64,000 bases of DNA. Source: an uncultured Chloroflexia bacterium. GTDB taxonomy: Bacteria > Chloroflexota > Anaerolineae > Anaerolineales > Villigracilaceae. Under the pieces are notes generated by a model. The model was given only the letters and a program-made list of their open reading frames with translations, did no database searches and was not told the DNA's origin. Location of the stretch: contig CAWJYP010000003.1 of the NCBI GenBank assembly GCA_963847105.1, forward strand, positions 558,409 to 622,408, written 5' to 3'. How positions within the stretch are numbered: the first letter of the stretch is position 1; every line of letters starts with the position of its first letter. Positions 1 to 64,000 of the stretch are shown piece after piece. Position numbers and translations under genes: made by a program.

Positions 1-1
1 G

Positions 2-160
2 GCGGGCGCCATTTTGTTGAACGAAGGTCTGGCGACCGACCTGGAAAAATTAGCCGACCTTCTTCAAAAGGCCGGCATGCCGAAAGAACGTAAAAACCAG
101 ACCATCCAGGCACTAACGCCTTTCGCTGAAGTCGTTTTCTCATCCGGTATCACGGGATAA
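2..160 (+). CDS. 3' end of an unidentified CDS whose start lies upstream of the window
   Basis: The frame is open from the window edge to TAA at 158-160 (...AGMPKERKNQTIQALTPFAEVVFSSGITG*). I recognise no family. Confidence 0.3.
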   Translation, partial: AGAILLNEGLATDLEKLADLLQKAGMPKERKNQTIQALTPFAEVVFSSGITG

Positions 161-218
161 GCCTGCTTGTGAAAAATTCTGACTCGGCCCAGCGCTGATC
201 TCCGGAGAAGCCAAAAAT

Positions 219-1589
219 TTGCGCGCCTATATCCTTATTGACCTGGGCTTTGGGGATGCCGGAAAAGGCCTGCTGACCGATTATCTCGTACGCCACAGCG
301 GGGCTGGACTGGTCGTGCGCTATAACGGCGGCGCGCAGGCGGGTCATAACGTCGTGACTCCCGCAGGCCGCCAACACACTTTTTCTCAATTCGGTGCGGG
401 CACATTCAACCCGGAAGTCAGGACGATCCTATCTCGCCATGTGGTGATCCACCCATCCGCGCTGCTGGTGGAGGGGGATATTCTGCGGGATAAAGGTGTC
501 CCGGATGTTTATACCCGCTTGCGTATCAGTGATAAAGCGTTGGTCATCACGCCTTTTCACCAGGCAGCCAACCATATTCGTGAACTCCTGCGGGGAGCCG
601 ACCGGCATGGAAGCTGCGGCGTGGGGATCGGTGAAGCGGTGGAGGATGCGCTGCTTTATCCCGAAGAGAATATCCTGGCAGGAGATCTATCACATCCAGA
701 TATCCTGAGTTCGAAATTGCGGCGCATCCAGGAGCGGAAACGCGCACAATTGGTGGAATTCTGCCAGCATGAAAATGATGGATCCGGGGTGCGAAGTGAA
801 TTTGCCCTCTTCGAGGATACGAATGTCATCGAAAACTGGATATCACAAATCGAGCGGATCAGTGAACTCGGTCTGGTGGTCTCGGAATTGGCGCTGGAAG
901 AGTGGATGCGCGAATCCGGAACCATCATATTTGAAGGCGCGCAGGGTATGCTGCTGGATGCCCAAGTTGGATTCCACCCGTACACCACCTGGTCAGATTG
1001 CACCACCAGAAATGCCCATGATCTCATATCTAAAGTGGATTCCCGAGCGCAGATATGCCGGGTTGGAATCATGCGGGCATACTCGGTGCGGCACGGCCCC
1101 GGCCCGCTACCCGCCGAAACGAAGAAATTAATGCCAATAGTTACTGAACATAACCAGCCGAATGAATGGCAAGGGGATGTCCGCTACGGTTGGTTCGATG
1201 CAGTCCTGGCCCGCTATGCGCTCACGTTATGCGGTGGGATCGATGCCCTGGCGGTGACCCACATGGATGTCCTGCCGCGCCTGCAGGAGTGGATCTACTG
1301 CCCCGGCTATGGTGGGTATCCTTTCATGGATCTTCACTCATTTCAAACGGATATCACCGAAGGTCGACTGGCAAATTTCCGCCCCAATGGTCCGCTTACG
1401 CTGGAAGAACGCCGGGAAATGACTAACGCACTTTTGAGAGCTCAGCCGGTGCTGGAAAATTGCAGCACGGATGAAGGAGAAGTGATCTCAAAGATCGAGT
1501 CGCTTTTGGACAGGGCAGTGGATGTGGTATCACGGGGACCAGCTGCGACTGATGTAGAGATTCTCAATCCTCTTTCTTTGAATCAATAA
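219..1589 (+). CDS. Adenylosuccinate synthase-like protein (divergent PurA family)
   Basis: 456-aa ORF with a TTG start and GGAG at 204-207. It is collinear with PurA motifs as I recall them: GDAGKG (PurA P-loop GDEGKGK), VVRYNGGAQAGHNVV (PurA GGxNAGHT), FEGAQGMLLD and RAYSVRHGPGPLP. The PurA GATTGRRRR loop is replaced by NEWQGDVRYGW. Confidence 0.75.
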   Translation: MRAYILIDLGFGDAGKGLLTDYLVRHSGAGLVVRYNGGAQAGHNVVTPAGRQHTFSQFGAGTFNPEVRTILSRHVVIHPSALLVEGDILRDKGVPDVYTRLRISDKALVITPFHQAANHIRELLRGADRHGSCGVGIGEAVEDALLYPEENILAGDLSHPDILSSKLRRIQERKRAQLVEFCQHENDGSGVRSEFALFEDTNVIENWISQIERISELGLVVSELALEEWMRESGTIIFEGAQGMLLDAQVGFHPYTTWSDCTTRNAHDLISKVDSRAQICRVGIMRAYSVRHGPGPLPAETKKLMPIVTEHNQPNEWQGDVRYGWFDAVLARYALTLCGGIDALAVTHMDVLPRLQEWIYCPGYGGYPFMDLHSFQTDITEGRLANFRPNGPLTLEERREMTNALLRAQPVLENCSTDEGEVISKIESLLDRAVDVVSRGPAATDVEILNPLSLNQ

Positions 1590-1727
1590 ATTCTACAGGT
1601 TGCTCAGACGACTAAATTTGCCTCCCGACCAGCGGGAGACGCTCTTAATTGGAAGCGGATTTTTATTCTTATGCGATAATGATTAAGAACATCTACAGGA
1701 TGACGCGGATAAAGTTGGTAAACAGAA

Positions 1728-2381
1728 ATGGAGACCCAGAAACTTATGATCCTAAACGTTGAAGACGTCCTCAAGATTATGTTATCTGTCCTCGCAGGTG
1801 GGCTGATAGGCTTCGAACGGGAATACCGGGATAAGGCAGCTGGGTTTCGAACGTTGATTTTTATTTGTGCCGGTGCATGTTTGTTCACAATCTTATCGGC
1901 TGAACTGGCTCCAAACAATGATCCAAATCAAATCGCTGCCAATATTGTGACGGGTGTAGGTTTTCTGGGAGCGGGGGTCATCTTCCGCGAAGGAGGTAAA
2001 GTGGTTGGATTAACCACTGCAGCAACGATCTGGTTGACGGCAGCGGTTGGGATGGGTATCGGCGGAGGGGAATACCTTTTATCAGGCATCATGGTCCTGA
2101 CGGCGATGTTCGTCCTGTGGGTGCTTCCGAAGGTAGAACACCATATCGATAATCGACGAGAGGAGCGTAAATATGAAATAGTTTGCACGGCAGACATGGA
2201 TATTTACGAGGCTCTTGAAAATACTTTCCGTGAAGTCGGTTTAAGCATACAGGCCCACAGTCAGGTGAAGACAGGAAATTCCATGACCTGTTCCTGGAGT
2301 GCATCGGGTTCGCCAAAGAAACATAAGGAACTCGTGCGAAGATTATTTGATCACCCGGAAATCCAGGAACTAAAATCGTAG
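1728..2381 (+). CDS. MgtC/SapB family membrane protein
   Basis: 217 aa. The N-terminal half is hydrophobic with GGLIGFEREYRDKAAGFRTLIFICAGACLFT and VTGVGFLGAGVIFREG, which are typical of MgtC. The C-terminal domain is soluble. Confidence 0.8.
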   Translation: METQKLMILNVEDVLKIMLSVLAGGLIGFEREYRDKAAGFRTLIFICAGACLFTILSAELAPNNDPNQIAANIVTGVGFLGAGVIFREGGKVVGLTTAATIWLTAAVGMGIGGGEYLLSGIMVLTAMFVLWVLPKVEHHIDNRREERKYEIVCTADMDIYEALENTFREVGLSIQAHSQVKTGNSMTCSWSASGSPKKHKELVRRLFDHPEIQELKS

Positions 2382-2471
2382 AAAGCTTGTCAGTTGATCG
2401 ATTTTTCCGCCGAGTACTTGATAGGAATCCGTCCACGATCTCATTTCCGACCGAGCCATCACCCCTACAAA

Positions 2472-2506
2472 AAAAGACCGGGCAGTTGAACTGCAGCCGG
2501 TCTTTT
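2472..2506. terminator. Bidirectional stem-loop between convergent genes
   Basis: aaaagaccgg...ccggtctttt arms are flanked by an A-run and a T-run. The hairpin lies between the MgtC stop (2381) and the stop of the minus-strand gene at 2530. Confidence 0.5.
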
Positions 2507-2529
2507 GCATTTCCCAGTAATGGTTATTG

Positions 2530-2874
2530 CTAGATATTGGGAGTTGTTTCTGGCGCCACCAGCCAGTCTTTCCCATTCTGCGCCAAAACGAGTCGAAAAC
2601 TGTGATATTTATATCCGGCTTGAAGGAATACCTGCTCCTGGCGATCGGTGGACAATCCCAAAATCGGACACTCAGGTCCGAAACGGACATGCACATCCCA
2701 GGTTTTTCCACCGTCCTCGGAAACATGGACTTCACCGTCAGAAGTTCCCCGGTAGATTTTCCCTCTGGCAACGGTATGGACCGGGAATTTTAGAAAAGCC
2801 TTGAAAGGGCTTGAAACCAGGAATAAGGATGACGATGCCAGACCGGTTATTTTCAAAAAATCGCGACGGTCCAT
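2530..2874 (-). CDS. Small Tat-signal secreted protein with a BNR/Asp-box-like motif
   Basis: ATG at 2874 follows AAGGAG. The N-terminus MDRRDFLKITGLASSSLFL is a twin-arginine signal. A SEDGGKTW Asp-box is present. About 114 aa. Confidence 0.6.
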   Translation of the reverse strand: MDRRDFLKITGLASSSLFLVSSPFKAFLKFPVHTVARGKIYRGTSDGEVHVSEDGGKTWDVHVRFGPECPILGLSTDRQEQVFLQAGYKYHSFRLVLAQNGKDWLVAPETTPNI

Positions 2875-3168
2875 GGAAGACTCCTTAATGACCAAAAGCA
2901 GATTGATGTACCCATGAATATAGTAGCGCGTAAAAAACCATTTGTCCAGTCCAAATTGCTCTTCTAATGAAATTGATATGTTTGGTGGAGAAGGAGTTTT
3001 TGATGCGGCGTTGGATCGAAGGGGCTGGCGAGGTGATGCGTGTGGTTGTTGAAAGAAATAGCAAGGATATTAATATGCAATCTACCTGATATGGAAAAAA
3101 ATTCAGTGTATTATGATAGTGTTCACTGTATATTGCTCTCAAATTATTTATATCTATATTGCAGCAAC

Positions 3169-3654
3169 ATGACACAGATCACCCTTCGGACTGCCCAACC
3201 GGAAGATAGCCCTTTCTATTTGCGCGTCTATGCCGGCACGCGGACAGAAGAAATGGACCGCGTTGATTGGACCTCGGAGCAGAAGGAAGCCTTCCTGTTG
3301 ATGCAATTCACTGCCCAGACGGAGCATTATCACCTTTATTATCCGCAGGCGGAATATCAGGTTATTCAGCAGGACGGAGATCCGATCGGGCGGCTGATCG
3401 TGGAACGCTCGAAAGATCAGTTATTAATCATGGATATTGCTTTACTGCCCGAATATCGTCATGCCGGTGTCGGTACTGCACTCATCCAGGATCTTATGAA
3501 AGAAGCGGCGCAATCGGAAGTGCCGCTTGTCCTGCGGGTCGAGTTTTTCAACCCGGTCATTCGGCTGTATACCCGGCTTGGTTTTGTCAAGACGCGTGAA
3601 GTGAACAGTGTGTACCAGGAGATGGTCTGGACACCAAGCGTAAACCCTTCTTAA
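3169..3654 (+). CDS. GNAT family N-acetyltransferase
   Basis: I chose the internal ATG at 3169 (MTQITLRTAQPED...). The acetyl-CoA binding region is LLPEYRHAGVGTALIQDLM. The upstream part of the 204-aa ORF is AT-rich and not protein-like. Confidence 0.8.
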   Translation: MTQITLRTAQPEDSPFYLRVYAGTRTEEMDRVDWTSEQKEAFLLMQFTAQTEHYHLYYPQAEYQVIQQDGDPIGRLIVERSKDQLLIMDIALLPEYRHAGVGTALIQDLMKEAAQSEVPLVLRVEFFNPVIRLYTRLGFVKTREVNSVYQEMVWTPSVNPS

Positions 3655-3693
3655 TAGATTCGGTAGACTAATACTATATTAGAGAGAGAAAGA

Positions 3694-3996
3694 ATGGATC
3701 TCGGACAACTTAAGCCGGAAATGATGGTAGAGCACGTGGGCAGCGAATTCGAGGTAATGGATGATCCGGCGAATAAGTTTTCGGTTAAATTCACAGAGAT
3801 AGTTGAACACAGTAAGACGGAACACAATCGAGCGTTCTCCCTGTTTTTTCACGGCCCATTGGACCGGTTCATGCAGCAGGGAATATATACGCTCAAGCAT
3901 CCGAGATTAGGAAAGCTCGAGATTTTTTTAGTTCCTGTGGCAAAAGATAATGACGGATTCCAGTATGAAGCGGCGTTTAATCATATCCTTCCGTAA
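3694..3996 (+). CDS. Hypothetical 100-aa protein leading the tail-collar gene cluster
   Basis: Clean ORF with GAGAGAGAAAGA upstream. It is co-directional with and 79 nt upstream of the first tail-collar gene. I cannot name a family. Confidence 0.55.
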   Translation: MDLGQLKPEMMVEHVGSEFEVMDDPANKFSVKFTEIVEHSKTEHNRAFSLFFHGPLDRFMQQGIYTLKHPRLGKLEIFLVPVAKDNDGFQYEAAFNHILP

Positions 3997-4075
3997 TCTT
4001 GCTTATCAGGAATAGGCTGGTGAAATCACAGTCTTTGCACCAGCTCGCTGCAATCATTATCGAGGAGAATGAAGT

Positions 4076-4585
4076 ATGGCAGAACCATTCTTAAGCGAAA
4101 TCAGGATCATGTCATTTTCCTTCCCGCCGAAAGGCTGGGCGCTCTGCGATGGACAGTTGCTGCCCATCAACCAGAACCAGGCGCTTTTTTCGCTGCTGGG
4201 TACTACTTTTGGCGGCGATGGGCGCGTTAATTTTGCTCTGCCCGACCTGCGAGGCAGAACTCCGCTCCACGTTGGCAGCGGGCACACGCTGGGTGAACGC
4301 GGCGGCGAGCAGGCCCACACGGCCTCGATTGCCGAAGTGTCTGAGCATGTCCATGTAGCGAATGCGACCTCAGCGCTGGCGACGACTAGCACACCGGGGA
4401 ACACGCTATTGCTGGCCCAGTCAAAAGGAGCGAATCTTTATGGCTCGGCAAGCTCGAATCTGGGAGCGATGTCCCCGGCCGCGATCGGTAATACTGGCGG
4501 CAGCCAGGCGCACCTCAATATGCAGCCCTTCCTGACATTGAGTTTTTGTATCGCACTGCAGGGCATCTTCCCCAGCCCGACCTAG
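4076..4585 (+). CDS. Phage tail collar domain protein (MdpB-like), paralog 1
   Basis: 169 aa. N-terminal motif: PFLSEIRIMSFSFPPKGWALCDGQLLPINQNQALFSLLGTTFGGDGRVNFALPDLRGR. C-terminal motif: QAHLNMQPFLTLSFCIALQGIFPS. GAGGAG lies upstream. Confidence 0.85.
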   Translation: MAEPFLSEIRIMSFSFPPKGWALCDGQLLPINQNQALFSLLGTTFGGDGRVNFALPDLRGRTPLHVGSGHTLGERGGEQAHTASIAEVSEHVHVANATSALATTSTPGNTLLLAQSKGANLYGSASSNLGAMSPAAIGNTGGSQAHLNMQPFLTLSFCIALQGIFPSPT

Positions 4586-4595
4586 AGGAGAAAAA

Positions 4596-5108
4596 ATGGC
4601 ACAGCCTTATGTTGGTGAAATACGAATGTTTGCCGGGAACTTTGCCCCCGCTGGCTGGATGTTTTGCGAAGGGCAGTATCTCCCGATTTCCGAAAACGAA
4701 ACATTATTCCAGTTGATCGGCACAACCTACGGCGGCGACGGCGAAAGCACCTTTCGACTGCCAGACCTGCGCGGACGCATCCCGATCCATCAGGGCAATG
4801 GCTTTATCCTGGCCGAAACCGGCGGCGCGGAGGAGATCACGCTGACGATAAACCAGATGCCTGCACACAGCCACGCACTACTGGCGACGACAAATCCCGC
4901 CTTGACAACATCGCCTGGCAATGCCGTTACACTGGGATTATCCGCTGCATCAGTAATTACCCCCTATGGATTGGACAACCCCTCGGTCTCGCTTAGTCCC
5001 ACCATGGTCAGCCCGGTGGGAGGCAACCAGCCCCATACCAATTTCCAGCCATATTTGTGCGTTGATTTCATTATTTCACTATTCGGTATTTTCCCATCCC
5101 CGACATAA
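4596..5108 (+). CDS. Phage tail collar domain protein (MdpB-like), paralog 2
   Basis: 170 aa with the same architecture (GEIRMFAGNFAPAGWMFCEGQYLPISENETLFQLIGTTYGGDG...LPDLRGR...MPAHSH...QPHTNFQPYL). It starts 10 nt after paralog 1. Confidence 0.85.
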   Translation: MAQPYVGEIRMFAGNFAPAGWMFCEGQYLPISENETLFQLIGTTYGGDGESTFRLPDLRGRIPIHQGNGFILAETGGAEEITLTINQMPAHSHALLATTNPALTTSPGNAVTLGLSAASVITPYGLDNPSVSLSPTMVSPVGGNQPHTNFQPYLCVDFIISLFGIFPSPT

Positions 5109-5196
5109 AGAAAAATTCTACTCATCTATGTGGAGAAAAAGACGTAATAAGTAGTGCGACTGAAGAATGCAGACAACAATATTTTAGGAGAGAGAC

Positions 5197-5718
5197 ATGG
5201 CTGACCCATTTGTGGCTGAAATTCGTATATTCCCCTTTAACTTTGCGCCGAAAGGCTGGGCGTGGTGTGATGGCCAGTTGCTGCCGCTTTCGCAAAATAC
5301 GGCCCTGTTTTCGCTTTTAGGAACAACGTATGGGGGCAACGGAAAATCCAATTTCGCCCTGCCTAACCTGCAGGGCCGGGCGCCCATGCATCCAGGACAG
5401 GGACCAGGGCTTTCGCTGCATGACCTGGGAGAGACCGGCGGGTCTGAGACGGTTTCATTGCTTGAATCCGAGATCCCTGCGCATTCGCATGGCACGAGCG
5501 TTTCGGCCGCAGACGGTACCGACCAAAGCCCAGTTGGAGTGAAATTAGCCACCGGTATGGGCGGAATATCACAGTATGCAGTGCCGGGCGCGCTGACACA
5601 ACTTAGCCTGAACAGCCTGACACCTGCAGGCGGTGACCAGCCGCATAATAACATGCAGCCATACCTGACCTTCTATTTCTGCATCGCGCTGCAGGGTGTT
5701 TTCCCGCCGCGCACGTGA
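5197..5718 (+). CDS. Phage tail collar domain protein (MdpB-like), paralog 3
   Basis: 173 aa with the same architecture (AEIRIFPFNFAPKGWAWCDGQLLPLSQNTALFSLLGTTYGGNG...IPAHSH...QPHNNMQPYLTFYFCIALQGVFP). GGAGAGAG lies upstream. Confidence 0.85.
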   Translation: MADPFVAEIRIFPFNFAPKGWAWCDGQLLPLSQNTALFSLLGTTYGGNGKSNFALPNLQGRAPMHPGQGPGLSLHDLGETGGSETVSLLESEIPAHSHGTSVSAADGTDQSPVGVKLATGMGGISQYAVPGALTQLSLNSLTPAGGDQPHNNMQPYLTFYFCIALQGVFPPRT

Positions 5719-5838
5719 AAAAGAGTTGATTTTCCAGGGTCAATCAACGAATCGGGCGACCCGAAGCATCCGCCGGACGGGTGACCGCCCGAGTGAGTCG
5801 AAACAGAAACCGAACACACAGATACACAGGAGCGATCC

Positions 5839-8800
5839 ATGCCATCATCCAAGCGACCTAATAAATCGGAACAATTCATGACCCGACACGCGATCAGCGC
5901 CTGGCGAGTATCTGTTTTCCTCATTCTTGCTCTTATGGCTGTGCTTGCCACGTATACGATTGTACGCGCGGCTGTCGACATTGCGCCGACGAAGACGGAT
6001 TTCATCATCAATGATGACGGTGATGGGAAAGCCGACCCGGGTGAGACCATTGAATATACGGTGGTCATTCCGAATAACGGGCCAACGGATGCGACAGGCG
6101 TCACCTTCAATGACATCATTGATTTGAATACCACTTTTGTGGATGGATCACTTAATGTTTCTCCTCTGGCTGGCGACGACAGTTATCAGACCATCGGCAA
6201 CACTATGTTGGCAGTCGGCGTGACGCCCTCCACTGATACTCCCGCAGTCATTGTTATAAACCCGGCTACCGACAGCCTGTTCGACAATGACACCGAGTTT
6301 CTCGGCGATACTTTTACGCTCAAGTCCGTCGAAGCAGATACTACGGCACCGTTCACGACCGCCACCGAACAAGGCGGATCGGTAACAGTAGAGACAGATG
6401 GCAATTTTTCTTACACTCCCCCGGCCGGTTTCAGCGGGGCCGACCACTTTGATTACATGCTTACCGACGACGAGCTGACCGGCGCAGGCCGGGTGACCAT
6501 TAACGTCACGACCGAGCGGGTCTGGTATGTCAAGAATAACGCCGCCCCGGGCGGCCTGGGCCGCTCGAACGACCCGTTCGATACCTTGCTTGAGGCACAG
6601 ACGGCTTCTTCGGTCAACGATACCATCTATGTCTTCACTGGCAGCGGCACGACCGGTCAAAATACGGGCATCATCCTCAAGAACGGACAGCGCCTGCTGG
6701 GTGAAGGCGTGGACCTGACCGTCCCGGTCAGTGTCAACGGTGGCCCGAATCCGACCAACTTACGCACAGCGGGCACGAGGCCAACTATCGGTAATACTAC
6801 CGGCGATGGAGTTATGGTCTCCACGGTAAGCATCGGCGGCAGCTTTAGTGGCGTAGAGATCCGCGGCCTGGATATTTCGGTCAGTGGCGCGGGCACGAAT
6901 GCCGTCGATGTGACTACAAACAGCACGTTCAGCGGCAGCTTCGAGCTGGCTGACAACGTGATCGGCGCGGCGGGCGTGGAGGGTGTTGATGTGAACGGCG
7001 GCGGCAGCGGTACGCTGACCATCAGCCTGCATGACAACACAGTTACAGCCACCGGCAATGGTATCGATATCGTGCGCTCAACCGCGGTGGGTAGCGTCTA
7101 TATTATCGCATTTGATGATAACGTGGTGACAGGCGCGACCGGCGGGATTGGGATTAATGTCACCGGCTCTGGCTGGCCGGTTCAGTTCGATTCGAATACC
7201 GGTACGGCAGCCTATGACACTGTTTCAGGTGGCACGATGGTCATCGGATCGTCGGGCGCGGGCAATGGCGTCGGGAACAATGGCATGGTCTTAAGTCCCA
7301 TAAGAGGTGACTTGAGTTTTACCGACCTCGATATCTATTCGGATAATGGAGCTGCACTCACCATAACAGGCACAAGCTCCGATTTCCTGGCTTCAGGCAC
7401 AGGTACACGCCTCACGGTGAATACGGGCACACCCTCACTGGTAGCGGTCAATGGCCCGGCGCTTAGCACCAACCTGACGAATATTAATATCGTTCCATCC
7501 ACGTTTAGCAGTACCAACAGCACAAGCACCGGTGTCTCACTCATTGAGACCAGTGGTACCTTCACCGCTCCAACCGGCAGTTCCATTACCAACGCCACAG
7601 GCGTTGACTTCTTTGTCAATGGAAATTCCATTTCCGCCGCGACGGTTTCCGTGACGTATCCGGGGACGATCACAGACACAAGCGGCAGGCTCGTCTACAT
7701 CCAAAACGTGACCGGCGCCAGCCCGACGTACGCGTTCTCCGGCGCAATCTCCGGTAGCGGCAGCACCAGTACTGGTGTGTTGCTGGATAACAACGATGGC
7801 GCCACTATCCGTTTCTCGGGCGGACTGGCACTCTCAACGGGCAGCAATACCGCCTTTAGCGCCATCAATGGCGCAGCCGCGGTTGAAGTCTGCGACGAAA
7901 ATCCCTGCAACCCGGCGGCAACCGGCGCCCTGGTCAACACACTGACGAGCACAACCGGTACGGCGCTCAATGTTGCCAATTCGACCATCGGGGTAAACAA
8001 TCTGGAATTCAAAAGCATCGCCGCCAATGGCGCAGCGAACGGCATTTTACTGAATGTCACCGGATCAACCGGTGGCCTGGTTGTCAAGGGTGATAGCGGC
8101 AGCAGTAACAACAGTTCAGGCGGAACAATCCAGAGTTCAACCGGCGATGGTATCTCGCTTACCAGCACCCGCAATGTTTCACTGGATCAAATGAATATTC
8201 AAAGCACCGGCGGCAGTGGAATAAACGGGACTGGTGTCACAAATTTCGCTTTCACTAACGGCACCATCGCCAACGCCGGAAATGCCAGCTTTAAGTCGGC
8301 CATTGGATTCAACGGCGGAGCCGTGAGCCCGGGTTTTGGCAACAATATAAACGGGACGCTGACTGTTACAGGTAACACCTTCACCAACCCGTTTTACAGC
8401 GCAGTCGAAATCCAATCCGATAATGGCACTGTGACCGTCGCCGATATCTCGAACAACACGATCACCAACCCGGGTTTCGGTGGCATCAATCTGGTTGGGA
8501 TCGGCAATGTGACAACTTCCTTCAACCTCAACAGGGCGACGATCAACCAAAACAACATCACAAGCGCCGGGGGAACCGGAATCCAGGTTTCCATTGGCAA
8601 CTCAAACACATACGGACCCGGAGCTACAGCAGGCAGCCTGGCGACGGGCTCGGACATCATTTCGATCACCAACAATTCGATTTCGATTGACCCGACAGGC
8701 GCAAATGCGATCATTGTCGCAAACAGCGGCGGCAACAATGCCAGCCGAACCAAGACGAATTTCCTGATCCAGTGTAACGGCAAGAACTCTGGCGGATGCT

Positions 8801-9600
8801 CTGCTCCGACAGCCAATCCCATCACTGGCAGCAGCATCGGTACGGATATCCTGATAGGCAATAATGGCTACGCTACCATGGTTGGGACTGTTGACAATAA
8901 TAGTATCGACGCCAATCATACGGTCGGCGGCGGTGCGGGCAACGGCATCGGCGGCGGCAACGGCGTGGCGGGAGCCGGTAATGCGTGGACGCCGGACCTG
9001 ACCTTGACCGTTACCAATAACACCATCACTGATACCGACGGAAACGGAATTCTGCTGGTAGGACGCGGCACGTCCGGAATCGCCCGGTATGGTATTCGCA
9101 ACAATACCGTAGCCGCTCCGCTTAGCGGTGTGCGCCCCGGTATCCGCGTAGATGCAGGCAATGCCTCATCGGCGGATGATTCTATTTGTCTCGACATCTC
9201 GGGTAATACCACTGCAGGAAGCGGCGGGCATGAGGGCATTGGCCTGCGCAAGCAAGGCACGAGCTCGACCGTGAACGATTTTGGCATTGAGGGCATGTCG
9301 GCAACGACCACCCCTGGCATCGAGACTTATGTTGGCAACACAGGCCTAAACCCGGGCTCGGCTAGTGGATCTTTTGGTGTCAGCGGAGTTCTGCTTATCT
9401 CTGCCACCAGTGGGTTTTCAAATTGCTCAACGACGGCAATGGCGCCAGACAATAACCAAACCCTGGCACAGGTCCAATCGGAACCCAACCCGGTTGTTCT
9501 TGCCGAATCCGCTCCTGTATCTGAGATCGACAAGAGCGTCAACGCCACAACGAGTGTCAATCAGATTCTCCAGGCAGGCCTCATGGATAGAGAAGAATGA
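5839..9600 (+). CDS. Giant membrane-anchored surface protein with a DUF11-like module, an Ig/cadherin-like module and a long right-handed beta-helix repeat region
   Basis: 1253 aa, with AGGAG 6 nt upstream of the ATG. N-terminal anchor: AISAWRVSVFLILALMAVLATYTIV. It also has ADPGETIEYTVVIPNNGPTDATGVTFND and GNFSYTPPAGFSGADHFDYMLTD. A Gly/Thr/Asn/Ser-rich body follows, with periodic NNTITNPGFGGINLVG, NNITSAGGTGIQVS, NNSISIDPTGANAIIVAN and NNTITDTDGNGILLVG. Confidence 0.8.
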   Translation: MPSSKRPNKSEQFMTRHAISAWRVSVFLILALMAVLATYTIVRAAVDIAPTKTDFIINDDGDGKADPGETIEYTVVIPNNGPTDATGVTFNDIIDLNTTFVDGSLNVSPLAGDDSYQTIGNTMLAVGVTPSTDTPAVIVINPATDSLFDNDTEFLGDTFTLKSVEADTTAPFTTATEQGGSVTVETDGNFSYTPPAGFSGADHFDYMLTDDELTGAGRVTINVTTERVWYVKNNAAPGGLGRSNDPFDTLLEAQTASSVNDTIYVFTGSGTTGQNTGIILKNGQRLLGEGVDLTVPVSVNGGPNPTNLRTAGTRPTIGNTTGDGVMVSTVSIGGSFSGVEIRGLDISVSGAGTNAVDVTTNSTFSGSFELADNVIGAAGVEGVDVNGGGSGTLTISLHDNTVTATGNGIDIVRSTAVGSVYIIAFDDNVVTGATGGIGINVTGSGWPVQFDSNTGTAAYDTVSGGTMVIGSSGAGNGVGNNGMVLSPIRGDLSFTDLDIYSDNGAALTITGTSSDFLASGTGTRLTVNTGTPSLVAVNGPALSTNLTNINIVPSTFSSTNSTSTGVSLIETSGTFTAPTGSSITNATGVDFFVNGNSISAATVSVTYPGTITDTSGRLVYIQNVTGASPTYAFSGAISGSGSTSTGVLLDNNDGATIRFSGGLALSTGSNTAFSAINGAAAVEVCDENPCNPAATGALVNTLTSTTGTALNVANSTIGVNNLEFKSIAANGAANGILLNVTGSTGGLVVKGDSGSSNNSSGGTIQSSTGDGISLTSTRNVSLDQMNIQSTGGSGINGTGVTNFAFTNGTIANAGNASFKSAIGFNGGAVSPGFGNNINGTLTVTGNTFTNPFYSAVEIQSDNGTVTVADISNNTITNPGFGGINLVGIGNVTTSFNLNRATINQNNITSAGGTGIQVSIGNSNTYGPGATAGSLATGSDIISITNNSISIDPTGANAIIVANSGGNNASRTKTNFLIQCNGKNSGGCSAPTANPITGSSIGTDILIGNNGYATMVGTVDNNSIDANHTVGGGAGNGIGGGNGVAGAGNAWTPDLTLTVTNNTITDTDGNGILLVGRGTSGIARYGIRNNTVAAPLSGVRPGIRVDAGNASSADDSICLDISGNTTAGSGGHEGIGLRKQGTSSTVNDFGIEGMSATTTPGIETYVGNTGLNPGSASGSFGVSGVLLISATSGFSNCSTTAMAPDNNQTLAQVQSEPNPVVLAESAPVSEIDKSVNATTSVNQILQAGLMDREE

Positions 9601-10246
9601 GGCGGTCGGCACTGCTCCCGTTACCCTTGATGCGGTATCACAGGAAGGCATGCCAAGCCAGTTACAGGTCCTCCTTGCGCCGGGGAAAACCCCCGAGAAC
9701 GTCCCTGTCTCGATTGGGACTTTACCTGCCGGCAAGAGCGTTACGATCAAGTACCGTGTAACAGTCGATAATCCCATGGATAATCCGGTGGGCGCATTGA
9801 GGATTTTAAACCAGGGGACTGTATCGGGTATCGGCTTCCCCAGTGTGACCACGACCGATCCTTCTCCAAATCCTGATACCGCCTGCCTTGGAGCGGGCAC
9901 TAAAACCTGTACGCCCATCGACCGGCCCGATACGACTGTCACATCGATAAACCTGGCTGGCAGCAGTCCTACGAATGTAGGTTCTGTATCCTGGACGGTC
10001 ACATATGCCTCTGCGGTGAATGGCCTGACAAGCAGTAATTTCAGCCTGATAAATATCGGATTGACCGGCACACCTGCCATTACCGATGTGAGTCCGGTAG
10101 GCGCAGTCCCGGCTACCACATGGGTGGTCACAGCCAGTGCCGGTAGCGGCGATGGCACGCTGGGCCTGAATATGGTCAACGACAGCGGTTTCTCGCATGA
10201 TACGACCAATTTACTCTTCACCGGCCAGGTATATGTGATCGATCAT

Positions 10247-10895
10247 ACTTCTCCCACGGTAACGATTAACCAGGCTATCGGGCAGGCCGATCCGACCAAT
10301 GACGGTACGATCAACTTCACGGCTGGTCTTCAGCGAAGCGGTCGCCGGTTTTGGAACAGGCGATGTTAGCCTGACGGGAACCGCCGGAGCGACCACCGGC
10401 AGCGTCACCGAGGTCGCGCCGATGGACGGCACCACCTATAACGTGGCTGTCAGCGGCATGACGATCAGCGGGTCTGTCATCGCCTCGGTGGACGTAGGCG
10501 TGGCCCAGGATGCGGCTACCAATCCCAATGACGCATCCACCAGCACCGATAACACGGTGGCTTATGACATTACCGCACCGACGGTGACGATCGACCAGGC
10601 CATCGGGCAGGCCGACCCGACCAACAGCGGCACGATCAACTTCACAGTGGTCTTCAACGAAGCGGTCGCCGGTTTTGGAACAAGCGATGTATCTCTGACG
10701 GGCACCGCCGGAGCGATCACCGGCACTGTCACCGAGGTCGCGCCGATGGACGGCACCACCTATAACGTGGCTGTCAGCGACATGAGCGGCAGCGGGACCG
10801 TGATCGCCTCAGTAGGCGCAGGCGTGGCGGAAGACACCGCCACCAACCCTAACGGTGCCTCCACCAGCACCGATGACACGGTGACTTATGACATT
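10247..10895 (+). repeat. Tandem pair of about 108-aa (about 324-nt) coding repeats (module A)
   Basis: Both copies contain near-identical DNA, for example gtcaccgaggtcgcgccgatggacggcaccacctataacgtggctgtcagcg at 10407-10458 and 10731-10782. A degenerate third copy lies at about 12001-12325. Confidence 0.8.
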
Positions 10896-11696
10896 AACGC
10901 ACCGAACTCCACCATCGACCCTCCCTTACCTGCCAACCCGACCGCCATCACCAGCGCCAGTTTCAGCTTCAGCGGAGACGATGGCAGCGGTAGCGGTGTA
11001 GCCGGTTTTGAATGCAGCCTGGACGGTGGTTTCTCAACCTGCACAAGCCCACAGAACTATGACAGCCTTGGCGATGGAAGCCACACTTTCCAGGTTCGCG
11101 CCATCGACGATGCCGGGAATATCGACCCCACCCCGGCCACTTACACCTGGGTGGTGGACGCGACCGCACCGAATACGACCATCACCAGCATCCCCGGAAA
11201 CCCAACGACCAGTACCGATGCACATATCATTTTCAACGGGGACGATGGTACTGGCACCGGTGTGGCAAGTTTCGAATGCGCTCTGGATGGAGGCTTCTCC
11301 GCCTGCACCAGCCCGCAGGACTTCAGCAGCCTCAGTAATGGCAGCCACACCTTCCGGGTACGCGCTATTGACAATGTCGGGAATACCGATGCCACACCTG
11401 CATCCTTTACCTGGGTGGTGGACACGATCGCACCTGATACGAGTATTATCGGCGGCCCAACCAACCCGACCAATGGCACTGTCGCCTCTTTCACCTTTGG
11501 CGGCAATGATGGTACCGGTACGGGAGTAGCCAGTTTCGAATGCGCTCTGGATGGCGGCTTCTCCGCCTGCACCAGCCCGCAGGCCTACAGCAGTCTCACC
11601 CCGGGCAGCCACACCTTCCAGGTGCGTGCCATCGACGTTGTTGGGAATACCGACGCCACTCCTGCGTCCTTTACCTGGGTGGTGGATACAACTGCC
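10896..11696 (+). repeat. Three tandem coding repeats of about 88-89 aa (module B)
   Basis: The unit xAPxTTIxxxPxNPTxxxxAxFxFxGDDGTGxGVAxFECxLDGGFSxCTSPQxxxSLxxGSHTFxVRAIDxxGNxDxTPAxxTWVVD occurs three times in a row. Confidence 0.8.
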
Positions 11697-13056
11697 CCGA
11701 CGGCGGTAATCACTTCCACTGCTCTGGATCCGACCAACACCTCGCCAATACCTGTTACGATCACTTTCAGCGAACCTGTCTACGGCTTTGGCTCCCTGGT
11801 GGCTGCTGATGACCTGGCAATTAGCAACGGCACGGCCAGCGACCTGATCTCGGGCAGCGATGGCGATACCGTCTACACATTCGCCATCACTCCTGTCGGG
11901 CAGGGCACAGTGAGCGTCTATCTGCAGACAGGTAGAGTACACGACCTGGCTGGGAACAACAATAGTGAGGTTTCCAACACCTTAAGTCGCAACTACAATT
12001 CGATCAAGCCCACCGTGACGATCGAACAGGGTGGAAGCCAGACCGATCCGACCAACTTTAGCCCGATCAACTTCACGGTGGTCTTTAGCGAACCCGTCAA
12101 CAATTTCGGCACCGGGGATGTGGATTTGAGCGCCAGCACTACGCTCGGAACTCTCAGCGGAATCGTATCTGAAGTTGCGCCAATGGATGGCACGACTTAC
12201 GATGTTTCCGTCAGCGGTATGAGCAGCACTGGGGCGGTTATCGCTGCCGTCCCGGCGGATGCAGCCTGGGACACTGCCGCCAACGGCAACGATGCCTCCA
12301 CAAGTGTCGATCATTCCGTCGCTTATACGGCGGCTGCGCCTGTTATCACTGAAGGCGCCAGTATCAGTATCACCATGTCGAAGAACGGCACCCCCATCCC
12401 CTTCGCCTTGACGCTGCACGCCACCGATGCCAATCTTGATCCGTTGACATGGAGCATCCTGACCCCGGCCGACTTCGGCACTGCCGATGTGGGAGCTAGC
12501 ACTGGGATCGTCTCATACACGCCATCACTCAATTACACCGGTCTGGACTCGTTCACGGTTCAGGTTTCAGACGGGTATGGCGGCACAGACAGTATCACCG
12601 TCAATGTGACCATCCAGGCTCCGGCGGTCATAACCAGCCCCAACAAAGTAACGTTCACGGTTGGCCATGTCGAATCCTTCACGATAACCACCACCGGCTT
12701 CCCGACCGGCGCGTCGATGTTGATCTCAGCGGTAGGCCCCCTGCCGGACTTTGTGACGTTCACGGATAACCATGATGGCACAGCAACTCTGGCCGGGGTT
12801 CCCATGGACGGCACCACTGGGACCTATCTAATAACGATAACTGCCGCCAATGGCGTGGGTTCAGTTGCCGTTCAGACCTTCAGCCTGAAGGTCTGGGAAA
12901 AGCCCATTTGGGAGATCTATCTTCCATTGTTGATTCGTTGAGCAGTGACCGCTCGCCAAATAGCAGATCGCCTGGACGGAAGGTATTGAGTAGGTCCGGG
13001 TCTTTCCAATCAATGCCCCGGGACGCAGATAACTTTCGGATCGCTTATTCCAAAAA

Positions 13057-13081
13057 CCCGCAGGAGAAATCCTGCGGGTTT
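13057..13081 (+). terminator. Rho-independent terminator downstream of the adhesin gene
   Basis: A 9-bp stem (cccgcagga / tcctgcggg) with a gaaa loop is followed by ttt. Confidence 0.6.
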
Positions 13082-13295
13082 CGTATCCTCCGAGCAATTC
13101 TTTTATACCCCAGACGAGCCATTCCACCTCGGTAGAGGCTGGACGCCCGGGCGGGGAGGTCTATGTCCTCCTTGATGTGGCTTTTGTCTTGATTTTCAAT
13201 GGTGGTATATAATTAATTTAGTTTCGGATCGGTGCGGTAAACATGTTCCAGGCTGCAATCTTTAGCCTTTCGTAGGGACATCTTCCCACACCCCA

Positions 13296-14543
13296 ATGGT
13301 TTCTCTCTTGAAGGGATACCTCTTGGCATCTACAAATCCACTCCGACAAATAGGGCTAAAAATCCCCTGGCTGCACCGCTGGATCTATTACCTTGCCGCC
13401 GGCTTCATGTTCGCAGCCGCAGCCCTGCGCGCTCTCATTATTTATCAGGATAAACCTCTTCTAAACCAGACACTGCTCGCCCTTGTTGTCTGGCTGTTAT
13501 TATTCAGTGGAAGTACATTTCTTTCCCGCCGGTTGCCCTGGTCTGTGCCGGTCTTCATCGTCGCGCAAGCCGGGCTGATCATCTTCCTGATCGTGACCAC
13601 CGAGCAGGATTTCTTTGCTTTTCTATTCTCCCTCCTGGACATGCAGGCTATGCAGCGGTATTCCCCCCGAATTGTAGGAGGACTGATCGGTCTATTTGCT
13701 GTGGTGACTTTCGTGGTCCTGATCGGTCCCATCGGCGCGCTCCAGGCCCTGGCCCTGGCGTTGATCTATGCGGCGTTGGGAGCCCTCCTGGCAGCATATA
13801 TCTGGTCCACCCGCTGTGCCGAAGTGATCCGGGAACAACAACAGGCATTGCTTGGCGAATTACAGGAGGCAAATCTGCAGCTGGAGTTCCATGCCCGCCA
13901 GCAGGAACAACTGGCGGCGGGTCGTGAACGCCAGCGTCTGGCGCGCGAACTGCACGACTCGGTCACGCAGACCATCTTCAGTATGACGCTGACCACTCAA
14001 TCGGCGCTGATCTTGATGGAGCGTGAGCGAGGTCTGGTAACCGGTCAACTGGACCGGCTGGATCAATTGACCCAGAGCGCCATGGGTGAGATGCAGACAT
14101 TGATCTCCCGCCTTGCGCCCGAGACAGAAATCAAGGGTGGCTTTGTCAGCGCTTTGCAGCAGCACCTGGATGAACGCCGCCGGCTGGAAAATCTGGCGGT
14201 GTCACTGGAACTGGATGGCGTACAACCGCTCGACCCGGTCGAAGAAGCCGGCCTATTTCGCATCGTCCAGGAAGCTTTGAATAACGTCATCAAGCATGCC
14301 CAGGTTCAACAGGCTACAGTGCGGATACATTTTTCCGAGCCGTTCTGGATGGAAATTGAAGATCACGGGGCTGGCTTTGATCCGCAACGTGTACAGGGAG
14401 ATGGGCGGATGGGTTTGATGGGAATGGCAGAACGCACTGCCGAGATCGGTTGGACCCTGCAGGTAAAATCGTCTCCCGGAAGCGGTACGCGCATCCGGGT
14501 TGAAAAAAACCGGGAGGAAAATACCATCAATGGCCACAGATAA
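13296..14543 (+). CDS. Sensor histidine kinase, NarL-partner type (HisKA_3 + HATPase_c)
   Basis: 415 aa. It has about 5 N-terminal TM segments, a coiled LQLEFHARQQEQLAAGRERQRLARELHDSVTQTIF (H-box), and an ATPase region LFRIVQEALNNVIKHA ... DHGAGFD ... GLMGMAERT. Confidence 0.85.
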   Translation: MVSLLKGYLLASTNPLRQIGLKIPWLHRWIYYLAAGFMFAAAALRALIIYQDKPLLNQTLLALVVWLLLFSGSTFLSRRLPWSVPVFIVAQAGLIIFLIVTTEQDFFAFLFSLLDMQAMQRYSPRIVGGLIGLFAVVTFVVLIGPIGALQALALALIYAALGALLAAYIWSTRCAEVIREQQQALLGELQEANLQLEFHARQQEQLAAGRERQRLARELHDSVTQTIFSMTLTTQSALILMERERGLVTGQLDRLDQLTQSAMGEMQTLISRLAPETEIKGGFVSALQQHLDERRRLENLAVSLELDGVQPLDPVEEAGLFRIVQEALNNVIKHAQVQQATVRIHFSEPFWMEIEDHGAGFDPQRVQGDGRMGLMGMAERTAEIGWTLQVKSSPGSGTRIRVEKNREENTINGHR

Positions 14544-15201
14544 TCCAAAAATTAAAGTCTTGATCGTAGACGATCACCAGGTCGTACGGCAGGGTTTGCA
14601 TACCTTCCTCGACCTGAATGAAGATATTCAAGTCGTCGGCGAGGCTTGCGACGGGTACGAGGCGGTCGATGCGGCTGCCCGGCTCGCTCCGGATGTTGTT
14701 CTGATGGACCTGGTCATGCCGCGCATGGACGGCATCGAGGCCATCGGCAAGGTAAAAGCACTCGGTCAGGGTATAAAAGTGATCGCCCTGACGAGCTTTA
14801 CGGAAGATGATAAAGTATTCCCAGCCATACAGGCCGGCGCCTCCAGTTACCTGCTCAAGGACGTTACTCCCGATGCGCTGGTAGAGGCAATCCGGTCAAC
14901 CTACCTCGGTGAAGCGCGTCTGCATCCTGCAGTCATGCGCAAGCTAATGGAGCAGGTCGCGGCTCAGCCGGGGAACCGGAAACAGGTCGACGGTCCGCAG
15001 CTTACCGAGCGGGAAATGGAAGTGATCCACCTGGTTGCCCACGGGAAGAGCAACCGCGAGATCGCCGAGATCCTGGTCATCAGCGATAAGACCGCCAAGG
15101 CCCATATCAGCAATATTCTTGGAAAATTGAACCTGGAAGACCGAACTCAGATGGCCGTCTATGCCATCAAGAATGGTCTGGTGAAACCGGATGAATTGTA
15201 G
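14530..15201 (+). CDS. Response regulator, NarL/LuxR family
   Basis: ATG at 14530 overlaps the kinase stop by 14 nt. Receiver motifs are KVLIVDDHQ ... VVLMDLVMPRMDG. The C-terminal LuxR HTH is LTEREMEVIHLVAHGKSNREIAEILVISDKTAKAHISNILGKL. Confidence 0.85.
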   Translation: MATDNPKIKVLIVDDHQVVRQGLHTFLDLNEDIQVVGEACDGYEAVDAAARLAPDVVLMDLVMPRMDGIEAIGKVKALGQGIKVIALTSFTEDDKVFPAIQAGASSYLLKDVTPDALVEAIRSTYLGEARLHPAVMRKLMEQVAAQPGNRKQVDGPQLTEREMEVIHLVAHGKSNREIAEILVISDKTAKAHISNILGKLNLEDRTQMAVYAIKNGLVKPDEL

Positions 15202-16035
15202 GTGCATCCCTTGACTCGAGTTGAAGTTCCCGTACCGCCAATCTCCCGGCCCAGACCGATCATCCTGATAGCGGTGTACTTTTTCTACGTCACAGTGGTT
15301 TTACGCACCCTGGCCGAGTGGGAAGTCATATCCTCCCGTTTGCCAATCTATCTGACACTGGAATTCCTTTTTGGAGTGTTGTTTACATTAATGTTGTGGC
15401 GTCCCTTCCGCCGGGGGATCTGGCCGCACCTGTACTTCGTATTCCAATCCTTGCTAGCCTTATTCCTGCTGGCATTGAACCCCGATTTGGATTTCACGAA
15501 TGTTCTGCTCGTGCTGCTTTCCTTTCAGGCTGTCCTGGTTTTCCAAAGCCGGGTACATTGGGCGTGGGTGGTCATCCAGGTACTTCTCATTGTCTTGTCG
15601 TTGACGTTATTCATGCGAGAATATGGTTTAGCGCTCTCGCTTCTGCCCGCGACTGCTGCGCTGATCCTACCAGCCTATGTTGTCATCACAAGGGAGATTG
15701 AAGCCGGGCAGAGGAGCCGACACGCACTTTTGGCTGAGCTGCAAGAGGCCAACCGGCAGCTGACCGCCTACACCAGCCAGGTGGAGGAATTGGCCAGAAT
15801 TCAGGAACGCAACCGCCTGGCGCGTGAACTGCACGACTCGGTATCTCAGACCATGTTCAGCATCGGCCTGCACAGCCGCGCCACCCGTATCTTGCTCGAT
15901 GACGACCCGGAAAAATTGCGACTGCAGTTGGAGCAGCTGCAAACGTTGACCCAGAACGCCCTGGAGGAGATGCGCAGCCTGATTGCAGACCTTCGTCCAC
16001 AACCGAATGAGACCACCGAACGACCTACGCCTTAA
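15202..16035 (+). CDS. Membrane protein with a HisKA_3 dimerisation/phosphoacceptor domain but no ATPase domain (truncated kinase paralog)
   Basis: GTG start immediately after the regulator stop. It has about 5 TM segments, then QVEELARIQERNRLARELHDSVSQTMF. The ORF stops at ...LIADLRPQPNETTERPTP*, where an HATPase_c domain would begin. Only 95-127 nt remain before the next gene. Confidence 0.65.
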   Translation: MHPLTRVEVPVPPISRPRPIILIAVYFFYVTVVLRTLAEWEVISSRLPIYLTLEFLFGVLFTLMLWRPFRRGIWPHLYFVFQSLLALFLLALNPDLDFTNVLLVLLSFQAVLVFQSRVHWAWVVIQVLLIVLSLTLFMREYGLALSLLPATAALILPAYVVITREIEAGQRSRHALLAELQEANRQLTAYTSQVEELARIQERNRLARELHDSVSQTMFSIGLHSRATRILLDDDPEKLRLQLEQLQTLTQNALEEMRSLIADLRPQPNETTERPTP

Positions 16036-16162
16036 TACCTAGATCCCTGCTCTCCAAGACTGACAATTAAGATCCATCTCCGGCCTGCGTCAAGATACGC
16101 CGCAGGCCGGCTGTGTTTTCGCGCCAGACGTGGCATCATGGAAGCGAAGGAATTCAGCAACC

Positions 16163-16594
16163 ATGACCACACTTCCACAATCCCCGGCTATATCCCACAT
16201 CCGCCCTGTGCGGATGCTGCTCGTGGACGATTCTGCCAGCGTTCGGCATGAACTGGCGCATCTGCTAGATCTTTCCGGCATGGTGCATATCATCGGTGAA
16301 GCCGCCGACGGTCTGGAAGCGGTTCGTCTGGCTGCTGACCTATCCCCCGAAGTTGTTCTCATGGATCTGGAAATGCCCGGTTTGGACGGTTTCGATACGA
16401 CCCGGCAGATCAAAGCCGGTCAGCCTGCTCCCCGTGTGGTCATCTTGAGCGCTCATGGGAAACCGGAGGATCAAGAGCGCGCCCGGGCAGCCGGAGCAGA
16501 TGGGTTTGTTGTCAAAGGTGCCAGTTATCAGACCCTTTTAACCGCCATCCTTGAGAAGGATGGATCAACCATATCATTTGAAAAAGGAGAATGA
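16163..16594 (+). CDS. Stand-alone receiver (CheY-like) response regulator
   Basis: Motifs: RMLLVDDSASV ... VVLMDLEMPGLDG ... VVILSAHG. There is no output domain. The start could also be 16130. Confidence 0.8.
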   Translation: MTTLPQSPAISHIRPVRMLLVDDSASVRHELAHLLDLSGMVHIIGEAADGLEAVRLAADLSPEVVLMDLEMPGLDGFDTTRQIKAGQPAPRVVILSAHGKPEDQERARAAGADGFVVKGASYQTLLTAILEKDGSTISFEKGE

Positions 16595-17034
16595 TCATGA
16601 ATACAAAGAAGTTGTGGATCGCTGTTTTGAGTGGGGCAGCCATGAGCCTGCTTCTGGCCAACGTGCCCTTTCTCAACCTCATCAACCTCCTGCTCTGCGC
16701 AGGCTTCTGGGTCAGCCCGCTGTTTGCAGTCTGGCTGTATCGCCGCCTGAGTGGGGATGTAAGCCTCGGCCAGGCAGTGAAGATCGGTGCGTTGACCGGG
16801 TTGATCGCCTGGGCAATCGGTTTCCTGCTCAGTTTCGTTGGGCTTGCCGGTATCCAGGGAATCTTGAATGGCGTCCAGAATTTCCTGCCGGCGGATTCCA
16901 CCCAGGACATGCCGGCCATAGGCGCGACGCTTTTCAACCTCGCCGGTGTACTGTTCGAGGTCTTCTTTGGCGTGATCGGCGGCTTGCTCGGTGGAGCCAT
17001 CTTCCGGACCCGCCCCCAGGTCGTGAAAGCTTGA
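16591..17034 (+). CDS. Small polytopic membrane protein, family unknown
   Basis: 147 aa with about 4 hydrophobic segments. Its ATG overlaps the upstream stop (ATGA), which suggests translational coupling. Confidence 0.6.
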   Translation: MIMNTKKLWIAVLSGAAMSLLLANVPFLNLINLLLCAGFWVSPLFAVWLYRRLSGDVSLGQAVKIGALTGLIAWAIGFLLSFVGLAGIQGILNGVQNFLPADSTQDMPAIGATLFNLAGVLFEVFFGVIGGLLGGAIFRTRPQVVKA

Positions 17035-17041
17035 GGAAGCA

Positions 17042-18661
17042 ATGAAAACAAAAAACCGCATCAATCTATTATCTTCACTACCCCTTCGAGCATCAATCCT
17101 TCTGATCATACTCATCGTGGCTACCATCCCCATGTTCGCCTCGGTCTTTCCCACCCGCGTCACCCCCGCAGATGCCTCTGCGGAACAATTCTCTGCCGAG
17201 CGCGCCCTCGTGCATCTGCCGGTCATTGCCGCCGAACCGCATCCCCAAGGTTCACCAGCCCAGGCAGCCGTGCGGGACTATCTCGTCGGGCAGTTGACAG
17301 ATATGGGTGTGGAGGTGCAGGTCCAGCGAACGCGCGATCTGGAGAACGTGGTCGCCAGGCTGCGAGGCTCGGATCCGACCGGCGCGATCGTCATCCTGTC
17401 GCATTACGACACAGTTTCCTACAGCCCTGGTGCTGGCGATAACGGCAGTGCTGTAGCTGCCCTGGTGGAGATCGTACGCGCCCTCGCCGCCGGCCCGACC
17501 CCGCGCAATGACATCATCGCCCTCTTTGATGACGGCGAGGAATACCCCGGTGTCTTCGCCGGGACTTACGCCTTCGTAGGCGAGCATCCCTGGATGGACG
17601 ATGTGCGCGTAGCCGTCAGTATCGACACTGCCGTGGCGGGGTCCATCTCTGCCAACGAAGTCGGCCCGAACAACGGTTGGCTGGTGGATGTGATGGCCGA
17701 CGTCTACAACGGCGGCGCCTGGACCTCATTCAGCGGAGGCGGGGAGTATAACAGCACTCCCTTCCGCGAAGCCGGTTTCCTCGTCCTTGCGCTGGAAGAC
17801 AATTATCCTTTCCGGCAGAAACACACCGCCGAAGACCTTCCCGGTATCATCCGCCCCGCCAGTATGCAGCAGATGGGTGAGCAGACCCTGGCGATCGCCC
17901 GCGAACTTGGCCAAAGGGACCTTGTGAATCCGTGGGGCGAACAGGAGACATTCTTCGCCGTCTCCTTCTTTGGCCTGGCCCATTACCCTGAAGCCTGGTC
18001 GCTCCCGCTGGTCATTACTGCCGGGATACTCATGTTGGTCGCCTTCGGGTTGATGTTGTGGCGTAAGTTCGTCTCGTGGCGAGGAATGCTCATCTCTTTT
18101 GGCACCATCCTGCTAACGGTGGTGATTAGTGTGATCGTGGTCACTCTGTTGATGCCACGCATGCCCGCCATCTTTGGATGGAAGACACTCGACTGGCCGG
18201 ATTGGCCGGAGGTCATCCCGCCCAACGGATGGGTCCCGGTGATCATTTTTGACCTGTTCACCCTGGCCGTCTGCGTGCTGGGCTACATGCTGGCACGCCG
18301 CTGGAGTGGACGTGCGGATCACTCGCTGGCCGGTCTGCTGCCGTTCCTCATCCCAGCCGTAGCTTTTTCCATTGTTATGCCACGCGTTGCTTATCCCTTT
18401 CTGTGGACCGTCTTGATCGGCTCGGCAGGGTGGATTGTCGCTGCAGTAGCCGGGCGGAAGCACCTTGGCTGGTCTAGGGATCTGGCCACCACCCTGGCGG
18501 CACTGCCGCTGGTCGTCCTGCTGCTGGTCTTCGTGCCGGGCGTTGTGATGGCCGATGGTATGAAAAGTTTGAATATACTGGTTGGTGCTGAAGCGCTGAT
18601 CATGGGAGTCGTCCTGCCTGCCATCGACGGCCTGTTGGTTCGCCGGCCTGCCCAGAAATAG
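17042..18661 (+). CDS. M28 family metallopeptidase fused to a C-terminal polytopic membrane domain
   Basis: 539 aa. Motifs: ILSHYDTVSYSPGAGDNGSAVAALVEIVRAL and ALFDGEE-type ALFDDGEE. The last about 230 aa are strongly hydrophobic. Confidence 0.8.
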   Translation: MKTKNRINLLSSLPLRASILLIILIVATIPMFASVFPTRVTPADASAEQFSAERALVHLPVIAAEPHPQGSPAQAAVRDYLVGQLTDMGVEVQVQRTRDLENVVARLRGSDPTGAIVILSHYDTVSYSPGAGDNGSAVAALVEIVRALAAGPTPRNDIIALFDDGEEYPGVFAGTYAFVGEHPWMDDVRVAVSIDTAVAGSISANEVGPNNGWLVDVMADVYNGGAWTSFSGGGEYNSTPFREAGFLVLALEDNYPFRQKHTAEDLPGIIRPASMQQMGEQTLAIARELGQRDLVNPWGEQETFFAVSFFGLAHYPEAWSLPLVITAGILMLVAFGLMLWRKFVSWRGMLISFGTILLTVVISVIVVTLLMPRMPAIFGWKTLDWPDWPEVIPPNGWVPVIIFDLFTLAVCVLGYMLARRWSGRADHSLAGLLPFLIPAVAFSIVMPRVAYPFLWTVLIGSAGWIVAAVAGRKHLGWSRDLATTLAALPLVVLLLVFVPGVVMADGMKSLNILVGAEALIMGVVLPAIDGLLVRRPAQK

Positions 18662-18701
18662 AATGATATGAGCGAAATTATCTTATTTGCGGAGGTGAAA
18701 A

Positions 18702-19523
18702 ATGAAATCCCTTCTGAAGCAGGGAACGTACTCGAAGGAGTGGGTCAAGGATTTTTACACCCAGGCAGGTATCTGGTGGGGAAGGGACCCACAGGCACCA
18801 GGTGAACATGCTGCGCGCGTGAAAACTATCGAACGCCTGTGCGGGGTAGAAAATATGCGCATTCTGGACCTAGGTTCGGGGCCAGGTCGTACGGCGGCCG
18901 CCCTGGCTGAGGTTGGACACACAGTTGTGGCCGTTGAATTGAATCCGACTGATGCGGAGTATGCGCGAGAGTTACTTGATAAACCATACAAGGGCCGAAT
19001 GGAATTTATGGAAGATGATTTCTATACCGTCGAGTTAAAGGGTAAATTCGATGTAATCACATGCTGGCAGGTATTCGGGATCGGGACAGATTCGGATCAA
19101 CGCCGGCTGCTAAAGCGCATTGCCCGGGAATGGCTTGCTCCGGGAGGCAGCGTCTTGTTGGATGTTTACAACCCGGCCGGTCCGGTCCGGGACAACGGCA
19201 GAGAATGGCACCTTTCACCGCTGCCGGGAGTTTCAGGTTCGGTCGATATGATCGAACGCTGTAAATATGATCCCGTCCAGGGCCGCTGGATCGATGAATG
19301 GTATCCAACGGCCAATCCTGAGGCGGCCCTGGCGCAAACTCTCCGCTGTTACACGCCGGCTGACTTGTTATTGCTTCTGGAGGGGACCGGTCTGGGCTTG
19401 CATCATCTGGAAATCGAGGGTGAAGTATTCGATGTGACTTCCAATAAGAGGACGGCTTCAACGACCTGCTTCACCAATGATTACAATTATCTGGTTCAGC
19501 TTAAGCATGAGAGTACATCTTGA
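18702..19523 (+). CDS. Class I SAM-dependent methyltransferase
   Basis: Motif I is ILDLGSGPGRTAAALAEVGHTVVAVE. 273 aa, with GGAGG upstream. Confidence 0.8.
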   Translation: MKSLLKQGTYSKEWVKDFYTQAGIWWGRDPQAPGEHAARVKTIERLCGVENMRILDLGSGPGRTAAALAEVGHTVVAVELNPTDAEYARELLDKPYKGRMEFMEDDFYTVELKGKFDVITCWQVFGIGTDSDQRRLLKRIAREWLAPGGSVLLDVYNPAGPVRDNGREWHLSPLPGVSGSVDMIERCKYDPVQGRWIDEWYPTANPEAALAQTLRCYTPADLLLLLEGTGLGLHHLEIEGEVFDVTSNKRTASTTCFTNDYNYLVQLKHESTS

Positions 19524-19546
19524 TGATGTTTGTTTGTGCAGAATGG

Positions 19547-19574
19547 AATGCACCGGGTAACCGGTGCATTTTTA
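19547..19574 (+). terminator. Rho-independent terminator
   Basis: A 10-bp stem (aatgcaccgg / ccggtgcatt) with a gtaa loop is followed by ttt. Confidence 0.7.
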
Positions 19575-19708
19575 ACTGCTGGGCCTCGTTGTGAAACCCG
19601 AAATGAGAATTTGATTAAAAAAACCTTCCTTCAAGTCCATTCCTGTTCGAAGTTCGGATAAAATGGAGCAAATAAGCCGTATTTCACTAAATGGATAAGG
19701 AGTACCCT

Positions 19709-20161
19709 ATGAACCAAGACAGCACCACCAGGAAAGCTATCAATAAGACCCCCAAAGGATTCACGGAGGAGGAACGTGCCGCGATGAAGGAGCGCGCCCG
19801 CGAGCTGAAGGCTGAAGCGAACAAGGCCAACGGGGAAAAGGATTTGCTCGCCAAGATCGCCGAGATGCCGGAACCGGATCGCGTTATGGCCAGGCGGCTC
19901 CATGAGATCGTCAAAGCCAGCGCACCGACATTATCGCCGAAAACCTGGTACGGGATGCCCGCCTATGCCAACCAGGATGGTAAGGTCGTCTGCTTCTTCC
20001 AAAGTGCGCATAAGTTTGGCGCAAGGTACGCAACCTTCGGCTTCAACGACACGGCCAACCTCGACGAAGGCGCCATGTGGCCGACTTCCTTTGCGCTGAA
20101 GGAGTTGAACTCCGCTGATGAGGCCAAGATCAGCGCGCTCGTGAAGAAAGCGGTGAGCTGA
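19709..20161 (+). CDS. DUF1801 (YdhG-like) domain protein
   Basis: ATG at 19709 lies 6 nt after AAGGAG. The sequence [37 protein letters not shown] matches my recollection of the YdhG/DUF1801 family. Confidence 0.7.
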
Positions 20162-20355
20162 GGATTGAGGTCGCCAGTGAACCCTGCCCCTGGCGGGATC
20201 GACGGTCGGGGCGAGGTGTTCCAGCTTGACGAAATCGCGCGTCATCAGGTGATTTTCAGGCTCAGTAAAATCCACCGGGCGATTCGTTTAATGCCAACTG
20301 CTCATCATATTCATTGAGATATGTCGCGAGCAAACAAATAATGACAAACAGTGGA

Positions 20356-20934
20356 ATGAATCCGAAAGTTGATTTCTATTTCAATCAAGCCGATAAGTGG
20401 CAGGAAGAGATCAAGAAATTGAGAACGATCGTTCTTGACTGCCTGTTGACCGAAGAATTAAAGTGGGGCGTTCCTTGTTACACGTTTCAGGACAGCAATA
20501 TTGTTTTGATCCATAAATTTAAAGAATACTGTGCGGTTTTATTTGTTAAGGGCGCTTTGCTTAAGGATGCTAATGGGATCCTCATCCAGCAAACGGAGAA
20601 TGTGCAGGCGGCGCGCCAGATCCGCTTTACCAATGTCCGGGAAATAGTTGAGATGGAATCCATCCTGAAAGCCTATATTTCTGAAGCCATTGAAGTGGAA
20701 AAAGCCGGTTTAAAGGTGAATTTTAAGAAGGCTACAGAATATACCGTTCCTGAAGAATTTATCAATAAGTTGGAGGGGGTTCCTGGCCTGCAAGATGCTT
20801 TTGATGCATTGACGCCAGGACGGCAAAGAGCCTACATTCTTTATTTTTCCGCACCTAAACAATCCAAAACCCGAGAGTCAAGGATAGAAAAATGTATGCC
20901 GCTAATTCTAAGCGGGAAAGGATTAAATGATTAG
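20356..20934 (+). CDS. DUF1801 / YdeI-OmpD-associated family protein
   Basis: N-terminus: MNPKVDFYFNQADKWQEEIKKLRTIVLDCLLTEELKWGVPCYT. C-terminus: LTPGRQRAYILYFSAPKQSKTRESRIEKCMPLILSGKG. Confidence 0.7.
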   Translation: MNPKVDFYFNQADKWQEEIKKLRTIVLDCLLTEELKWGVPCYTFQDSNIVLIHKFKEYCAVLFVKGALLKDANGILIQQTENVQAARQIRFTNVREIVEMESILKAYISEAIEVEKAGLKVNFKKATEYTVPEEFINKLEGVPGLQDAFDALTPGRQRAYILYFSAPKQSKTRESRIEKCMPLILSGKGLND

Positions 20935-21074
20935 TACATTAACAGGGGGCTGATCACAAGCGCTAGTACCATCGTTCAAGAACCTGTAAGTGGAGGAGCG
21001 GGGACAGTAATAGGCTATGCTCCACTAACCGAGGCGATTGGCGAAGCACACCAAAAGGTCAACTCAGGATGGGT

Positions 21075-22627
21075 TTAGGGATCGCTCAAAGGGGGGACGT
21101 GGCAGGTGTTGACGGTCATGTCCGTGATCTCACGGAAGCAGTAGAGCTGTGTGTCGAGGGAGAAAAAACGCCGGTTCGGCAGCAGGTCCAGATTGGTCCC
21201 AAAATAATGATTAAAGACCAATCGGAATGTGTTGACGGGACTCACATCCACAGGGATCTCTGCCGTGGGCACGCCCGGCAAATGATAGGCATTGAGAATG
21301 GAATAACGTTCGAACGGGCAGCCTCGGGCGGGATCGGTGAAATCCATATACACATCAGGTCCATGGTCGCCCTGCAGAATGATGACCGGGGGTTTGGTCG
21401 AACGCTCCAAAATGACGTCGATCATCTCGAGAGTCTTCCGATTGACAAAGGTCACCTGGTCGATGTAGCCCTGGCGGTACCGTTCAATGTCGGCGGCATA
21501 CCCAGGCGAGCCTACATCGGGATGTTGCAGATTGTTGGCGGCGGGACCGCCATCACTGCCGAAGATGAAGGGTGGATGCGGAGCCATGATATGGGCGAAG
21601 ACGAACTTTGGACCGGAAATGGAGGCCGAATCGGCCAGCGCACTGAAATCGTGGAGGATCAACGTGCGGTTCTCCTCTATTGAAGGGAACGAGATCCCCA
21701 TCCAGGAGTTGCCGAAGAAGCGCAGGTTGGTCCAGCTAATGAAGGCCATGGGGAAATTCCGCAGCATCACCCGGTAAGGACTGAGAAAAACATCCCCATC
21801 GCGGATATCGGTGTAATCCCAACCGCTGGCGACGAAGACCGTCTGATAGCCCTGCTGTTCCAGGAAACCGCGGGCCTGGCTGTGCTGGATGGCCTCGCCG
21901 GCAGGCCACCACAGGTTGGAATCTCCCATCGCGGCAGCGAGGGTGTCGAGGTACTGCATGTTCATGGACGAAGAGATCGAGAGCAGCGTGCGGGCGTAAT
22001 TGGACTGACTTTGCGGTCCTACTACAAAACCACGCTGCTGCAGGGCAGCGGTAAACTGGCTGTTGTCGTAATCGAGGACGAGCGAAGCATATCTTCGCGG
22101 CCGTAGCCATCCAGGATTATGTAATAGATATCCGGGAATTGAGATGGGTCGGCGGTCACTTGCTGACCGTCCATCACCGGCATCATGGCCTGACCGGCAT
22201 TTACCGGGGCTGGATTGGCAACGATGAAATCTACAAAGCGGGTCAAATAGAAGCCGGTCAGGAACAGGCTAATAATGGCGAGGGATGTATTGACATGCTG
22301 CAAGCTGATCTTTTTCAACACCAGTTTGAAGATGAGCATGCTGAACAGGGTGATGATGATGACTGCCAGGAAGATGTACCAAAGGTGAACCAGGCCCAAT
22401 ACCAACAAGGAGGTGATGAGAGCGGCCGGCTTGGAATCGCGGGTAAGCAACCATGCCAGCAGATAAATGATTAGGCTGATCACCACAGCCCACAGGGTGG
22501 GGTCGAGCACGTCACGGGGGGAGATATACAAGCCGGTATTGGTCATGCTGACAAAAAGGATGACCCCGGAGATGGCCGCGAGCAGAAATGGGTGCAGGAT
22601 GAGAAATCGCTTCATGAATGGTTCCAA
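21075..22627 (-). pseudogene. Membrane-anchored sulfatase-like hydrolase/transferase (alkaline phosphatase superfamily) with one frameshift at about 22080-22083
   Basis: The N-terminal fragment 22022..22627 has 5 TM segments and ends PDIYYIILDGYGREDMLRSSSITTT...*. Shifting frame after DMLR gives LVLDYDNSQFTAALQQRGFVVGPQSQSNYARTLLSISSSMNMQYLD. This runs straight into ORF 21075..21965 (PKFVFAHIMAPHPPFIF, VIILQGDHGP). Confidence 0.75.
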
Positions 22628-22831
22628 TAATTATCTCACCTTTTTAATACAGCTGCCCTTATCATTCTTGAAAGCAGCCTTGAATAGGGGGGTCCTGAAC
22701 GGTAATAATAGTCTTCATCTTATGAACTGCTATGGTCCCGCTGGTTGCTTAAGTTGAATAATGAAAATACACAAAAATCGCATATAATGAGAATACTTAT
22801 CCGATTTAGTCAGAAATATGAGGAGAATAAA

Positions 22832-23062
22832 ATGAACCCATTAATTTCATTCTTGGCCTCCAAAGCCGGTCGAATTACGCGTATTGTAGCCGGACTCGTG
22901 CTCATTGCGATCGGATTTTTCGTTGTCGACAATACCACGGTTGGCGCCATCCTGATGATCGTTGGTCTGGTCCCACTTCTGGCCGGTATTTTTGACTATT
23001 GTGTCTTGGCCCCGCTTTTTGGTCTTCCAATAAGTGGAAAGAAGATCCGTGCTGGCAAGTGA
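22832..23062 (+). CDS. DUF2892 (YgaP-like) small membrane protein
   Basis: ATG at 22832 follows GAGGAG. Sequence: GRITRIVAGLVLIAIGFFVV...VGLVPLLAGIFDYCVLAPLFG. Confidence 0.7.
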   Translation: MNPLISFLASKAGRITRIVAGLVLIAIGFFVVDNTTVGAILMIVGLVPLLAGIFDYCVLAPLFGLPISGKKIRAGK

Positions 23063-23096
23063 TGAAGGGCGATGATCCCGTAGTTTGAACAAAAAA

Positions 23097-23127
23097 ACAG
23101 CGGTCCTTTTTGAGGATCGCTGTTTTC
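23097..23127. terminator. Bidirectional terminator between convergent genes
   Basis: acagcggtcc / ggatcgctgt stem with one G-A mismatch. An A-run lies upstream and tttc downstream. Confidence 0.55.
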
Positions 23128-23151
23128 TATTGGCTGGGAAGAGATTGAGAA

Positions 23152-24138
23152 TTAATTTGTTGGTTCGGCCGTCCGGGTTGGTTCGGGGGTTCTGGTAGGC
23201 TCGCGAGTTTTAGTTGGCTCCGGGGTTTTTGTCGGAGCATCGAATTTGGTCGGTTCCGGGGTGCGGGTAGGTTCAGGTGTTTTGGTTGCATCCCCGGATC
23301 CACTATTCGATCCCGAATTGCTTTCCTGCGTGGAGCTGCCGGACCCACTGTCACCGCTGCCGCTGCCGGAGTTGGAAACGCCATCCTCCGGTTGCGATGT
23401 TTTGGTCGCCTGCTCCTCGTCCGATCCTGACGAATCAGGGCTGCCGTTCCCACTCGTCTCGAGACGGATCTTTTGTGCGAGGACAGTGCCATTCGGCTGA
23501 GTGATTCCCTCCACCTCCACATGCGCATTGATGACGATCTGTCCATCCACTTCCGTTTGTGGATTGAGGATCACCTGTATTCCGGAGACCAGCCAGCCGT
23601 CGGTAAGCTGGGCATCAACCAATCCGCTGAATTTCACCTCTACAGTTCGCTGACTGACGAGGAGCGACTCAGTCTCATCAATGCGACGTTGATAGTACTT
23701 GTCTTCCAGGGCTGCTTTTTGGTCCGGGTCGAAGGTCAGATCCAGTTGGATGATTTCGGCTGTTCGTTTGATGCCATACAGCGGGTCGTCCGGCAGGGAA
23801 CTGGCGGATGCACGAAGAAGTCCGTTTCCGCTGACGACCAGGAACACTAGCACCACAGCTGTGATCAACGCAAAGCGCAATCCCGGCGTCAATCCTTTGC
23901 GAGTCGCTTGCGTGCGGCGCAGATCATTCACCTGGGCGAAAAGATGCAACCGTCCGGCGTTGAAAGCCTTTTGTGGGATGGGTTCTGGATCAACGCTCTG
24001 GGCAGCCTGTGCAGCCAGGAGGAGGTGCTGTAATTCGGCGGAGAGAAGCGGGTAACGAGCCAGTACGGTTTCCAGGCTGGCGCCATCCTGCATGGATTGC
24101 AGGCAATCTTCCAGAGCCAGGATCAATTTGTTATTCAT
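23152..24138 (-). CDS. Anti-sigma factor-like membrane protein with a DUF5667-like region, a beta-module and a Pro/Thr/Glu repeat tail
   Basis: ATG at 24138 (GGAGG upstream) overlaps the sigma-factor stop by 8 nt. There is one TM segment (FALITAVVLVFLVV). It also has LYGIKRTAEIIQLDLTFDPDQKAALEDKYYQRRIDE and a C-terminal TKTPEPTRTPEPT... tail. Confidence 0.7.
   Translation of the reverse strand: MNNKLILALEDCLQSMQDGASLETVLARYPLLSAELQHLLLAAQAAQSVDPEPIPQKAFNAGRLHLFAQVNDLRRTQATRKGLTPGLRFALITAVVLVFLVVSGNGLLRASASSLPDDPLYGIKRTAEIIQLDLTFDPDQKAALEDKYYQRRIDETESLLVSQRTVEVKFSGLVDAQLTDGWLVSGIQVILNPQTEVDGQIVINAHVEVEGITQPNGTVLAQKIRLETSGNGSPDSSGSDEEQATKTSQPEDGVSNSGSGSGDSGSGSSTQESNSGSNSGSGDATKTPEPTRTPEPTKFDAPTKTPEPTKTREPTRTPEPTRTAEPTN
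23155..23292 (-). repeat. Imperfect hexapeptide (T-[KR]-T-P-E-P) coding repeats
   Basis: The C-terminal 46 aa read ATKTPEPTRTPEPTKFDAPTKTPEPTKTREPTRTPEPTRTAEPTN. The DNA shows reiterated ggttc(g/a)gg units. Confidence 0.55.
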
Positions 24139-24727
24139 ATGCGGCCTCCTCCATCGCTTGATGGAGCGCAGCCAGGGCACGGAATTGAAGTTGCTTGATA
24201 TGGTTGGCCTTCTTCTTCAGTAGAACAGCGGTCTCTTCCAGGGAGAATCCCTGGCCGAAGCGCAAGGCGAGCACATTCTGCAGGTCGGGTTTCAGCGTGG
24301 AAAGGGCCAGCCTTATTGCCCGCTTGTTCTCGTTGGTTTCCACAATATCCGCAGGCACGGGCATACGGTCGATAAGATCGGTTTCCAAAGGTTCTACTTT
24401 TCGGCGGTAAGATTTTCGTAGGGTGTCGTTGACCGCATGGGAAGCAGTGGCTAAAAGCCAGGCCTTCAGGTTCTTGTCTGGGCCGCGGCGGTTGTGAATC
24501 GCTTCCAGTAGGCGGGTGAAAACATCGTTGGTGATATCTTCAGCCTGGTTTTCATCCCCCAGGCGGTATCGGACGAAGCGTAAGACGACAGGATAATATT
24601 GCGTGTATACCGTGCTGAAAGCCTGTGGGTCGAACACCCGCAGGCCTTCCAGCTCAGTATCAATGGTAATGACATCTGAAGGATTCAACTGGTTCCACAT
24701 TCCAAAGGTTTCAGGTTGGATTACCAT
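24131..24727 (-). CDS. ECF-type sigma-70 family RNA polymerase sigma factor
   Basis: Region 2: YYPVVLRFVRYRLGDENQAEDITNDVF. Region 4: LKPDLQNVLALRFGQGFSLEETAVLLKKKANHIKQLQFRAL. The start could instead be 24700. Confidence 0.8.
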   Translation of the reverse strand: MVIQPETFGMWNQLNPSDVITIDTELEGLRVFDPQAFSTVYTQYYPVVLRFVRYRLGDENQAEDITNDVFTRLLEAIHNRRGPDKNLKAWLLATASHAVNDTLRKSYRRKVEPLETDLIDRMPVPADIVETNENKRAIRLALSTLKPDLQNVLALRFGQGFSLEETAVLLKKKANHIKQLQFRALAALHQAMEEAAYE

Positions 24728-24759
24728 CGCAGTATATCACTCACTCATACATACAGTTT

Positions 24760-25380
24760 TTAGTCATGACCGCTGTCATCGTCATCGCCGCCGGATCCGC
24801 CGGAGTCATCATCCGGGCTGGAGGAATCGCTGTTCGAGCTCGGGCCGGACGAGTCATCTACGGAATCGCTGCCGCTGCTGTCATCTGACGTAGCCACCGA
24901 GTTCTGAATTTCGCGGGCAGTCAGGATTCCATTTGAATTCAGGAAAGCATGTACCTTGACCAGGTCACCGACAGCGAATGTGCCCTCGAGCTCCGTCTGT
25001 GCATTGACCAGTATCGTCTGGCTGCCGATCACCCAGCTATCGCTGCCCATGCTTAGGATCGTGCCGAAGAATTCCATCTCGCCGTCATCGTTGAAGTCAT
25101 CTTCATCATCCACATCAGGAGTATCGGTGGCATCCATGCCGTTATCGTCCGGAGTGAACTCAGGGGTAGGCTGAGCATCATCCAATCCATTGTGTTTCTC
25201 GGATTCGATCTCACTCGGGCTGGCTTGCGGCGTGTCGTCAGCGGACAGGGAGTTGCCTGCAAAGGCAGCCTTGGCAGCCGCGATGACCTTCCCTGCCGCC
25301 AGACTGCCAGGGGTGAATGTGGCGAATGCGAGTGCAGCCAGGACCAGGGCGGATAAGGTGAAGAGCATAAATTTTTTCAT
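24760..25380 (-). CDS. Secreted protein with a DUF5666-like beta-module and an acidic Ser/Asp tail
   Basis: Signal peptide: MKKFMLFTLSALVLAALAFA. Module: FFGTILSMGSDSWVIGSQTILVNAQTELEGTFAVGDLVKVHAFLNSNGILTAREIQ. The C-terminus is rich in D, S and G. Confidence 0.7.
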   Translation of the reverse strand: MKKFMLFTLSALVLAALAFATFTPGSLAAGKVIAAAKAAFAGNSLSADDTPQASPSEIESEKHNGLDDAQPTPEFTPDDNGMDATDTPDVDDEDDFNDDGEMEFFGTILSMGSDSWVIGSQTILVNAQTELEGTFAVGDLVKVHAFLNSNGILTAREIQNSVATSDDSSGSDSVDDSSGPSSNSDSSSPDDDSGGSGGDDDDSGHD

Positions 25381-25540
25381 GGTTTTTTCCTCTCAGAATG
25401 GTTTATTGGATAAATTACATCTATTATGTCGCCTTACTCTCCAAAAGGTTACAGAATATTAGAGCAGAAAATACCAGATTCCCGGATGGTTCCTTTTATG
25501 GGTTTTTCCCTTATAATCTACTTTGGCATGAGGCGAACCA

Positions 25541-28500
25541 ATGACGCATAGTTCCCAATTTATTGATAGCAGGCAAAATATCGGTGCCAGGCTCTCCGGG
25601 AGGCCGACTTTTGGTTTCATCGTGAACTGGGGGCTATCTAATCCATATAGCAGCCCCATGTGGTGGGGAGCAGCCATTGCCGCCGAAACCCTGGATGTTA
25701 ATTTGATCGGTTTCGGGGACATCAACATTTATGACCTCGCCCGCAACCCATCCCTCTATCGTCAGATCGACCCCGCTTCCCTGGATGGTCTGGTGCTGGT
25801 CAATGCCATCTATCCACGCCTGCCTGCGGGCATCTTTAGCTCCGTGCCGATCGTAAACATCGGTTATCCCATGGAAGATGTTATCTCCTCGATCTTGATC
25901 GACAACCATGAGGGAATGCGCTCTATTGTGCGGCATATGATCGAGATCCATGGCTGTAAAAAGATCGCTTATATCAAGGGGCCAACAAACAATCCCGACG
26001 CGGCCGAACGGTTCCGGGCTTATCAGGAAGAGTTGGAGGGCCACGGATTGACCATCGATCCTGACCTTCTTTACCAGCCATTTGACTGGTCGCCTCCGGG
26101 CGGGCGGGAGGGAGTGCGGACCTTCCTGGACGAGAACCAGGCCAAATTCGACGCTCTGATCGGTGCCAACGATAATCTGGCTCTGTCGGCCATGGCGGAG
26201 TTGCAGCGACGGAAGATACATGTGCCTTACGATGTGGCGGTTTGCGGGTTCGACGATGCTCTTGAATCGGCAACCAGCACGCCCACACTCACCACCGTCC
26301 GCCAGCCAACGCAAAAAATGGGGCTGCTGGCTCTTGAGGCATTGCTGGCATACCACCAAGGGAAAAGTGTGCCGCCCAGGTTATTCCTCCCCACCACCTT
26401 GCTCTTGAGGCGTTCCTGCGGCTGTGTATCCGGATCGGTGGCAAACGTGAATCAGGGCATGCCCGCCGCCCAGACCGCTGCCGTGAGTGTTATCCACCAA
26501 AAACAATCTACAGCCGTTTCACTCCTGCGAGAGCGCCGTGAAGTGTTGATCCGGGAAATGCAGCGGGCGGCGTCCGTGGATGAAGAGCCTATCTTCTCCG
26601 AAACAGCGGGGAAGTGGTTGGAAGCCCTGATGGCGAGTCTGGAAAACTCAGATGACGGTGAAGCCTTCCTGACCGCCATAGACCTGACCTTTCGCCGCCT
26701 GATGGAGCACCAGACCCCCGTGGCGGGATTGCAGAATGTGCTTTCAGCGCTGCGACGGGAAGGCTGCCGGGCTTTGGCCGAACAACCCGCCTCATTGGCT
26801 CAGGCAGAAAATCTCTGGCATCGGGCGCGTGTGTTCATCAATGAGCTTACGCTCCAGCAGCAGAACCAGAAACGCCTGCAGATTAACGACCAGATGGCTG
26901 TCTTGCACAGTATCAGCCAGACCATGGCTGTCACCTTCCACCTGGAAAACTTGATGGAAATTCTTGTGCGAGACCTGACCCTCCTTGGGATAGAGAGCTG
27001 CTATGTGGCGGTCTATGAAGGGGTGAACCGGCCGGCCGATAAAGCCCGGTTGATCCTGGCGAACCGGAATGGACACAAGCTGGCTTTAAAGGGGAAGAAG
27101 CATTTTCCCGTCAGCCAACTGCTGCCGGAGGAGATGTGGGGAACCGGCCGCCGCACGATGGTACTGGAGGCGTTGGAATTCCAAAGCGAGGAAATAGGAT
27201 ATGTGCTTTTCGAGGTCGGTCCGCAGGATGGAGCCATTTATGAAGCATTGCGGAGCCAACTAGGTAGCTCGATCAAGGGCGCGGTGCTCTTCGATGAGCG
27301 CGACCATTTGTTGACCAAAACGACCCAACTCTATCGCCAGGCGGCGGCGGGACAGCGGCTTGCAGAAGAAGCCAATCGCTTAAAGAGCCGCTTCCTCTCG
27401 ATGGTCAGCCATGAGTTGTCAGCGCCGTTGCACCTCATCACCGGCTTGAGTGAATTGACCCTGCAGGAAGCAAACAGCGACAAGCCCCTGAATGGCGAAA
27501 ACTTGAAATTGATGCACGTCACGGCTCAGCACCTGGATACCCTGGTGCGTGACGTTTTGGATCTGGCCCGCGAAGAGATGGGTCAACTGCGGCTGGTTTG
27601 CGAACCGATCGATCTCTCCAATGTTCTTGAAGCGGTGGTGGTACTGGGCGAGCAACTGGCCCAGGAACATCACCTCAAGTGGCGATACGAATCCATTTCC
27701 CACCTGCCATTGATTTGGGGAGATCCAACCCGCTTGCGCCAAGTAGTATTGAATCTGCTAAACAACGCGGTCAAATTTACTGAAAAAGGGGAAGTGCGGC
27801 TGCGGGTGGCCCAGGACGGAGAGCGGGTCACGGTCTCTGTAAGCGACACAGGTCTCGGCATCCCACCGGCGGAACAGGGGGTTATCTTCGACGAATTCCG
27901 CCAATCCGACCGGACATCCGCCAGGGGGTATGGCGGTCTTGGGCTGGGCCTGGCTATCTGCAGAAGGCTTGTGAATATGCACGGAGGTGAGATCGCTGTT
28001 CGTTCCTCGGGTATCGAAGGGGAGGGGGCGACCTTCTTCTTTAGCCTGCCGACTCTCAAGGCTACGCCGGTTGATGTGGGTCAGCATGATTCTGTCTGGA
28101 TCCTTACCTCCGACCGACAAAAAGCGGAAGGACTGTGCCTGTATCTTAAAGACCAGGGACTGAATGCCGAGGTCCATTTATGGGATCGTGCCGGGAAATG
28201 GCTGGCGCATGCAGTTCAGGATCCCCCGACGGCGATTGTGGTGGATGGCGTAAAATCCCACAAGCGTGGCCTGGAGGCTATGAAGTCTTTGCGGGCCAAT
28301 CCTGTCACCAATGAAGTCGGGTTGGTATTCTATACCCTTCAAGAAGGCCGGGATAACGGTGCTGTTCTGGAATTGGATTTCTTAAATAAGCCCCTGAACA
28401 CGAACGAGTTGGTGAAAGCGCTGCAGCGTTTAGGCAAAGTGCATACGGGGACAGCGGTTGATGAGATGGCGGGGAGCTGCCAGACGATCCTGATCGTGGA

Positions 28501-29188
28501 TGATGATGCTGGCATTTTGGATATGCATTCCCAGATGGTCCGGGCCAAATATCCGCAGCATCAGATCTTGACGGCCTCGAATGGGAAGGAAGCGCTGGAC
28601 CGCATCAAAAGCAGCCGCCCGGACCTTGTTCTGCTGGACCTGATGATGCCTGAAATGGACGGATTCACGGTGCTCGAAGAAATGCAGAAATTGGAAAACG
28701 CTCATCAGGTGCCGGTCATCGTAATCAGCGCCAAAACCCTTACCGAAGAAGAAATGGCCCGCCTCAACCGGAGCGTAGCGGTGATCTTGCGCAAAGGTAT
28801 GTTCACTTCCGCTGAGACGCTCGATCATATTAAGGATTCTTTGCTCCATCGACAGAAGTTGAGCAGCGAAGCCCAGCGGGTTACTCGCAAGGCTATGGCC
28901 TTTATTCATGAACATTCCGGCGAGACCATCGGGCGGGAGGATGTTGCCCGCTACGCCGGGGTCAGTGAAGGCTACCTGTCCCGTTGTTTTACCCAGGAGA
29001 CCGGTTGTTCATTGATCCACTACATCACCCGCTACCGCATCCAGCAGGCTAAACAACTGCTTTCCAACGGCGACCTATCCATCACCGAGATTGCCCTGGA
29101 AGTTGGTTTCTCCGACAGCAACTATTTCAGCCGCGCCTTTCGCAGAGAAGTCGGTCTCTCACCCCTCGCTTTCCGCCGAAAACAATAA
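25541..29188 (+). CDS. One-polypeptide hybrid regulator: LacI-type sugar-binding (PBP1) domain + histidine kinase + receiver domain(s) + AraC-type HTH
   Basis: 1215 aa with no TM segment.
- PBP1-like N-terminus: KIAYIKGPTNNPDAAERFRAYQEEL...NDNLALSAMAEL...VAVCGFDD...LTTVRQP.
- H-box: RLKSRFLSMVSHELSAPL.
- ATPase: LNLLNNAVKFT...DTGLGI...GGLGLGLAICRRLV.
- Receiver: ILIVDDDAG...LVLLDLMMPEMDG.
- AraC HTH: SEGYLSRCF...SITEIALEVGFSDSNYFSRAFRREVGLSP. Confidence 0.85.
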   Translation: MTHSSQFIDSRQNIGARLSGRPTFGFIVNWGLSNPYSSPMWWGAAIAAETLDVNLIGFGDINIYDLARNPSLYRQIDPASLDGLVLVNAIYPRLPAGIFSSVPIVNIGYPMEDVISSILIDNHEGMRSIVRHMIEIHGCKKIAYIKGPTNNPDAAERFRAYQEELEGHGLTIDPDLLYQPFDWSPPGGREGVRTFLDENQAKFDALIGANDNLALSAMAELQRRKIHVPYDVAVCGFDDALESATSTPTLTTVRQPTQKMGLLALEALLAYHQGKSVPPRLFLPTTLLLRRSCGCVSGSVANVNQGMPAAQTAAVSVIHQKQSTAVSLLRERREVLIREMQRAASVDEEPIFSETAGKWLEALMASLENSDDGEAFLTAIDLTFRRLMEHQTPVAGLQNVLSALRREGCRALAEQPASLAQAENLWHRARVFINELTLQQQNQKRLQINDQMAVLHSISQTMAVTFHLENLMEILVRDLTLLGIESCYVAVYEGVNRPADKARLILANRNGHKLALKGKKHFPVSQLLPEEMWGTGRRTMVLEALEFQSEEIGYVLFEVGPQDGAIYEALRSQLGSSIKGAVLFDERDHLLTKTTQLYRQAAAGQRLAEEANRLKSRFLSMVSHELSAPLHLITGLSELTLQEANSDKPLNGENLKLMHVTAQHLDTLVRDVLDLAREEMGQLRLVCEPIDLSNVLEAVVVLGEQLAQEHHLKWRYESISHLPLIWGDPTRLRQVVLNLLNNAVKFTEKGEVRLRVAQDGERVTVSVSDTGLGIPPAEQGVIFDEFRQSDRTSARGYGGLGLGLAICRRLVNMHGGEIAVRSSGIEGEGATFFFSLPTLKATPVDVGQHDSVWILTSDRQKAEGLCLYLKDQGLNAEVHLWDRAGKWLAHAVQDPPTAIVVDGVKSHKRGLEAMKSLRANPVTNEVGLVFYTLQEGRDNGAVLELDFLNKPLNTNELVKALQRLGKVHTGTAVDEMAGSCQTILIVDDDAGILDMHSQMVRAKYPQHQILTASNGKEALDRIKSSRPDLVLLDLMMPEMDGFTVLEEMQKLENAHQVPVIVISAKTLTEEEMARLNRSVAVILRKGMFTSAETLDHIKDSLLHRQKLSSEAQRVTRKAMAFIHEHSGETIGREDVARYAGVSEGYLSRCFTQETGCSLIHYITRYRIQQAKQLLSNGDLSITEIALEVGFSDSNYFSRAFRREVGLSPLAFRRKQ

Positions 29189-29303
29189 AATCCACTTGGT
29201 CACCGCCGTGCTAATGCCCGACACAATTTTCCATGCGCCGGGTATGCCTCATCCTCTATACTGTGAAAAGAAATAAACCTTTTCCTATTGAGGAATATTA
29301 CCT

Positions 29304-30656
29304 ATGCCCGCTTCCGTTCAAGTTTTCCGCACTGCCAAAGACACCGGTGATCAACTCACGGAAAAAGAGCCGTTGACCTTTCGTGAAGAGACGGCCGACC
29401 TGCCTTCCGTTTTGGTGGACTCCCGCCCTCGCTTCCAGACAATCGAAGGTTTTGGCGGTTCTTTTACCGAGGCAGCGGCAGATACCTTTTACAAGTGTTC
29501 ACCTGAGACGCGGGCAGAGATCCTGCGGGCGTATTTCGATCCCAATTCCGGGAACGGATACACTCTCTGCCGTACTCATATCAACAGCTGCGATTTTTCG
29601 CTCGGTAATTATGCGTATACCGAGGTTCCCGGTGATGTGGACCTGGAGCACTTATCCATCGAACACGACCGCCGGCAGATGATCCCGTTGATCAAAGAGG
29701 CGGCTGCCGTGGCAGGTCAACCGATCAATCTGCTTGCCACGCCCTGGAGTCCGCCTGCCTGGATGAAAACCAACGGCGAAATGAACCACGGCGGCAAGGT
29801 GAAACCGGAGTACCGCCAGGCGTGGGCGCGTTATTACAGCCGCTTTGTGAAAGAATATCAGAAGGAAGGCCTGAAGATCTGGGGGTTGTCGGTCCAGAAT
29901 GAGCCGCTGGCGGTCCAGATCTGGGATTCTTGCATATACACCGGGGAAGAAGAGCGAGATTTTGTCCGCGACCACCTGGGACCGGAATTGGAAAAAGCCG
30001 GTCTGCTGAAGCAGATCAAGTTGTTGATCTGGGACCATAATCGTGACCTGCTGTATGAACGGGCTAAAGTTGTCTATGACGATCCCCAGGCCGCTCAATA
30101 TGTGTGGGGAGCCGCCTTTCACTGGTATGTGGGCGATAATTTTGAGAATGTGCGCTGGACCCATGAAGCTTTTCCGCATAAACAACTGCTGTTTACCGAA
30201 GGCTGCATGGAGGGCGGGCCGCATCTGAATAATTGGGAAGTGGGTGAGCGCTATGGGAAGTCCATGGTGGAAGACCTGAAGAACTGGACAGTCGGATGGA
30301 TCGATTGGAATATTCTGCTGGATCAGCATGGTGGGCCGAACCACAAGGATAATTACTGCAGCGCTCCCGTCATGGCAGATATCGGCAAAGGAAAGGTACA
30401 TTTCCAAAATTCCTATTATTATATCGGCCAGGTGACCCGCTTCGTCCGCCCCGGCGCTCAGCGGATCGTTAGTGCGAGCACGCTCGACGCCCTCGAAACA
30501 GTCGCCTTCCTGAATACGGATGGCCACATTGCGGTGGTAGTCCTGAACCGGAGCGATAAATCCGTGGATTTCTCTCTCAAATATAATGGTCTCTCTGCCC
30601 GGGCCGAGAGCCCGGCTCATTCGATGAGCACCTTCCGTTTCGCGAATGGGAGATAA
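29304..30656 (+). CDS. Glycoside hydrolase family 30 (glucosylceramidase-like) enzyme
   Basis: 450 aa. Motifs: FQTIEGFGGSFTEAAA, ATPWSPPAWMKTNG, GLSVQNEP, LLFTEGC. There is no signal peptide, so it is probably cytoplasmic. Confidence 0.8.
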   Translation: MPASVQVFRTAKDTGDQLTEKEPLTFREETADLPSVLVDSRPRFQTIEGFGGSFTEAAADTFYKCSPETRAEILRAYFDPNSGNGYTLCRTHINSCDFSLGNYAYTEVPGDVDLEHLSIEHDRRQMIPLIKEAAAVAGQPINLLATPWSPPAWMKTNGEMNHGGKVKPEYRQAWARYYSRFVKEYQKEGLKIWGLSVQNEPLAVQIWDSCIYTGEEERDFVRDHLGPELEKAGLLKQIKLLIWDHNRDLLYERAKVVYDDPQAAQYVWGAAFHWYVGDNFENVRWTHEAFPHKQLLFTEGCMEGGPHLNNWEVGERYGKSMVEDLKNWTVGWIDWNILLDQHGGPNHKDNYCSAPVMADIGKGKVHFQNSYYYIGQVTRFVRPGAQRIVSASTLDALETVAFLNTDGHIAVVVLNRSDKSVDFSLKYNGLSARAESPAHSMSTFRFANGR

Positions 30657-31019
30657 GAAGATAGTTGCTTCGACCTTCTCTACAAAATTGCCGTTAAGCA
30701 GCACTGCTTTTTGGCAATTCTTATTATTGCTGTCGAGGGGGCGTCCGTGAAAATTTATTACGAAAGTGCTATTTTTGAGCACAATTCTACATGCCCCCTC
30801 CAGGCGAAATCCTTAGAATGAAATTGGCTCTTTTCGACCCAAAATCCCTTTTGGTCAGTCATCCATTGAAGCACTCCTGGATTGAACGAACGATGAGCAA
30901 AAAGATCTACCGGCTCATCCACTAGCAGAAAAGGAGGTCATAATACCCAGAAAAGATACCTTTACTTTTTGACCGATAATCCCATCCTTTCACAACCATA
31001 TCACGAGGAGAAGAAATCC

Positions 31020-32570
31020 ATGAAGAAACAGATGTACATTTTGGTCACGTTTGTAGTCGCCGCCAGCATGTTCCTGGCTGCCTGCGGCGCTCAACCGACG
31101 ACCGCCGTCGTGGTGCCGGCTACTCAGCCTCCTGCTGCGACAGATGCCCCGGTAGCAACCGACGCTCCTGTCGCTACTGAGGCGCCTACCTCCGCCGAGC
31201 CCCCGACCCCCACTCCTTACCCGGTGGCGAACTGCGAAGCTGGTAAGACCTGCGTGCGTGTATTCGTCGGTCTGGGTGGCGGCACTTCCCCTGCTGAAAT
31301 CCTCATCGAGGAAGAAGTAGCCGCTGATTTCAACGCCTCCCAGGACCAGATCCAAATGATCCTTGAGGTCGTTCCTCATGCCGCCGGCCGCGACACGCTG
31401 GCGACCGAAATCGCTGCCGGTAACGGCCCCGATATCGTTGGCCCGGTGGGTTGGGCTGGCTCGAATGAGTTCTACGGCCAGTGGCTCGACCTGACCTCCC
31501 TGATCGAATCCAACAACTTCGACACCTCCATCTGGGACCCGGCCTTGCTTGAGTTCTATCAGACCGAAGAGGGCCAGGTTGGCCTGCCCTTTGGTATCTT
31601 CCCCGGCGGTATGTTCTTCATCCCGGCCATGTTCGATGAGCAGGGCCTGGCTTACCCGCCGCAGAAGTACGGCGACAAATACGAAATGCCCGATGGCACC
31701 ATGGTCGACTGGACCTGGGACACGGTCACAAAAGTAGCCCAACTCCTCACCGTTGACGTCAACGGCAAGAACGCCACTGAAGAAGGATTCGATCGCAACC
31801 AGATCGTCCAGGTTGGTTACAACCCGCAGTGGCAGAGCGGCCAGTCCATTGCTACCTTCTACGGTGGGGCCAGCTCGATCTATAAGGGCACCCCCGGCGC
31901 CTGGGAAGCGGCGATCCCCGATTCCTGGAAGGCAGCCTGGAAGTGGTACTATGACGGCATGTGGGGCCCGCAGCCCTATATCGCATCCGGTCCTCTGGCC
32001 GGCTCCACCGAGTTCGGAGGCGGAAACGTCTTCAACAGCGGCAAGGCAGCCATGGGCCTGACCCAGACGTGGTACACCTGCTGCCTGGGCGACCTGGATA
32101 AAGCCGGAATCGTCTGGCAAGTCGGTATTCAACCGATTGTTGTTGTAGGTCCGAAGGCAGGCCAGGTTCAGGGTCGTGTGGACGCCGATACCTTCCGCAT
32201 CTGGAAAGGCACCAAGAATGCCGATGCCGCCTTCAAAGTACTGGCTTACCTCATGACCACCGGTGGTGACAAGTGGCTGCCCAGCATGGGCGCCGTGCCG
32301 GCGATCGACTCCAAGATTGACGCCTTCTTTACGGCCAAATCGGCTCAGTATCCGAACGTGACCCAGGCCTCCTGGGACGTGTTCAAAGCTGGAACGGCTT
32401 ATCCTGATCGGCCGAGCGCTGAAGGTTGGATGCCCGGTAACAACACCGAAGACTCCGCTCGCATCGCCACCTTCATCAACCTGTTGACGGTCACTCCGTC
32501 TGATCAGATGGACTTTGAAGCCGAGTTCAAGAAACTCAGCGATGATCTGACGGTCATCTTCAACAAGTAA
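31020..32570 (+). CDS. ABC transporter extracellular solute-binding lipoprotein (sugar type)
   Basis: ATG at 31020 follows GAGGAG. Lipoprotein signal: MKKQMYILVTFVVAASMFLAACG. An Ala/Thr/Pro linker follows. About 516 aa, upstream of two permease genes. Confidence 0.8.
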   Translation: MKKQMYILVTFVVAASMFLAACGAQPTTAVVVPATQPPAATDAPVATDAPVATEAPTSAEPPTPTPYPVANCEAGKTCVRVFVGLGGGTSPAEILIEEEVAADFNASQDQIQMILEVVPHAAGRDTLATEIAAGNGPDIVGPVGWAGSNEFYGQWLDLTSLIESNNFDTSIWDPALLEFYQTEEGQVGLPFGIFPGGMFFIPAMFDEQGLAYPPQKYGDKYEMPDGTMVDWTWDTVTKVAQLLTVDVNGKNATEEGFDRNQIVQVGYNPQWQSGQSIATFYGGASSIYKGTPGAWEAAIPDSWKAAWKWYYDGMWGPQPYIASGPLAGSTEFGGGNVFNSGKAAMGLTQTWYTCCLGDLDKAGIVWQVGIQPIVVVGPKAGQVQGRVDADTFRIWKGTKNADAAFKVLAYLMTTGGDKWLPSMGAVPAIDSKIDAFFTAKSAQYPNVTQASWDVFKAGTAYPDRPSAEGWMPGNNTEDSARIATFINLLTVTPSDQMDFEAEFKKLSDDLTVIFNK

Positions 32571-32587
32571 GTAAAATAATCTTTAAA

Positions 32588-32618
32588 CAGGCGGGTCAGC
32601 CATTGGCTGACCCGCCTG
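32588..32618 (+). terminator. Strong intercistronic hairpin after the binding-protein gene (no T-run)
   Basis: A perfect 14-bp stem (caggcgggtcagcc / ggctgacccgcctg) with a 3-nt loop. This position is typical of mRNA-stabilising or attenuating hairpins in ABC operons. Confidence 0.5.
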
Positions 32619-32656
32619 AACAGAACGACAAAGATATGTAAGACAAGGAGCGCTTC

Positions 32657-33652
32657 ATGCTAGAGCAATTATCCCATCTCCCCAAGCTGCCTTCGATCGG
32701 GTCTTTCCGCAAGATGTCGAGGCTTGCCCGCCGTGAATTTATGGTCGGGCTGGCGTTCCTTTCTCCGTGGCTGCTGGGCTTCCTCGTCTTCACGCTGATC
32801 CCATTGGTGGCAACAATCGTTTTCAGTTTCACCAATCTGAGGATCACAGACGGCATCACGAATCCCCTGAAATTCGTCGGGCTGGACAACTATGCCCAGT
32901 ATTTCAGTGACCCGCAGATATGGAGCAGTTCCAAGGGTATCCCCGGTGCGTGGCTGGTCACTTTCCGCTTCGGGTTGATCGCCTTGCCGGTCGGGATCAT
33001 CGCGCCACTGTTACTTGCGCTGCTGCTTAACAGCCCCAAACTCAAAGGCAAAGTCCTGGCTCGCACCTTGTTTTATATGCCAACGATCGTTCCGCTGGTC
33101 GCGGGTGTATTCATTTGGAATGGCATCCTCAACTCTGAGACCGGATGGATCAATCGGGCCTTACTGGGGTTGGGAGTGCCAAAAGCTCTCACGCCCGGTT
33201 GGACCAACAGCACAACGTGGGTGTATCCAAGTTATGTGCTCATTGGTTTATGGGGTATAGGCGGAGCAATGCTGATCACCCTGGCTGGTCTGCAAGGCGT
33301 CCCCACCGAATATTATGACGCCGCAAAAGTAGATGGGGCAAATGGATGGCAAGCATTCTGGAATGTGACTTTTCCCATGATCTCACCAGTAATATTCTAT
33401 AACCTGATCCTGGGGATGGTAGGATTGTTCCAGTATTACCTTATTCCTTTCGTGCTAAACAACGGAAATGGTGCGCCGGGAGGGACGACCATGTTTTATA
33501 ACGTCTACCTGGTGCGTACCTTCTTAACGTTTATGAACATGTCTTATGGCTCCACCATGGCCATCGGCCTCTTTGGGGCTATTCTGATAGCAACTCTTAT
33601 TCTATTCGCAACGGCGAAGTACTGGGTTTATTACGCCGGCGAATCCCATTAG
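32657..33652 (+). CDS. ABC sugar transporter permease (MalF/UgpA-like)
   Basis: 331 aa and polytopic. EAA-like region: YYDAAKVDGANGWQAFWNVTFPMISP. AAGGAG lies upstream. Confidence 0.85.
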   Translation: MLEQLSHLPKLPSIGSFRKMSRLARREFMVGLAFLSPWLLGFLVFTLIPLVATIVFSFTNLRITDGITNPLKFVGLDNYAQYFSDPQIWSSSKGIPGAWLVTFRFGLIALPVGIIAPLLLALLLNSPKLKGKVLARTLFYMPTIVPLVAGVFIWNGILNSETGWINRALLGLGVPKALTPGWTNSTTWVYPSYVLIGLWGIGGAMLITLAGLQGVPTEYYDAAKVDGANGWQAFWNVTFPMISPVIFYNLILGMVGLFQYYLIPFVLNNGNGAPGGTTMFYNVYLVRTFLTFMNMSYGSTMAIGLFGAILIATLILFATAKYWVYYAGESH

Positions 33653-33665
33653 GCAGGAGTAGATC

Positions 33666-34796
33666 ATGGAAGCACAAAACGCAAATCAACTGCCCATGGG
33701 CACCGTAAGGACAGACGCAATGCGGATCCGCACGCGTCGTCTACGCAAGATCCGTGATGTGATCGGCAAGGTCTTTTCAACCAGTTTTACCTACTTCCTG
33801 TTGGCTCTGTTCCTGGCTCCGTTCGCTTTCATGGTCTTCACTTCGCTGAAGACCCAGGCTCAGAGGACCATCCTGGGAGGTCCCATTTGGCCGGCCAAGC
33901 CAGTCTCGGTTGAATACAATGGCAAAAATGTCGATGTTTACAAAGTGCCCGTTAATGCCTGCAACGGATTCAGCCCGGATGATAAATCGGTCCAGGCCTT
34001 TGGGCTGGTAAAAAAGGGTCTGAAGCAAAGCACTTTTATCGACCCCAACGACCTATCCCGGGGTGAATTCAGTTGCGTTCTATCCTGGCGAGCCACGCCG
34101 CGCTTCTGGGTCTTTTCGCCAGCCTGGTCCAACTATGGAGCGGTCTGGAATACGATCAATTATCCCCGCCTACTGTGGAATACCACTTTCTATGCCCTCT
34201 CCACCCTGGTAGGGACGCTCTTTTCCTGCGTTCTAGTTGCCTACGGCTTTGCCCGTTTCCGCTTCCCCGGACGGGATGTGTTATTTATCATCCTGATCTC
34301 GACCATTTTCCTGCCAGCCGCCGTGACGGTGATCCCGCTCTACACGTTTTTTGTGAAGATCCACCTGGTGGGCACATGGATCCCGCTGATCCTGCCGCAC
34401 TACTTTGCCAATGCCTACAACGTCTTCCTGCTAAGGCAATATTTCATGACCCTGCCGCGCGAACTGGACGAAGCCGCGACGGTGGATGGAGCCGGTCCCA
34501 TTACGATCCTCTGGTCGATCATCCTGCCGCAATCGAAGCCGGTGCTACTGGCCATTTCGGTGTTCCATGTGGTCTTTGCCTGGAATGACTTCTTTGGTCC
34601 GCTGATCTACCTGAAGCCTAATACCCACCTTTACCCAATTTCCGTGGCATTACAATATTTCGTCGGCCTATATGCTCAACAGCCTGAGCTGGTTCAGGCG
34701 GGCGCGTTGATGGCCTTGCTCTTCCCCATGATCCTGTTCGTGGTGGCTCAGCGATACTTCATCCAGGGCATTGTTATCACCGGCGTGGAAAAATAA
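33666..34796 (+). CDS. ABC sugar transporter permease (MalG/UgpE-like) with an extended extracytoplasmic loop
   Basis: 376 aa. EAA region: LDEAATVDGAGPITILWSIILPQSKP. There is an insert of about 90 aa between TM1 and TM2. Confidence 0.85.
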   Translation: MEAQNANQLPMGTVRTDAMRIRTRRLRKIRDVIGKVFSTSFTYFLLALFLAPFAFMVFTSLKTQAQRTILGGPIWPAKPVSVEYNGKNVDVYKVPVNACNGFSPDDKSVQAFGLVKKGLKQSTFIDPNDLSRGEFSCVLSWRATPRFWVFSPAWSNYGAVWNTINYPRLLWNTTFYALSTLVGTLFSCVLVAYGFARFRFPGRDVLFIILISTIFLPAAVTVIPLYTFFVKIHLVGTWIPLILPHYFANAYNVFLLRQYFMTLPRELDEAATVDGAGPITILWSIILPQSKPVLLAISVFHVVFAWNDFFGPLIYLKPNTHLYPISVALQYFVGLYAQQPELVQAGALMALLFPMILFVVAQRYFIQGIVITGVEK

Positions 34797-34945
34797 AACT
34801 TCTTCTCCTCAAAATTTCCTTGCGGTAGACATTGTCCTCCTATCAAAAGACCAATACGCTCGTACGATGGGTGTATTGGTCTTTGATTTGGGACAGGGAA
34901 ATTTCCCGGCGAATTTTAATCTTTCATGGGGGAAAGTAGATTAGA

Positions 34946-36007
34946 ATGGCAATCAACAGGATAAATATAATGGAAAATATCACAAATACATCGGTCGAAT
35001 CCAAGTATGCCGGCTGGCATGACATTGTGGTTCGTTATATCCACCCTGACCTGTGGCGCAGTATCTGGCAGATGGTCAATACACTTGTCCCGTATTTTGC
35101 TTTGTGGGCATTGATGCTGTACAGCGTTCATATTTCCTACTGGCTGACCCTGGCGCTGGCATTCCCAACGGCCGGATTCATGATGCGGTCATTCATCATT
35201 TTTCACGACTGCGGGCATGGGTCGTTCTTCAAGAGCCGTAAAGCCAATGATGCAGTGGGATTTATCACCGGGGTGATCAACTTCACTCCCTATTACAAAT
35301 GGCGGCGCGATCATGCCATCCACCACGCAACGGCCTCCGACCTGGATGGCCGCGGCGTGGGTGACGTGAAGACGATGACGGTCGAGGAATATCTGGCCGC
35401 GCCCTGGTGGAGAAAAACGTTCTATCGCATCTTTCGCAATCCGCTGGTGATGTTCACACTTGGATCCTTCTCGGTATTCGCCATTGTGGCACGCATCCCC
35501 GCCAAAAAGGATAAGGGTCGCGAGCTCCACAGCGTCTGGTATACCAATCTGGCCCTGGCCGTATTAATCACCGGTATGTGCCTGCTGGTGGGCTGGCAGA
35601 CATACCTGCTGGTGCAGTTGCCGGTGCTGATCCTGGGAACGTCGGTGGGGGTGTGGTTGTTCTACGTTCAGCACAACTTCGACCCGACTTATTGGGAGCG
35701 CCACAATAAGTGGGAGTTTGTGAAAGCCGGCTTCGAGGGAAGCTCGTACTATAAACTGCCTCGCATCTTTCAGTGGTTTTCGGGCAATATCGGCTTTCAC
35801 CACATCCATCACCTGAACCCAAAGATCCCGAATTACAAATTGCCGGAGTGCTACCATGAAAATCCGGTCTTCCACGTGCCGCCGATGACCTTCGCCGCCA
35901 GCCTGAGTTCTTTGAATATGCGGCTCTATGACGAAAAGAGGAAGATGATGGTGAGCTGGAGAGGCCTGAGATTGTACCGCACCAACCGGAGATCGCAAAC
36001 GGCGTGA
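34946..36007 (+). CDS. Membrane fatty-acid desaturase
   Basis: It has the three histidine boxes HDCGHGSFF, HAIHHA and HHIHHL. It is polytopic. The start could be 34970. Confidence 0.85.
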   Translation: MAINRINIMENITNTSVESKYAGWHDIVVRYIHPDLWRSIWQMVNTLVPYFALWALMLYSVHISYWLTLALAFPTAGFMMRSFIIFHDCGHGSFFKSRKANDAVGFITGVINFTPYYKWRRDHAIHHATASDLDGRGVGDVKTMTVEEYLAAPWWRKTFYRIFRNPLVMFTLGSFSVFAIVARIPAKKDKGRELHSVWYTNLALAVLITGMCLLVGWQTYLLVQLPVLILGTSVGVWLFYVQHNFDPTYWERHNKWEFVKAGFEGSSYYKLPRIFQWFSGNIGFHHIHHLNPKIPNYKLPECYHENPVFHVPPMTFAASLSSLNMRLYDEKRKMMVSWRGLRLYRTNRRSQTA

Positions 36008-36042
36008 CCTCGGTGGACTAAGCAACTATCTGAAGAAAAATC

Positions 36043-36081
36043 AGGGTGTTGATATCCGGCTTTGCCGGACATCAACACCCT
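36043..36081. terminator. Long bidirectional hairpin between convergent genes
   Basis: 18-nt arms (agggtgttgatatccggc / gccggacatcaacaccct) with one mismatch, followed by atttcttt. Confidence 0.6.
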
Positions 36082-36102
36082 ATTTCTTTGCATTGACCTT
36101 AA

Positions 36103-37329
36103 CTACATCAGTTCTTCCGGTGGTTTTAAGCGGCGGAAACTGCGGTACAGCAGCAGGTCATAGATGATCTTCAATCCTCCCGAAAGGAAGAAGGGGACAC
36201 TGAGCAACAGCGGGATGGATAGAAAAACTCCCATCAGCGATGGGGAGATGGCCGCGCCAACGGAACGGGCGATAGCGGTCACGCCTGAGGCGGCCGAGCG
36301 TTCGTCCGGCGCGACGACCGCCATTGTATATGACTGGCGGGTAGGGACATCCATTTGTGAAATGCTGAAACGCGCCAGCAGCATGATGATCGCCAGCGGT
36401 AGGTTTGGCATAAGCGGGACCAAAATCAACAGGATGTTGGAGGGGATGTGGGTGAATACCATGGTGTTGATCAGACCGATCTTCTTTGCCATTGTACCGG
36501 CCAGTAGCGCTGAGACCCCTGCCAGGATGTTTGCTCCGAAGAAGATGGTGCCGATGACGCCCGCTTCCATCCCGAATTTTACATGGAACCAATATGCCAC
36601 CAAACTCTGGATGACCAATCCGCCGGCGAAGGCGTCCAGGGCAAACAGGGCGCTCAGCCGAAGAACGACATTTCGTGAGCGATGCAGGCCAAGGGTTCTT
36701 TTCTCTGCAACTTGAAATGTCTCTTTTGGGACCTCGATGGAAGGTGTTACGAACAGGAAAAGCACCGCCAGAACCGATCCGCCAAGGGCGTAGCCTATCA
36801 GGACTGTACGATATGAGTTGAAAGCAGAAATTCCCCCATCCTGTAAGAATTGTGCCAGCCAGCCTCCGCTCAGTGCACCAACAGCAGAGGCGAGCGAACC
36901 GGCCAGGTTGTACCAGGTAAAGACTTGTGTCCGACGACTATTCGGAAGCAACTGCGTCAGGCTGGCCTGTTCAACCGACAGGAACGGCCCGATCTCATTA
37001 CCGCTCGGGCTGATGACACCAACAACAGCGGCTGCTATAAGGAGGAGTGGATTTCGTGTAATGATGAAGACCAAGCCTGCGCCGGCCATCAGCAATGCCC
37101 CGATCAGGAGGGTACGCCTTCGTCCAAATCGGTCGGCTGAGGTGGTCAACCAGAGAGATATCCCGGCATCGCCAGCCAGCGTCAGTGTGAAAAGTAGGCC
37201 GATCGTTTTTTCGTTCAAGCCTGCCGAGGCCAGGTAAAGCGCCAGTACCACTGACAAAAAACCGTAACAGAATAGACGCACTGTTCGAGTCGTGAATAGC
37301 AGGCGGATATCAGTGGCAGGGCGAAGCAT
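36103..37329 (-). CDS. MFS transporter
   Basis: I chose ATG at 37329 (MLRPATDIRLLFTTRTVRLFCYGFLSV...). It has about 12 hydrophobic segments and the motif DRFGRRRTLLIG. The upstream extension of the ORF overlaps the neighbouring gene and is not protein-like. Confidence 0.8.
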   Translation of the reverse strand: MLRPATDIRLLFTTRTVRLFCYGFLSVVLALYLASAGLNEKTIGLLFTLTLAGDAGISLWLTTSADRFGRRRTLLIGALLMAGAGLVFIITRNPLLLIAAAVVGVISPSGNEIGPFLSVEQASLTQLLPNSRRTQVFTWYNLAGSLASAVGALSGGWLAQFLQDGGISAFNSYRTVLIGYALGGSVLAVLFLFVTPSIEVPKETFQVAEKRTLGLHRSRNVVLRLSALFALDAFAGGLVIQSLVAYWFHVKFGMEAGVIGTIFFGANILAGVSALLAGTMAKKIGLINTMVFTHIPSNILLILVPLMPNLPLAIIMLLARFSISQMDVPTRQSYTMAVVAPDERSAASGVTAIARSVGAAISPSLMGVFLSIPLLLSVPFFLSGGLKIIYDLLLYRSFRRLKPPEELM

Positions 37330-37336
37330 AACTGGC

Positions 37337-37774
37337 CTATTTACTCCTGGCGGCTTCGAGACGGCACCAGGCATACAGCCCGTCGTAGACTTCAAACTGG
37401 TGCGCCAGGTTTTCCTCGTCTTCGGGGAAGCGCAGGCTGTAGCCACTGGCAATGGCTTCCAGGCCGGGCGCAATCGGGTCTTTTTCGATGTCTTCGGAAA
37501 CATCCGCGGAATGAACGATCTGGGCCAGACGCACCAGCCCCGGCTCTTTCAGGTCATATTTGAGCATGATCGACTCAAATGAGCAGCGTCCGTCCTTGTG
37601 GCCCAGTTCAACGCCGGGTGCGTCGAAGGGGATGGCGCCGGTCTCCCTGGCGACCTGCTCGACCTGGTTCTTGGGGACGAAGAGGAACTCGGCGTCGTTA
37701 TCCACGAAGCGGGTGATCAGCCAGGGGCAGGCAACGCGGTCAACATGTACATGCGAACGGGTGACCCATAACAT
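37337..37774 (-). CDS. ChrB C-terminal domain-like (chromate resistance family) protein
   Basis: ATG at 37774 follows AGGAG. The sequence MLWVTRSHVHVDRVACPWLITRFVD...FDAPGVELGHKDGRCSFESIMLKY matches my recollection of the ChrB_C family. Confidence 0.65.
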   Translation of the reverse strand: MLWVTRSHVHVDRVACPWLITRFVDNDAEFLFVPKNQVEQVARETGAIPFDAPGVELGHKDGRCSFESIMLKYDLKEPGLVRLAQIVHSADVSEDIEKDPIAPGLEAIASGYSLRFPEDEENLAHQFEVYDGLYAWCRLEAARSK

Positions 37775-38073
37775 GGTTAGATCTCCTTTTTGAATTTGTT
37801 CGTTATCAATTAGGTTAAAGTCCAATTGGATTATCCTGATGGATACTTTGGTCATTATCCAGTGATTGTTGAAGAGACATAATGAATAGTATACTTGATG
37901 TATGAAGATGGTACTATTCTTATAAAATCCATAACCATTCCGGATCAGCAATCGCACCTGGTCCATGCTCTCGGAAGCGTTTTGTTTTGTCGGTTGTTCA
38001 TCCTGATGATGGGACAAGTTCCATTTGTTGGATCGGTCAACGTATTTCGCCTGAATTCAAGAAATCACAAGGT

Positions 38074-39807
38074 ATGTCGCCAACTGTTTTTATCCATGAT
38101 GCTCACCTTCAGCAATGGCTGACCTTCAAAGACCCTGTGGAAGTGATGGTTGTCCGGCGGGTTGAAGAGGTGCTGCCTGCCATGCAGGCTGTTGAGCACT
38201 CTGTAGATCGTCACGGCTACTGGGCAGCGGGTTTTATGAGCTATGAAGCCGCACCTGCCTTCGATTCAGCCTTGTACGCCTATCCAGCAGATGAATTTCC
38301 GCTGCTATGGTTTGGATTATTCCGTTCGCCTCAAGTGTCACCCTCACTTCCGCCTTCATCGGCTTTTCGTCTCGGTGAGTGGAGCCCATCGGTCACTCGT
38401 CAAGAATATGATCAGGCTATTACCAGGATCAAAGAGCAGATCGCCAGGGGCAACACCTACCAGGTAAATTATACGATGCGGTTGCAAGCGTCTTTCCAAG
38501 GCGATCCATTGGGACTTTTTCAGTCGCTTGTGCGGGTGCAGCCGACCGCCTACGCAGCCCATGTAGATATCGACGATTTCGCTATTTGCTCTGCTTCGCC
38601 GGAACTCTTCTTCCAGTTGGACGGTGAAAAAATCGTTACGAGACCGATGAAGGGCACCATTAGCCGGGGCTTGACGCTTGACGAAGACAACAGGAAAGCC
38701 AGCAATCTGAAGAGCTCTGAAAAAGACCGGGCCGAGAACGCCATGATCGTGGATATGCTTCGCAACGACCTGGGACGCATCGCCGAGACAGGAAGTGTAA
38801 ATGTCCCGCGTCTGTTCGAGGTCGAGCGTTATCCCACTGTCTGGCAAATGACCTCGACGGTCACAGCCACAAGCCGGGCTTCCATCACGGAGATCATGTC
38901 AGCGCTTTTCCCCTGCGCCTCCATAACAGGCGCACCTAAATCGAGCACCACCCGCATTATCAAGGACCTCGAAGCGGCTCCACGCCATGTGTATACCGGT
39001 TGCATCGGCTTCATCGCTCCCGAACGGCAAGCGCAATTTAACGTGGCCATCCGGACCGTTTTGATTGGCCGCAAAACCGGCTTGGCCGAGTACGGTGTCG
39101 GCGGCGGGATCGTGTGGGATTCGACCCCGCAGGGTGAATACGAAGAATGCCAGATCAAAGCCCGCTTGCTGACAGACGGACGGCCTGATTTCTCCCTGCT
39201 GGAAAGCCTGCTCTGGTCGCCTGAAGAAGGCTACTACTTACTCGATTATCATTTCCGACGGCTAGTCGCCTCGGCGGAGTATTTCGAATATCCCTGTAAC
39301 CTGGAGTATCTGCGGGTGGAGCTGGATAAGCTGGCTGCCGGGCTTCCACCGTCCGCTCACAAAGTGCGGCTCTTACTGGCGCAGACCGGGAAGGTAACAT
39401 TGGATGCCACGCCGCTTGCACACATCCCCAAACCTGAGACGGCTCGGGTTATGGTAGCACCCACACCGGTCAACGCGGGTGATGTTTTCCTGTACCATAA
39501 AACCACCCATCGCCAGGTGTACCAGGCCGCCGAATTTGCGAACCTGGATTGTGACGAGATCCTGCTCTGGAATGAACGGGGAGAAGTGACCGAGACCACC
39601 ACCGCCAACATTGTCGTGGAACTCGATGGAGAATTGCTCACTCCGCCGGTATCATCCGGCCTGCTGGCCGGGACCTACCGGGCCTGGCTGCTTGAGCAGG
39701 GTTTGACTCATGAGCGGGTCATTCTTACCAAAGACCTGCAGCGCTGCAAACACATCTATCTTGTGAACTCGATCCGCAAGCAGCGGACCGCAATTCTGGT
39801 GGAATGA
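38074..39807 (+). CDS. pabB: Bifunctional aminodeoxychorismate synthase component I / aminodeoxychorismate lyase-like (PabB-PabC fusion)
   Basis: The chorismate-binding part has GNTYQVNYTMRL, SPELFF, RPMKGT, ENAMIVDMLRNDLGR, SITGAPK and GGGIVWDS. The C-terminal roughly 190 aa are class IV aminotransferase-like (ILLWNERGEVTETTTANIV...TPPVSSGLLAGTYR). Confidence 0.8.
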   Translation: MSPTVFIHDAHLQQWLTFKDPVEVMVVRRVEEVLPAMQAVEHSVDRHGYWAAGFMSYEAAPAFDSALYAYPADEFPLLWFGLFRSPQVSPSLPPSSAFRLGEWSPSVTRQEYDQAITRIKEQIARGNTYQVNYTMRLQASFQGDPLGLFQSLVRVQPTAYAAHVDIDDFAICSASPELFFQLDGEKIVTRPMKGTISRGLTLDEDNRKASNLKSSEKDRAENAMIVDMLRNDLGRIAETGSVNVPRLFEVERYPTVWQMTSTVTATSRASITEIMSALFPCASITGAPKSSTTRIIKDLEAAPRHVYTGCIGFIAPERQAQFNVAIRTVLIGRKTGLAEYGVGGGIVWDSTPQGEYEECQIKARLLTDGRPDFSLLESLLWSPEEGYYLLDYHFRRLVASAEYFEYPCNLEYLRVELDKLAAGLPPSAHKVRLLLAQTGKVTLDATPLAHIPKPETARVMVAPTPVNAGDVFLYHKTTHRQVYQAAEFANLDCDEILLWNERGEVTETTTANIVVELDGELLTPPVSSGLLAGTYRAWLLEQGLTHERVILTKDLQRCKHIYLVNSIRKQRTAILVE

Positions 39808-39918
39808 TCTTCAAGGCGAGTGGCGAGAGAGAACCGTCGTGTTCTTACATCCCCTCTCCTAAAAGACCTTCCCAGTTTCACATCGATCGTGAATGCCTGA
39901 GAAAGGAGCCCACACCCC

Positions 39919-41013
39919 ATGACTCATCCGCATAAACTTACTCGCAGGGATTTTATAAAATTATTGTCAATTGGCATAGCGGCAGGTGGTTCTGCCTATC
40001 TGGAGGCCTGTGCGCGACAGAATTCGACTCTCCCACCGCCTGTGGTTCCCACTATAAAACCAACCTCCACCGCTACAAGGCAGCCATCCGCCTCTCCTTC
40101 CCAGACTTCTACTAATGTTGAAGCAACCAACACCCCGGATACACGATCACACCTGATCCGTGCCCGCCATGAGCAGGTCTGGCAGGGGGATTCACTGAAT
40201 CCAAATGCCTTGAAATCGATGTTGAACAATTCCGTGGCTCAGTTCACAGGTCTGGACGATGCCCGGCAGGTATGGGGTTCGCTATTCAAGCCGCAAGAAC
40301 GGGTTGCTATTAAAGTGAATAGCATCATCAACGGCTCGACCCATGTGGCGCTGGCGATGGCAGTGGTGGAGTGTTTGCAGGACGCCGGCGTCCCGAGCGC
40401 ACAGATCACCCTGTATGACCGCTCGAGCAATGAACTGCGTCAGGCTGGTTTCCCTGTATCGAGCCAGGGAAATGACCTGCGCTGCGAGGGCACCGATGGC
40501 CGGTTCGTAGAGGGATGGAAGGTCGGGGGCGTGTCGGCGCGGTTGAGCCAGGTTCTGGTGGACTGTGATGCCCTGATTAATATACCCATCCTAAAGGCTT
40601 TTTCGATTGGTGGGTTATCGTTCGCCATGAAGAATCATTATGGTTCCGTAGACAGCCCCGGCCGTTTCCATGGGACGAATTTCACCGGTGGAGTAACGAG
40701 CCTGAACGCACTGGAACCGATCAGCCGCCGCACCCGCCTGATCATTGGCGATGTGCTGACCCAGGAGACGCATCGGGATCTGGTCAATTATTTGGTGGTT
40801 GGAGGACCGAAGGCCATCCTGGTGGGGAACGACCCAGTCGCCATGGACGCCGTCGGCTTACAGATGGCCAAGACTGCCCTGGCACTGCTGGGGCTAAACC
40901 TGGGGGCGGTCAAATCCCCGGCTGAAGAATGGCTTCGAACAGGGGCAGACCTGGGCCTGGGGAAATGCGATCTCGCCCAGATCAAGGTCGATGAGGTTAT
41001 ATTGACCGAGTAG
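39919..41013 (+). CDS. Tat-signal DUF362 domain protein
   Basis: Twin-arginine lipoprotein-like signal: LTRRDFIKLLSIGIAAGGSAYLEAC. DUF362-like motifs: VAIKVNSI and DALINIPILKAFSIGGLSFAMKNHYG. Confidence 0.7.
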   Translation: MTHPHKLTRRDFIKLLSIGIAAGGSAYLEACARQNSTLPPPVVPTIKPTSTATRQPSASPSQTSTNVEATNTPDTRSHLIRARHEQVWQGDSLNPNALKSMLNNSVAQFTGLDDARQVWGSLFKPQERVAIKVNSIINGSTHVALAMAVVECLQDAGVPSAQITLYDRSSNELRQAGFPVSSQGNDLRCEGTDGRFVEGWKVGGVSARLSQVLVDCDALINIPILKAFSIGGLSFAMKNHYGSVDSPGRFHGTNFTGGVTSLNALEPISRRTRLIIGDVLTQETHRDLVNYLVVGGPKAILVGNDPVAMDAVGLQMAKTALALLGLNLGAVKSPAEEWLRTGADLGLGKCDLAQIKVDEVILTE

Positions 41014-41043
41014 AACCTACCCCAGTAAATTTATCTGAGGAAT

Positions 41044-42093
41044 TTATCGCTCACTCTGTTTGTAATGGATATCGGATAACCCCCGCAGGCGTTCGGCGGC
41101 TATTTCGGGGGTGATGTCGCGCTGCGGCATGGAGAGAAGCTCGTATCCTACCATGAACTTGCGGACGGTGGCGGAGCGAAGCAGGGGAGGATAGAAATGG
41201 GCATGCAATGTCCATTCGGGGTGGGACATCCCGTCGAATGGCGCCTGGTGGAATCCCATCGAGTAAGGAAAGGAAGTTTCGAAAAGGTTATCGTAGCGGG
41301 TGGTGACGATTTTGAAGATGCCCGCCAGGGAGGTCAGCTCCGCTGTGGTCAGGTCGGGCAGGCGGGCTGCATTCCGATGGGCGATGACAATCACCTCGAA
41401 AGGCCAGACCGCCCAGAAGGGGATCAGTGCAGTGAAATGGTCGTTGGAAGCAATGATCCGTTCTTTATGCTTCTGTTCTTCTACCAGGTAATCTGCCAAT
41501 AATCTGCGTCCATGCTCGTTGAAGTAAGCCTGCTGGCAGGTCAGTTCTTTGGCGGGTTCATTGGGGATATGTTCATTGGCCCAGATCTGGCTGTGGGGAT
41601 GGGGGTTGGAGCAGCCCATGATGGCGCCTTTATTCTCGAATACCTGCACATGCTGGACGAAATCCAGCGAGCCCAATTGAGCGGATTGTTCGGCCCAGCA
41701 TGCAAGGACTGACTCGATTTGGGAATTGTCCAGCTCCGGCAGGGTGAGATCGTGGCGGGGAGAAAAACAGACCACCCGGCATATTCCACGTTCAGGGATG
41801 GACCTCAACAGCTCGTGGCTGGATTCCAGCACTGCCTCGGTTGCATCGGGCAGGAGGGCAGCAAAATCGTTATCGAAGACGAACGTACCTTCGAAGGGAG
41901 GATTTTTTATACCGCCGGCGCGCTCATTGCCGGGACAGAGATAGCAGGTCGGGTCATGGTGGGGCAGGAGCACGACCGGCTCCTTTTCCACCTGTCCCTG
42001 CCAGGGACGTTTGGCCCGGTGGGGCGAAACAAGCACCCATTCACCGGTTAACGGATTGAGGCGGCGTTGGGGGGAGTCGAACATCATCATCAC
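41044..42093 (-). CDS. galT: Galactose-1-phosphate uridylyltransferase
   Basis: 349 aa. Motifs: [36 protein letters not shown], and the HPHSQIW active-site His-Pro-His. Confidence 0.9.
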
Positions 42094-42254
42094 ACCTCCT
42101 GATCGGATGGTTTACGATCGCTTCTAACCGCTCGAATAGGTGAGAATCCCTTCGGGGGTTGATCTGATCGAGCCACCGCAATTATTACACAAATATCCCC
42201 CTGGCTGCAGAAGCAGACCACTCGATCTTGCCACATTGTGCGCATCGCAGCATA

Positions 42255-42980
42255 TCAATGAGTTTCATTGGAGGCTGTGTGGCTAACTGACCTGGTTTTT
42301 CGGCGAAAACCAAGTTGAAACCATTCCCACCATGGACTGATCTCAACATGCACTACTCCAGCCCCCTTAAGGAGCGCCGTGAATTCATCAGGCGAGCGCA
42401 GTCTCATATCATAGCCCCATTTCTTTGTGCAGCAAGAAGTGAGCAGGATGCCACCCGGGCGGAGGACGCGCGCTAATTCTTTGATGGTCAGGTCGATATT
42501 GGGGATCAGTTCGATAAACTCCAGGCAGCTCACCACGGTGAAGGTGTTGTCGGGAAATGGCAGGGGAATGGCGGGCTGGTTCAACAATTCCATCCGGCCG
42601 GCGTGCCCTGCCAGATTCTCGTTGGCTCGCTGCAGCATGCCCAGGGAGATATCCACCCCGATGGCGCGACCACTGAACTCAGGCTGTTGGAAGAGGGTGC
42701 AGGGAAAGCGACCCGTCCCTGTGGCTACATCCAGGACGAGGACCTCGGCGAGGTCAACGCGCCGGTCTCTCAGCTTGCTTAGCAGCGGCTGGATCAAAGA
42801 TTCTTCATCCTTGGATTGGCTTTTCTTCTTGTCTGTGTCATATTTGGCCGCCCAGCGATTGTACAGCCATCCCTGGACCTTTGGTCCCAGGTGAACGCCG
42901 TCGAAATAATAGATCTCCCGTTCAAGGGCGTAGACGATTATGAGGATAACGATGACGGCGATAATCAACCAGATGGGCAT
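42255..42980 (-). CDS. Membrane-anchored class I SAM-dependent methyltransferase
   Basis: ATG at 42980 (MPIWLIIAVIVILIIVYAL, a TM segment). Motif I: VLDVATGTGRF. Confidence 0.75.
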   Translation of the reverse strand: MPIWLIIAVIVILIIVYALEREIYYFDGVHLGPKVQGWLYNRWAAKYDTDKKKSQSKDEESLIQPLLSKLRDRRVDLAEVLVLDVATGTGRFPCTLFQQPEFSGRAIGVDISLGMLQRANENLAGHAGRMELLNQPAIPLPFPDNTFTVVSCLEFIELIPNIDLTIKELARVLRPGGILLTSCCTKKWGYDMRLRSPDEFTALLKGAGVVHVEISPWWEWFQLGFRRKTRSVSHTASNETH

Positions 42981-43169
42981 GTTGGTTATTCTCCAAAGAG
43001 GTATACCACAGCGGCAAGAACTATGCTTCGATCCCCTCATTAACGATGACTATGTATGAGGTAATTCTGGCAGATTAATCGCTCATGCCATCCGGATGTT
43101 TGGTTGTTGAAAGTGTTATTCCGACTCCCGCGTTCACCAATCTGGATGTACCCCCTTGTCAAAGAGATT

Positions 43170-43685
43170 TTATTGGAAATTTTCTACTCGTTCGTATTCT
43201 TCCAAATAATTCGAAAGGCTCTTGAGCGCTCTCATTTGCAGGGCCCGGACGGAACCAGGCTGTTTCCCCATCTTTTGTGCGATCTCTTCCGTGGTCAAAT
43301 CATCGATGAATTTCCATACCACCACTTGCTGTTGGTCGGGGGTAAGTTTCTTTAGTGACATGATGAGAAATTCAACTTCATTATTACTCTCACAGACGGT
43401 TGCCGGGTCGGCCTCATCGCTTACGTATTTGTCGACTTCGTCGATGGGCTCAACCTCTTTATATGTCCTGCGATCATCGATGACAGCATTCCGCGCGATT
43501 GCGTACAGCCAACTTAGCGGAGGTGCGCCTGTATCTATATAGGTAAATCGCTTCTCCCATGCTCTCAAGAATACCTGTGAGGTGATATCTTCCGCTTGCT
43601 TTTCGTCTGCCAGTCTGTAATTGATGTAATGTTGGATACGTTGCGCATAGGTTTCATACAACGTGGTAAATTGATCCATCGGCAT
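43170..43685 (-). CDS. ECF-type sigma-70 family sigma factor
   Basis: I chose ATG at 43685. Region 2: HYINYRLADEKQAEDITSQVFLRAW. Region 4: LTPDQQQVVVWKFIDDLTTEEIAQKMGKQPGSVRALQMRAL. The ORF is open up to 43973, so a longer N-terminus is possible. Confidence 0.75.
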   Translation of the reverse strand: MPMDQFTTLYETYAQRIQHYINYRLADEKQAEDITSQVFLRAWEKRFTYIDTGAPPLSWLYAIARNAVIDDRRTYKEVEPIDEVDKYVSDEADPATVCESNNEVEFLIMSLKKLTPDQQQVVVWKFIDDLTTEEIAQKMGKQPGSVRALQMRALKSLSNYLEEYERVENFQ

Positions 43686-43992
43686 ACTTCTGGTTCTTTG
43701 CTGACCCTTCTGCTCATGTAGGTCCAGTCTGGCAGGTGGAGGCAAAATAGTTGTCCGGAGGTAATTCGGTTTTTGCAGCATCTGATATACCTCTACAAGT
43801 GGTGCCGGATAATGTAGGGTTACTATATTTCCTTCTGGCCTTCTTTTCCATTGGGGCTTTACCCAAAATGGCTTACGGGATTCCCCCACCTCCCATTTCA
43901 TAATTACTTCCTTGGTGTTGGCGAAAATAATAGGCTGCCCTGAAAGAGGGCAGCCTATTTGTGCAAAAAGCATGCTTGTGGAGACTTACAGG

Positions 43993-44517
43993 CTACATTC
44001 TTGCGCTGCCTGTGCTCATATCACTGCCTTCCATGGAAGCCCTGACGTTGATGCTGGTTTCAGCCAGTCTGGTGAGGCGGGCATCCGTTTCTTTTTCCTC
44101 CTCCAGCGTCTGGCCCAAGATATTGGCAGTGTTGTTATACCCCAATTGGCGCGCATGCGTCCGAGCCGTTCCATAAGCAGCTATTTCATAATGTTCCGCC
44201 CTTTGTGCTGCGCCGATCAATGCAGCGTTGAGAGAGTTGGGGGAAGCGTCGGCTTTCATCACTTCAGCGCCTTCCTTGACGATCCCTTCCATACCCATAC
44301 ATTTCTTGCCATTTGGGTTGACTTTCAACTGATCGCAGATTTCCTCGATACGATCTGCATGGGTACGGGTTTGTTCCAAATGCTCTTCAAAGGCAATTCG
44401 GAGGTCCCCATCTGCTGCTTTGGCAAATTTTGGCAAGGCTTTGATCAGTTGTTGTTCGATGCTGTAAATGTCCTTCAATTCATCTGTTAAAACATCCTCA
44501 AGGTTCTGTATTTTCAT
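43993..44517 (-). CDS. Ferritin-like YciE/DUF892 family stress protein
   Basis: ATG at 44517. Sequence: LTDELKDIYSIEQQLIKALPKFAKAA...FEEHLEQTRTHADRIEEI...AQRAEHYEIAAYGTA. Confidence 0.75.
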   Translation of the reverse strand: MKIQNLEDVLTDELKDIYSIEQQLIKALPKFAKAADGDLRIAFEEHLEQTRTHADRIEEICDQLKVNPNGKKCMGMEGIVKEGAEVMKADASPNSLNAALIGAAQRAEHYEIAAYGTARTHARQLGYNNTANILGQTLEEEKETDARLTRLAETSINVRASMEGSDMSTGSARM

Positions 44518-44573
44518 GGAGGCGTCCTTTCGTATAGGTATCTGAAGCCCGATAGGTGCTTTCCTTACAATAT

Positions 44574-44828
44574 TTATCCACGCACCATGCCGGGATGGAT
44601 GAGGTGCAGGATCCACACCAGAACAACACCGCCTAAGGCGGCTACTACAATCTGCCCCAGCCAGCTCGTGACTGCGAGACCGAATAAACTCGCCAGCCAG
44701 CCTCCGATCAGCCCACCAATGAGGCCGACAACAAGATCGCCCAAGAGGCCATACCCGGCGCCCCGAACGAGCATCCCCGCCAGCCAACCGGCGATGATAC
44801 CGCTTATGATCCAGATTAATATTGACAT
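44574..44828 (-). CDS. GlsB/YeaQ/YmgE (transglycosylase-associated) family small membrane protein
   Basis: 84 aa. Sequence: IIAGWLAGMLVRGAGYGLLGDLVVGLIGGLIGGWL. Confidence 0.8.
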   Translation of the reverse strand: MSILIWIISGIIAGWLAGMLVRGAGYGLLGDLVVGLIGGLIGGWLASLFGLAVTSWLGQIVVAALGGVVLVWILHLIHPGMVRG

Positions 44829-45074
44829 TATTTTCTCCTTTTCCTTTGGTTATGCGGCTGATATAACTTTCCATAAGCTGCCATGCATTCCTATTGGTCA
44901 GAATGCATCTTCCACATATTTAAACGAATTTGCTCCTGATTTGTTACGTTATGGGTACAATGGTGTTATTGTTCATTGGTTCATCAGTTTCAAATTTCGT
45001 TGCGCGTAGTCGACTTTTAGTCTTTGACCTACTGCTAAAAATATTTACTTCCTAAAAACACGAAGGAGCCCACA

Positions 45075-45914
45075 TTGGCAAAGAACTCACATTGGCAGGG
45101 AAAAGTGGCCCTCATTACCGGCGGATCCAATGGGATCGGCCTGGCGGCGGCGAAAATCATGGCTGCTGCCGGTGCGCATGTGTGGCTGGCGGCTCGGCGT
45201 ATCGAGATCCTCGAAAGTGCATTCAAAGAGGTCGTAGGCGCGTGCCCATCCAGCGAACAATGCTGTGGGTTTATCCCTACCGATGTATCTGACTCGAAGC
45301 AGGCAACCCATGCGGTCGAGGTGGTCACTGAATCTGTTGGTGTACCGGATGTAATCATCAACTCTGCCGGGATAACCCAGCCCGGTTATGTGCAGGATCT
45401 TTCCCTGGATGTGTTCGAGGCCATGATGAAGGTCAATTACTTTGGGACCGTCTATGTGAACGCGGCGGTCCTGCCCGCCATGATCAAGCGTGGTTCCGGT
45501 CATATCATTAATATCTCCTCCATGGCTGGTTACCTGGGCGTCTTTGGGTATAGCGCCTACGGAGCCAGCAAGTTCGCCGTTACGGGTTACTCGGAGGCGC
45601 TGCGGGCGGAAATGAAGCCGCACGGCGTACGGGTTTCAGTAGTGTTCCCACCCGATACCGATACTGCGCAACTGGCCTATGAAACGCCTTTCAAGCCAGC
45701 CGAGACCAAAGCCATTTCTGGTAACGCCAAAGCGCTTTCTGCCGAGAAGGTGGCGGGTGACATGCTCAGGCAAGCTGCCAAAGGAAAATATCTCATTTTC
45801 CCCGGCACGGATTCGCGCTTGTTCTACATAGCCACCACCAAATTGCCAAAGAGCCTTGTCTTTGCCGTTTTGGATATGATGGCTGCTTCCGGTCGAAAAT
45901 CCAAATCATCCTGA
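45075..45914 (+). CDS. SDR family oxidoreductase resembling 3-ketodihydrosphingosine (3-dehydrosphinganine) reductase
   Basis: TTG start 6 nt after AAGGAG. Motifs: GKVALITGGSNGIG, NSAG and YSAYGASKFAV. The distinctive VVFPPDTDTAQLAYETPFKPAETKAISG aligns with eukaryotic KDSR [26 protein letters not shown] as I recall it. Confidence 0.7.
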   Translation: MAKNSHWQGKVALITGGSNGIGLAAAKIMAAAGAHVWLAARRIEILESAFKEVVGACPSSEQCCGFIPTDVSDSKQATHAVEVVTESVGVPDVIINSAGITQPGYVQDLSLDVFEAMMKVNYFGTVYVNAAVLPAMIKRGSGHIINISSMAGYLGVFGYSAYGASKFAVTGYSEALRAEMKPHGVRVSVVFPPDTDTAQLAYETPFKPAETKAISGNAKALSAEKVAGDMLRQAAKGKYLIFPGTDSRLFYIATTKLPKSLVFAVLDMMAASGRKSKSS

Positions 45915-46007
45915 TCGTCACTTGCCTAAGGTTATAATTGAGATGCTTGGCATCCTTCCAACAAGGATGCCTTGAAATACTATTCCCAGAAATTACTCGG
46001 AGGAGAG

Positions 46008-47190
46008 ATGGACATCTTTGAAAAGTGTTCCAGATTCACGGCAGCGAAGGAAGCTATCGCGGCGGGGTTGTATCCTTACTTTATCCCATTGGAGAAAAAC
46101 GAAGGCACCGAAGCGGTCTTCAAGGGTCGTCGCCTGATCATGTGCGGATCGAATAACTACCTCGGCCTGACAACTCATCCGCAGGTCCGCCAGGCTGCTC
46201 TGGACGCCATCAATCAGTACGGCACCTCTTGTACCGGTTCGCGTTTCCTTAACGGTACCATTGAACTGCATGAGCAGCTGGAGAAGGAACTGGCCGAATG
46301 GGTCGGCAAGGAAGCCGCCTTGGTCTTCTCGACCGGCATGCAGACCAACCTGGGTGTGATCAGTGCGATTGTCTCCCGGGATGATGTGGTCATCCTCGAC
46401 AAGCAGGATCATGCCTCCATTGTCGACGGGGCGAAACTAAGCTGGGGAAAGACCGTCCGTTTTCGCCACAATGATATGGCAGATCTTGAGCGGGTTTTAT
46501 GTCTGGTGGGCGATGGTCCTGGAAAACTGGTGGTGGTGGACGGTATTTACAGTATGGAAGGGAGATATCGCGCCTCTTCCTGAGATCATCATGTTGTGCA
46601 AGAAATACGGGGCCAGGTTGATGGTCGATGATGCCCATGCCGCCGGTGTGCTCGGCGGTGGGCGGGGAACGGCCGCCCATTTCAATGTCACTAAAGATGT
46701 GGACCTGATCATGTCCACCTTCAGCAAATCCTTCGCTTCACTGGGCGGTTACATTGCCGGTGATGCAGATATCATCCACTTCATCAAGCATAACGCCCGT
46801 TCGCTCATCTTCAGTGCCAGCATCCCGCCAGCCAATGCCGCCGCAGCCCTGGCAGCCTTGCACGTGATGCAAGCGGAACCCGAACGGGTACAGAGGCTAA
46901 CGGATATTGCCTCCCATATGCGGACAGAATATCGGCGAATGGGCTTCGACATCGGAAAATCCGAGACGCCTGTCATCCCCATCCTCATCGGCGACGACAC
47001 GCGTACTTTGACCATCTGGAAGACCCTCTTCGAGGCGGGCATCTTCGTCAACCCGGTCATCTCGCCAGCCGTCCCGGAAGGGCATCAACTCATGCGGACT
47101 AGTTACATGGCCACCCATACCGATGAACAGATGGCGCGCGTCCTGGAGACTTTCGCCACGGTCGGTAAAGCGGTGGGGCTGATATCATAG
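46008..47190 (+). pseudogene. Alpha-oxoamine synthase resembling serine palmitoyltransferase, with one frameshift at about 46560-46563
   Basis: Fragment 1 ends ...KLVVVDGIYSMEG|RYRASS*. The other frame continues GDIAPLPEIIMLCKKYGARLMVDDAHAAGVLG...STFSKS (PLP lysine). Removing one base from gaaggg-a-gatatc restores SMEGDIAPL. The N-terminus GSNNYLGL...GSRFLNGT and the C-terminus HTDEQMARVLETFATVGKAVGLIS are collinear with Sphingomonas SPT as I recall it. Confidence 0.75.
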
Positions 47191-47192
47191 AA

Positions 47193-47435
47193 TTAACCGG
47201 CGGGGATTGCTACGACCTGGCGCAACCAGGAAGCCGGGCTCGGAATGATATTCACAACGCCTACCCGGCGGCGGACTTTGCCATGCAGCCTCTCCACGCC
47301 ATTGGTGGTACGGATCAAACGCCGATGGGCAGCTGGGAACAAGAAATCCGTCAGTCCTTTCGGGCTGTTCACAGCCGCCCTTTCGGCCAAGCGGGGGGTG
47401 ATTTTCCGGACCTTCTCAATCCCTTTCTCCAGTTA
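47193..47435 (-). mobile_element. C-terminal remnant of an IS256-family (Mutator-type) transposase
   Basis: An 80-codon open stretch reads LEKGIEKVRKITPRLAERAAVNSPKGLTDFLFPAAHRRLIRTTNGVERLHGKVRRRVGVVNIIPSPASWLRQVV. It carries the family signature FP...I.TTN.(I/V)ER(L)... It is preceded by an in-frame TAA, and no N-terminal or catalytic part is present. Confidence 0.65.
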
Positions 47436-47644
47436 AGCGTCAGCGGCAGAAAGATGTTTACATTACTCTTGGAAGCTAATACATTGGTTAAGATTGTAGT
47501 ACGGATAGAAATATGGTTGTTCTATGGATAGAAATGCGGTTGGCAACGGGTCTGGTTCACATTTATAATGAGTTTAGCTATCCAATCGTGCGATCCGATT
47601 AACCGTAAATAGCAAGCTGGCTTAAACTTGGAGACCACCACCTC

Positions 47645-48721
47645 ATGACAAAAAAGAAAAAAAGCTTCCTCGGTCACGTGGTGGTCGGATTCTGGATCAT
47701 TAACATGGTGCTTTTACTGGTCGTGGTGGCCGGCTGGCTGTTTTCCTCGAACGCATCGGTGCACGCCTTCTTCATCAGCCCGACTCCGACCGCTTCGGCC
47801 ACGCTGACCAGCACACCCAGCCAGACGCCGAGCATCACCCCATCACCCACAAGTACCCCCTCGCCGACGGCCACCTTCACCCCGACCTTAATCCCAACCG
47901 ACACGCCAACCAATACGCCAACCAACACTCCGACACCGCTAGTGGTGGCCGTCATAGGCGATTACGGCATGAACAATTCTGCCGAAGCCGATGTGGCCGC
48001 GCTTATCCACGGCTGGCAGCCGGACATAGTCATCACGGTGGGGGACAACAACTATGCCTCCGGTTCGGCGGACACCATCGACGCCAATATCGGCAAGTAT
48101 TTCCATGATTATATTTTTCCCTATACCGGCAGCTACGGTCCAGGCTCGGACGTAAACCGATTTTTTCCAATCCTGGGCAACCACGACTGGAACACCGCCG
48201 ACGCGCAGCCATATCTGGATTATTTCACCCTGCCCGGCAACGAGCGCTACTATGACTTTACCTGGGGACCAGTTCACTTCTTTGCGCTCGACAGCTGTTT
48301 GCGCGAACCGGACGGGGTGAATGCCAACTCGGTGCAAGCAGCCTGGCTACAGCAGGGACTGGCAGCTTCCACTTCCCCCTGGAATGTTGTTTATTCCCAT
48401 TATCCATCGTACTCGTCCGGTTACCACGGTTCCACCAGTTGGATTCAGTGGCCGTTTGCCGCCTGGGGCGCGGATGCGGTGCTGCAGGGTCACGACCACA
48501 ACTACGAGCGTTTGCTGGTGGACGGCATCCCGTACTTCACGAACGGAGTGGGCGGTCAAACGCGCTACTACTTCAATCCCGTCCTCCTGCGTCAAAGCCA
48601 GTTCTTCTACAACGACAATTTCGGCGCGATGCGGGTAACCGCCACCGAGACGATGATGCTGTTCGAGTTTTTTAACCGGGTAGGGGAGTTGATCAATTCG
48701 TACCAGGTGACGAAGCCGTAG
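47645..48721 (+). CDS. Membrane-anchored calcineurin-like metallophosphoesterase
   Basis: It has a TM anchor and a Thr/Pro/Ser linker. Metallophosphoesterase motifs follow: VIGDYG, GDNNY, GNHDW, GHDHNYER. Confidence 0.8.
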   Translation: MTKKKKSFLGHVVVGFWIINMVLLLVVVAGWLFSSNASVHAFFISPTPTASATLTSTPSQTPSITPSPTSTPSPTATFTPTLIPTDTPTNTPTNTPTPLVVAVIGDYGMNNSAEADVAALIHGWQPDIVITVGDNNYASGSADTIDANIGKYFHDYIFPYTGSYGPGSDVNRFFPILGNHDWNTADAQPYLDYFTLPGNERYYDFTWGPVHFFALDSCLREPDGVNANSVQAAWLQQGLAASTSPWNVVYSHYPSYSSGYHGSTSWIQWPFAAWGADAVLQGHDHNYERLLVDGIPYFTNGVGGQTRYYFNPVLLRQSQFFYNDNFGAMRVTATETMMLFEFFNRVGELINSYQVTKP

Positions 48722-48906
48722 CGAAAGGTTTTCGTTAACGATTAGGCTTCTAGCAAGTGACCAGCCATTTGGCTTCTCCTCTTTGGTTTCAGTAACCTGA
48801 GGTTATGCCTTGTGGCTGATTAATTTTACCCACTCATGTAAGGTAGAGAAATTTCTTAAGAAGTAATTCTTGTATCATCTTTTTTCCCCAGGCGAAAGAA
48901 AAATTG

Positions 48907-51827
48907 TTAGTATTTATTCTCCATCTGCGGGGGGAATAATTCTTGCATTTCTTCATTACTCAAACCAAAGAAAGACTGTAAGTGTTTTTTCTCTATCTCT
49001 GGCTTTTCTATAATACTTTGCCGCACCCATCCTACATGTAGTTCCCAGGGACCCCAATTATGGGGCCATCGCGCAACATTCCTTGGCATTTCAGATTTAA
49101 TTTCTGCGATCATAGAATCGTAAATGGGTAGTAAGCGCGTTGGATTAAAATAAGTACTTGTGTACAAAGCGTAACGCCTAATAAATTCTCTTTTAAATTG
49201 ATCATTCCTCAATAAATTCACCTGCAGCGTTGTATCGATCCAGCGGCCAGCACCCATGCCATCCGGATTAAAAATTTGCTCGGAGAGATTATTCCATGTA
49301 TACGTCCCATGAAATAGCGCCCAGTCCATATCGTAAAGAACCCAGCGCCACTTACCGCCATTCTGATCGCGCCAAATCTGGATATTCCCTAAATCCGTAT
49401 TTCCAAAATAACTTTCAATAATTAACCAATCAAGATAATTATCCACATCAATTTGAGAGGTCACATACTCATAATATTCCTGGTTTTGCATATCATGAGT
49501 TGCAACATATTCAACCAAGGCTTTATAAGCATCTTCACTGCCAGCCATTGCAGTGCCATTCCAAACAAGGACATCCACTTGATCCGGATCCACACCATAA
49601 TGACTTGCTAAATAATCTTCATTCACTTTTTCGCGAATGTTATAAAGCCCCCAATATTCCCCGTTGATATACACCACGCAAGGTCTTGAATCCATGACAT
49701 CAATATCAAGCACATCACTGACAACTCTATGAATAAATGCATCTTTGATCTTGGTCATATTTTGATCTTGCCCGGAGGTGCGTAGCAAGAAATGCTTGAA
49801 AGAAGTCACTTCATTTCCATCAAAAAGAGGATAATTGATTTCCTCGAGTGCCATACTCATTTCTCAAGCGAATTGCAAATGATTTTTGCGGCATCGCCTG
49901 ACTAAAGTTCCCCGCAATTTCAATTCCGGCATCAAAAGACAATGCCAGCCCATCGGTTTCATAAAACTCAATATGCACAGGTCGCTCGATATCATTAAAC
50001 GGATATGCATAAATACCCGCGCCTCCAAACAAATTCTCAGACTCCGTTGATAAAGCAATAATAGGCAGATCATGCTCCACACCGACAATGTACGTTTGGG
50101 TTGTCACGATCGAAGGTAGTTGTCCATCGGCTATTGCGATAGCTCGAACTGTCCTGGATGAATCTAACACAATTGGACTTCCATAAAAAATATCTGATGA
50201 TGTAGGTAATGACCCATCCAACGTAAAAAAAATCGCCGCCCCTTCTTCTGCAGTAAGCGTCAACGACTGCTCACTTGAAATTTCGCCACCATTAAGCGAG
50301 AATTTAACAGGGGCCGAATATCGATTTACAGCAATTGTAGAATTGATTTCCCCTGGTGTTGGTCTGTCAAAATAAACTCTTTCTCCATTTTCATTCAAAC
50401 CACTTGATGCGTTCTTTTCAAGGAGGCCTGTTTCATAAATCTGCGGCTCATCACAATCAACATCGCAAAGATACAGCGTCTCTCCAGAAGCACTGATAGA
50501 AAATGGCACGTAATTCCTTGTGCCATTTCCATCAACTTCTGCATCCACATAAAAAACAGCGAAACCGTTCGCAGGAAGAACATAATCCGAAAAAACAAAT
50601 CTTGTTTGCTGGTCCGAGCCCTTGCTGAGGGAATATCCTTGTAGATTAATGTCTTGGTCTGTATTATTCTTCAGCTCAATCCAATCATAAAAGTTACCAT
50701 TGGCATCAGTTAAAAATGAATTCATTCTTCGTCATCACCTCATTGATAAGAACATCCCATATCTTGCTTGAAGGTTTCAACTCGTCCGTAAAGCCATGTG
50801 TGCTGTTTTCTTCTCCTGGCGTAGGCTCAGAAAAATAAACCCATTCACCACTCTTAACTCCTCTTGAAATATCTTCTGACAAAGGATCGATCGTTAGTTC
50901 AACCAGTACTTCTCTATATTGATTGGAAATCACCAACGTCTCATAATCAGATAAACGGAAATTTGTATGCACATTTATTGTAACTTTGTCTTTTCCAGAA
51001 GCATAAATAACTAAATAAGATCTTGGCTCAATGACTATATTGGGAAACGCCCATTTTCGCAGATTCGTTTTATTGTCTGTAAAATATAGATGGTCAAGCG
51101 AAAATGGCTCATCGCTATCATTATAAAGTTCAACCCAATCAACAAAATCGCCATCCTCATCATAGAGCACAGATCGATTATCGGTCATATATTCAGTAAT
51201 CATTAAAGGAGAATCAGTAATACCGTTAAAATCCGCTGTCTCCTGTCCGTCCGTGCCATTTTTTTCATTGGGTGTTGGATGATTAAAATAAAGCCATTTA
51301 CCTTCTTCGTTCATCCCATAAGATATATCTGTATTCAACGGTGGAATTTCAATGGAAGACATCAACGTACCGAGAGCAGATGTAAAATATAGTGTTTCGC
51401 CAAGTTCGGCATTTAATTTAAAATTTGAATGCAAATTCCCAGAGTCGTCCAATGTGTCCAGGCCCGATGCATAAACAATCTTATATTGATTCGGACCGAT
51501 CTCAAAATCTGGAAATTTCCACATCAAAGGATCATCAATATTTGTAGATAGCCCCGCACTTTTAAGGTTAATGACCTCATCACCCGAATTATAGAATTCT
51601 ATCCAATCTGAACTTAAACCAAACCCATCCAATATGGTCAACGAATTGGATGACATCACTTCAGTAATAATAATCTTTGACTGTCTCTGGAAAATTACAT
51701 TTTGGTTTTCTATTTCCAATTGCTTCAGTTCTAATTCAACTGCAATTCTCTTTTCAACGGCAACCATTGCAAACACGAATCCGGCAATTAATCCGAATCC
51801 AATCAGTACAATTAAGAATCCTGGCAA
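48907..51827 (-). pseudogene. Large CotH kinase family protein with N-terminal TM anchor and lamin-tail-like domains, carrying two frameshifts (about 50720 and about 49849)
   Basis: ORFs 50706..51827, 49820..50725 and 48907..49860 overlap end to end. The joins read ...VLINEVMTKNE|SFLTDANGNFYDWIELKN... and ...KSFAIRLRNEYG|LEEINYPLFDGNEVTSFKHFLLRTSGQD... The LTD-like motifs (INEVM..N...DWIELYN) recur three times. The C-terminal part has YINGEYWGLYNIREK. Confidence 0.75.
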
Positions 51828-51857
51828 AAAGAGAAACTGGTTTATCCATGATTATTT

Positions 51858-52526
51858 CTAGACAGCAAAATCACCATCATAACCAAGCAGCGCAACGGAA
51901 TTCACATTAGTAATTCCCCCAATTTTATTTACGAGACTGGCTGTCTTTTTTCTTTCTCTGATCTCAACAGTCAATTCATAATTTTCACCATTAAAAACTT
52001 TTGATTTCAATCGATATCTATTTGCTTCTCTCTCAATGAGCTTGAATACCAGATCATTCGTTTCTTCTGTCTTATAGGAGATCACCAACAAATATGGCGT
52101 TTTCACATCTGATATTTTGGAAAATACAAACAAAATGATTCCAATTAATACAGAAGATATCAACGCTAACATCCAAAGCCCCGCGCCACTTATGATACCC
52201 ATGCCAATTGCCCAAAATAAATAAGCGATATCAATCGGATCTTTGATAGCAGTACGGAATCGAACAATGGATAAGGCGCCCACCATACCCAGGGATAAAA
52301 TGATATTACTCGAGATAGCCAGGATGATGGATGAAGTAATCATAGACATGGCAATCAATGTCACATTAAATGTCTTTGAATACATCACGCCTTTATAACT
52401 TACTCGATAGATAAAAAAGACGAACAAGCCTAACACAAATGAAAAAAGCAGCGTGTATGCAATTGACATCACGGATAGTTCAGCCGTAAAAAAATCTGTG
52501 TTCTTGATAAAATCTTCCCAGGTCAT
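51858..52526 (-). CDS. DUF4956 family membrane protein
   Basis: 222 aa. The sequence LSLGMVGALSIVRFRTAIKDPIDIAYLFWAIGMGIISGAG matches my recollection of DUF4956. It sits 30 nt upstream of the CotH gene and 16 nt downstream of the VTC gene. Confidence 0.75.
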   Translation of the reverse strand: MTWEDFIKNTDFFTAELSVMSIAYTLLFSFVLGLFVFFIYRVSYKGVMYSKTFNVTLIAMSMITSSIILAISSNIILSLGMVGALSIVRFRTAIKDPIDIAYLFWAIGMGIISGAGLWMLALISSVLIGIILFVFSKISDVKTPYLLVISYKTEETNDLVFKLIEREANRYRLKSKVFNGENYELTVEIRERKKTASLVNKIGGITNVNSVALLGYDGDFAV

Positions 52527-52542
52527 TTGTTCTCCTTTTTAT

Positions 52543-53217
52543 CTACATGCCAACAACATAGCACTTAGCGTATTTTGAAATGGATTGCCGCTGAAGGTTA
52601 TTTATTTGGATCATATTTCGGATCACATCAGGGAAATATCCTGTATATTTCACTTCAAGAATAATTTGATCATGTGGAATTGCTGAGATCATATACCCAT
52701 TGGAGAACAAATCTTTTTGGAAAACTCCTGCCTTAAGTAAAGAATCAAATGTAATTCGAACATCTCCATATTTATAGATGAGCGCTTCACGACGATATTC
52801 TACAACTACCCTTGGGCGTAAGCTCCTGGTTTGATAATTAAGATAAAAGTCTTTAGCAACAACATTATCCTTCTGCCGCAAAATACTTACGTCACCACTA
52901 ATAAGAGTGTCGTATTCTTCCTTTGAGATTCGAATATGTGATTTTTCAGTAACAATCTCTCTTTTGATTTTTCTTTCCAGTTTGATGGCATTAGGTTGAT
53001 GATTGTAAACACAAATCCTGAATTTCTTTCGTTCTCTTACCCCATTCACCTTATCAAAGAATGCACATTGATTGTAGTCATCAAAATATAAACTTGTGAC
53101 CAAATATCCCCCATCTGCATTACTAAAAGAATCCCGCTGACATATATTACTCAATTTATTTGCCATCACATTTTTTTGATGGGCATTGATAAAAAACTTT
53201 AATTCGTTTCTATACAT
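52543..53217 (-). CDS. VTC domain (polyphosphate polymerase-like, triphosphate tunnel) protein
   Basis: 224 aa. Sequence: MYRNELKFFI...YLVTSLYFDD...RKKFRICVY...IKLERKIK...EVKY, an alternating basic/hydrophobic beta-strand pattern typical of bacterial VTC-domain proteins. Confidence 0.7.
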   Translation of the reverse strand: MYRNELKFFINAHQKNVMANKLSNICQRDSFSNADGGYLVTSLYFDDYNQCAFFDKVNGVRERKKFRICVYNHQPNAIKLERKIKREIVTEKSHIRISKEEYDTLISGDVSILRQKDNVVAKDFYLNYQTRSLRPRVVVEYRREALIYKYGDVRITFDSLLKAGVFQKDLFSNGYMISAIPHDQIILEVKYTGYFPDVIRNMIQINNLQRQSISKYAKCYVVGM

Positions 53218-53450
53218 AATTGAAATGCTTTTTCTTTATACCCAGCGGAACTGAGAGTTTCGGCAGGTTTGGAAGAGTGCCTGGCAGGGAATGCCGTCGG
53301 GATTCGGCAGGCCAATGAACTGCGTAGCCCGTGGTATTATACATCAAGCGCCACTGGCGAACCAAGCCGTAGGGCGCTTTATTTGAAGTTTATGATCAGG
53401 TGACTCCAACAAACGGTCAATGGGTCTGTATGAAATAGAGCAGGAGAAAA

Positions 53451-55271
53451 ATGGTAAACAAACGGATTTCCCCATTCTTTCACGTTATTATTTTTTGTTT
53501 ACTCGCATCGAATTTGATGATGGCTGGCTGTACGCCAGGTCAGCCATTCAGCCCCACAATACCGCCCAGGCAGACCCCTTCGAACACACCTGCTTTCCCC
53601 GCTATATTCACACCGACCTCATCACCAACTTTCTCTTTGCCAATTGGATTGGATACACCTATCCCTTCATTTGAGCCTATCCGTGAGGAAAATATCAACC
53701 AGATTCAATTGATTGCAAGCATCCCTGAAAATCCAGAGAGGATCTATAGAATATCTTCCGATAACAGGTTGCTATTTCGTGTCGATACCCATGGAATTGA
53801 CGTTTTTAACATAAGCACAAAAGCGCTTGAAACGCATTTACCTTTTGGCGTTACTTTTAATGTTTTTTCCTATGAAGTAGAACCCTCCGGTATCAATGAA
53901 AGCCATTTTTCAATTTCTGCGAGCGGAAATGTTCTTGCAATAATCGATTTTGAAGGAGTGAAGGTTATCTCCCTGGAAGGAAAGGTGCTCTTTTCATCTG
54001 CCCTCGAAATGCCCATCTCCCCTGATAGTTCTCCACGAGAAGTTACGATTGGGTACAGTCTGGCACTATCGCCGAATGGAGAATATTTAGCTTTTCATAG
54101 TTCTGCCAATGGTATTGCCGTGGTACAACTGTCTGACGGGAAAACGATCGATACACCGAATCTGATTGGAAATTATCCGCGTTTTTCTCCAAGTGGGAAA
54201 ACCCTTGTGACCATGACCAACAACCACCTTGAGTTTTGGAATACGACCGATTGGACAAAAATCCAGGATATTTATTACAAAGGATATTGGCCTCTCTTTA
54301 CTTTCGTCAGCGACTCCACCATTCTCCTTCATAATTGGAGCAATACTTTAGAATTATGGGACATTATTCATCACAAGAAAATCCGCACGATCAACCTGGA
54401 AGGTGATCCCCAAAAGTCCATCATCCTTGCACAGCCTCTCATATCACCCAATGGCGAGTTCCTCGCAGTGTTGAAAAGAGACACAGAGGCACCTTGCTTC
54501 GAATTAAGTCCGATAACAGTAACAGTATTCAACTTGAATGGAGAAAAACTGTCCGAGCAGACTACTCCTTTTACATCCAGAAATTGCAAGGCATATTTTC
54601 TTGGTCTGGCCTACATATCGTCGCCAATATACCTGATGGACAGCGGAGAAGCCATTACTGTATTGCCCCCCTCCAATGATAACCAATGGAGAACTATTGT
54701 ACAGGAGGTGGATATACCCTATGCCCCAAAAATATTGCCGCCAAAGGCTGAGTCTTATCTCCAGCGGAACTGGATGGATTTTGATTATGGCTTTGAACTT
54801 TCGCCCGATGGCAGGTATGTTGCCTTTTCATTGCAAAAAGGTACGGGCAGTTCGATAGTGCTATATGATATTTCAGCAGACGAGCAGCTTTATTGGGGGA
54901 GCGCATCCTTTACATCTGGAAGCTTCTCTCCGGATAGTACCTTATTTATTATGAATCTCTGGAATACGATAAAAATGATAGATTTGTCTTCTACCGGAAA
55001 TTTGCAATCCGTGACTGTCTACGAAGATCAGTGGTTGGTACCCTATGCCCCCATGGCTATTTCGCCCGACCTTAAGATGTTGGCAGCAGTTATCGCGAAG
55101 GACGCCATGGGCGAAACGGTGGGTTTCATTAAAATAAGCGATGGTACCCTGATGTATCAATGGCCAGCAGGAAATGACGAAATGTATCACATCAGGTTCT
55201 CCGAAGACGGAAAATATCTTCTGGTATCAACTTATGGTGGATGGATTGATATTTTTGGTATCTATCCTTAA
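53451..55271 (+). CDS. Lipoprotein with beta-propeller (WD40/TolB-like) repeats
   Basis: AGGAG lies upstream. Lipoprotein signal: FFHVIIFCLLASNLMMAGC. Recurrent units include SPNGEYLAF, SPSGKTLVT, SPNGEFLAV, SPDGRYVAF, SPDSTLFIM, SPDLKMLAA and SEDGKYLLV. Confidence 0.7.
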   Translation: MVNKRISPFFHVIIFCLLASNLMMAGCTPGQPFSPTIPPRQTPSNTPAFPAIFTPTSSPTFSLPIGLDTPIPSFEPIREENINQIQLIASIPENPERIYRISSDNRLLFRVDTHGIDVFNISTKALETHLPFGVTFNVFSYEVEPSGINESHFSISASGNVLAIIDFEGVKVISLEGKVLFSSALEMPISPDSSPREVTIGYSLALSPNGEYLAFHSSANGIAVVQLSDGKTIDTPNLIGNYPRFSPSGKTLVTMTNNHLEFWNTTDWTKIQDIYYKGYWPLFTFVSDSTILLHNWSNTLELWDIIHHKKIRTINLEGDPQKSIILAQPLISPNGEFLAVLKRDTEAPCFELSPITVTVFNLNGEKLSEQTTPFTSRNCKAYFLGLAYISSPIYLMDSGEAITVLPPSNDNQWRTIVQEVDIPYAPKILPPKAESYLQRNWMDFDYGFELSPDGRYVAFSLQKGTGSSIVLYDISADEQLYWGSASFTSGSFSPDSTLFIMNLWNTIKMIDLSSTGNLQSVTVYEDQWLVPYAPMAISPDLKMLAAVIAKDAMGETVGFIKISDGTLMYQWPAGNDEMYHIRFSEDGKYLLVSTYGGWIDIFGIYP

Positions 55272-55590
55272 CACGTCGCTTAGCACCTGGTGGGCGGTGT
55301 TCAGGTCGAAGACCTCGCCCGGGCACTTAATGTGGGCAATTGAATTAGCTGGGGATATTGAAAAGCCATCCGTGTTGAATGGATTGAGAACGGGAAGAAT
55401 CCCTTCGTAAAGGCGGTAGTTTCACCGTATCGGGGGCGAGTATAGACTCGCAATATTCATTTGATTGTTTAGGTCCTGGCCTTGCGTTTCAGGACGTGAA
55501 GCCCTGGGAAGCATCACACTGGATCAAATTACAGTAGCGCTAATACCCAACCCGTGCGATAATTCGTAAAATTCGAATACCGAGGTCCAC

Positions 55591-56475
55591 TTGAAGCTGT
55601 TTCTCCCCCTGTTCTTCCTGCTCGTTCTTGCCGCATGCACCGGACAACCCATGCCCACCTCCACACCCAATCCCACCTCCACTCCTACACCTGCCCCCGC
55701 CCTCGGTGCGGGATTCAGGTTCTCCACCTACGGCGTCCAGCATAACCCGGGTCCCGAATACTGGGTCTCGGTGGGTGAACGGATGGCGGCAAAGTTCCCG
55801 GATGCAGCGCCACAGGGTATCTATATCGTCGGCAACTTCACCGGCAGCGGCACCTTCCTGTCCTTCCCCGCCAGGACCGACGACCCGGATATCACCTTTA
55901 CTTACGCGGATATGAATGAGGCAGCGCTGACCCTGTTCGATGAGCGCGGGGTGAAGGTCTGGCTGCAAGTGGAACCGGGGAACGCCGACATGCTCACGCT
56001 CATCGATGCCGTCCTCGGGCAGTACGCCCACCATCCCTGTGTGCTGGGTTTTGGCGTGGACGTGGAATGGTACAAGTCCACCGGTGCCGCCGAGGGAACG
56101 CCGGTCACCGACGAGGAAGCGACGGCGTGGGTGCAGGCGGTACGCAGGCATAACCCCGATTACCTGCTCTTTCTCAAACACTGGGACGAGCGCTGGATGC
56201 CTCCCACTGCCCGCGAGGGCATCCTTTTCGTGGACGACAGCCAGATCTTCGACAATTTCGACCATCTGGTCACCGAATTCCGCGAATGGGGCAAGTACTT
56301 CGCCCCCGCCCCGGTGGCGTTCCAATACGGGTACCCCTCCGACAAGCCCTGGTGGAGCAAGCTGGAAGACCCTGCCAGGGAGATCGGTCGCCACATCCTG
56401 GAGGTCGCCCCCAACACCACCGCATTGTTCTGGGTGGATTTCACCGTGCTCGAGGTTTTTCCGCCAGCGCCTTAA
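55591..56475 (+). CDS. Hypothetical lipoprotein (possibly a TIM-barrel glycosidase-like fold)
   Basis: TTG start. Lipoprotein signal: MKLFLPLFFLLVLAAC. A Thr/Pro linker follows. 294 aa with balanced composition. The 284-aa antisense ORF is Arg/Gly/Val-rich and was rejected. Confidence 0.65.
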   Translation: MKLFLPLFFLLVLAACTGQPMPTSTPNPTSTPTPAPALGAGFRFSTYGVQHNPGPEYWVSVGERMAAKFPDAAPQGIYIVGNFTGSGTFLSFPARTDDPDITFTYADMNEAALTLFDERGVKVWLQVEPGNADMLTLIDAVLGQYAHHPCVLGFGVDVEWYKSTGAAEGTPVTDEEATAWVQAVRRHNPDYLLFLKHWDERWMPPTAREGILFVDDSQIFDNFDHLVTEFREWGKYFAPAPVAFQYGYPSDKPWWSKLEDPAREIGRHILEVAPNTTALFWVDFTVLEVFPPAP

Positions 56476-56665
56476 ACGGGAGCGATTGATGATACAACTC
56501 CCTCACATCCTGTGAGGTTGCCATACTTTGGTGGATGCAGCGAAGGGGTTGTCACTAATCGAAATCCACCCTGTCCACAGCCATTGAAATGGCGTGGCCT
56601 GCGCCGGGTTCCAATCGGTTATAAGCGCATCTTCCCTGACCGTGAAATCTTGCATAAACAAAAAA

Positions 56666-56688
56666 AGGAGAGGCAGTTAGCCTCTCCT
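56666..56688. terminator. Strong bidirectional rho-independent terminator in an otherwise gene-free gap
   Basis: A 9-bp stem (aggagaggc / gcctctcct) with a 5-nt loop, flanked by aaaaaaa upstream and tttt downstream. Confidence 0.65.
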
Positions 56689-56912
56689 TTTCGTGGAATG
56701 AAACAACCTGATCAGGCCACCCTAAGACGGGGGGCCAGAAAAGCGAACACACCTGGCAATCTGGCGAGATCATAGATGACCACAACCTTTGCCGCCAGAG
56801 ACGCGATCAGCTCTGGAATAGGTTAATAATCTGATAAATAGGTTAATATCATACAATACGCGGCGCGAAGCAAACGCTACAATCTTCTTATGAGTAGATC
56901 CACATGAAAAAT

Positions 56913-57434
<522 letters not shown>

Positions 57435-57514
57435 TCTCAAGCAAGAAATATGAAGGAGTGAACTCTGGGGGAGCTGCGGTTTGAACACGCGGCGTTAGGC
57501 CAGGAAAGAAACTC

Positions 57515-59455
57515 CTAATGGGTTCCGATCACCTGCACCTCGATCCACGATATCCAGGACGGGCTGAGAGTCGTCTCGATGCGCACAAACCGTAATCCCT
57601 CCAGCGGGGTATTTGGCTGGAAGACCAGCCACTCCCTGTCAGATGTGTTTTGGTTGAATATGGTTGCCTCTGTGAATTCACCCGTTTCTCCTCGCACCAT
57701 GATTTTATGGGTGGTCTCCCCGTTGGGGGATTGCCCGATGAGCAAGCGGATCTCGCTTATGCTTGCCGTCGCGCCCAGGTCCACTTCGATCCATTGCGGG
57801 GAAAAGTCCCCGGCACCCCAATAGGTCTCTTCATCTCCATCCACTGCCAATTCTGGAGGATTTTGCATGCTGTTCGAGGCGTGAACAGACTGGTTCAAGG
57901 CCAAATTCCCGGAGGAGGGCAGATCCAGCGCAGCCGCGACTTTTTCCTGTTCCGTGGGGCAGAGGTCTTCGTGCCCATTGGCGCAGAATTCGATATCTCC
58001 GCCTACCATCGTCATCAGGACAGACAGGTCTCTCAGCATGGTCGGGTCAATCGAAAGCGGATTCCCCGTGATCACGATCAGGTCTGCATATTTCCCAACC
58101 TTCAGGCTGCCAATGTAGTCTTCCATTGAGACTGCCCAGGCCGGTTCGGTTGTCACCATTTCCAGAGCACGCTCGACACTGATTACCCTGGCTGCCGCAA
58201 TTGGATCCGGTGTGCAGGTTTCATTCTCTGAGCTGTCATAACGATGAGTGACCAGGCCATACAGGTGCATGAACGGGTCGAGGGTGCGCTGATCAAAACG
58301 GTTGTCCGGATCGATTAACCAGCCAAAATCCGTTTCGAGGAAGGCGTGGGTACCCAGGTTCGCCAATTCAAAACGGTTCACATACCAATCCTTGCGTTCG
58401 GACCCAAAGGCGGGTTCAAAGTCTGCCAGATTGCACAGCTCAATGTGGCCACGCACAGTGGCAGCCACGTCCAGCGCCTGGTAGCGCTGCAGAAGGTCGG
58501 GGCGGATCATACTGTTGTGATCGATCTGGTGCCGGTAGGACTGGTTCGACTGCCCGCCCAATGCAAATTCAATGGCGTTGAGGGCGGTCTCGATGGCACG
58601 GTCGCCCATGGCATGGAAAGCAACACGGTAGCCAGCTTCCTGCGCCGCTCGCACCACCTGGTTTAGATCATCCTGTTTCCAGTACAGGTCCCCGCTGGGT
58701 GTTCCGCACACCCCACGGTTGAGCACTCCTGCCTCGGGCTGGAATGGGTCCGTCATTGCCCAGCAGCCGCGCTCGTAGCGGGCATTGTCACCGTCCACGA
58801 AGATCTTGATACCCGGGATGCGCACCATGCTCGCCGGGTTCAGGATCGGGTCATGGGCGGGGTACCAGGTCTGCATCAGGATCCTGCCCCGATCATTGGC
58901 CAGGATGCCGTCGTTGTAGCTCGGAAAGAGGTTCACCCGCAGGCGCATTCTATCCTGCTGTTCGGCCTCCAGAAAGGAATTTACTACATCCTCATTGGCC
59001 CACATCTCGCTCACCGAGGTGAACCCGTGTGAAAGGGCAACCTGCTGGGCATCTTCGAGTGTCTTTCCCATGCGGTCAGGAAATGTTAGCAAATGGGTAT
59101 GGCCATCAATAAGGCCCGGCATCAAAGTCCGGCCTTGTAGATCCACCAGCGTGGTTTCCGATCCCTGAAGGGTGAGCACCTGCACGTCGCTGCCAACCGC
59201 TAAGATCAGGCCGGCGCGCACCGCCAATGCCTGCGCGGCCGGCTGGTCTTCATCCATGGTGACCAGGATCCCGTTGTAAAAGATGATATCCGCTGGCTCG
59301 GTGATGGTGGGAGTGGGTTTTACAACAGGAGGTGCGGTGGCTGGGACAGCCGGTTGAGGGGTGACTTCAGTTTCCGTAGCCGGCGTGCTGCATGCGCAGA
59401 GAAGAAACAGGACAATGAAAGGGATGCTGCTTGTGGATTGATTTTTTGGTTTCAT
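57515..59455 (-). CDS. Lipoprotein amidohydrolase (YtcJ-like, Amidohydro_3) with a C-terminal F5/8 type C (discoidin) domain
   Basis: ATG at 59455 follows GGAGG. Lipoprotein signal: MKPKNQSTSSIPFIVLFLLCAC. Motifs: LMPGLIDGHTHL and AFHAMGDRAIE. C-terminus: NLALNQSVHASN...AVDGDEETYWGA...QWIEVDLGATASISEIRL. Confidence 0.8.
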   Translation of the reverse strand: MKPKNQSTSSIPFIVLFLLCACSTPATETEVTPQPAVPATAPPVVKPTPTITEPADIIFYNGILVTMDEDQPAAQALAVRAGLILAVGSDVQVLTLQGSETTLVDLQGRTLMPGLIDGHTHLLTFPDRMGKTLEDAQQVALSHGFTSVSEMWANEDVVNSFLEAEQQDRMRLRVNLFPSYNDGILANDRGRILMQTWYPAHDPILNPASMVRIPGIKIFVDGDNARYERGCWAMTDPFQPEAGVLNRGVCGTPSGDLYWKQDDLNQVVRAAQEAGYRVAFHAMGDRAIETALNAIEFALGGQSNQSYRHQIDHNSMIRPDLLQRYQALDVAATVRGHIELCNLADFEPAFGSERKDWYVNRFELANLGTHAFLETDFGWLIDPDNRFDQRTLDPFMHLYGLVTHRYDSSENETCTPDPIAAARVISVERALEMVTTEPAWAVSMEDYIGSLKVGKYADLIVITGNPLSIDPTMLRDLSVLMTMVGGDIEFCANGHEDLCPTEQEKVAAALDLPSSGNLALNQSVHASNSMQNPPELAVDGDEETYWGAGDFSPQWIEVDLGATASISEIRLLIGQSPNGETTHKIMVRGETGEFTEATIFNQNTSDREWLVFQPNTPLEGLRFVRIETTLSPSWISWIEVQVIGTH

Positions 59456-59787
59456 ATATCCTCCTTTAATAAAACCACTCTGTGAAAATAATAGCATACA
59501 AGATGGCTCCTTACAAGCAGCTGCAGTTTCCCAGAAAGGAGGTGAAGATCCATTCACGTGTCTATCCAATGGTAGAGGAAAAACTCTACCCGTTCCAAAT
59601 GAATTAGTCTTACCCTCTCGACTCTATGATTATCCAACTATTCAACACCCCTTGGATGCACTGTTTATACGGATAACAGCATGTCTGGAGGGGGTTCCGC
59701 TTATTGAATTGTTTTTGTGATTCTATAAGATAAGAACTCGAAGAATAATCCGTTAAGTTGGTTGGGAAAGTATAATAGAACTGGATC

Positions 59788-62563
59788 GTGAGTCGAAATT
59801 TCCCATCTTTAAATCCAGCACAAAAAAGTGAACATGTGACAGTACCCATTCTTTCCACCAAGCTTTATCTTCCGCATCCACTAACGAATGGCGTCCAGCG
59901 ACCGCGTCTCGCCTCTAAACTGCTGGCGGGTGTTGCACATTCTGGTACGTGGACACTGCTCTCCGGGCCGGCGGGATTTGGAAAAACCACCCTGCTGGGT
60001 GAATTCATCGAACAATACCGGCAGTCCGTGGCATGGTTATCCCTGGATACGGCGGACAACGACCCGATCCGGTTCTGGACCTATTTCATTGCGGCCTGCC
60101 AATCGGTCCGTCTTGGAGTAGGGGAGGCGGCCCTGGCGCTTTTCCGCACGCCCCAGCCGGTCCCCGAAGATGCGGTTCCAACAATCCTGATCAATGATAT
60201 GGCGGGGCAGGAACACGACCTTATTCTGATCCTGGATGATTATCATGTCATCCAGAATCAAGCCATCCATTCCGGAGTATCCTATCTTCTCGATCATCTC
60301 CCGGATCATCTGCATATCATCTTTTCCACACGAATTGATCCCCCCTGGCCCCTGGCCCGCTTCCGCTCACGGGGGCAGTTGACCGAAATTCGTGCGGCTG
60401 ATCTGCGCTTCACAGAAGAAGAAGCCGCGAATTTCCTCAACCAGACGATGGGGTTGAACCTGTCCACAAAGGAAATTGCATCCCTGGAGACGCGCACAGA
60501 GGGCTGGATTGCCGGGCTCCAGCTGGCGGGCCTTTCGATGCGCGGGCGGGAAGATATTGCCGGCTTCGTCAAAGCCTTTACCGGCAGCCATACGTACGTG
60601 GCGGAATATCTGGTGGAGGAAGTGCTCCAGCATCAATCGGAGGACATGCAGACTTTCCTGTTACAGACCTCGATCCTGGAGCGCCTTAGTGCGAGTTTGT
60701 GCGACAAAGTCACAGGGCGAAAGGATGGGCAGGCTGCCCTGACCGCATTGCAGCGGGCGAACCTGTTCGTCCTGTCGCTGGATGATGAGAGCCACTGGTT
60801 TCGCTACCATCACCTGTTTGCCGATCTGCTGCAGGCGCGTCTCCAGCAAACGTTGACACCCGATGAAGTCAGAGGATTGCACGGGCGTGCGGCAGCCTGG
60901 TATGAACAGAATGGATTTCGCCGTCGAGGCGGTCGATCACGCGCTGGCGGCAAAGGATTACGACCTGGCGGCGCAGTTGATCGAGCAGAACACCTACCCG
61001 CTGGTGACGCGCGGCGAGCTGGCCACCTTGATCCGCTGGATCGAAGCGCTGCCGGCCGAAGTGAACCGCCGGCCGCACTTCCTCCTGGCCAAGGCTTGGG
61101 CGCTGCTCTTCGCGGGAGACGCAGTACAGATCGGAATGTTATTGGGCCAGATGGATGCGCAAATTGAACCCGGTCAAACTTCTCCCGAGGTGGCGGAACT
61201 GCAGGGCAGCGCTGCTGCGATCCGTGCGTTCTTTGCGTTGATGGCCGGGGATCACGTCCATGCCCTGCAACTCGCGGAACAGGCCGAGAAGTTGCTGCCT
61301 CCGGCTGCTTCCAAAGCCGACCAGCCCAATCCATTCCTGTACGCGGCGCACAGCGTCCTCCCGTATACGCTGCGGCATAGCCCATCGAAGCCAGGGACAA
61401 TACGAGCAGGCCGCCCAGGCATTCGGGGAGGAAGTCGAGATGTTCGCGGCCCCGGAAGATTTGCTGGGATGGACGATCGCCACGATCGAGATAGCCGTCC
61501 TCCGGCGTATGCAGGGAAGGCTGCACAGAGTCGGAGGATATTTGCCGCAAGGCACTGCAGCGGATCTCCGACGTGAGGGCTTACCCTTCGGGCTCGCTGG
61601 CACGGGTAGATTCCGCCCTCAGCGAAGTATTACGCGAGCACAATGAATTGGACGAGGCCGGCGAGCGGATACACGGCGCGCTCGAGCGTATGCGCACCTG
61701 GAATATGCCGACCGACCGTTTGGCTGCTCTTCTAGGCCTGTTGCGACTTCAGCTGAGCCTGGGCGACTTTTCCGCCGCCCATGAGACCATGCGGCAGGCA
61801 AAAGAACTGAGGAGCGGCAACCCGGTCTTCCTGGACCTGTCACGCTCCCTGGATATCCTGGAGATCCGCCTGGCCCTGGCAGAGAGGGACCTTGCGGGCG
61901 CTGCCCGACTGATGGATGCCATGCAGCCAGGCACGAACCCCATCGTCTTTTTACGCGAGCAGGAACTGATCCTTTTGGCCCGCTTGCGCCTGGCCGAAGG
62001 CCGACCTGACGAGGCGCTTGCCATCCTGGCCCCGATAGCACTCGAGGCTGAAGCCGGCGGACGGGGGTATGCCTGGCTCGAGATCCTGGTGCAGCAAGCC
62101 CTTGCCCTGGAAGGAAAGGGGGATCGGGCAGCCGCACTGAAAGTGCTGTTGCGGGCCCTACCATTCGCCAGCACGGAAGGCTTTGTTCGCCTCTTTGTCG
62201 ACGAGGGGACGGTGATGCGCGATTTGCTGGCAGCTGCGGCACTACAACCGTGGGTGGAGGCAGATGCCGGGTATCTTGCGAAACTCCTGCAGGCGTTCCC
62301 GTCTGGTGAAAAACCAGGTGAATTGCCTCCTGTGAATTCAAGAGGGGACAGGTTTGATCGAGCATCTGACCGCACGTGAACTGGAAGTCCTGAAACTCAT
62401 CGCCGCCGGTGATTCGAACCAGACGATCGCAGAAAAACTGGTGATCACGGTCAGTGCGGTGAAGAAGCACACCGGCAATATCTTCGGCAAGCTGAATGTC
62501 AACAGCCGAACTCAGGCAGTTGTCTGTGCCCGCCAGCTCGGGCTGCTTCCCGTGGACGGATAA
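59788..62563 (+). pseudogene. MalT/LuxR-type STAND ATPase transcriptional regulator broken by four frameshifts
   Basis: Motifs: P-loop GPAGFGKTTL, Walker B LILILDDYH, and C-terminal LuxR HTH LTARELEVLKLIAAGDSNQTIAEKLVITVSAVKKHTGNIFGKLNV. The reading frame must change at four points:
- About 60919: WYEQNGF|AVEAVDHALAAKDY.
- About 61373: LPYTL|GIAHRSQGQYEQAAQAF.
- About 61530: GRLHR|SEDICRKALQRISDV.
- About 62344-62347, a GGGG run: NSRG|TGLIEHLTARE. Confidence 0.75.
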
Positions 62564-62594
62564 ATTCTCCTTTCCATACATTGCATGTTCTCAG

Positions 62595-62628
62595 GCGGAG
62601 GTGTACTTTGGTACACCTCCGCTTTTTT
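62595..62628 (+). terminator. Strong rho-independent terminator after the LuxR-type gene
   Basis: A perfect 12-bp stem (gcggaggtgtac / gtacacctccgc) with a tttg loop, followed by tttttt. Confidence 0.8.
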
Positions 62629-62715
62629 GTCTCCCGACCAAAGATACCTCCTTGGTACAGTGACTTATTCTTCCTGACATCTTATAGTATGGGTACATCA
62701 AACAAGGAGAATGAA

Positions 62716-63461
62716 ATGACCGTACAATTAGAAACCATTCAATCAACAAGTTCAGAAATCGAAGATCCCTCCTGGAAGCGCCTCTACAAAGTTGGCGGAA
62801 TTGCCGCCATGGCAGTTGTCGCAATCGCTTTGATCCAGGCGCCCATCTTCATCCTCTTCCCGCAACCGACCACCGTCATCGGCCACTTTGCCCAGTTCCA
62901 GAGCAGCAGGCTGCTTGGCCTTGTCGATCTCGATCTTATGCTGATGTTGGCGGAGGTATTCACGATACCGATCCTGTTCGCTCTTTATGCCGCCCTCAAG
63001 AAGGTACAACCCCGCTGCTTTGGCCATTGCGTTGACCCTGGGCCTGAGTGGGATCGTCCTTTTCTTTGCCGTGAATCCGACCTTCGCGATTCATATACTT
63101 GAGCGACCAATATGCAGCGGCAACAACGGATTTGCAGCGGGGTGCGTTCCTGGCTGCCGGGGAAGCATTGACAGCCAACTACAACGGCACCGCCTTTGGC
63201 TTGTACTTTATCCTGAGCGGAATTGCGGATCTGATCATCGCGGCGGTCATGCTGCGGAGTGGTATTTTCAGCAAGGCGACTGCCTGGGTTGGGATGGTGG
63301 TGGGTGCTATGTTGCTCGTGCCGCCTCTGCCGTTTCTAGGTACCTTCGCTCTTGTCCTTTCGTACATCGTCATCCTGCCTTCCCTGATCTGGAACATCCT
63401 GATCGCCATCCGGCTTTTCCGCCTGGGGCGTTCCGGCCCGAAAATGGAAATCTCGCAATAA
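62716..63461 (+). pseudogene. DUF4386-like polytopic membrane protein broken by two frameshifts (about 63007 and about 63095-63099)
   Basis: AAGGAGA lies 5 nt upstream of ATG 62716. Three consecutive frames give ...ILFALYAALKKV|NPAALAIALTLGLSGIVLFFAVNPTFAIHI|LSDQYAAATTDLQRGAFLAAGEALTANYNGTAFGLYFILSGIADLIIAAVMLRSG... The family name is from memory. Confidence 0.6.
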
Positions 63462-63486
63462 CCATCGAATCGAAAAGGAGCCCTAC

Positions 63487-64000
63487 ATGAATCAAATTGT
63501 TCTTATCACAGGTTGTTCCACCGGCATCGGTCGCAATCTGGCGGAAAGGTTGGGCCGGCAGGGTTACATCGTCGTGGCGACGGCCCGAAATGTGAAAACA
63601 CTGGAAGATCTCCCGGTAGCGATGAAGCTTCCGCTGGATGTGACCCGGCCGGATTCCATCCGGGAAGCGATTGGACAGGTTATCCGAGGCTGCGGCCGGA
63701 TTGATGTTCTGGTCAATAATGCCGGTTATGCTGTTCGCGGTGCGGTCGAAGAGGTCCCGGTCGAGCAGGCGCAGCAGATGTTCGATGCCAATGTGTTCGG
63801 GGTGATGCGGATGGTCCAGGCGGTCGTCCCGTACATGCGCCAACAAAAAGCCGGGCGGATCATCAATATCAGTTCGGTTTCCGGCAAGCTGGTCACCCCC
63901 GCAAACGGGATCTACTCCGCCTCCAAGTTTGCACTGGAAGGCCTGAGCGATGCCCTGCGAATGGAGCTGGCCCCCTTCGGCATCCAGGTCGCGCTGGTAG
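63487..64000 (+). CDS. SDR family oxidoreductase (5' part; runs off the window end)
   Basis: ATG follows AAAGGAG. Motifs: VLITGCSTGIGRNLA, NNAG, YSASKFALEGLSDALRMEL. Confidence 0.8.
   Translation, partial: MNQIVLITGCSTGIGRNLAERLGRQGYIVVATARNVKTLEDLPVAMKLPLDVTRPDSIREAIGQVIRGCGRIDVLVNNAGYAVRGAVEEVPVEQAQQMFDANVFGVMRMVQAVVPYMRQQKAGRIINISSVSGKLVTPANGIYSASKFALEGLSDALRMELAPFGIQVALV

What the first reader, a model, noticed from the sequence alone, without database searches (positions are those of the whole stretch)
45075..47190. KDSR-like reductase next to a serine-palmitoyltransferase-like alpha-oxoamine synthase: a candidate sphingoid-base module
The SDR at 45075-45914 carries the unusual PPDTDT...KP.ET..IS segment and is collinear overall with eukaryotic 3-ketodihydrosphingosine reductase, as I recall that sequence. 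Just 93 nt downstream lies an alpha-oxoamine synthase. Its N-terminus (GSNNYLGL, GSRFLNGT), PLP lysine region (STFSKS) and C-terminal HT..Q....L..F...G.AVG.I tail resemble bacterial serine palmitoyltransferase more than BioF.

SPT followed by KDSR are the first two steps of sphingolipid synthesis, and having both in one pair is uncommon in bacteria. The best-described bacterial ceramide pathway uses a different reductase (CerR) and order of steps. A eukaryote-type KDSR partner would therefore be notable. The AOS gene has one frame break, at a GGG/A position. A GH30 (glucosylceramidase family) gene and a membrane desaturase lie elsewhere in the window, but they are 10-15 kb away, so I treat that link as weak.
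Basis: partly seen in the sequence, partly recalled or inferred. Interest (0 to 1): 0.65.

Follow-up and report, generated by a model that had tools for sequence, protein, structure and literature searches.

The report
Two-gene sphingoid-base operon in Anaerolineales
A Chloroflexota (Anaerolineales) genome carries a conserved two-gene operon, a reductase of the same family as the animal sphingolipid enzyme KDSR followed by a serine-palmitoyltransferase-like enzyme. It most likely makes the sphingolipid backbone by the eukaryote-style order of steps, but the second gene has a one-base frame break in this assembly.

Summary
ORF 45075-45914 is a classical SDR that matches human KDSR better (38% identity, 165.6 bits) than any of about 500 solved SDRs (119 bits or less). 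It includes the PPDTDT..KP.ET..IS tail.

An alpha-oxoamine synthase (46008-47190) starts 93 nt downstream. With one extra base near 46560-46563 removed, it is 393 aa and 50% identical to Sphingobacterium SPT. It keeps 18 of 21 SPT active-site residues. It falls inside the SPT clade (99% bootstrap) and away from context-validated BioF and KBL.

The SDR-then-AOS pair is adjacent in 28 of 31 related Anaerolineales genome loci. It is the only conserved neighbourhood there, and the AOS is intact in nearly all of them. A natural AOS-SDR fusion also exists. No bCerS-like or CerR-like gene lies nearby.

The best reading is an SPT + KDSR module making sphinganine, not shown biochemically. The frame break is unique to this window, and two further apparent frameshifts lie nearby, so an assembly error is likely.

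Spt-like genes in Chloroflexota were reported in 2024, and IMG already auto-labels the SDR as KDSR. The operonic KDSR-type partner is the new part. The GH30 and desaturase genes are unrelated.

The parts
45062..45068 (+). Shine-Dalgarno-like GAAGGAG, 6 nt before the TTG start of the SDR
   Evidence: Read directly from the sequence.
45075..45914 (+). KDSR-like classical short-chain dehydrogenase/reductase, 279 aa. It has TGGSNGIG (15-22), R41/R42, NSAG (96-99), catalytic S149/Y162/K166, and the PPDTDT...KPAET segment (192-211). It lacks the N- and C-terminal membrane segments of eukaryotic KDSR.
   Evidence: invariant columns; confident SDR fold, pLDDT 89.5.
45915..46007 (+). 93-nt spacer between SDR and AOS. 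It holds the hairpin GGCATCCTT-CCAAC-AAGGATGCC (45949-45971) and the SD GGAGGAG (45999-46005). No intrinsic terminator was found, so the two genes are probably co-transcribed.
46008..46562 (+). Serine-palmitoyltransferase-like alpha-oxoamine synthase, 5' part (residues 1-185, frame A).
46560..46563 (+). Site of one extra base (GGGA). All 26 aligned relatives read GGN GAT here. Removing one base restores a 393-aa ORF.
46564..47190 (+). SPT-like alpha-oxoamine synthase, 3' part (residues 186-393, frame B). It carries the PLP lysine K240 in TFSKS, plus D207 and H210.
   Evidence: Mean identity to 120 homologues is 83.5% here and 85.0% upstream of the break.
47379..47398 (+). Terminator-like stem-loop about 190 nt after the AOS stop, a possible operon end. 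This is a consensus match only.

Best explanation
The two genes form a bicistronic long-chain-base (sphingoid base) module.

Step 1: the PLP-dependent AOS is an SPT. It condenses L-serine with a long-chain acyl thioester to give 3-ketodihydrosphingosine. The donor is probably acyl-CoA, because no ACP gene is linked.

Step 2: the upstream SDR, a membrane-anchor-less member of the KDSR family, uses NADPH to reduce the 3-keto group to sphinganine. This would be the eukaryote-like order of steps (reduce first, acylate later). It differs from the Caulobacter order (acylate with bCerS, then reduce with CerR).

N-acylation and head-group steps must be encoded elsewhere in the genome.

In this particular assembly the SPT gene carries a one-base insertion. 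It is most likely a consensus indel error rather than a true loss.

Shown: family membership by sequence, conserved active-site residues, conserved gene pairing, and a gene fusion. Inferred: substrates, cofactor, product, order of steps, and the nature of the frameshift.
For: AOS:
- 50% identical to S. multivorum SPT, with 18 of 21 structurally defined active-site residues identical, including H138, D210, H213, T241, S243, K244, N52 and S81 (residues from PMC10196870).
- PDB ranking is SPT 432 bits, then KBL/BioF 283 or less, then cysteate acyltransferase 262.
- The NCBIfam SPT-CFB model scores 538 bits. That is higher than two Spt-like genes that sit in bCerS-like/CerR-like clusters: Aureispira 487 and Rubrobacter 444. 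The 390 bits on the bioF model is the same as a genuine Bacteroidota SPT gets.
- In the NJ tree the SPT clade has 99% support and the Anaerolineales clade 100%.

SDR:
- 165.6 bits against human KDSR, 119 or less for any PDB SDR, and 79.8 for FabG.
- Human KDSR's own best solved relative is fungal TSC10 at only 104 bits.
- The window SDR and human KDSR share the same top NCBIfam model.
- The C-terminal KDSR segment is shared.

Linkage:
- The SDR-then-AOS pair is adjacent on the same strand in 28 of 31 Anaerolineales loci with SDR identity of 50% or more. Nothing else in the neighbourhood is conserved.
- A natural AOS-SDR fusion protein exists.
- In Nostoc, a FAAL-ACP-AOS gene directly abuts a KDSR-like SDR.

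Field data: Ceramides and glycosyl-ceramides correlate with Anaerolineae in the Black Sea, where 218 Chloroflexota MAGs carry Spt-like genes (PMC11334938).

Frameshift as an artefact:
- It is unique among 26 relatives.
- The closest relative (93% identical SDR) has an intact 393-aa AOS.
- The downstream part of the AOS is as conserved as the upstream part.
- Two further apparent one-base frameshifts lie in the CotH gene 2-4 kb away.
Against: - No biochemical or lipid data exist for this organism or any relative with the pair.
- The AOS misses the curated SPT equivalog cut-off (538 versus 640 bits).
- A best hit to SmSPT is not proof. A cyanobacterial BioF that is 39% identical to SmSPT makes no KDS (PMC8895605).
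- Amino-acid specificity cannot be read from sequence. Position A79 is T here.
- The SDR lacks the membrane anchors of eukaryotic KDSR.
- The structural search does not single out TSC10.
- No ceramide synthase candidate was found in the window or in 43 flanking regions.
- As assembled, the AOS is broken.
Confidence: 0.66

Rival explanations
1. The module is a pseudogene remnant in this organism. The one-base insertion in the AOS is real, so no SPT is made and the SDR is orphaned or decaying.
For: The frame break is in the sequence as given. Broken AOS copies also appear in two relatives, L001 and L008.
Against: There is a single lesion only. The part after the break has no extra stops and is 83.5% identical to homologues, against 85.0% before the break. 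The SDR is intact. The closest relative is intact. Two other apparent one-base frameshifts in a neighbouring gene suggest indel errors in the assembly. L008 comes from the same kind of long-contig MAG project.
Confidence: 0.2
2. The pair makes a different 2-amino-3-hydroxy lipid, not a serine-derived sphingoid base. Candidates are a capnine-type sulfonolipid base (cysteate acyltransferase plus 3-ketocapnine reductase), a 1-deoxy base from alanine or glycine, or a secondary-metabolite amino alcohol.
For: AOS-plus-SDR chemistry is generic. KDSR-like SDRs sit next to a FAAL-ACP-AOS gene and in a PKS cluster in cyanobacteria. SDRs that reduce 3-ketocapnine are known (PMC11211663). The substrate-pocket residue A79 is T here. 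The AOS is below the SPT equivalog cut-off.
Against: The AOS scores 432 bits against SPT and 252-262 against the two solved cysteate acyltransferases. The serine-contacting residues N52, S81, H138 and S243 are conserved. The AOS lies within the SPT clade. No cysteate synthase, PKS, FAAL or ACP gene is adjacent in any of the loci.
Confidence: 0.12
3. The AOS is the organism's BioF, as IMG labels it, or a KBL. The SDR is then an unrelated neighbour, or an aminoacetone/threonine-type dehydrogenase.
For: JGI names the homologues 8-amino-7-oxononanoate synthase. The AOS scores 390 bits on the bioF model, whose cut-off is 426. The tdh-kbl pairing is a known dehydrogenase-plus-AOS pair. An aminopropanol dehydrogenase is among the SDR's structural matches.
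Against: A true Bacteroidota SPT scores the same 390 bits on the bioF model, so that score is background. BioF and KBL references validated by operon context fall outside the 99%-supported SPT clade. No bio genes or tdh are near the pair in any locus. The KBL models score 358 and 296, against cut-offs of 460 and 493.
Confidence: 0.04

Closest known systems
Bacteroidota-type serine palmitoyltransferase (Sphingobacterium multivorum SPT, PDB 3A2B/8GUH; NCBIfam NF047600)
   Same: Soluble homodimer-type AOS of about 395 aa. The window AOS is 50% identical, with 18 of 21 active-site residues the same. It groups with SmSPT and Parabacteroides SPT (84% bootstrap) and is sister to an Aureispira (Bacteroidota) Spt-like gene (100% bootstrap).
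   Different: It scores 538 bits, below the 640 equivalog cut-off. It comes from Chloroflexota. It is paired with a KDSR-type SDR, whereas the Bacteroidota genes are unlinked to a reductase or are flanked by CerR-like and GNAT bCerS-like genes.
Eukaryotic 3-ketodihydrosphingosine reductase (KDSR/FVT1, EC 1.1.1.102)
   Same: Classical NADPH-type SDR. The window SDR is 38% identical over 243 aa, with the same catalytic Y/K register and the shared PPDTDT..KP.ET..IS C-terminal segment. It is closer to human KDSR than fungal TSC10 is.
   Different: It has no N-terminal or C-terminal transmembrane segments. It is bacterial and operon-encoded. Which bacterial lineage is sister to the eukaryotic enzymes is unresolved.
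Bacteroides thetaiotaomicron KDSR BT_0972 (NCBIfam NF049977 KdsR)
   Same: A bacterial SDR proposed to reduce 3-KDS to sphinganine (PMC9278070).
   Different: The window SDR scores 126 bits against a cut-off of 400, so it is not a member. BT_0972 is only about 16-30% identical to Tsc10/FVT1 and is not linked to spt (PMC9278070).
Caulobacter-type ceramide pathway (Spt, bCerS, CerR)
   Same: It starts with a homologous Spt, and its genes are often clustered.
   Different: Its reductase is an extended, epimerase-like SDR that acts after N-acylation. No bCerS-like or CerR-like homologue lies in the window or within 10 kb of the pair in 43 loci. Here the reductase is a KDSR-type classical SDR.
Sulfonolipid module (cysteate-C-fatty acyltransferase plus 3-ketocapnine reductase)
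   Same: An AOS followed by SDR reduction of the 3-keto amino product (PMC11211663, PMC9304779).
   Different: Those reductases are 21-27% identical to Tsc10 and are not clustered with the AOS. The window AOS matches SPT far better than CFAT (432 versus 262 bits).
Spt-like proteins of Black Sea Chloroflexota MAGs (Ding et al. 2024, PMC11334938)
   Same: Same phylum and class (Anaerolineae), probably the same Spt-like family. Those MAGs were proposed as sphingolipid producers, and the authors note that many Spt-like genes in their data lack linked bCerS/CerR.
   Different: That work does not mention a KDSR-type reductase or the two-gene operon. Identity of the families was not checked here.

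Membership tests
Bacterial serine palmitoyltransferase (Spt) | Fold-type I PLP alpha-oxoamine synthase with the catalytic lysine and the His/Asp/His PLP cage | tested here: met
   Pfam Aminotran_1_2. K240, H135, D207 and H210 align to K244, H138, D210 and H213 of SmSPT.
Bacterial serine palmitoyltransferase (Spt) | Groups with biochemically characterised SPTs to the exclusion of BioF, KBL and other AOS | tested here: met
   NJ tree with 100 bootstraps: the SPT clade including the window has 99% support. BioF (from bioA-F-D operons) and KBL (from tdh-kbl pairs) fall outside. PDB and NCBIfam rankings agree. HemA and CqsA were compared by score only.
Bacterial serine palmitoyltransferase (Spt) | Reaches the curated NCBIfam equivalog cut-off | tested here: not met
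   NF047600 537.7 versus 640; NF047599 409.9 versus 500; NF047603 339.9 versus 670. Spt-like genes in bCerS/CerR-like clusters also miss it, at 487 and 444.
Bacterial serine palmitoyltransferase (Spt) | Uninterrupted reading frame | tested here: not met
   The window has a one-base insertion at 46560-46563. The gene is intact at 392-393 aa in about 25 relatives and in more than 100 metagenomic homologues.
Bacterial serine palmitoyltransferase (Spt) | Forms 3-ketodihydrosphingosine from L-serine and a long-chain acyl thioester | not testable with these tools
   Needs an enzyme assay or heterologous expression with LC-MS.
3-ketodihydrosphingosine reductase, KDSR/FVT1 type | Classical SDR with TGxxxGxG, a basic residue for the NADPH 2'-phosphate, and the N-S-Y-K catalytic set | tested here: met
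   T15-G22, R41/R42, N121, S149, Y162 and K166 are invariant or nearly so across 37 family members. The register matches human Y186/K190.
3-ketodihydrosphingosine reductase, KDSR/FVT1 type | Closer to authentic KDSR than to other characterised SDRs | tested here: met
   165.6 bits against human KDSR, 119.4 or less for any PDB SDR, 79.8 for FabG. Pythium KDSR is within the top 150 of 1.8 billion representatives. Family-level grouping has 73-77% NJ support; the inner order is unresolved.
3-ketodihydrosphingosine reductase, KDSR/FVT1 type | KDSR-specific C-terminal segment (PPDTDTPG...KP.ET..IS) | tested here: met
   Present at residues 192-215. PP[DN]T[DN]T occurs in 108 of 120 Anaerolineales homologues.
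3-ketodihydrosphingosine reductase, KDSR/FVT1 type | N- and C-terminal membrane anchors (ER membrane protein) | tested here: not met
   The alignment shows no N-terminal hydrophobic leader, and the roughly 20-residue C-terminal hydrophobic insert of eukaryotic KDSRs is absent.
3-ketodihydrosphingosine reductase, KDSR/FVT1 type | NADPH-dependent reduction of 3-KDS to sphinganine | not testable with these tools
   Needs an assay.
Bacteroides-type KdsR (BT_0972; NCBIfam NF049977) | Reaches the equivalog cut-off | tested here: not met
   126 bits against a cut-off of 400. Human KDSR also scores only 110.
Caulobacter-type Spt-bCerS-CerR cluster | GNAT-type bCerS and epimerase-like CerR encoded near spt | tested here: not met
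   tblastn with the Aureispira and Rubrobacter bCerS-like and CerR-like proteins found nothing in the 64-kb window or in 43 loci at E 1e-4 or below. The rest of the genome was not searchable.
BioF (8-amino-7-oxononanoate synthase) | Equivalog score and biotin-operon context | tested here: not met
   TIGR00858 scores 390.2 against a cut-off of 426.45, the same score as a true SPT. No bioA, bioD or bioW is near the pair.
KBL (glycine C-acetyltransferase) | Equivalog score and tdh partner | tested here: not met
   357.6 versus 460 and 295.9 versus 493. The partner is a KDSR-like classical SDR, not a Tdh.
Cysteate-C-fatty acyltransferase (sulfonolipid) | Closer to characterised CFAT than to SPT | tested here: not met
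   252-262 bits against CFAT structures (7U7H, 28EH), 432 against SPT. Substrate choice itself was not testable.

The most novel reading that the evidence does not exclude
Anaerolineales, and perhaps other Chloroflexota, may build sphingolipids by a third bacterial route that mirrors the eukaryotic order. A soluble Spt and an operon-linked, anchor-less member of the eukaryotic KDSR family would make free sphinganine. An as yet unknown acyltransferase, not of the bCerS type, would then acylate it. Eukaryotic KDSR would then belong to a broad bacterial family of amino-ketone reductases that repeatedly partner with alpha-oxoamine synthases. The reductase would also serve as a genomic marker for the abundant sedimentary Chloroflexota sphingolipid producers.
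Probability: 0.35. Interest if true: 0.75.

Novelty: new variant of a known kind. Interest (0 to 1): 0.57.

Why it matters
Which enzyme reduces the 3-keto group in bacterial sphingolipid synthesis is unsettled. Caulobacter uses CerR after acylation. The Bacteroides candidate BT_0972 is distant from KDSR, unlinked to spt and unproven in vivo.

Metagenomic work found many Spt-like genes that are not co-localised with bCerS/CerR, and it identified Spt-like genes in 218 Chloroflexota MAGs. The authors asked whether non-homologous enzymes replace bCerS and CerR (PMC11334938).

A KDSR-family reductase welded into an operon with Spt in about 28 species-level Anaerolineales genomes is a concrete candidate, supported further by a natural fusion. 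It is testable by co-expression in E. coli.

It would also sharpen the attribution of sedimentary ceramides to Chloroflexota. It bears on where the eukaryotic KDSR family comes from.

Tried and rejected
- **Link to GH30 and the desaturase:** rejected. The GH30 is endo-1,6-beta-glucanase-like and sits beside ABC sugar permeases. The desaturase is a Bacillus DesA-type delta-5 enzyme (426 bits, cut-off 500). Unrelated genes lie between them and the pair.
- **Link to the divergent methyltransferase (42255-43040):** rejected. It is kept only in the closest relative. It is absent from 43 loci and has only generic similarity to methyltransferases near other Spt genes.
- **Structure route:** the AlphaFold model is confident (pLDDT 89.5). 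Foldseek ranks HSD17B13, 11beta-HSD1, FabG and others first, and TSC10 is not in the top 50. Fold comparison does not discriminate among SDRs.
- **Window contig look-up:** the window's own contig is not on record.
- **Yeast Tsc10 from memory:** the recalled sequence gave no NCBIfam hit at E 1e-20, could not be verified, and was not used.
- **Chloroflexota bCerS:** a search seeded with the Aureispira GNAT protein was uninformative. The top 120 hits are Bacteroidota-like or unnamed.
- **Deep SDR phylogeny:** NJ supports within the KDSR-like family are 2-25%, so no sister group for the eukaryotic enzymes can be claimed.
- **Rfam:** no hit in 43-49 kb.
- **Promoter:** no sigma-70-type promoter was found upstream of the SDR.
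- **Programmed frameshift:** rejected, because no relative has the extra base.
- **Supplements of PMC11334938:** they hold no per-phylum bCerS/CerR table as text.
Full report
**What is in the sequence.**

ORF 45075-45914 (+) encodes a 279-aa protein. It has a TTG start preceded by GAAGGAG. It is a classical short-chain dehydrogenase (Pfam adh_short, 177 bits).

An alpha-oxoamine synthase (AOS) begins 93 nt after its stop, at ATG 46008, behind a GGAGGAG Shine-Dalgarno sequence. As assembled, the AOS is split into two frames, 46008-46562 and 46564-47190. Deleting one base at GAA GG[G] A GAT gives a 393-aa protein. That protein aligns end to end, at 81-87% identity, with more than 100 intact 392-393-aa proteins from Anaerolineales metagenome bins.

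No terminator-like site lies between the two genes. One lies about 190 nt after the AOS. No Rfam family matches.

**Which organism.**

The nearest homologues of both proteins come from Anaerolineales / Chloroflexota MAGs. The window's own contig is not retrievable.

**The AOS is SPT-like.**

- Against the PDB, the repaired protein scores 432 bits with Sphingobacterium multivorum SPT. It scores 291 and 275 with the two sphingomonad SPTs, 283 or less with KBL/BioF enzymes, 262 with cysteate acyltransferase, about 205 with ALAS and 140 with CqsA.
- It is 50% identical to SmSPT over 384 residues. It keeps 18 of the 21 active-site residues defined in the SmSPT-serine crystal structures (PMC10196870). 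The three differences are A79T, F114M and M271I. F114 and M271 make main-chain contacts in SmSPT.
- In NCBIfam the best model is the Bacteroidota SPT equivalog at 537.7 bits, below its 640 cut-off. The bioF model gives 390.
- As a calibration, a bona fide Parabacteroides SPT (684 bits) also scores 390 on the bioF model, so that number is family background. Spt-like genes of Aureispira and Rubrobacter sit beside GNAT bCerS-like and epimerase-like CerR-like genes, and they score only 487 and 444 on the SPT model.
- I built an NJ tree with references validated by operon context. These were BioF from bioA-bioF-bioD operons, KBL from tdh-kbl pairs, SmSPT, and SpSPT. My recalled SpSPT sequence matched 2JG2 at 943 bits.
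- The tree puts the window inside a 100%-supported Anaerolineales clade. That clade is sister to the Aureispira gene (100%), within an SPT clade supported at 99% that excludes BioF and KBL.
- One caution applies. A cyanobacterial BioF whose best characterised match is SmSPT (39%) makes no KDS (PMC8895605). Homology alone is not proof.

**The SDR is KDSR-like.**

- My recalled human KDSR sequence proved exact (NP_002026.1).
- The window SDR aligns to it at 38% identity over 243 residues. The phmmer score is 165.6 bits, against 119.4 for the best of about 500 solved SDRs and 79.8 for E. coli FabG.
- Human KDSR's own best solved relative, fungal TSC10, reaches only 104 bits.
- The window SDR and human KDSR share the same top NCBIfam model, PRK06181.
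- The match extends beyond the Rossmann core through PPDTDT...KP.ET..IS.
- The catalytic and cofactor residues are invariant in the family.
- The bacterial protein lacks the N-terminal and C-terminal hydrophobic segments of eukaryotic KDSRs.
- It is not a member of the Bacteroides KdsR (BT_0972) family, scoring 126 bits against a 400 cut-off.
- An exhaustive search of 1.84 billion representatives finds 791 clusters at E 1e-30 or below. The top 150 include an oomycete KDSR and cyanobacterial SDRs.
- NJ analysis supports a common KDSR-like family at 73-77%. The order inside it is unresolved.
- IMG's automatic annotation already calls these proteins 3-dehydrosphinganine reductase. NCBI calls them SDR family oxidoreductases.
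- The AlphaFold model is a confident SDR, but fold search does not discriminate.

**The two genes belong together.**

- A scan of one genome per species gave 57 loci.
- In 28 of the 31 Anaerolineales loci with an SDR at least 50% identical, an AOS hit follows on the same strand after about 20-300 nt. It aligns in one piece in nearly all. One further locus has an AOS about 3 kb away on the opposite strand, and one ends at the contig edge.
- Clustering all flanking ORFs shows that nothing else is conserved.
- The closest relative (SDR 93% identical) has an intact 393-aa AOS 95 nt downstream.
- A 744-aa natural AOS-SDR fusion exists.
- In a Nostoc genome a FAAL-ACP-AOS gene overlaps the start of a KDSR-like SDR.
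- Homologues of the bCerS-like and CerR-like proteins are absent from the window and from all 43 flanks.

**The frame break.**

- All 26 alignable relatives have one base fewer at this spot.
- The protein downstream of the break is as conserved as the part upstream, at 83.5% versus 85.0%.
- The CotH-like gene at 48907-51827 is cut into three overlapping ORFs, and its domains continue across the frame changes. These are two more apparent single-base indels within 4 kb.
- An assembly indel error is therefore the likelier reading. I put the real-pseudogene alternative at about 0.2. Only reads can settle it.

**Context genes.**

- The GH30 (29304-30656) is endo-1,6-beta-glucanase-like and sits beside ABC permeases.
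- The desaturase (34946-36007) is Bacillus DesA-like.
- The divergent methyltransferase is not conserved with the pair.
- None of these supports a sphingolipid island.

**Mechanism proposed.**

Spt condenses serine with a long-chain acyl thioester to give 3-KDS. The KDSR-type SDR then reduces it with NADPH to sphinganine. Acylation and head groups are encoded elsewhere. This is the eukaryotic order of steps. It differs from the Caulobacter route (bCerS, then CerR) and from the unlinked, distant BT_0972 of Bacteroides (PMC9278070, PMC11087976). Substrates, cofactor and product are inferred.

**Novelty.**

Spt-like genes in 218 Chloroflexota MAGs, and a correlation of ceramides with Anaerolineae, were published in 2024-2025 (PMC11334938, PMC12619533). 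Those papers search only for bCerS and CerR, and they note that many Spt-like genes in their data set are not co-localised with them.

I found no paper linking a 3-dehydrosphinganine reductase to Chloroflexota.

Known bacterial 3-KDS and 3-ketocapnine reductases are 16-30% identical to the eukaryotic enzymes and are not clustered with their AOS (PMC9278070, PMC11211663).

The operonic KDSR-family partner is therefore a new variant of a known kind of pathway. It is of moderate to good interest because it turns an open question into a simple expression experiment.

Noticed in passing
window 48907-51827 (- strand): A CotH-kinase-like gene with lamin-tail, CHB_HEX_C and Fn3-associated domains is split into three overlapping ORFs (50706-51827, 49820-50725, 48907-49860). 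Translations across both junctions continue the domains in another frame, so these look like two more single-base indels. They bear on whether the AOS frame break is an assembly error.
   Followed up: partly
window 48000-54000: A low-GC stretch (0.38-0.46, against about 0.54 elsewhere) holds the CotH-like gene, a DUF4956 protein (51858-52526) and a VTC-domain protein (52543-53217). It may be a horizontally acquired island.
   Followed up: no
window 5839-12941 (+ strand): Three large overlapping ORFs (1253, 334 and 880 aa) carry bacterial Ig-like and cadherin-like domains. They may be one giant adhesin interrupted by frameshifts.
   Followed up: no
window 45949-45971: A perfect 9-bp hairpin (GGCATCCTT-CCAAC-AAGGATGCC) lies in the SDR-AOS spacer, with no T-tail. 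The spacer length varies from about 20 to 300 nt among relatives, so the hairpin is probably not conserved.
   Followed up: partly
window 43170-44874: In the closest relative's contig the methyltransferase sits directly upstream of the SDR. The window has about 2 kb extra there: an ECF-type sigma factor (43170-43973) and a DUF892 protein ORF (43993-44874), within which a small glycine-rich membrane ORF (44574-44828) lies in another frame.
   Followed up: partly
L064 2991-5225 (ENA ERZ27262661 contig k141_1170764): A natural single-polypeptide fusion of an AOS (residues 13-399) with a KDSR-like SDR (468-731), 744 aa in total. Its gene order is the reverse of the window's operon.
   Followed up: partly
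L074 2724-6828 (Nostoc sp. JBALFH010000045.1): A 1094-aa fatty-acyl-AMP-ligase / carrier-protein / AOS tridomain gene overlaps by 8 nt the start of a KDSR-like SDR. That SDR matches human KDSR better (203 bits) than the window's SDR does. In an Elainellaceae MAG (L075) the equivalent SDR sits in a PKS cluster.
   Followed up: partly
L069 2744-6573 (Aureispira anguillae plasmid pAUEa) and L066 5908-9275 (Rubrobacter radiotolerans plasmid 1): Plasmid-borne Spt-like genes are flanked by a GNAT-type protein of about 380 aa (bCerS-like) and an epimerase-like NAD(P) oxidoreductase (CerR-like). The Aureispira Spt-like gene is the sister of the Anaerolineales clade, which hints at inter-phylum transfer of spt without its partners.
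   Followed up: partly
L065 6001-7215 (Priestia megaterium plasmid, NZ_CP137804.1): A Bacillota plasmid carries an SPT-like AOS that is 52% identical to the window's and scores 525 bits on the SPT-CFB model. It lies next to a methyltransferase and an acyltransferase-family gene. This is an unexpected host for an Spt-like gene.
   Followed up: no
L043 10001-10786 (Spirochaetota-labelled MAG, contig CAWCLF010000001.1): An SDR 59% identical to the window's groups inside the Anaerolineales clade (100% bootstrap). It has no AOS within 10 kb. This could be transfer or mis-binning.
   Followed up: no

Follow-up and report, generated by a model that had tools for sequence, protein, structure and literature searches.

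Genes for a VTC-domain protein, a DUF4956 membrane protein and a CotH kinase lie side by side in the bacterial DNA analysed here (a stretch of 64 kb, the window). This raises the question of whether the trio could make a phosphate polymer, pass it across the membrane and use it outside the cell. On the present analysis, polyphosphate synthesis, export and outside use by the trio are plausible. The trio is widespread in bacteria, and the window holds a pel-independent form of an already described, biochemically uncharacterised module.

The genes and their products

The sequence-only reading of the window placed three co-directional minus-strand genes at 48907-53217, separated by 16 and 30 nt. 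The genes were found at these coordinates and 16 nt was measured between VTC and DUF4956, but the second spacing does not hold: CotH starts at an ATG at position 51849, which leaves 8 nt between this codon and the stop of DUF4956. A TTG at 51827, which gives the 30-nt gap, was rejected as the start. A Pfam search assigned the VTC, DUF4956, LTD and CotH domains as that reading had called them. The CHB_HEX_C_1/Fn3_assoc module of CotH was absent from its description. The features are:

47645..48721, plus strand: calcineurin-like metallophosphoesterase, 358 aa, membrane-anchored, extracytoplasmic (Pfam PF00149, E=5e-14)
48907..51849, minus strand: CotH gene, four frame segments as assembled (alignment to the intact L008 orthologue)
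49042..49930, minus strand: CotH atypical-kinase domain (Pfam PF08757, E=4e-41)
49324-49326 and 49330-49332, minus strand: metal-binding D841 and D839 of the kinase
49384-49386 and 49393-49395, minus strand: catalytic-loop N821 and D818, key kinase residues
49883-49885, minus strand: K655, key kinase residue
50090..50293, minus strand: CHB_HEX_C_1/Fn3_assoc module, CotH residues about 519-586 (PF13290, E=2e-15; PF13287, E=2e-13)
50357..51677, minus strand: three LTD domains, approximately residues 58-192, 214-343 and 365-497 (Pfam PF00932)
51756..51825, minus strand: CotH signal anchor, residues 9-31 (hydropathy maximum 2.88)
51858..52526, minus strand: DUF4956/MgtC-YhiD-like membrane protein, 222 aa, about four TM helices and a C-terminal ACT-like domain (Pfam PF16316, E=5e-13; hydropathy)
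52543..53217, minus strand: soluble VTC-domain protein, 224 aa, Vtc4-like triphosphate-tunnel fold, putative polyphosphate polymerase (Pfam PF09359, E=5e-33)
53011..53013, minus strand: VTC codon 69, TGT (Cys), at the catalytic position equivalent to Vtc4 R266 (codon read directly)
53218..53450: divergent intergenic region between the VTC and propeller lipoprotein genes, likely promoter(s)
53451..55271, plus strand: beta-propeller lipoprotein, 606 aa, lipobox MAGC, divergent from the VTC gene (signal sequence; weak WD40/PD40 matches)

A minus-strand sigma-70-like match, by consensus only, lies at 53420-53392 in the divergent intergenic region; the 27 such matches within 53218-53450 are no excess over shuffled sequence (20.4 +/- 4.7). 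Translation of DUF4956 is predicted to be coupled to that of VTC. The surroundings of the trio also hold remnants of an IS256/Mutator transposase and of an alpha-amylase (137 of 446 profile positions).

No hydrophobic segment was found in the window VTC protein by hydropathy. Its AF2 model (pLDDT 87.6) has the yeast Vtc4 catalytic domain as its best PDB matches (E=3e-12 to 5e-11, TM 0.65-0.73), which bears out the yeast analogy of the earlier reading, while generic CYTH/TTM enzymes fit less well (E of at least 1.5e-8, TM 0.41-0.58). The family profile can be aligned to 3g3q. The triphosphate and Mn ligands of Vtc4 are K200, R264, R266, K281, Y359, R361, E426, S457 and K458, and the phenotype of R266A has been described (bioRxiv 10.1101/2023.01.27.525886). 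Their equivalents in the bacterial family are K7, R67, R69, K83, Y141, R143, E188, S214 and K215, and all nine are invariant or nearly so, whether the homologues compared are close (alignment A2) or distant, sharing 31-42% identity (A3). The Lys equivalent to K458, which marks active Vtc4 and which the inactive Vtc2 and Vtc3 no longer have (same preprint), is invariant. The tunnel Lys, Arg and Glu residues expected of a catalyst are therefore kept family-wide, but the window copy has Cys at the R266 equivalent. Position 69 is Arg in 46 of the 47 sequences of A2, and by motif count the window copy alone has Cys there among the 120 homologues listed. This R69C change may be real.

The DUF4956 protein resembles MgtC/YhiD/SapB proteins in its layout: the N-terminal domain is hydrophobic, and after it comes a small, ACT-like one that is predicted to be cytoplasmic. 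The profile matches are weak but consistent (MgtC, E=0.0016; NCBIfam PRK09977, E=5e-7), and JGI names the homologues YhiD. However, both matches are under the family cut-offs, and DUF4956 stands as a separate Pfam family, marked by a distinctive SLGMVGALSIVRFR..KDP.D block and obligately paired with a VTC gene. Among 89 proteins the most conserved block is residues 74-115, which includes a nearly invariant cluster of basic and acidic residues (R89, R91, K95, D96 and D99). In the AF2 model the C-terminal domain has a beta-alpha-beta-beta-alpha-beta topology (pLDDT 72-84) and its Foldseek matches are ACT and NikR C-terminal domains. The membrane part is poorly modelled (pLDDT about 45-60), and the model therefore gives no support for a pore.

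The signal anchor of CotH places the remainder of the protein outside the cytoplasm. Of the three stretches matched by Pfam PF00932, two lie in the first frame piece of the gene (E=9e-23) and the third lies in the second piece (E=1e-11). The corresponding modules of 8ayr and 6q63 are matched by the family profile of the CHB_HEX/Fn3_assoc module. When 59 trio-linked CotH domains are combined in a profile, it matches Bacillus cereus CotH 5jd9 (E=1.5e-51) and brings the NxD..N and WDxD motifs into register; K655, D818, N821, D839 and D841 are invariant in alignment A5, and the window kinase domain is predicted to be active. Bacillus spore-coat CotH (5jd9, 5jda) thus has the same fold with catalytic and metal-binding Asp aligned, and it acts inside the mother cell. 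The window CotH, in contrast, is exported and anchored, carries surface-binding modules and belongs to a host with no sporulation context. The Asp assignments follow the roles of D228 and D251 in B. subtilis CotH, and Bacillus CotH acts with ATP on the coat proteins CotB and CotG (PMC7821199).

Conservation of the trio and its association with pel genes

DUF4956 is directly downstream of VTC in 87 of 90 loci, and its first aligned residue lies a median of 32 nt beyond the VTC stop. The well-flanked set consists of 53 genome-collection loci from many phyla that have 5 kb or more on each side; 52 of them have DUF4956 after VTC, and 46 (87%) have an adjacent CotH. The linkage is far beyond chance, and the co-occurrence across genomes that had been proposed from the window alone is confirmed. 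CotH is not obligatory, since 13 of 80 genome-collection loci have the VTC-DUF4956 pair without it.

The division of the trio between cytoplasm, membrane and outside is conserved: 88 of 90 VTC proteins have no hydrophobic segment, the DUF4956 proteins are polytopic in all cases, and an N-terminal hydrophobic segment is present in 73 of 78 linked CotH proteins, in agreement with the extracytoplasmic location claimed for the window CotH. The domain identities are established, and catalytic residues and gene linkage are likewise conserved. The sequence-only reading had named three findings that would speak against it (missing domains, lack of co-occurrence and loss of tunnel residues); at family level none of the three was found.

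The metallophosphoesterase gene is convergent with CotH, and its product has a KKKK sequence, a TM anchor and a Thr/Pro/Ser linker. Orthologues with 73-76% identity adjoin the trio in L002, L004 and L009, in differing relative positions, and related genes for anchored proteins that resemble purple acid phosphatases precede VTC by 100-860 nt in nine Paenibacillaceae loci. An anchored metallophosphoesterase therefore adjoins the trio, in varying position, in two distant phyla, represented by Anaerolineae and Paenibacillus; 15 of 17 trio-linked metallophosphoesterases have an N-terminal hydrophobic segment. It is probably a fourth component of the module. L002-L005 and L008 have an orthologue of the propeller lipoprotein beside the trio, in one orientation or the other, a linkage found within the Anaerolineae only.

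The trio has been published as accessory genes of Gram-positive pel operons (pelDEADAFG). In Streptococcus intermedius, deletion of the VTC gene had no aggregation or Pel phenotype and deletions of the DUF4956 and CotH genes shifted Pel levels in opposite directions, a pattern unlike a simple linear pathway; the authors of that study suggested that polyphosphate may remain cytoplasmic. The earlier statement that no function had been shown for the trio thus stands for biochemical activity, but not for these deletion phenotypes. Contrary to the published association, the trio usually occurs without pel genes. These are present in 18 of the 53 well-flanked loci, and they are lacking from 29 of the 45 complete trios that are flanked by 5 kb or more on each side. 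Gene order follows the same division, with C-V-D in 19 of 19 pel-linked trios and a pel link in 0 of 30 trios with the V-D-C order of the window. Neither the 64-kb window nor any of the Anaerolineae loci was found to contain a pel gene.

A possible polyphosphate route across the envelope

The explanation preferred here, tentatively and with somewhat less than an even chance of being right as a whole, is that the locus is the Anaerolineae copy of a conserved envelope-spanning polyphosphate module, with a mechanism of four steps and with the frame breaks in CotH as errors. The VTC protein, seated on a DUF4956 oligomer, would, in the manner of Vtc4, build polyphosphate from the gamma-phosphate of ATP. 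DUF4956 would hand the polymer, or phosphoryl groups of it, to the outward-facing side of the membrane. There it would serve as phosphoryl donor or co-substrate for CotH, which would phosphorylate a surface glycan or protein, and the metallophosphoesterase would trim or recycle the polymer as the lumenal Ppn2 does for yeast VTC. If polyphosphate is the donor, the absence of ATP outside the cell would be solved. That the polymer is made and translocated, that VTC and DUF4956 form a complex, and what CotH uses as substrate and donor are inferences from the top fold match to Vtc4 with its ligands kept (the K458 equivalent included), the conserved CotH Asp residues, the DUF4956 linkage, the compartment split and the recurrent anchored metallophosphoesterase.

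The yeast VTC complex (Vtc4/Vtc3/Vtc1), which makes and translocates polyphosphate, is the nearest parallel. Both have the same catalytic fold and ligands, an enzyme on the cytoplasmic side with a genetic link to a membrane protein, and a metallophosphatase-superfamily enzyme across the membrane; the yeast lumenal endopolyphosphatase Ppn2 is of the same superfamily as the metallophosphoesterase (PMC7381174). However, the bacterial VTC protein has neither SPX nor the fused three-helix TM domain and no Vtc1-like subunit is encoded nearby, so the yeast coupling mechanism is not simply transferable. The membrane partner differs too: in the bacteria it is MgtC/YhiD-like, unrelated to that of yeast, and bears an ACT-like domain. 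The bacterial system further includes an extracytoplasmic kinase, and any polymer that it made would leave the cell instead of entering a vacuole.

Several points count against the envelope-spanning module. Polyphosphate synthesis by a bacterial VTC-domain protein is without experimental report, the VTC deletion in S. intermedius was silent for aggregation and Pel, and CotH is missing from some loci. MgtC, which DUF4956 resembles, is known as a regulator and not a transporter, according to the S. intermedius study. To our knowledge, ATP is the sole donor described for CotH kinases. In the window itself, Cys69 replaces the catalytic Arg and three frame breaks cluster in one 2.9-kb gene.

Competing explanations

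It is possible, if unlikely, that polyphosphate or a short phosphate chain is made and kept in the cytoplasm, with DUF4956 as an MgtC-like membrane regulator or anchor whose ACT-like domain tunes phosphate or ATP homeostasis, and with CotH only co-regulated and working separately at the surface. The MgtC/YhiD-type matches and the ACT-like domain are in keeping with this, as are the proposal of the S. intermedius authors and the VTC-DUF4956 pairs without CotH, and the contrary shifts in Pel level after loss of DUF4956 or of CotH point to regulation. Against it, CotH adjoins the pair in 87% of well-flanked loci across phyla and nearly always has an export signal, and extracytoplasmic metallophosphoesterases recur beside the trio. 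A purely cytoplasmic product is an insufficient explanation for this persistent tie to two outside phosphate-handling enzymes.

The state of the CotH gene bears on another possibility, that the cassette is decaying in the source genome, with CotH a real pseudogene, R69C inactivating and the locus functionless. Two frame breaks had been claimed; alignment to the intact L008 orthologue (86% nucleotide identity) revealed exactly three 1-nt insertions, and an in-frame 3-nt insertion at 49285:

about 51815, minus strand: frame break 1, 1-nt insertion after codon 11, overlooked by the earlier reading
50720, minus strand: frame break 2, 1-nt insertion after codon 376, which yields the palindrome GAATTC
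about 49846, minus strand: frame break 3, 1-nt insertion after codon 667, within the kinase domain, which yields the palindrome CTCGAG

Removal of the three inserted bases gives an uninterrupted protein of 979 aa (reconstruction verified). Three breaks in 2.9 kb, with none in the VTC, DUF4956, propeller and metallophosphoesterase genes, would fit decay, as would a sole Cys among the listed homologues at a catalytic position and the genuine gene remnants nearby. Neutral decay spanning three indels, however, should also have left many substitutions, and the corrected CotH has few: private changes at conserved columns number 1 of 284, compared with 0 of 87 in DUF4956 and 1 of 73 in VTC, and there are no in-frame stop codons. 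All four frame breaks located to the base in the window are 1-nt insertions, including one in an unrelated aminotransferase, and in the long contig L001 CotH and neighbouring genes are likewise split. Intact CotH orthologues of 971-1154 aa are present in short-read contigs. The three breaks are most probably sequence or assembly errors, as the corrected gene shows no sign of relaxed selection, and decay is an unlikely account of the locus. With Cys69 and the three breaks, the copy as assembled would nevertheless lack a functional CotH, and its polymerase may be impaired.

It is more doubtful still that the VTC protein, like most bacterial CYTH/TTM enzymes, uses the tunnel fold for hydrolysis (for example as a nucleotide triphosphatase or tripolyphosphatase) or for sensing, and signals to DUF4956 or is regulated by it. 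The characterised bacterial and archaeal tunnel enzymes in the fold list (ygiF, Sulfolobus TTM, CYTH) are hydrolases or cyclases, and no activity of a bacterial VTC protein was found in the literature searched. However, Vtc4 is clearly the better match in structure and sequence than any hydrolase TTM, and the Lys that separates active Vtc4 from Vtc2 and Vtc3 is invariant.

That the trio is a dedicated Pel biosynthesis accessory, modifying or regulating Pel as proposed for streptococci, is very improbable given the pel-free trios, the V-D-C order and the Anaerolineae loci described above, in spite of the published association, the Pel-level phenotypes and the 20 of 80 genome-collection loci in which PelF and DUF2194 adjoin the trio. 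The S. intermedius accessories SIR_1594, SIR_1593 and SIR_1592 (cotH, 'polyphosphate polymerase' and DUF4956) are nonetheless the same three families, adjacent and co-directional, with predicted locations that also correspond: a secreted CotH, a cytoplasmic VTC protein and a 4-TM protein with an ACT domain. They differ from the window trio in their pel genes and in their C-V-D order. Their CotH is of about 570 aa with one FN3, whereas that of the window, in a Chloroflexota host, is of about 980 aa, membrane-anchored, with three LTD and CHB_HEX, and has the metallophosphoesterase and the propeller lipoprotein beside it.

The trio and its neighbourhood across genomes

An ORF listing and a Pfam scan of the window identified three adjacent, co-directional genes on the minus strand. 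The HMM search bears out the domains assigned to them by the sequence-only reading (VTC, DUF4956, LTD and CotH).

52543-53217, minus strand: VTC-domain protein, 224 aa (Pfam PF09359, E=5e-33)
51858-52526, minus strand: DUF4956 protein, 222 aa (Pfam PF16316, E=5e-13; matches to MgtC and PRK09977 are sub-threshold)
Minus strand, in several frame pieces: large CotH gene with LTD, CHB_HEX_C_1/Fn3_assoc and CotH domains (Pfam CotH, E=4e-41)

The same three families, adjacent and co-directional, form the Pel-locus accessory cluster (cotH / PPP / DUF4956), which was reported in 2019-2020 as a set of accessory genes adjoining the pel operons of Gram-positive bacteria. VTC and CotH genes are also present in the C. 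perfringens NELoc-2 locus. In S. intermedius deletions reported in 2025, Pel increased upon loss of the DUF4956 gene and decreased upon loss of cotH, both deletions cut aggregation in sputum medium, and deletion of the VTC gene was without visible effect; the authors did not find the three-gene synteny outside pel loci. The trio had been put forward by the sequence-only reading as one without experimental function. This stands for biochemical activity, of which the literature searched has no record in a bacterial member, but not for the DUF4956 gene and cotH, given their deletion phenotypes. That literature likewise contains no report of a bacterial VTC member making polyphosphate from ATP and moving it through the membrane.

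Unlike the Pel-locus cluster, the window trio is not contiguous with pelDEADAFG. No pel genes were found in the 64-kb window using HMMs built from the PelF, DUF2194, PelD-like, PelE-like and DUF4832 neighbours of other loci, and none of these five is in the Anaerolineae loci. A genome scan with one genome per species, analysed with HMMs that were built by iteration from the proteins of the window, yielded 80 loci (L011-L090) from the Thermotogota, Clostridia, Bacilli, Coriobacteriia, Verrucomicrobiota and Campylobacterota and from one Bathyarchaeia MAG. The pairing of VTC and DUF4956 is very tight, with DUF4956 directly downstream of VTC in 87 of the 90 loci compared. Conservation of the gene neighbourhood, which had been proposed as a check, is seen in the 53 well-flanked loci, each with 5 kb or more to either side: DUF4956 is present in 52 and CotH is adjacent in 46, while PelF and DUF2194 are found in 18.

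The comparison also reveals that the trio is mostly independent of pel, with pel genes lacking from 29 of the 45 complete trios in these well-flanked loci, and that gene order separates the pel-linked loci from those that are pel-free. The order is CotH-VTC-DUF4956 in all 19 pel-linked trios of the scan loci, and pel genes are present in none of the 30 loci with the order VTC-DUF4956-CotH, which is that of the window. A role for the trio in Pel only is rejected on these counts together with the absence of pel from the window. The literature is corrected on this point, as the module is not confined to Pel loci, and the range of organisms available for testing it is widened to Paenibacillus, Clostridium and Thermotogota. 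The module is of a known, uncharacterised kind, and the window adds a Chloroflexota example: a pel-independent variant in the VTC-DUF4956-CotH order, in which CotH is anchored and decorated with LTD domains and a phosphoesterase is added. On the contig binned as a Bathyarchaeia archaeon (L053), the genes run DUF4956-CotH-VTC, an order seen at no other locus, and the CotH has 1252 aa and bears LTD; gene transfer or mistaken binning could account for this trio.

Two further genes of the window are linked to the trio.

47645-48721, plus strand: calcineurin-like phosphoesterase, convergent with CotH, with KKKK and a TM anchor followed by a Thr/Pro/Ser linker
53451-55271, plus strand: beta-propeller lipoprotein, linked to the trio within the Anaerolineae only

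As a new result of this comparison, an exported metallophosphoesterase recurs as a fourth partner of the trio. Orthologues of the window phosphoesterase (73-76% identity) adjoin the trio in other Anaerolineae, their relative position varying, and nine Paenibacillaceae loci carry an anchored relative of purple-acid-phosphatase-like type 100-860 nt upstream of VTC. An N-terminal hydrophobic segment is present in 15 of 17 metallophosphoesterases. In yeast, the product of VTC is processed by a lumenal endopolyphosphatase of the same superfamily, Ppn2 (PMC7381174). About 14 loci of the Clostridia, Thermotogota and Paenibacillus have an OmpR-type two-component system beside the trio; at L012, L026, L029, L032, L042, L043, L051, L057, L061, L068, L072 and L077, a response regulator of OmpR type and a histidine kinase with HisKA directly adjoin it.

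The trio block has a G+C content of 38%, against about 54% in the remaining window. The trio is 10-20 G+C points under its flanks both in the window (48907-55271; 0.38 versus 0.54) and in five of the six related loci from Anaerolineae (L002, L004, L006, L008 and L009). This is so even in a host of 64% G+C, where the trio is at 53%, and the genes flanking the trio vary between loci. The cassette therefore keeps its low G+C, and it may be mobile. Promoter and terminator scans near the trio were not above shuffles, and an Rfam scan of 44-58 kb gave zero matches.

Catalytic residues and location of the three proteins

Polymerases of the Vtc4 type are regarded as eukaryotic, yet relatives of the window VTC protein form at least 4050 clusters or representatives at 50% identity in public data (E<=0.001), and these VTC-domain clusters keep the catalytic residues. 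Metagenomes and MAGs of the Anaerolineales are the source of its close relatives, at 69-86% identity, the next nearest being at about 42%. Fusions of VTC to DUF4956 were sought and none occurs among the best 150 representatives, where the extra sequence of longer homologues is N-terminal and without Pfam domains; in five homologues (P0134, P0136, P0143, P0144 and P0238) these extensions are 140-400 aa, of low complexity and rich in Lys/Glu/Pro/Gln.

The VTC domain spans residues 3-220 of 224 and is the sole domain found. When the window protein alone was searched by sequence against solved structures, the result was noise only; a family profile was needed, and one of 47 homologues matches the yeast Vtc4 catalytic domain (3g3q, E=0.003). 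In a Foldseek search of the PDB with the AF2 model (pLDDT 87.6), structures of Vtc4 occupy the top ranks (E=3e-12 to 5e-11, TM 0.65-0.73), with Vtc2 and generic tunnel enzymes scoring below them. The window protein therefore shares with the eukaryotic polymerase the triphosphate-tunnel catalytic domain of the VTC family. Unlike Vtc4, it has no N-terminal SPX domain, no hydrophobic segment and no fused C-terminal VTC transmembrane domain; the membrane protein beside it is DUF4956, and a Vtc1-type subunit is absent from its neighbourhood.

In Vtc4 the triphosphate is bound by K200, R264, R266, K281, R361, K458, S457 and Y359, and Mn by E426; all are required for polyphosphate in vivo, and K458 is the single ligand that Vtc2 and Vtc3, which are inactive, have lost (VTC cryo-EM, bioRxiv 10.1101/2023.01.27.525886). 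In the profile alignment R264, R266, K281, Y359 and R361 correspond to R67, position 69, K83, Y141 and R143 of the window protein. K200, E426, S457 and K458 are matched to K7, E188, S214 and K215 by motif position and conservation, not from a printed structural alignment. All equivalents are invariant or nearly so in the close homologues (alignment A2) and in the distant ones (A3, 31-42% identity). The K458-type lysine that marks active Vtc4 is conserved across the VTC family, and its conservation is a further new result of the comparison. Loss of the tunnel Lys, Arg and Glu residues, which would have counted against catalysis, is thus not seen in the family, which retains them all, but the window copy is the sole exception among the homologues listed.

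53011-53013, minus strand: VTC codon 69, TGT (Cys), at the Vtc4 R266 equivalent; Arg in the other listed homologues

Cys69 could be genuine, making this a hypomorphic allele, or could stem from a base error.

For CotH also a diverse, trio-linked profile was needed: the CotH domain alone found nothing among solved structures, and a profile of close full-length homologues matched the CHB_HEX module but otherwise gave just antibody-like noise. The profile of 59 trio-locus CotH domains matches B. cereus CotH (5jd9, E=1.5e-51). Numbered on the corrected CotH, from which three inserted bases have been removed, N-T-D818-L-G-N821 aligns with the catalytic loop of 5jd9 and Y-D839-M-D841-W with its metal-binding WDYD motif. 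D818 and D839 stand in the profile alignment at the positions of the catalytic D228 and metal-binding D251 of B. subtilis CotH, published as inactivating positions (PMC7821199). D818, N821, D839, D841 and K655 are invariant in the CotH family alignment (A5). With a CotH domain bearing the catalytic and metal-binding Asp, the window protein resembles the CotH atypical protein kinases.

The DUF4956 protein has about four TM helices, and its AF2 model is unreliable in the membrane part and so uninformative on a pore. Residues 145-215 are modelled as a beta-alpha-beta-beta-alpha-beta domain (pLDDT 72-84) that matches the IlvN ACT, NikR C-terminal and RelA ACT domains (Foldseek, E=5e-4 to 3e-3). 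An ACT-like soluble C-terminal domain is shared with the MgtC/YhiD/SapB family, and the protein scores below the cut-offs of PF02308 (MgtC; E=0.0016, 19 bits, cut-off 31) and NF007431 (E=5e-7, 29.5 bits, cut-off 214). Conservation is highest at residues 74-115, with R89, R91, K95, D96 and D99 almost invariant in 89 diverse members.

The division of the components between cytoplasm, membrane and exterior is constant. No hydrophobic segment is present in 88 of the 90 VTC proteins, while 73 of 78 CotH proteins have one at the N-terminus, as does the window CotH, where hydropathy indicates a signal anchor. The exported location of CotH would argue against a ready supply of ATP.

A possible polyphosphate module

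The simplest model that uses all of the parts is one in which polyphosphate would be synthesised at the inner face of the membrane, transferred across it by or with DUF4956, used outside by CotH and trimmed by the phosphoesterase. It is offered tentatively, as somewhat short of probable, because every catalytic and transport step is one that we infer, the streptococcal phenotypes are unlike those of a simple linear pathway, and the nearest relatives of DUF4956 are regulators, not channels. If the module does make and export polyphosphate, this would explain the origin of surface and extracellular polyphosphate in bacteria and the phosphoryl donor of the exported CotH-family kinases.

Two other accounts of the product are retained. 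The polyphosphate may stay in the cytoplasm; the regulatory relatives of DUF4956 are consistent with this, and the frequently exported CotH and phosphoesterase point outside the cell. Alternatively, the VTC protein may be a hydrolase or a sensor, against which stand the conserved lysine of active Vtc4 and the lower scores of generic tunnel enzymes.

To our knowledge, PPK1 and PPK2 are the only known bacterial polyphosphate synthases. A third, PPK-independent bacterial route is an extended form of the export model that we consider unlikely. In it, a Vtc4-like polymerase would act with an MgtC-like exporter, the polymer would be the phosphoryl source for extracellular CotH acting on surface glycans or proteins, and the anchored metallophosphoesterase would recycle it, making a self-contained system without extracellular ATP.

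Frame breaks in CotH and other features of the window

Alignment of the window CotH to the intact orthologue L008, on a short-read contig with 86% nucleotide identity, places one extra nucleotide at each of exactly three sites (about 51815, 50720 and 49846) and, besides these, a single insertion of 3 nt that stays in frame. The sequence-only reading had seen just two breaks and therefore set the start at TTG 51827; the start is instead at ATG 51849, separated by 8 nt from the preceding stop of DUF4956. The reading frame in the assembly is thus not uninterrupted, and deletion of the three inserted bases restores a 979-aa CotH without an internal stop. Orthologues on short-read contigs are intact (971-1154 aa), and on L001, a 421-kb contig with a long-read-style name, CotH and several neighbouring genes are split. 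A break of the same kind is present in a further window gene, where it cuts the Pfam profile at position 160/161.

45942-47187, plus strand: class I/II aminotransferase (8-amino-7-oxononanoate synthase-like) in two overlapping frames, with a 1-nt insertion near 46560

Departures were counted for each sequence at columns that are conserved apart from them. The corrected CotH has one such private change in 284 conserved columns, which is the family median, DUF4956 has none in 87 and VTC has one in 73. As the CotH indels are not accompanied by substitutions, error in assembly or sequencing is indicated over decay, and the window copy of the trio has probably been damaged by assembly errors. Long-term pseudogene decay of CotH is rejected on this test. 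Counter to the error reading, all three breaks fall within one 2.9-kb gene and true gene remnants lie near the trio.

47193-47420, minus strand: Mutator/IS256-family transposase, C-terminal fragment (profile positions 305-368 of 379)
56931-57431, plus strand: alpha-amylase fragment, a true gene remnant (only profile positions 1-137 of 446)

With the breaks clustered and these remnants nearby, recent real inactivation in the window strain is therefore kept as the less probable explanation. The transposase fragment has the aminotransferase on one side and the metallophosphoesterase on the other, and lies at the border of the low-GC block. A minus-strand amidohydrolase gene lies 3' of the alpha-amylase fragment, the remainder of the amylase being absent.

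The bases inserted at 50720 and 49846 form the 6-bp palindromes GAATTC and CTCGAG, and the aminotransferase break is located at GATATC. These could be a coincidence or a motif-linked base-calling artefact.

Other genes of the window include a surface-protein cluster and a sensor.

4073-12938, plus strand: three tandem phage-tail-collar (Collar) genes, then a very large Ig-like/cadherin-like surface protein
25532-29185, plus strand: 1218-aa one-polypeptide sensor with periplasmic sugar-binding, histidine kinase, receiver and AraC-type DNA-binding domains

The Ig-like/cadherin-like protein is in three overlapping frames (5797-9597, 9350-10366 and 10263-12938), which may represent two more frame breaks.
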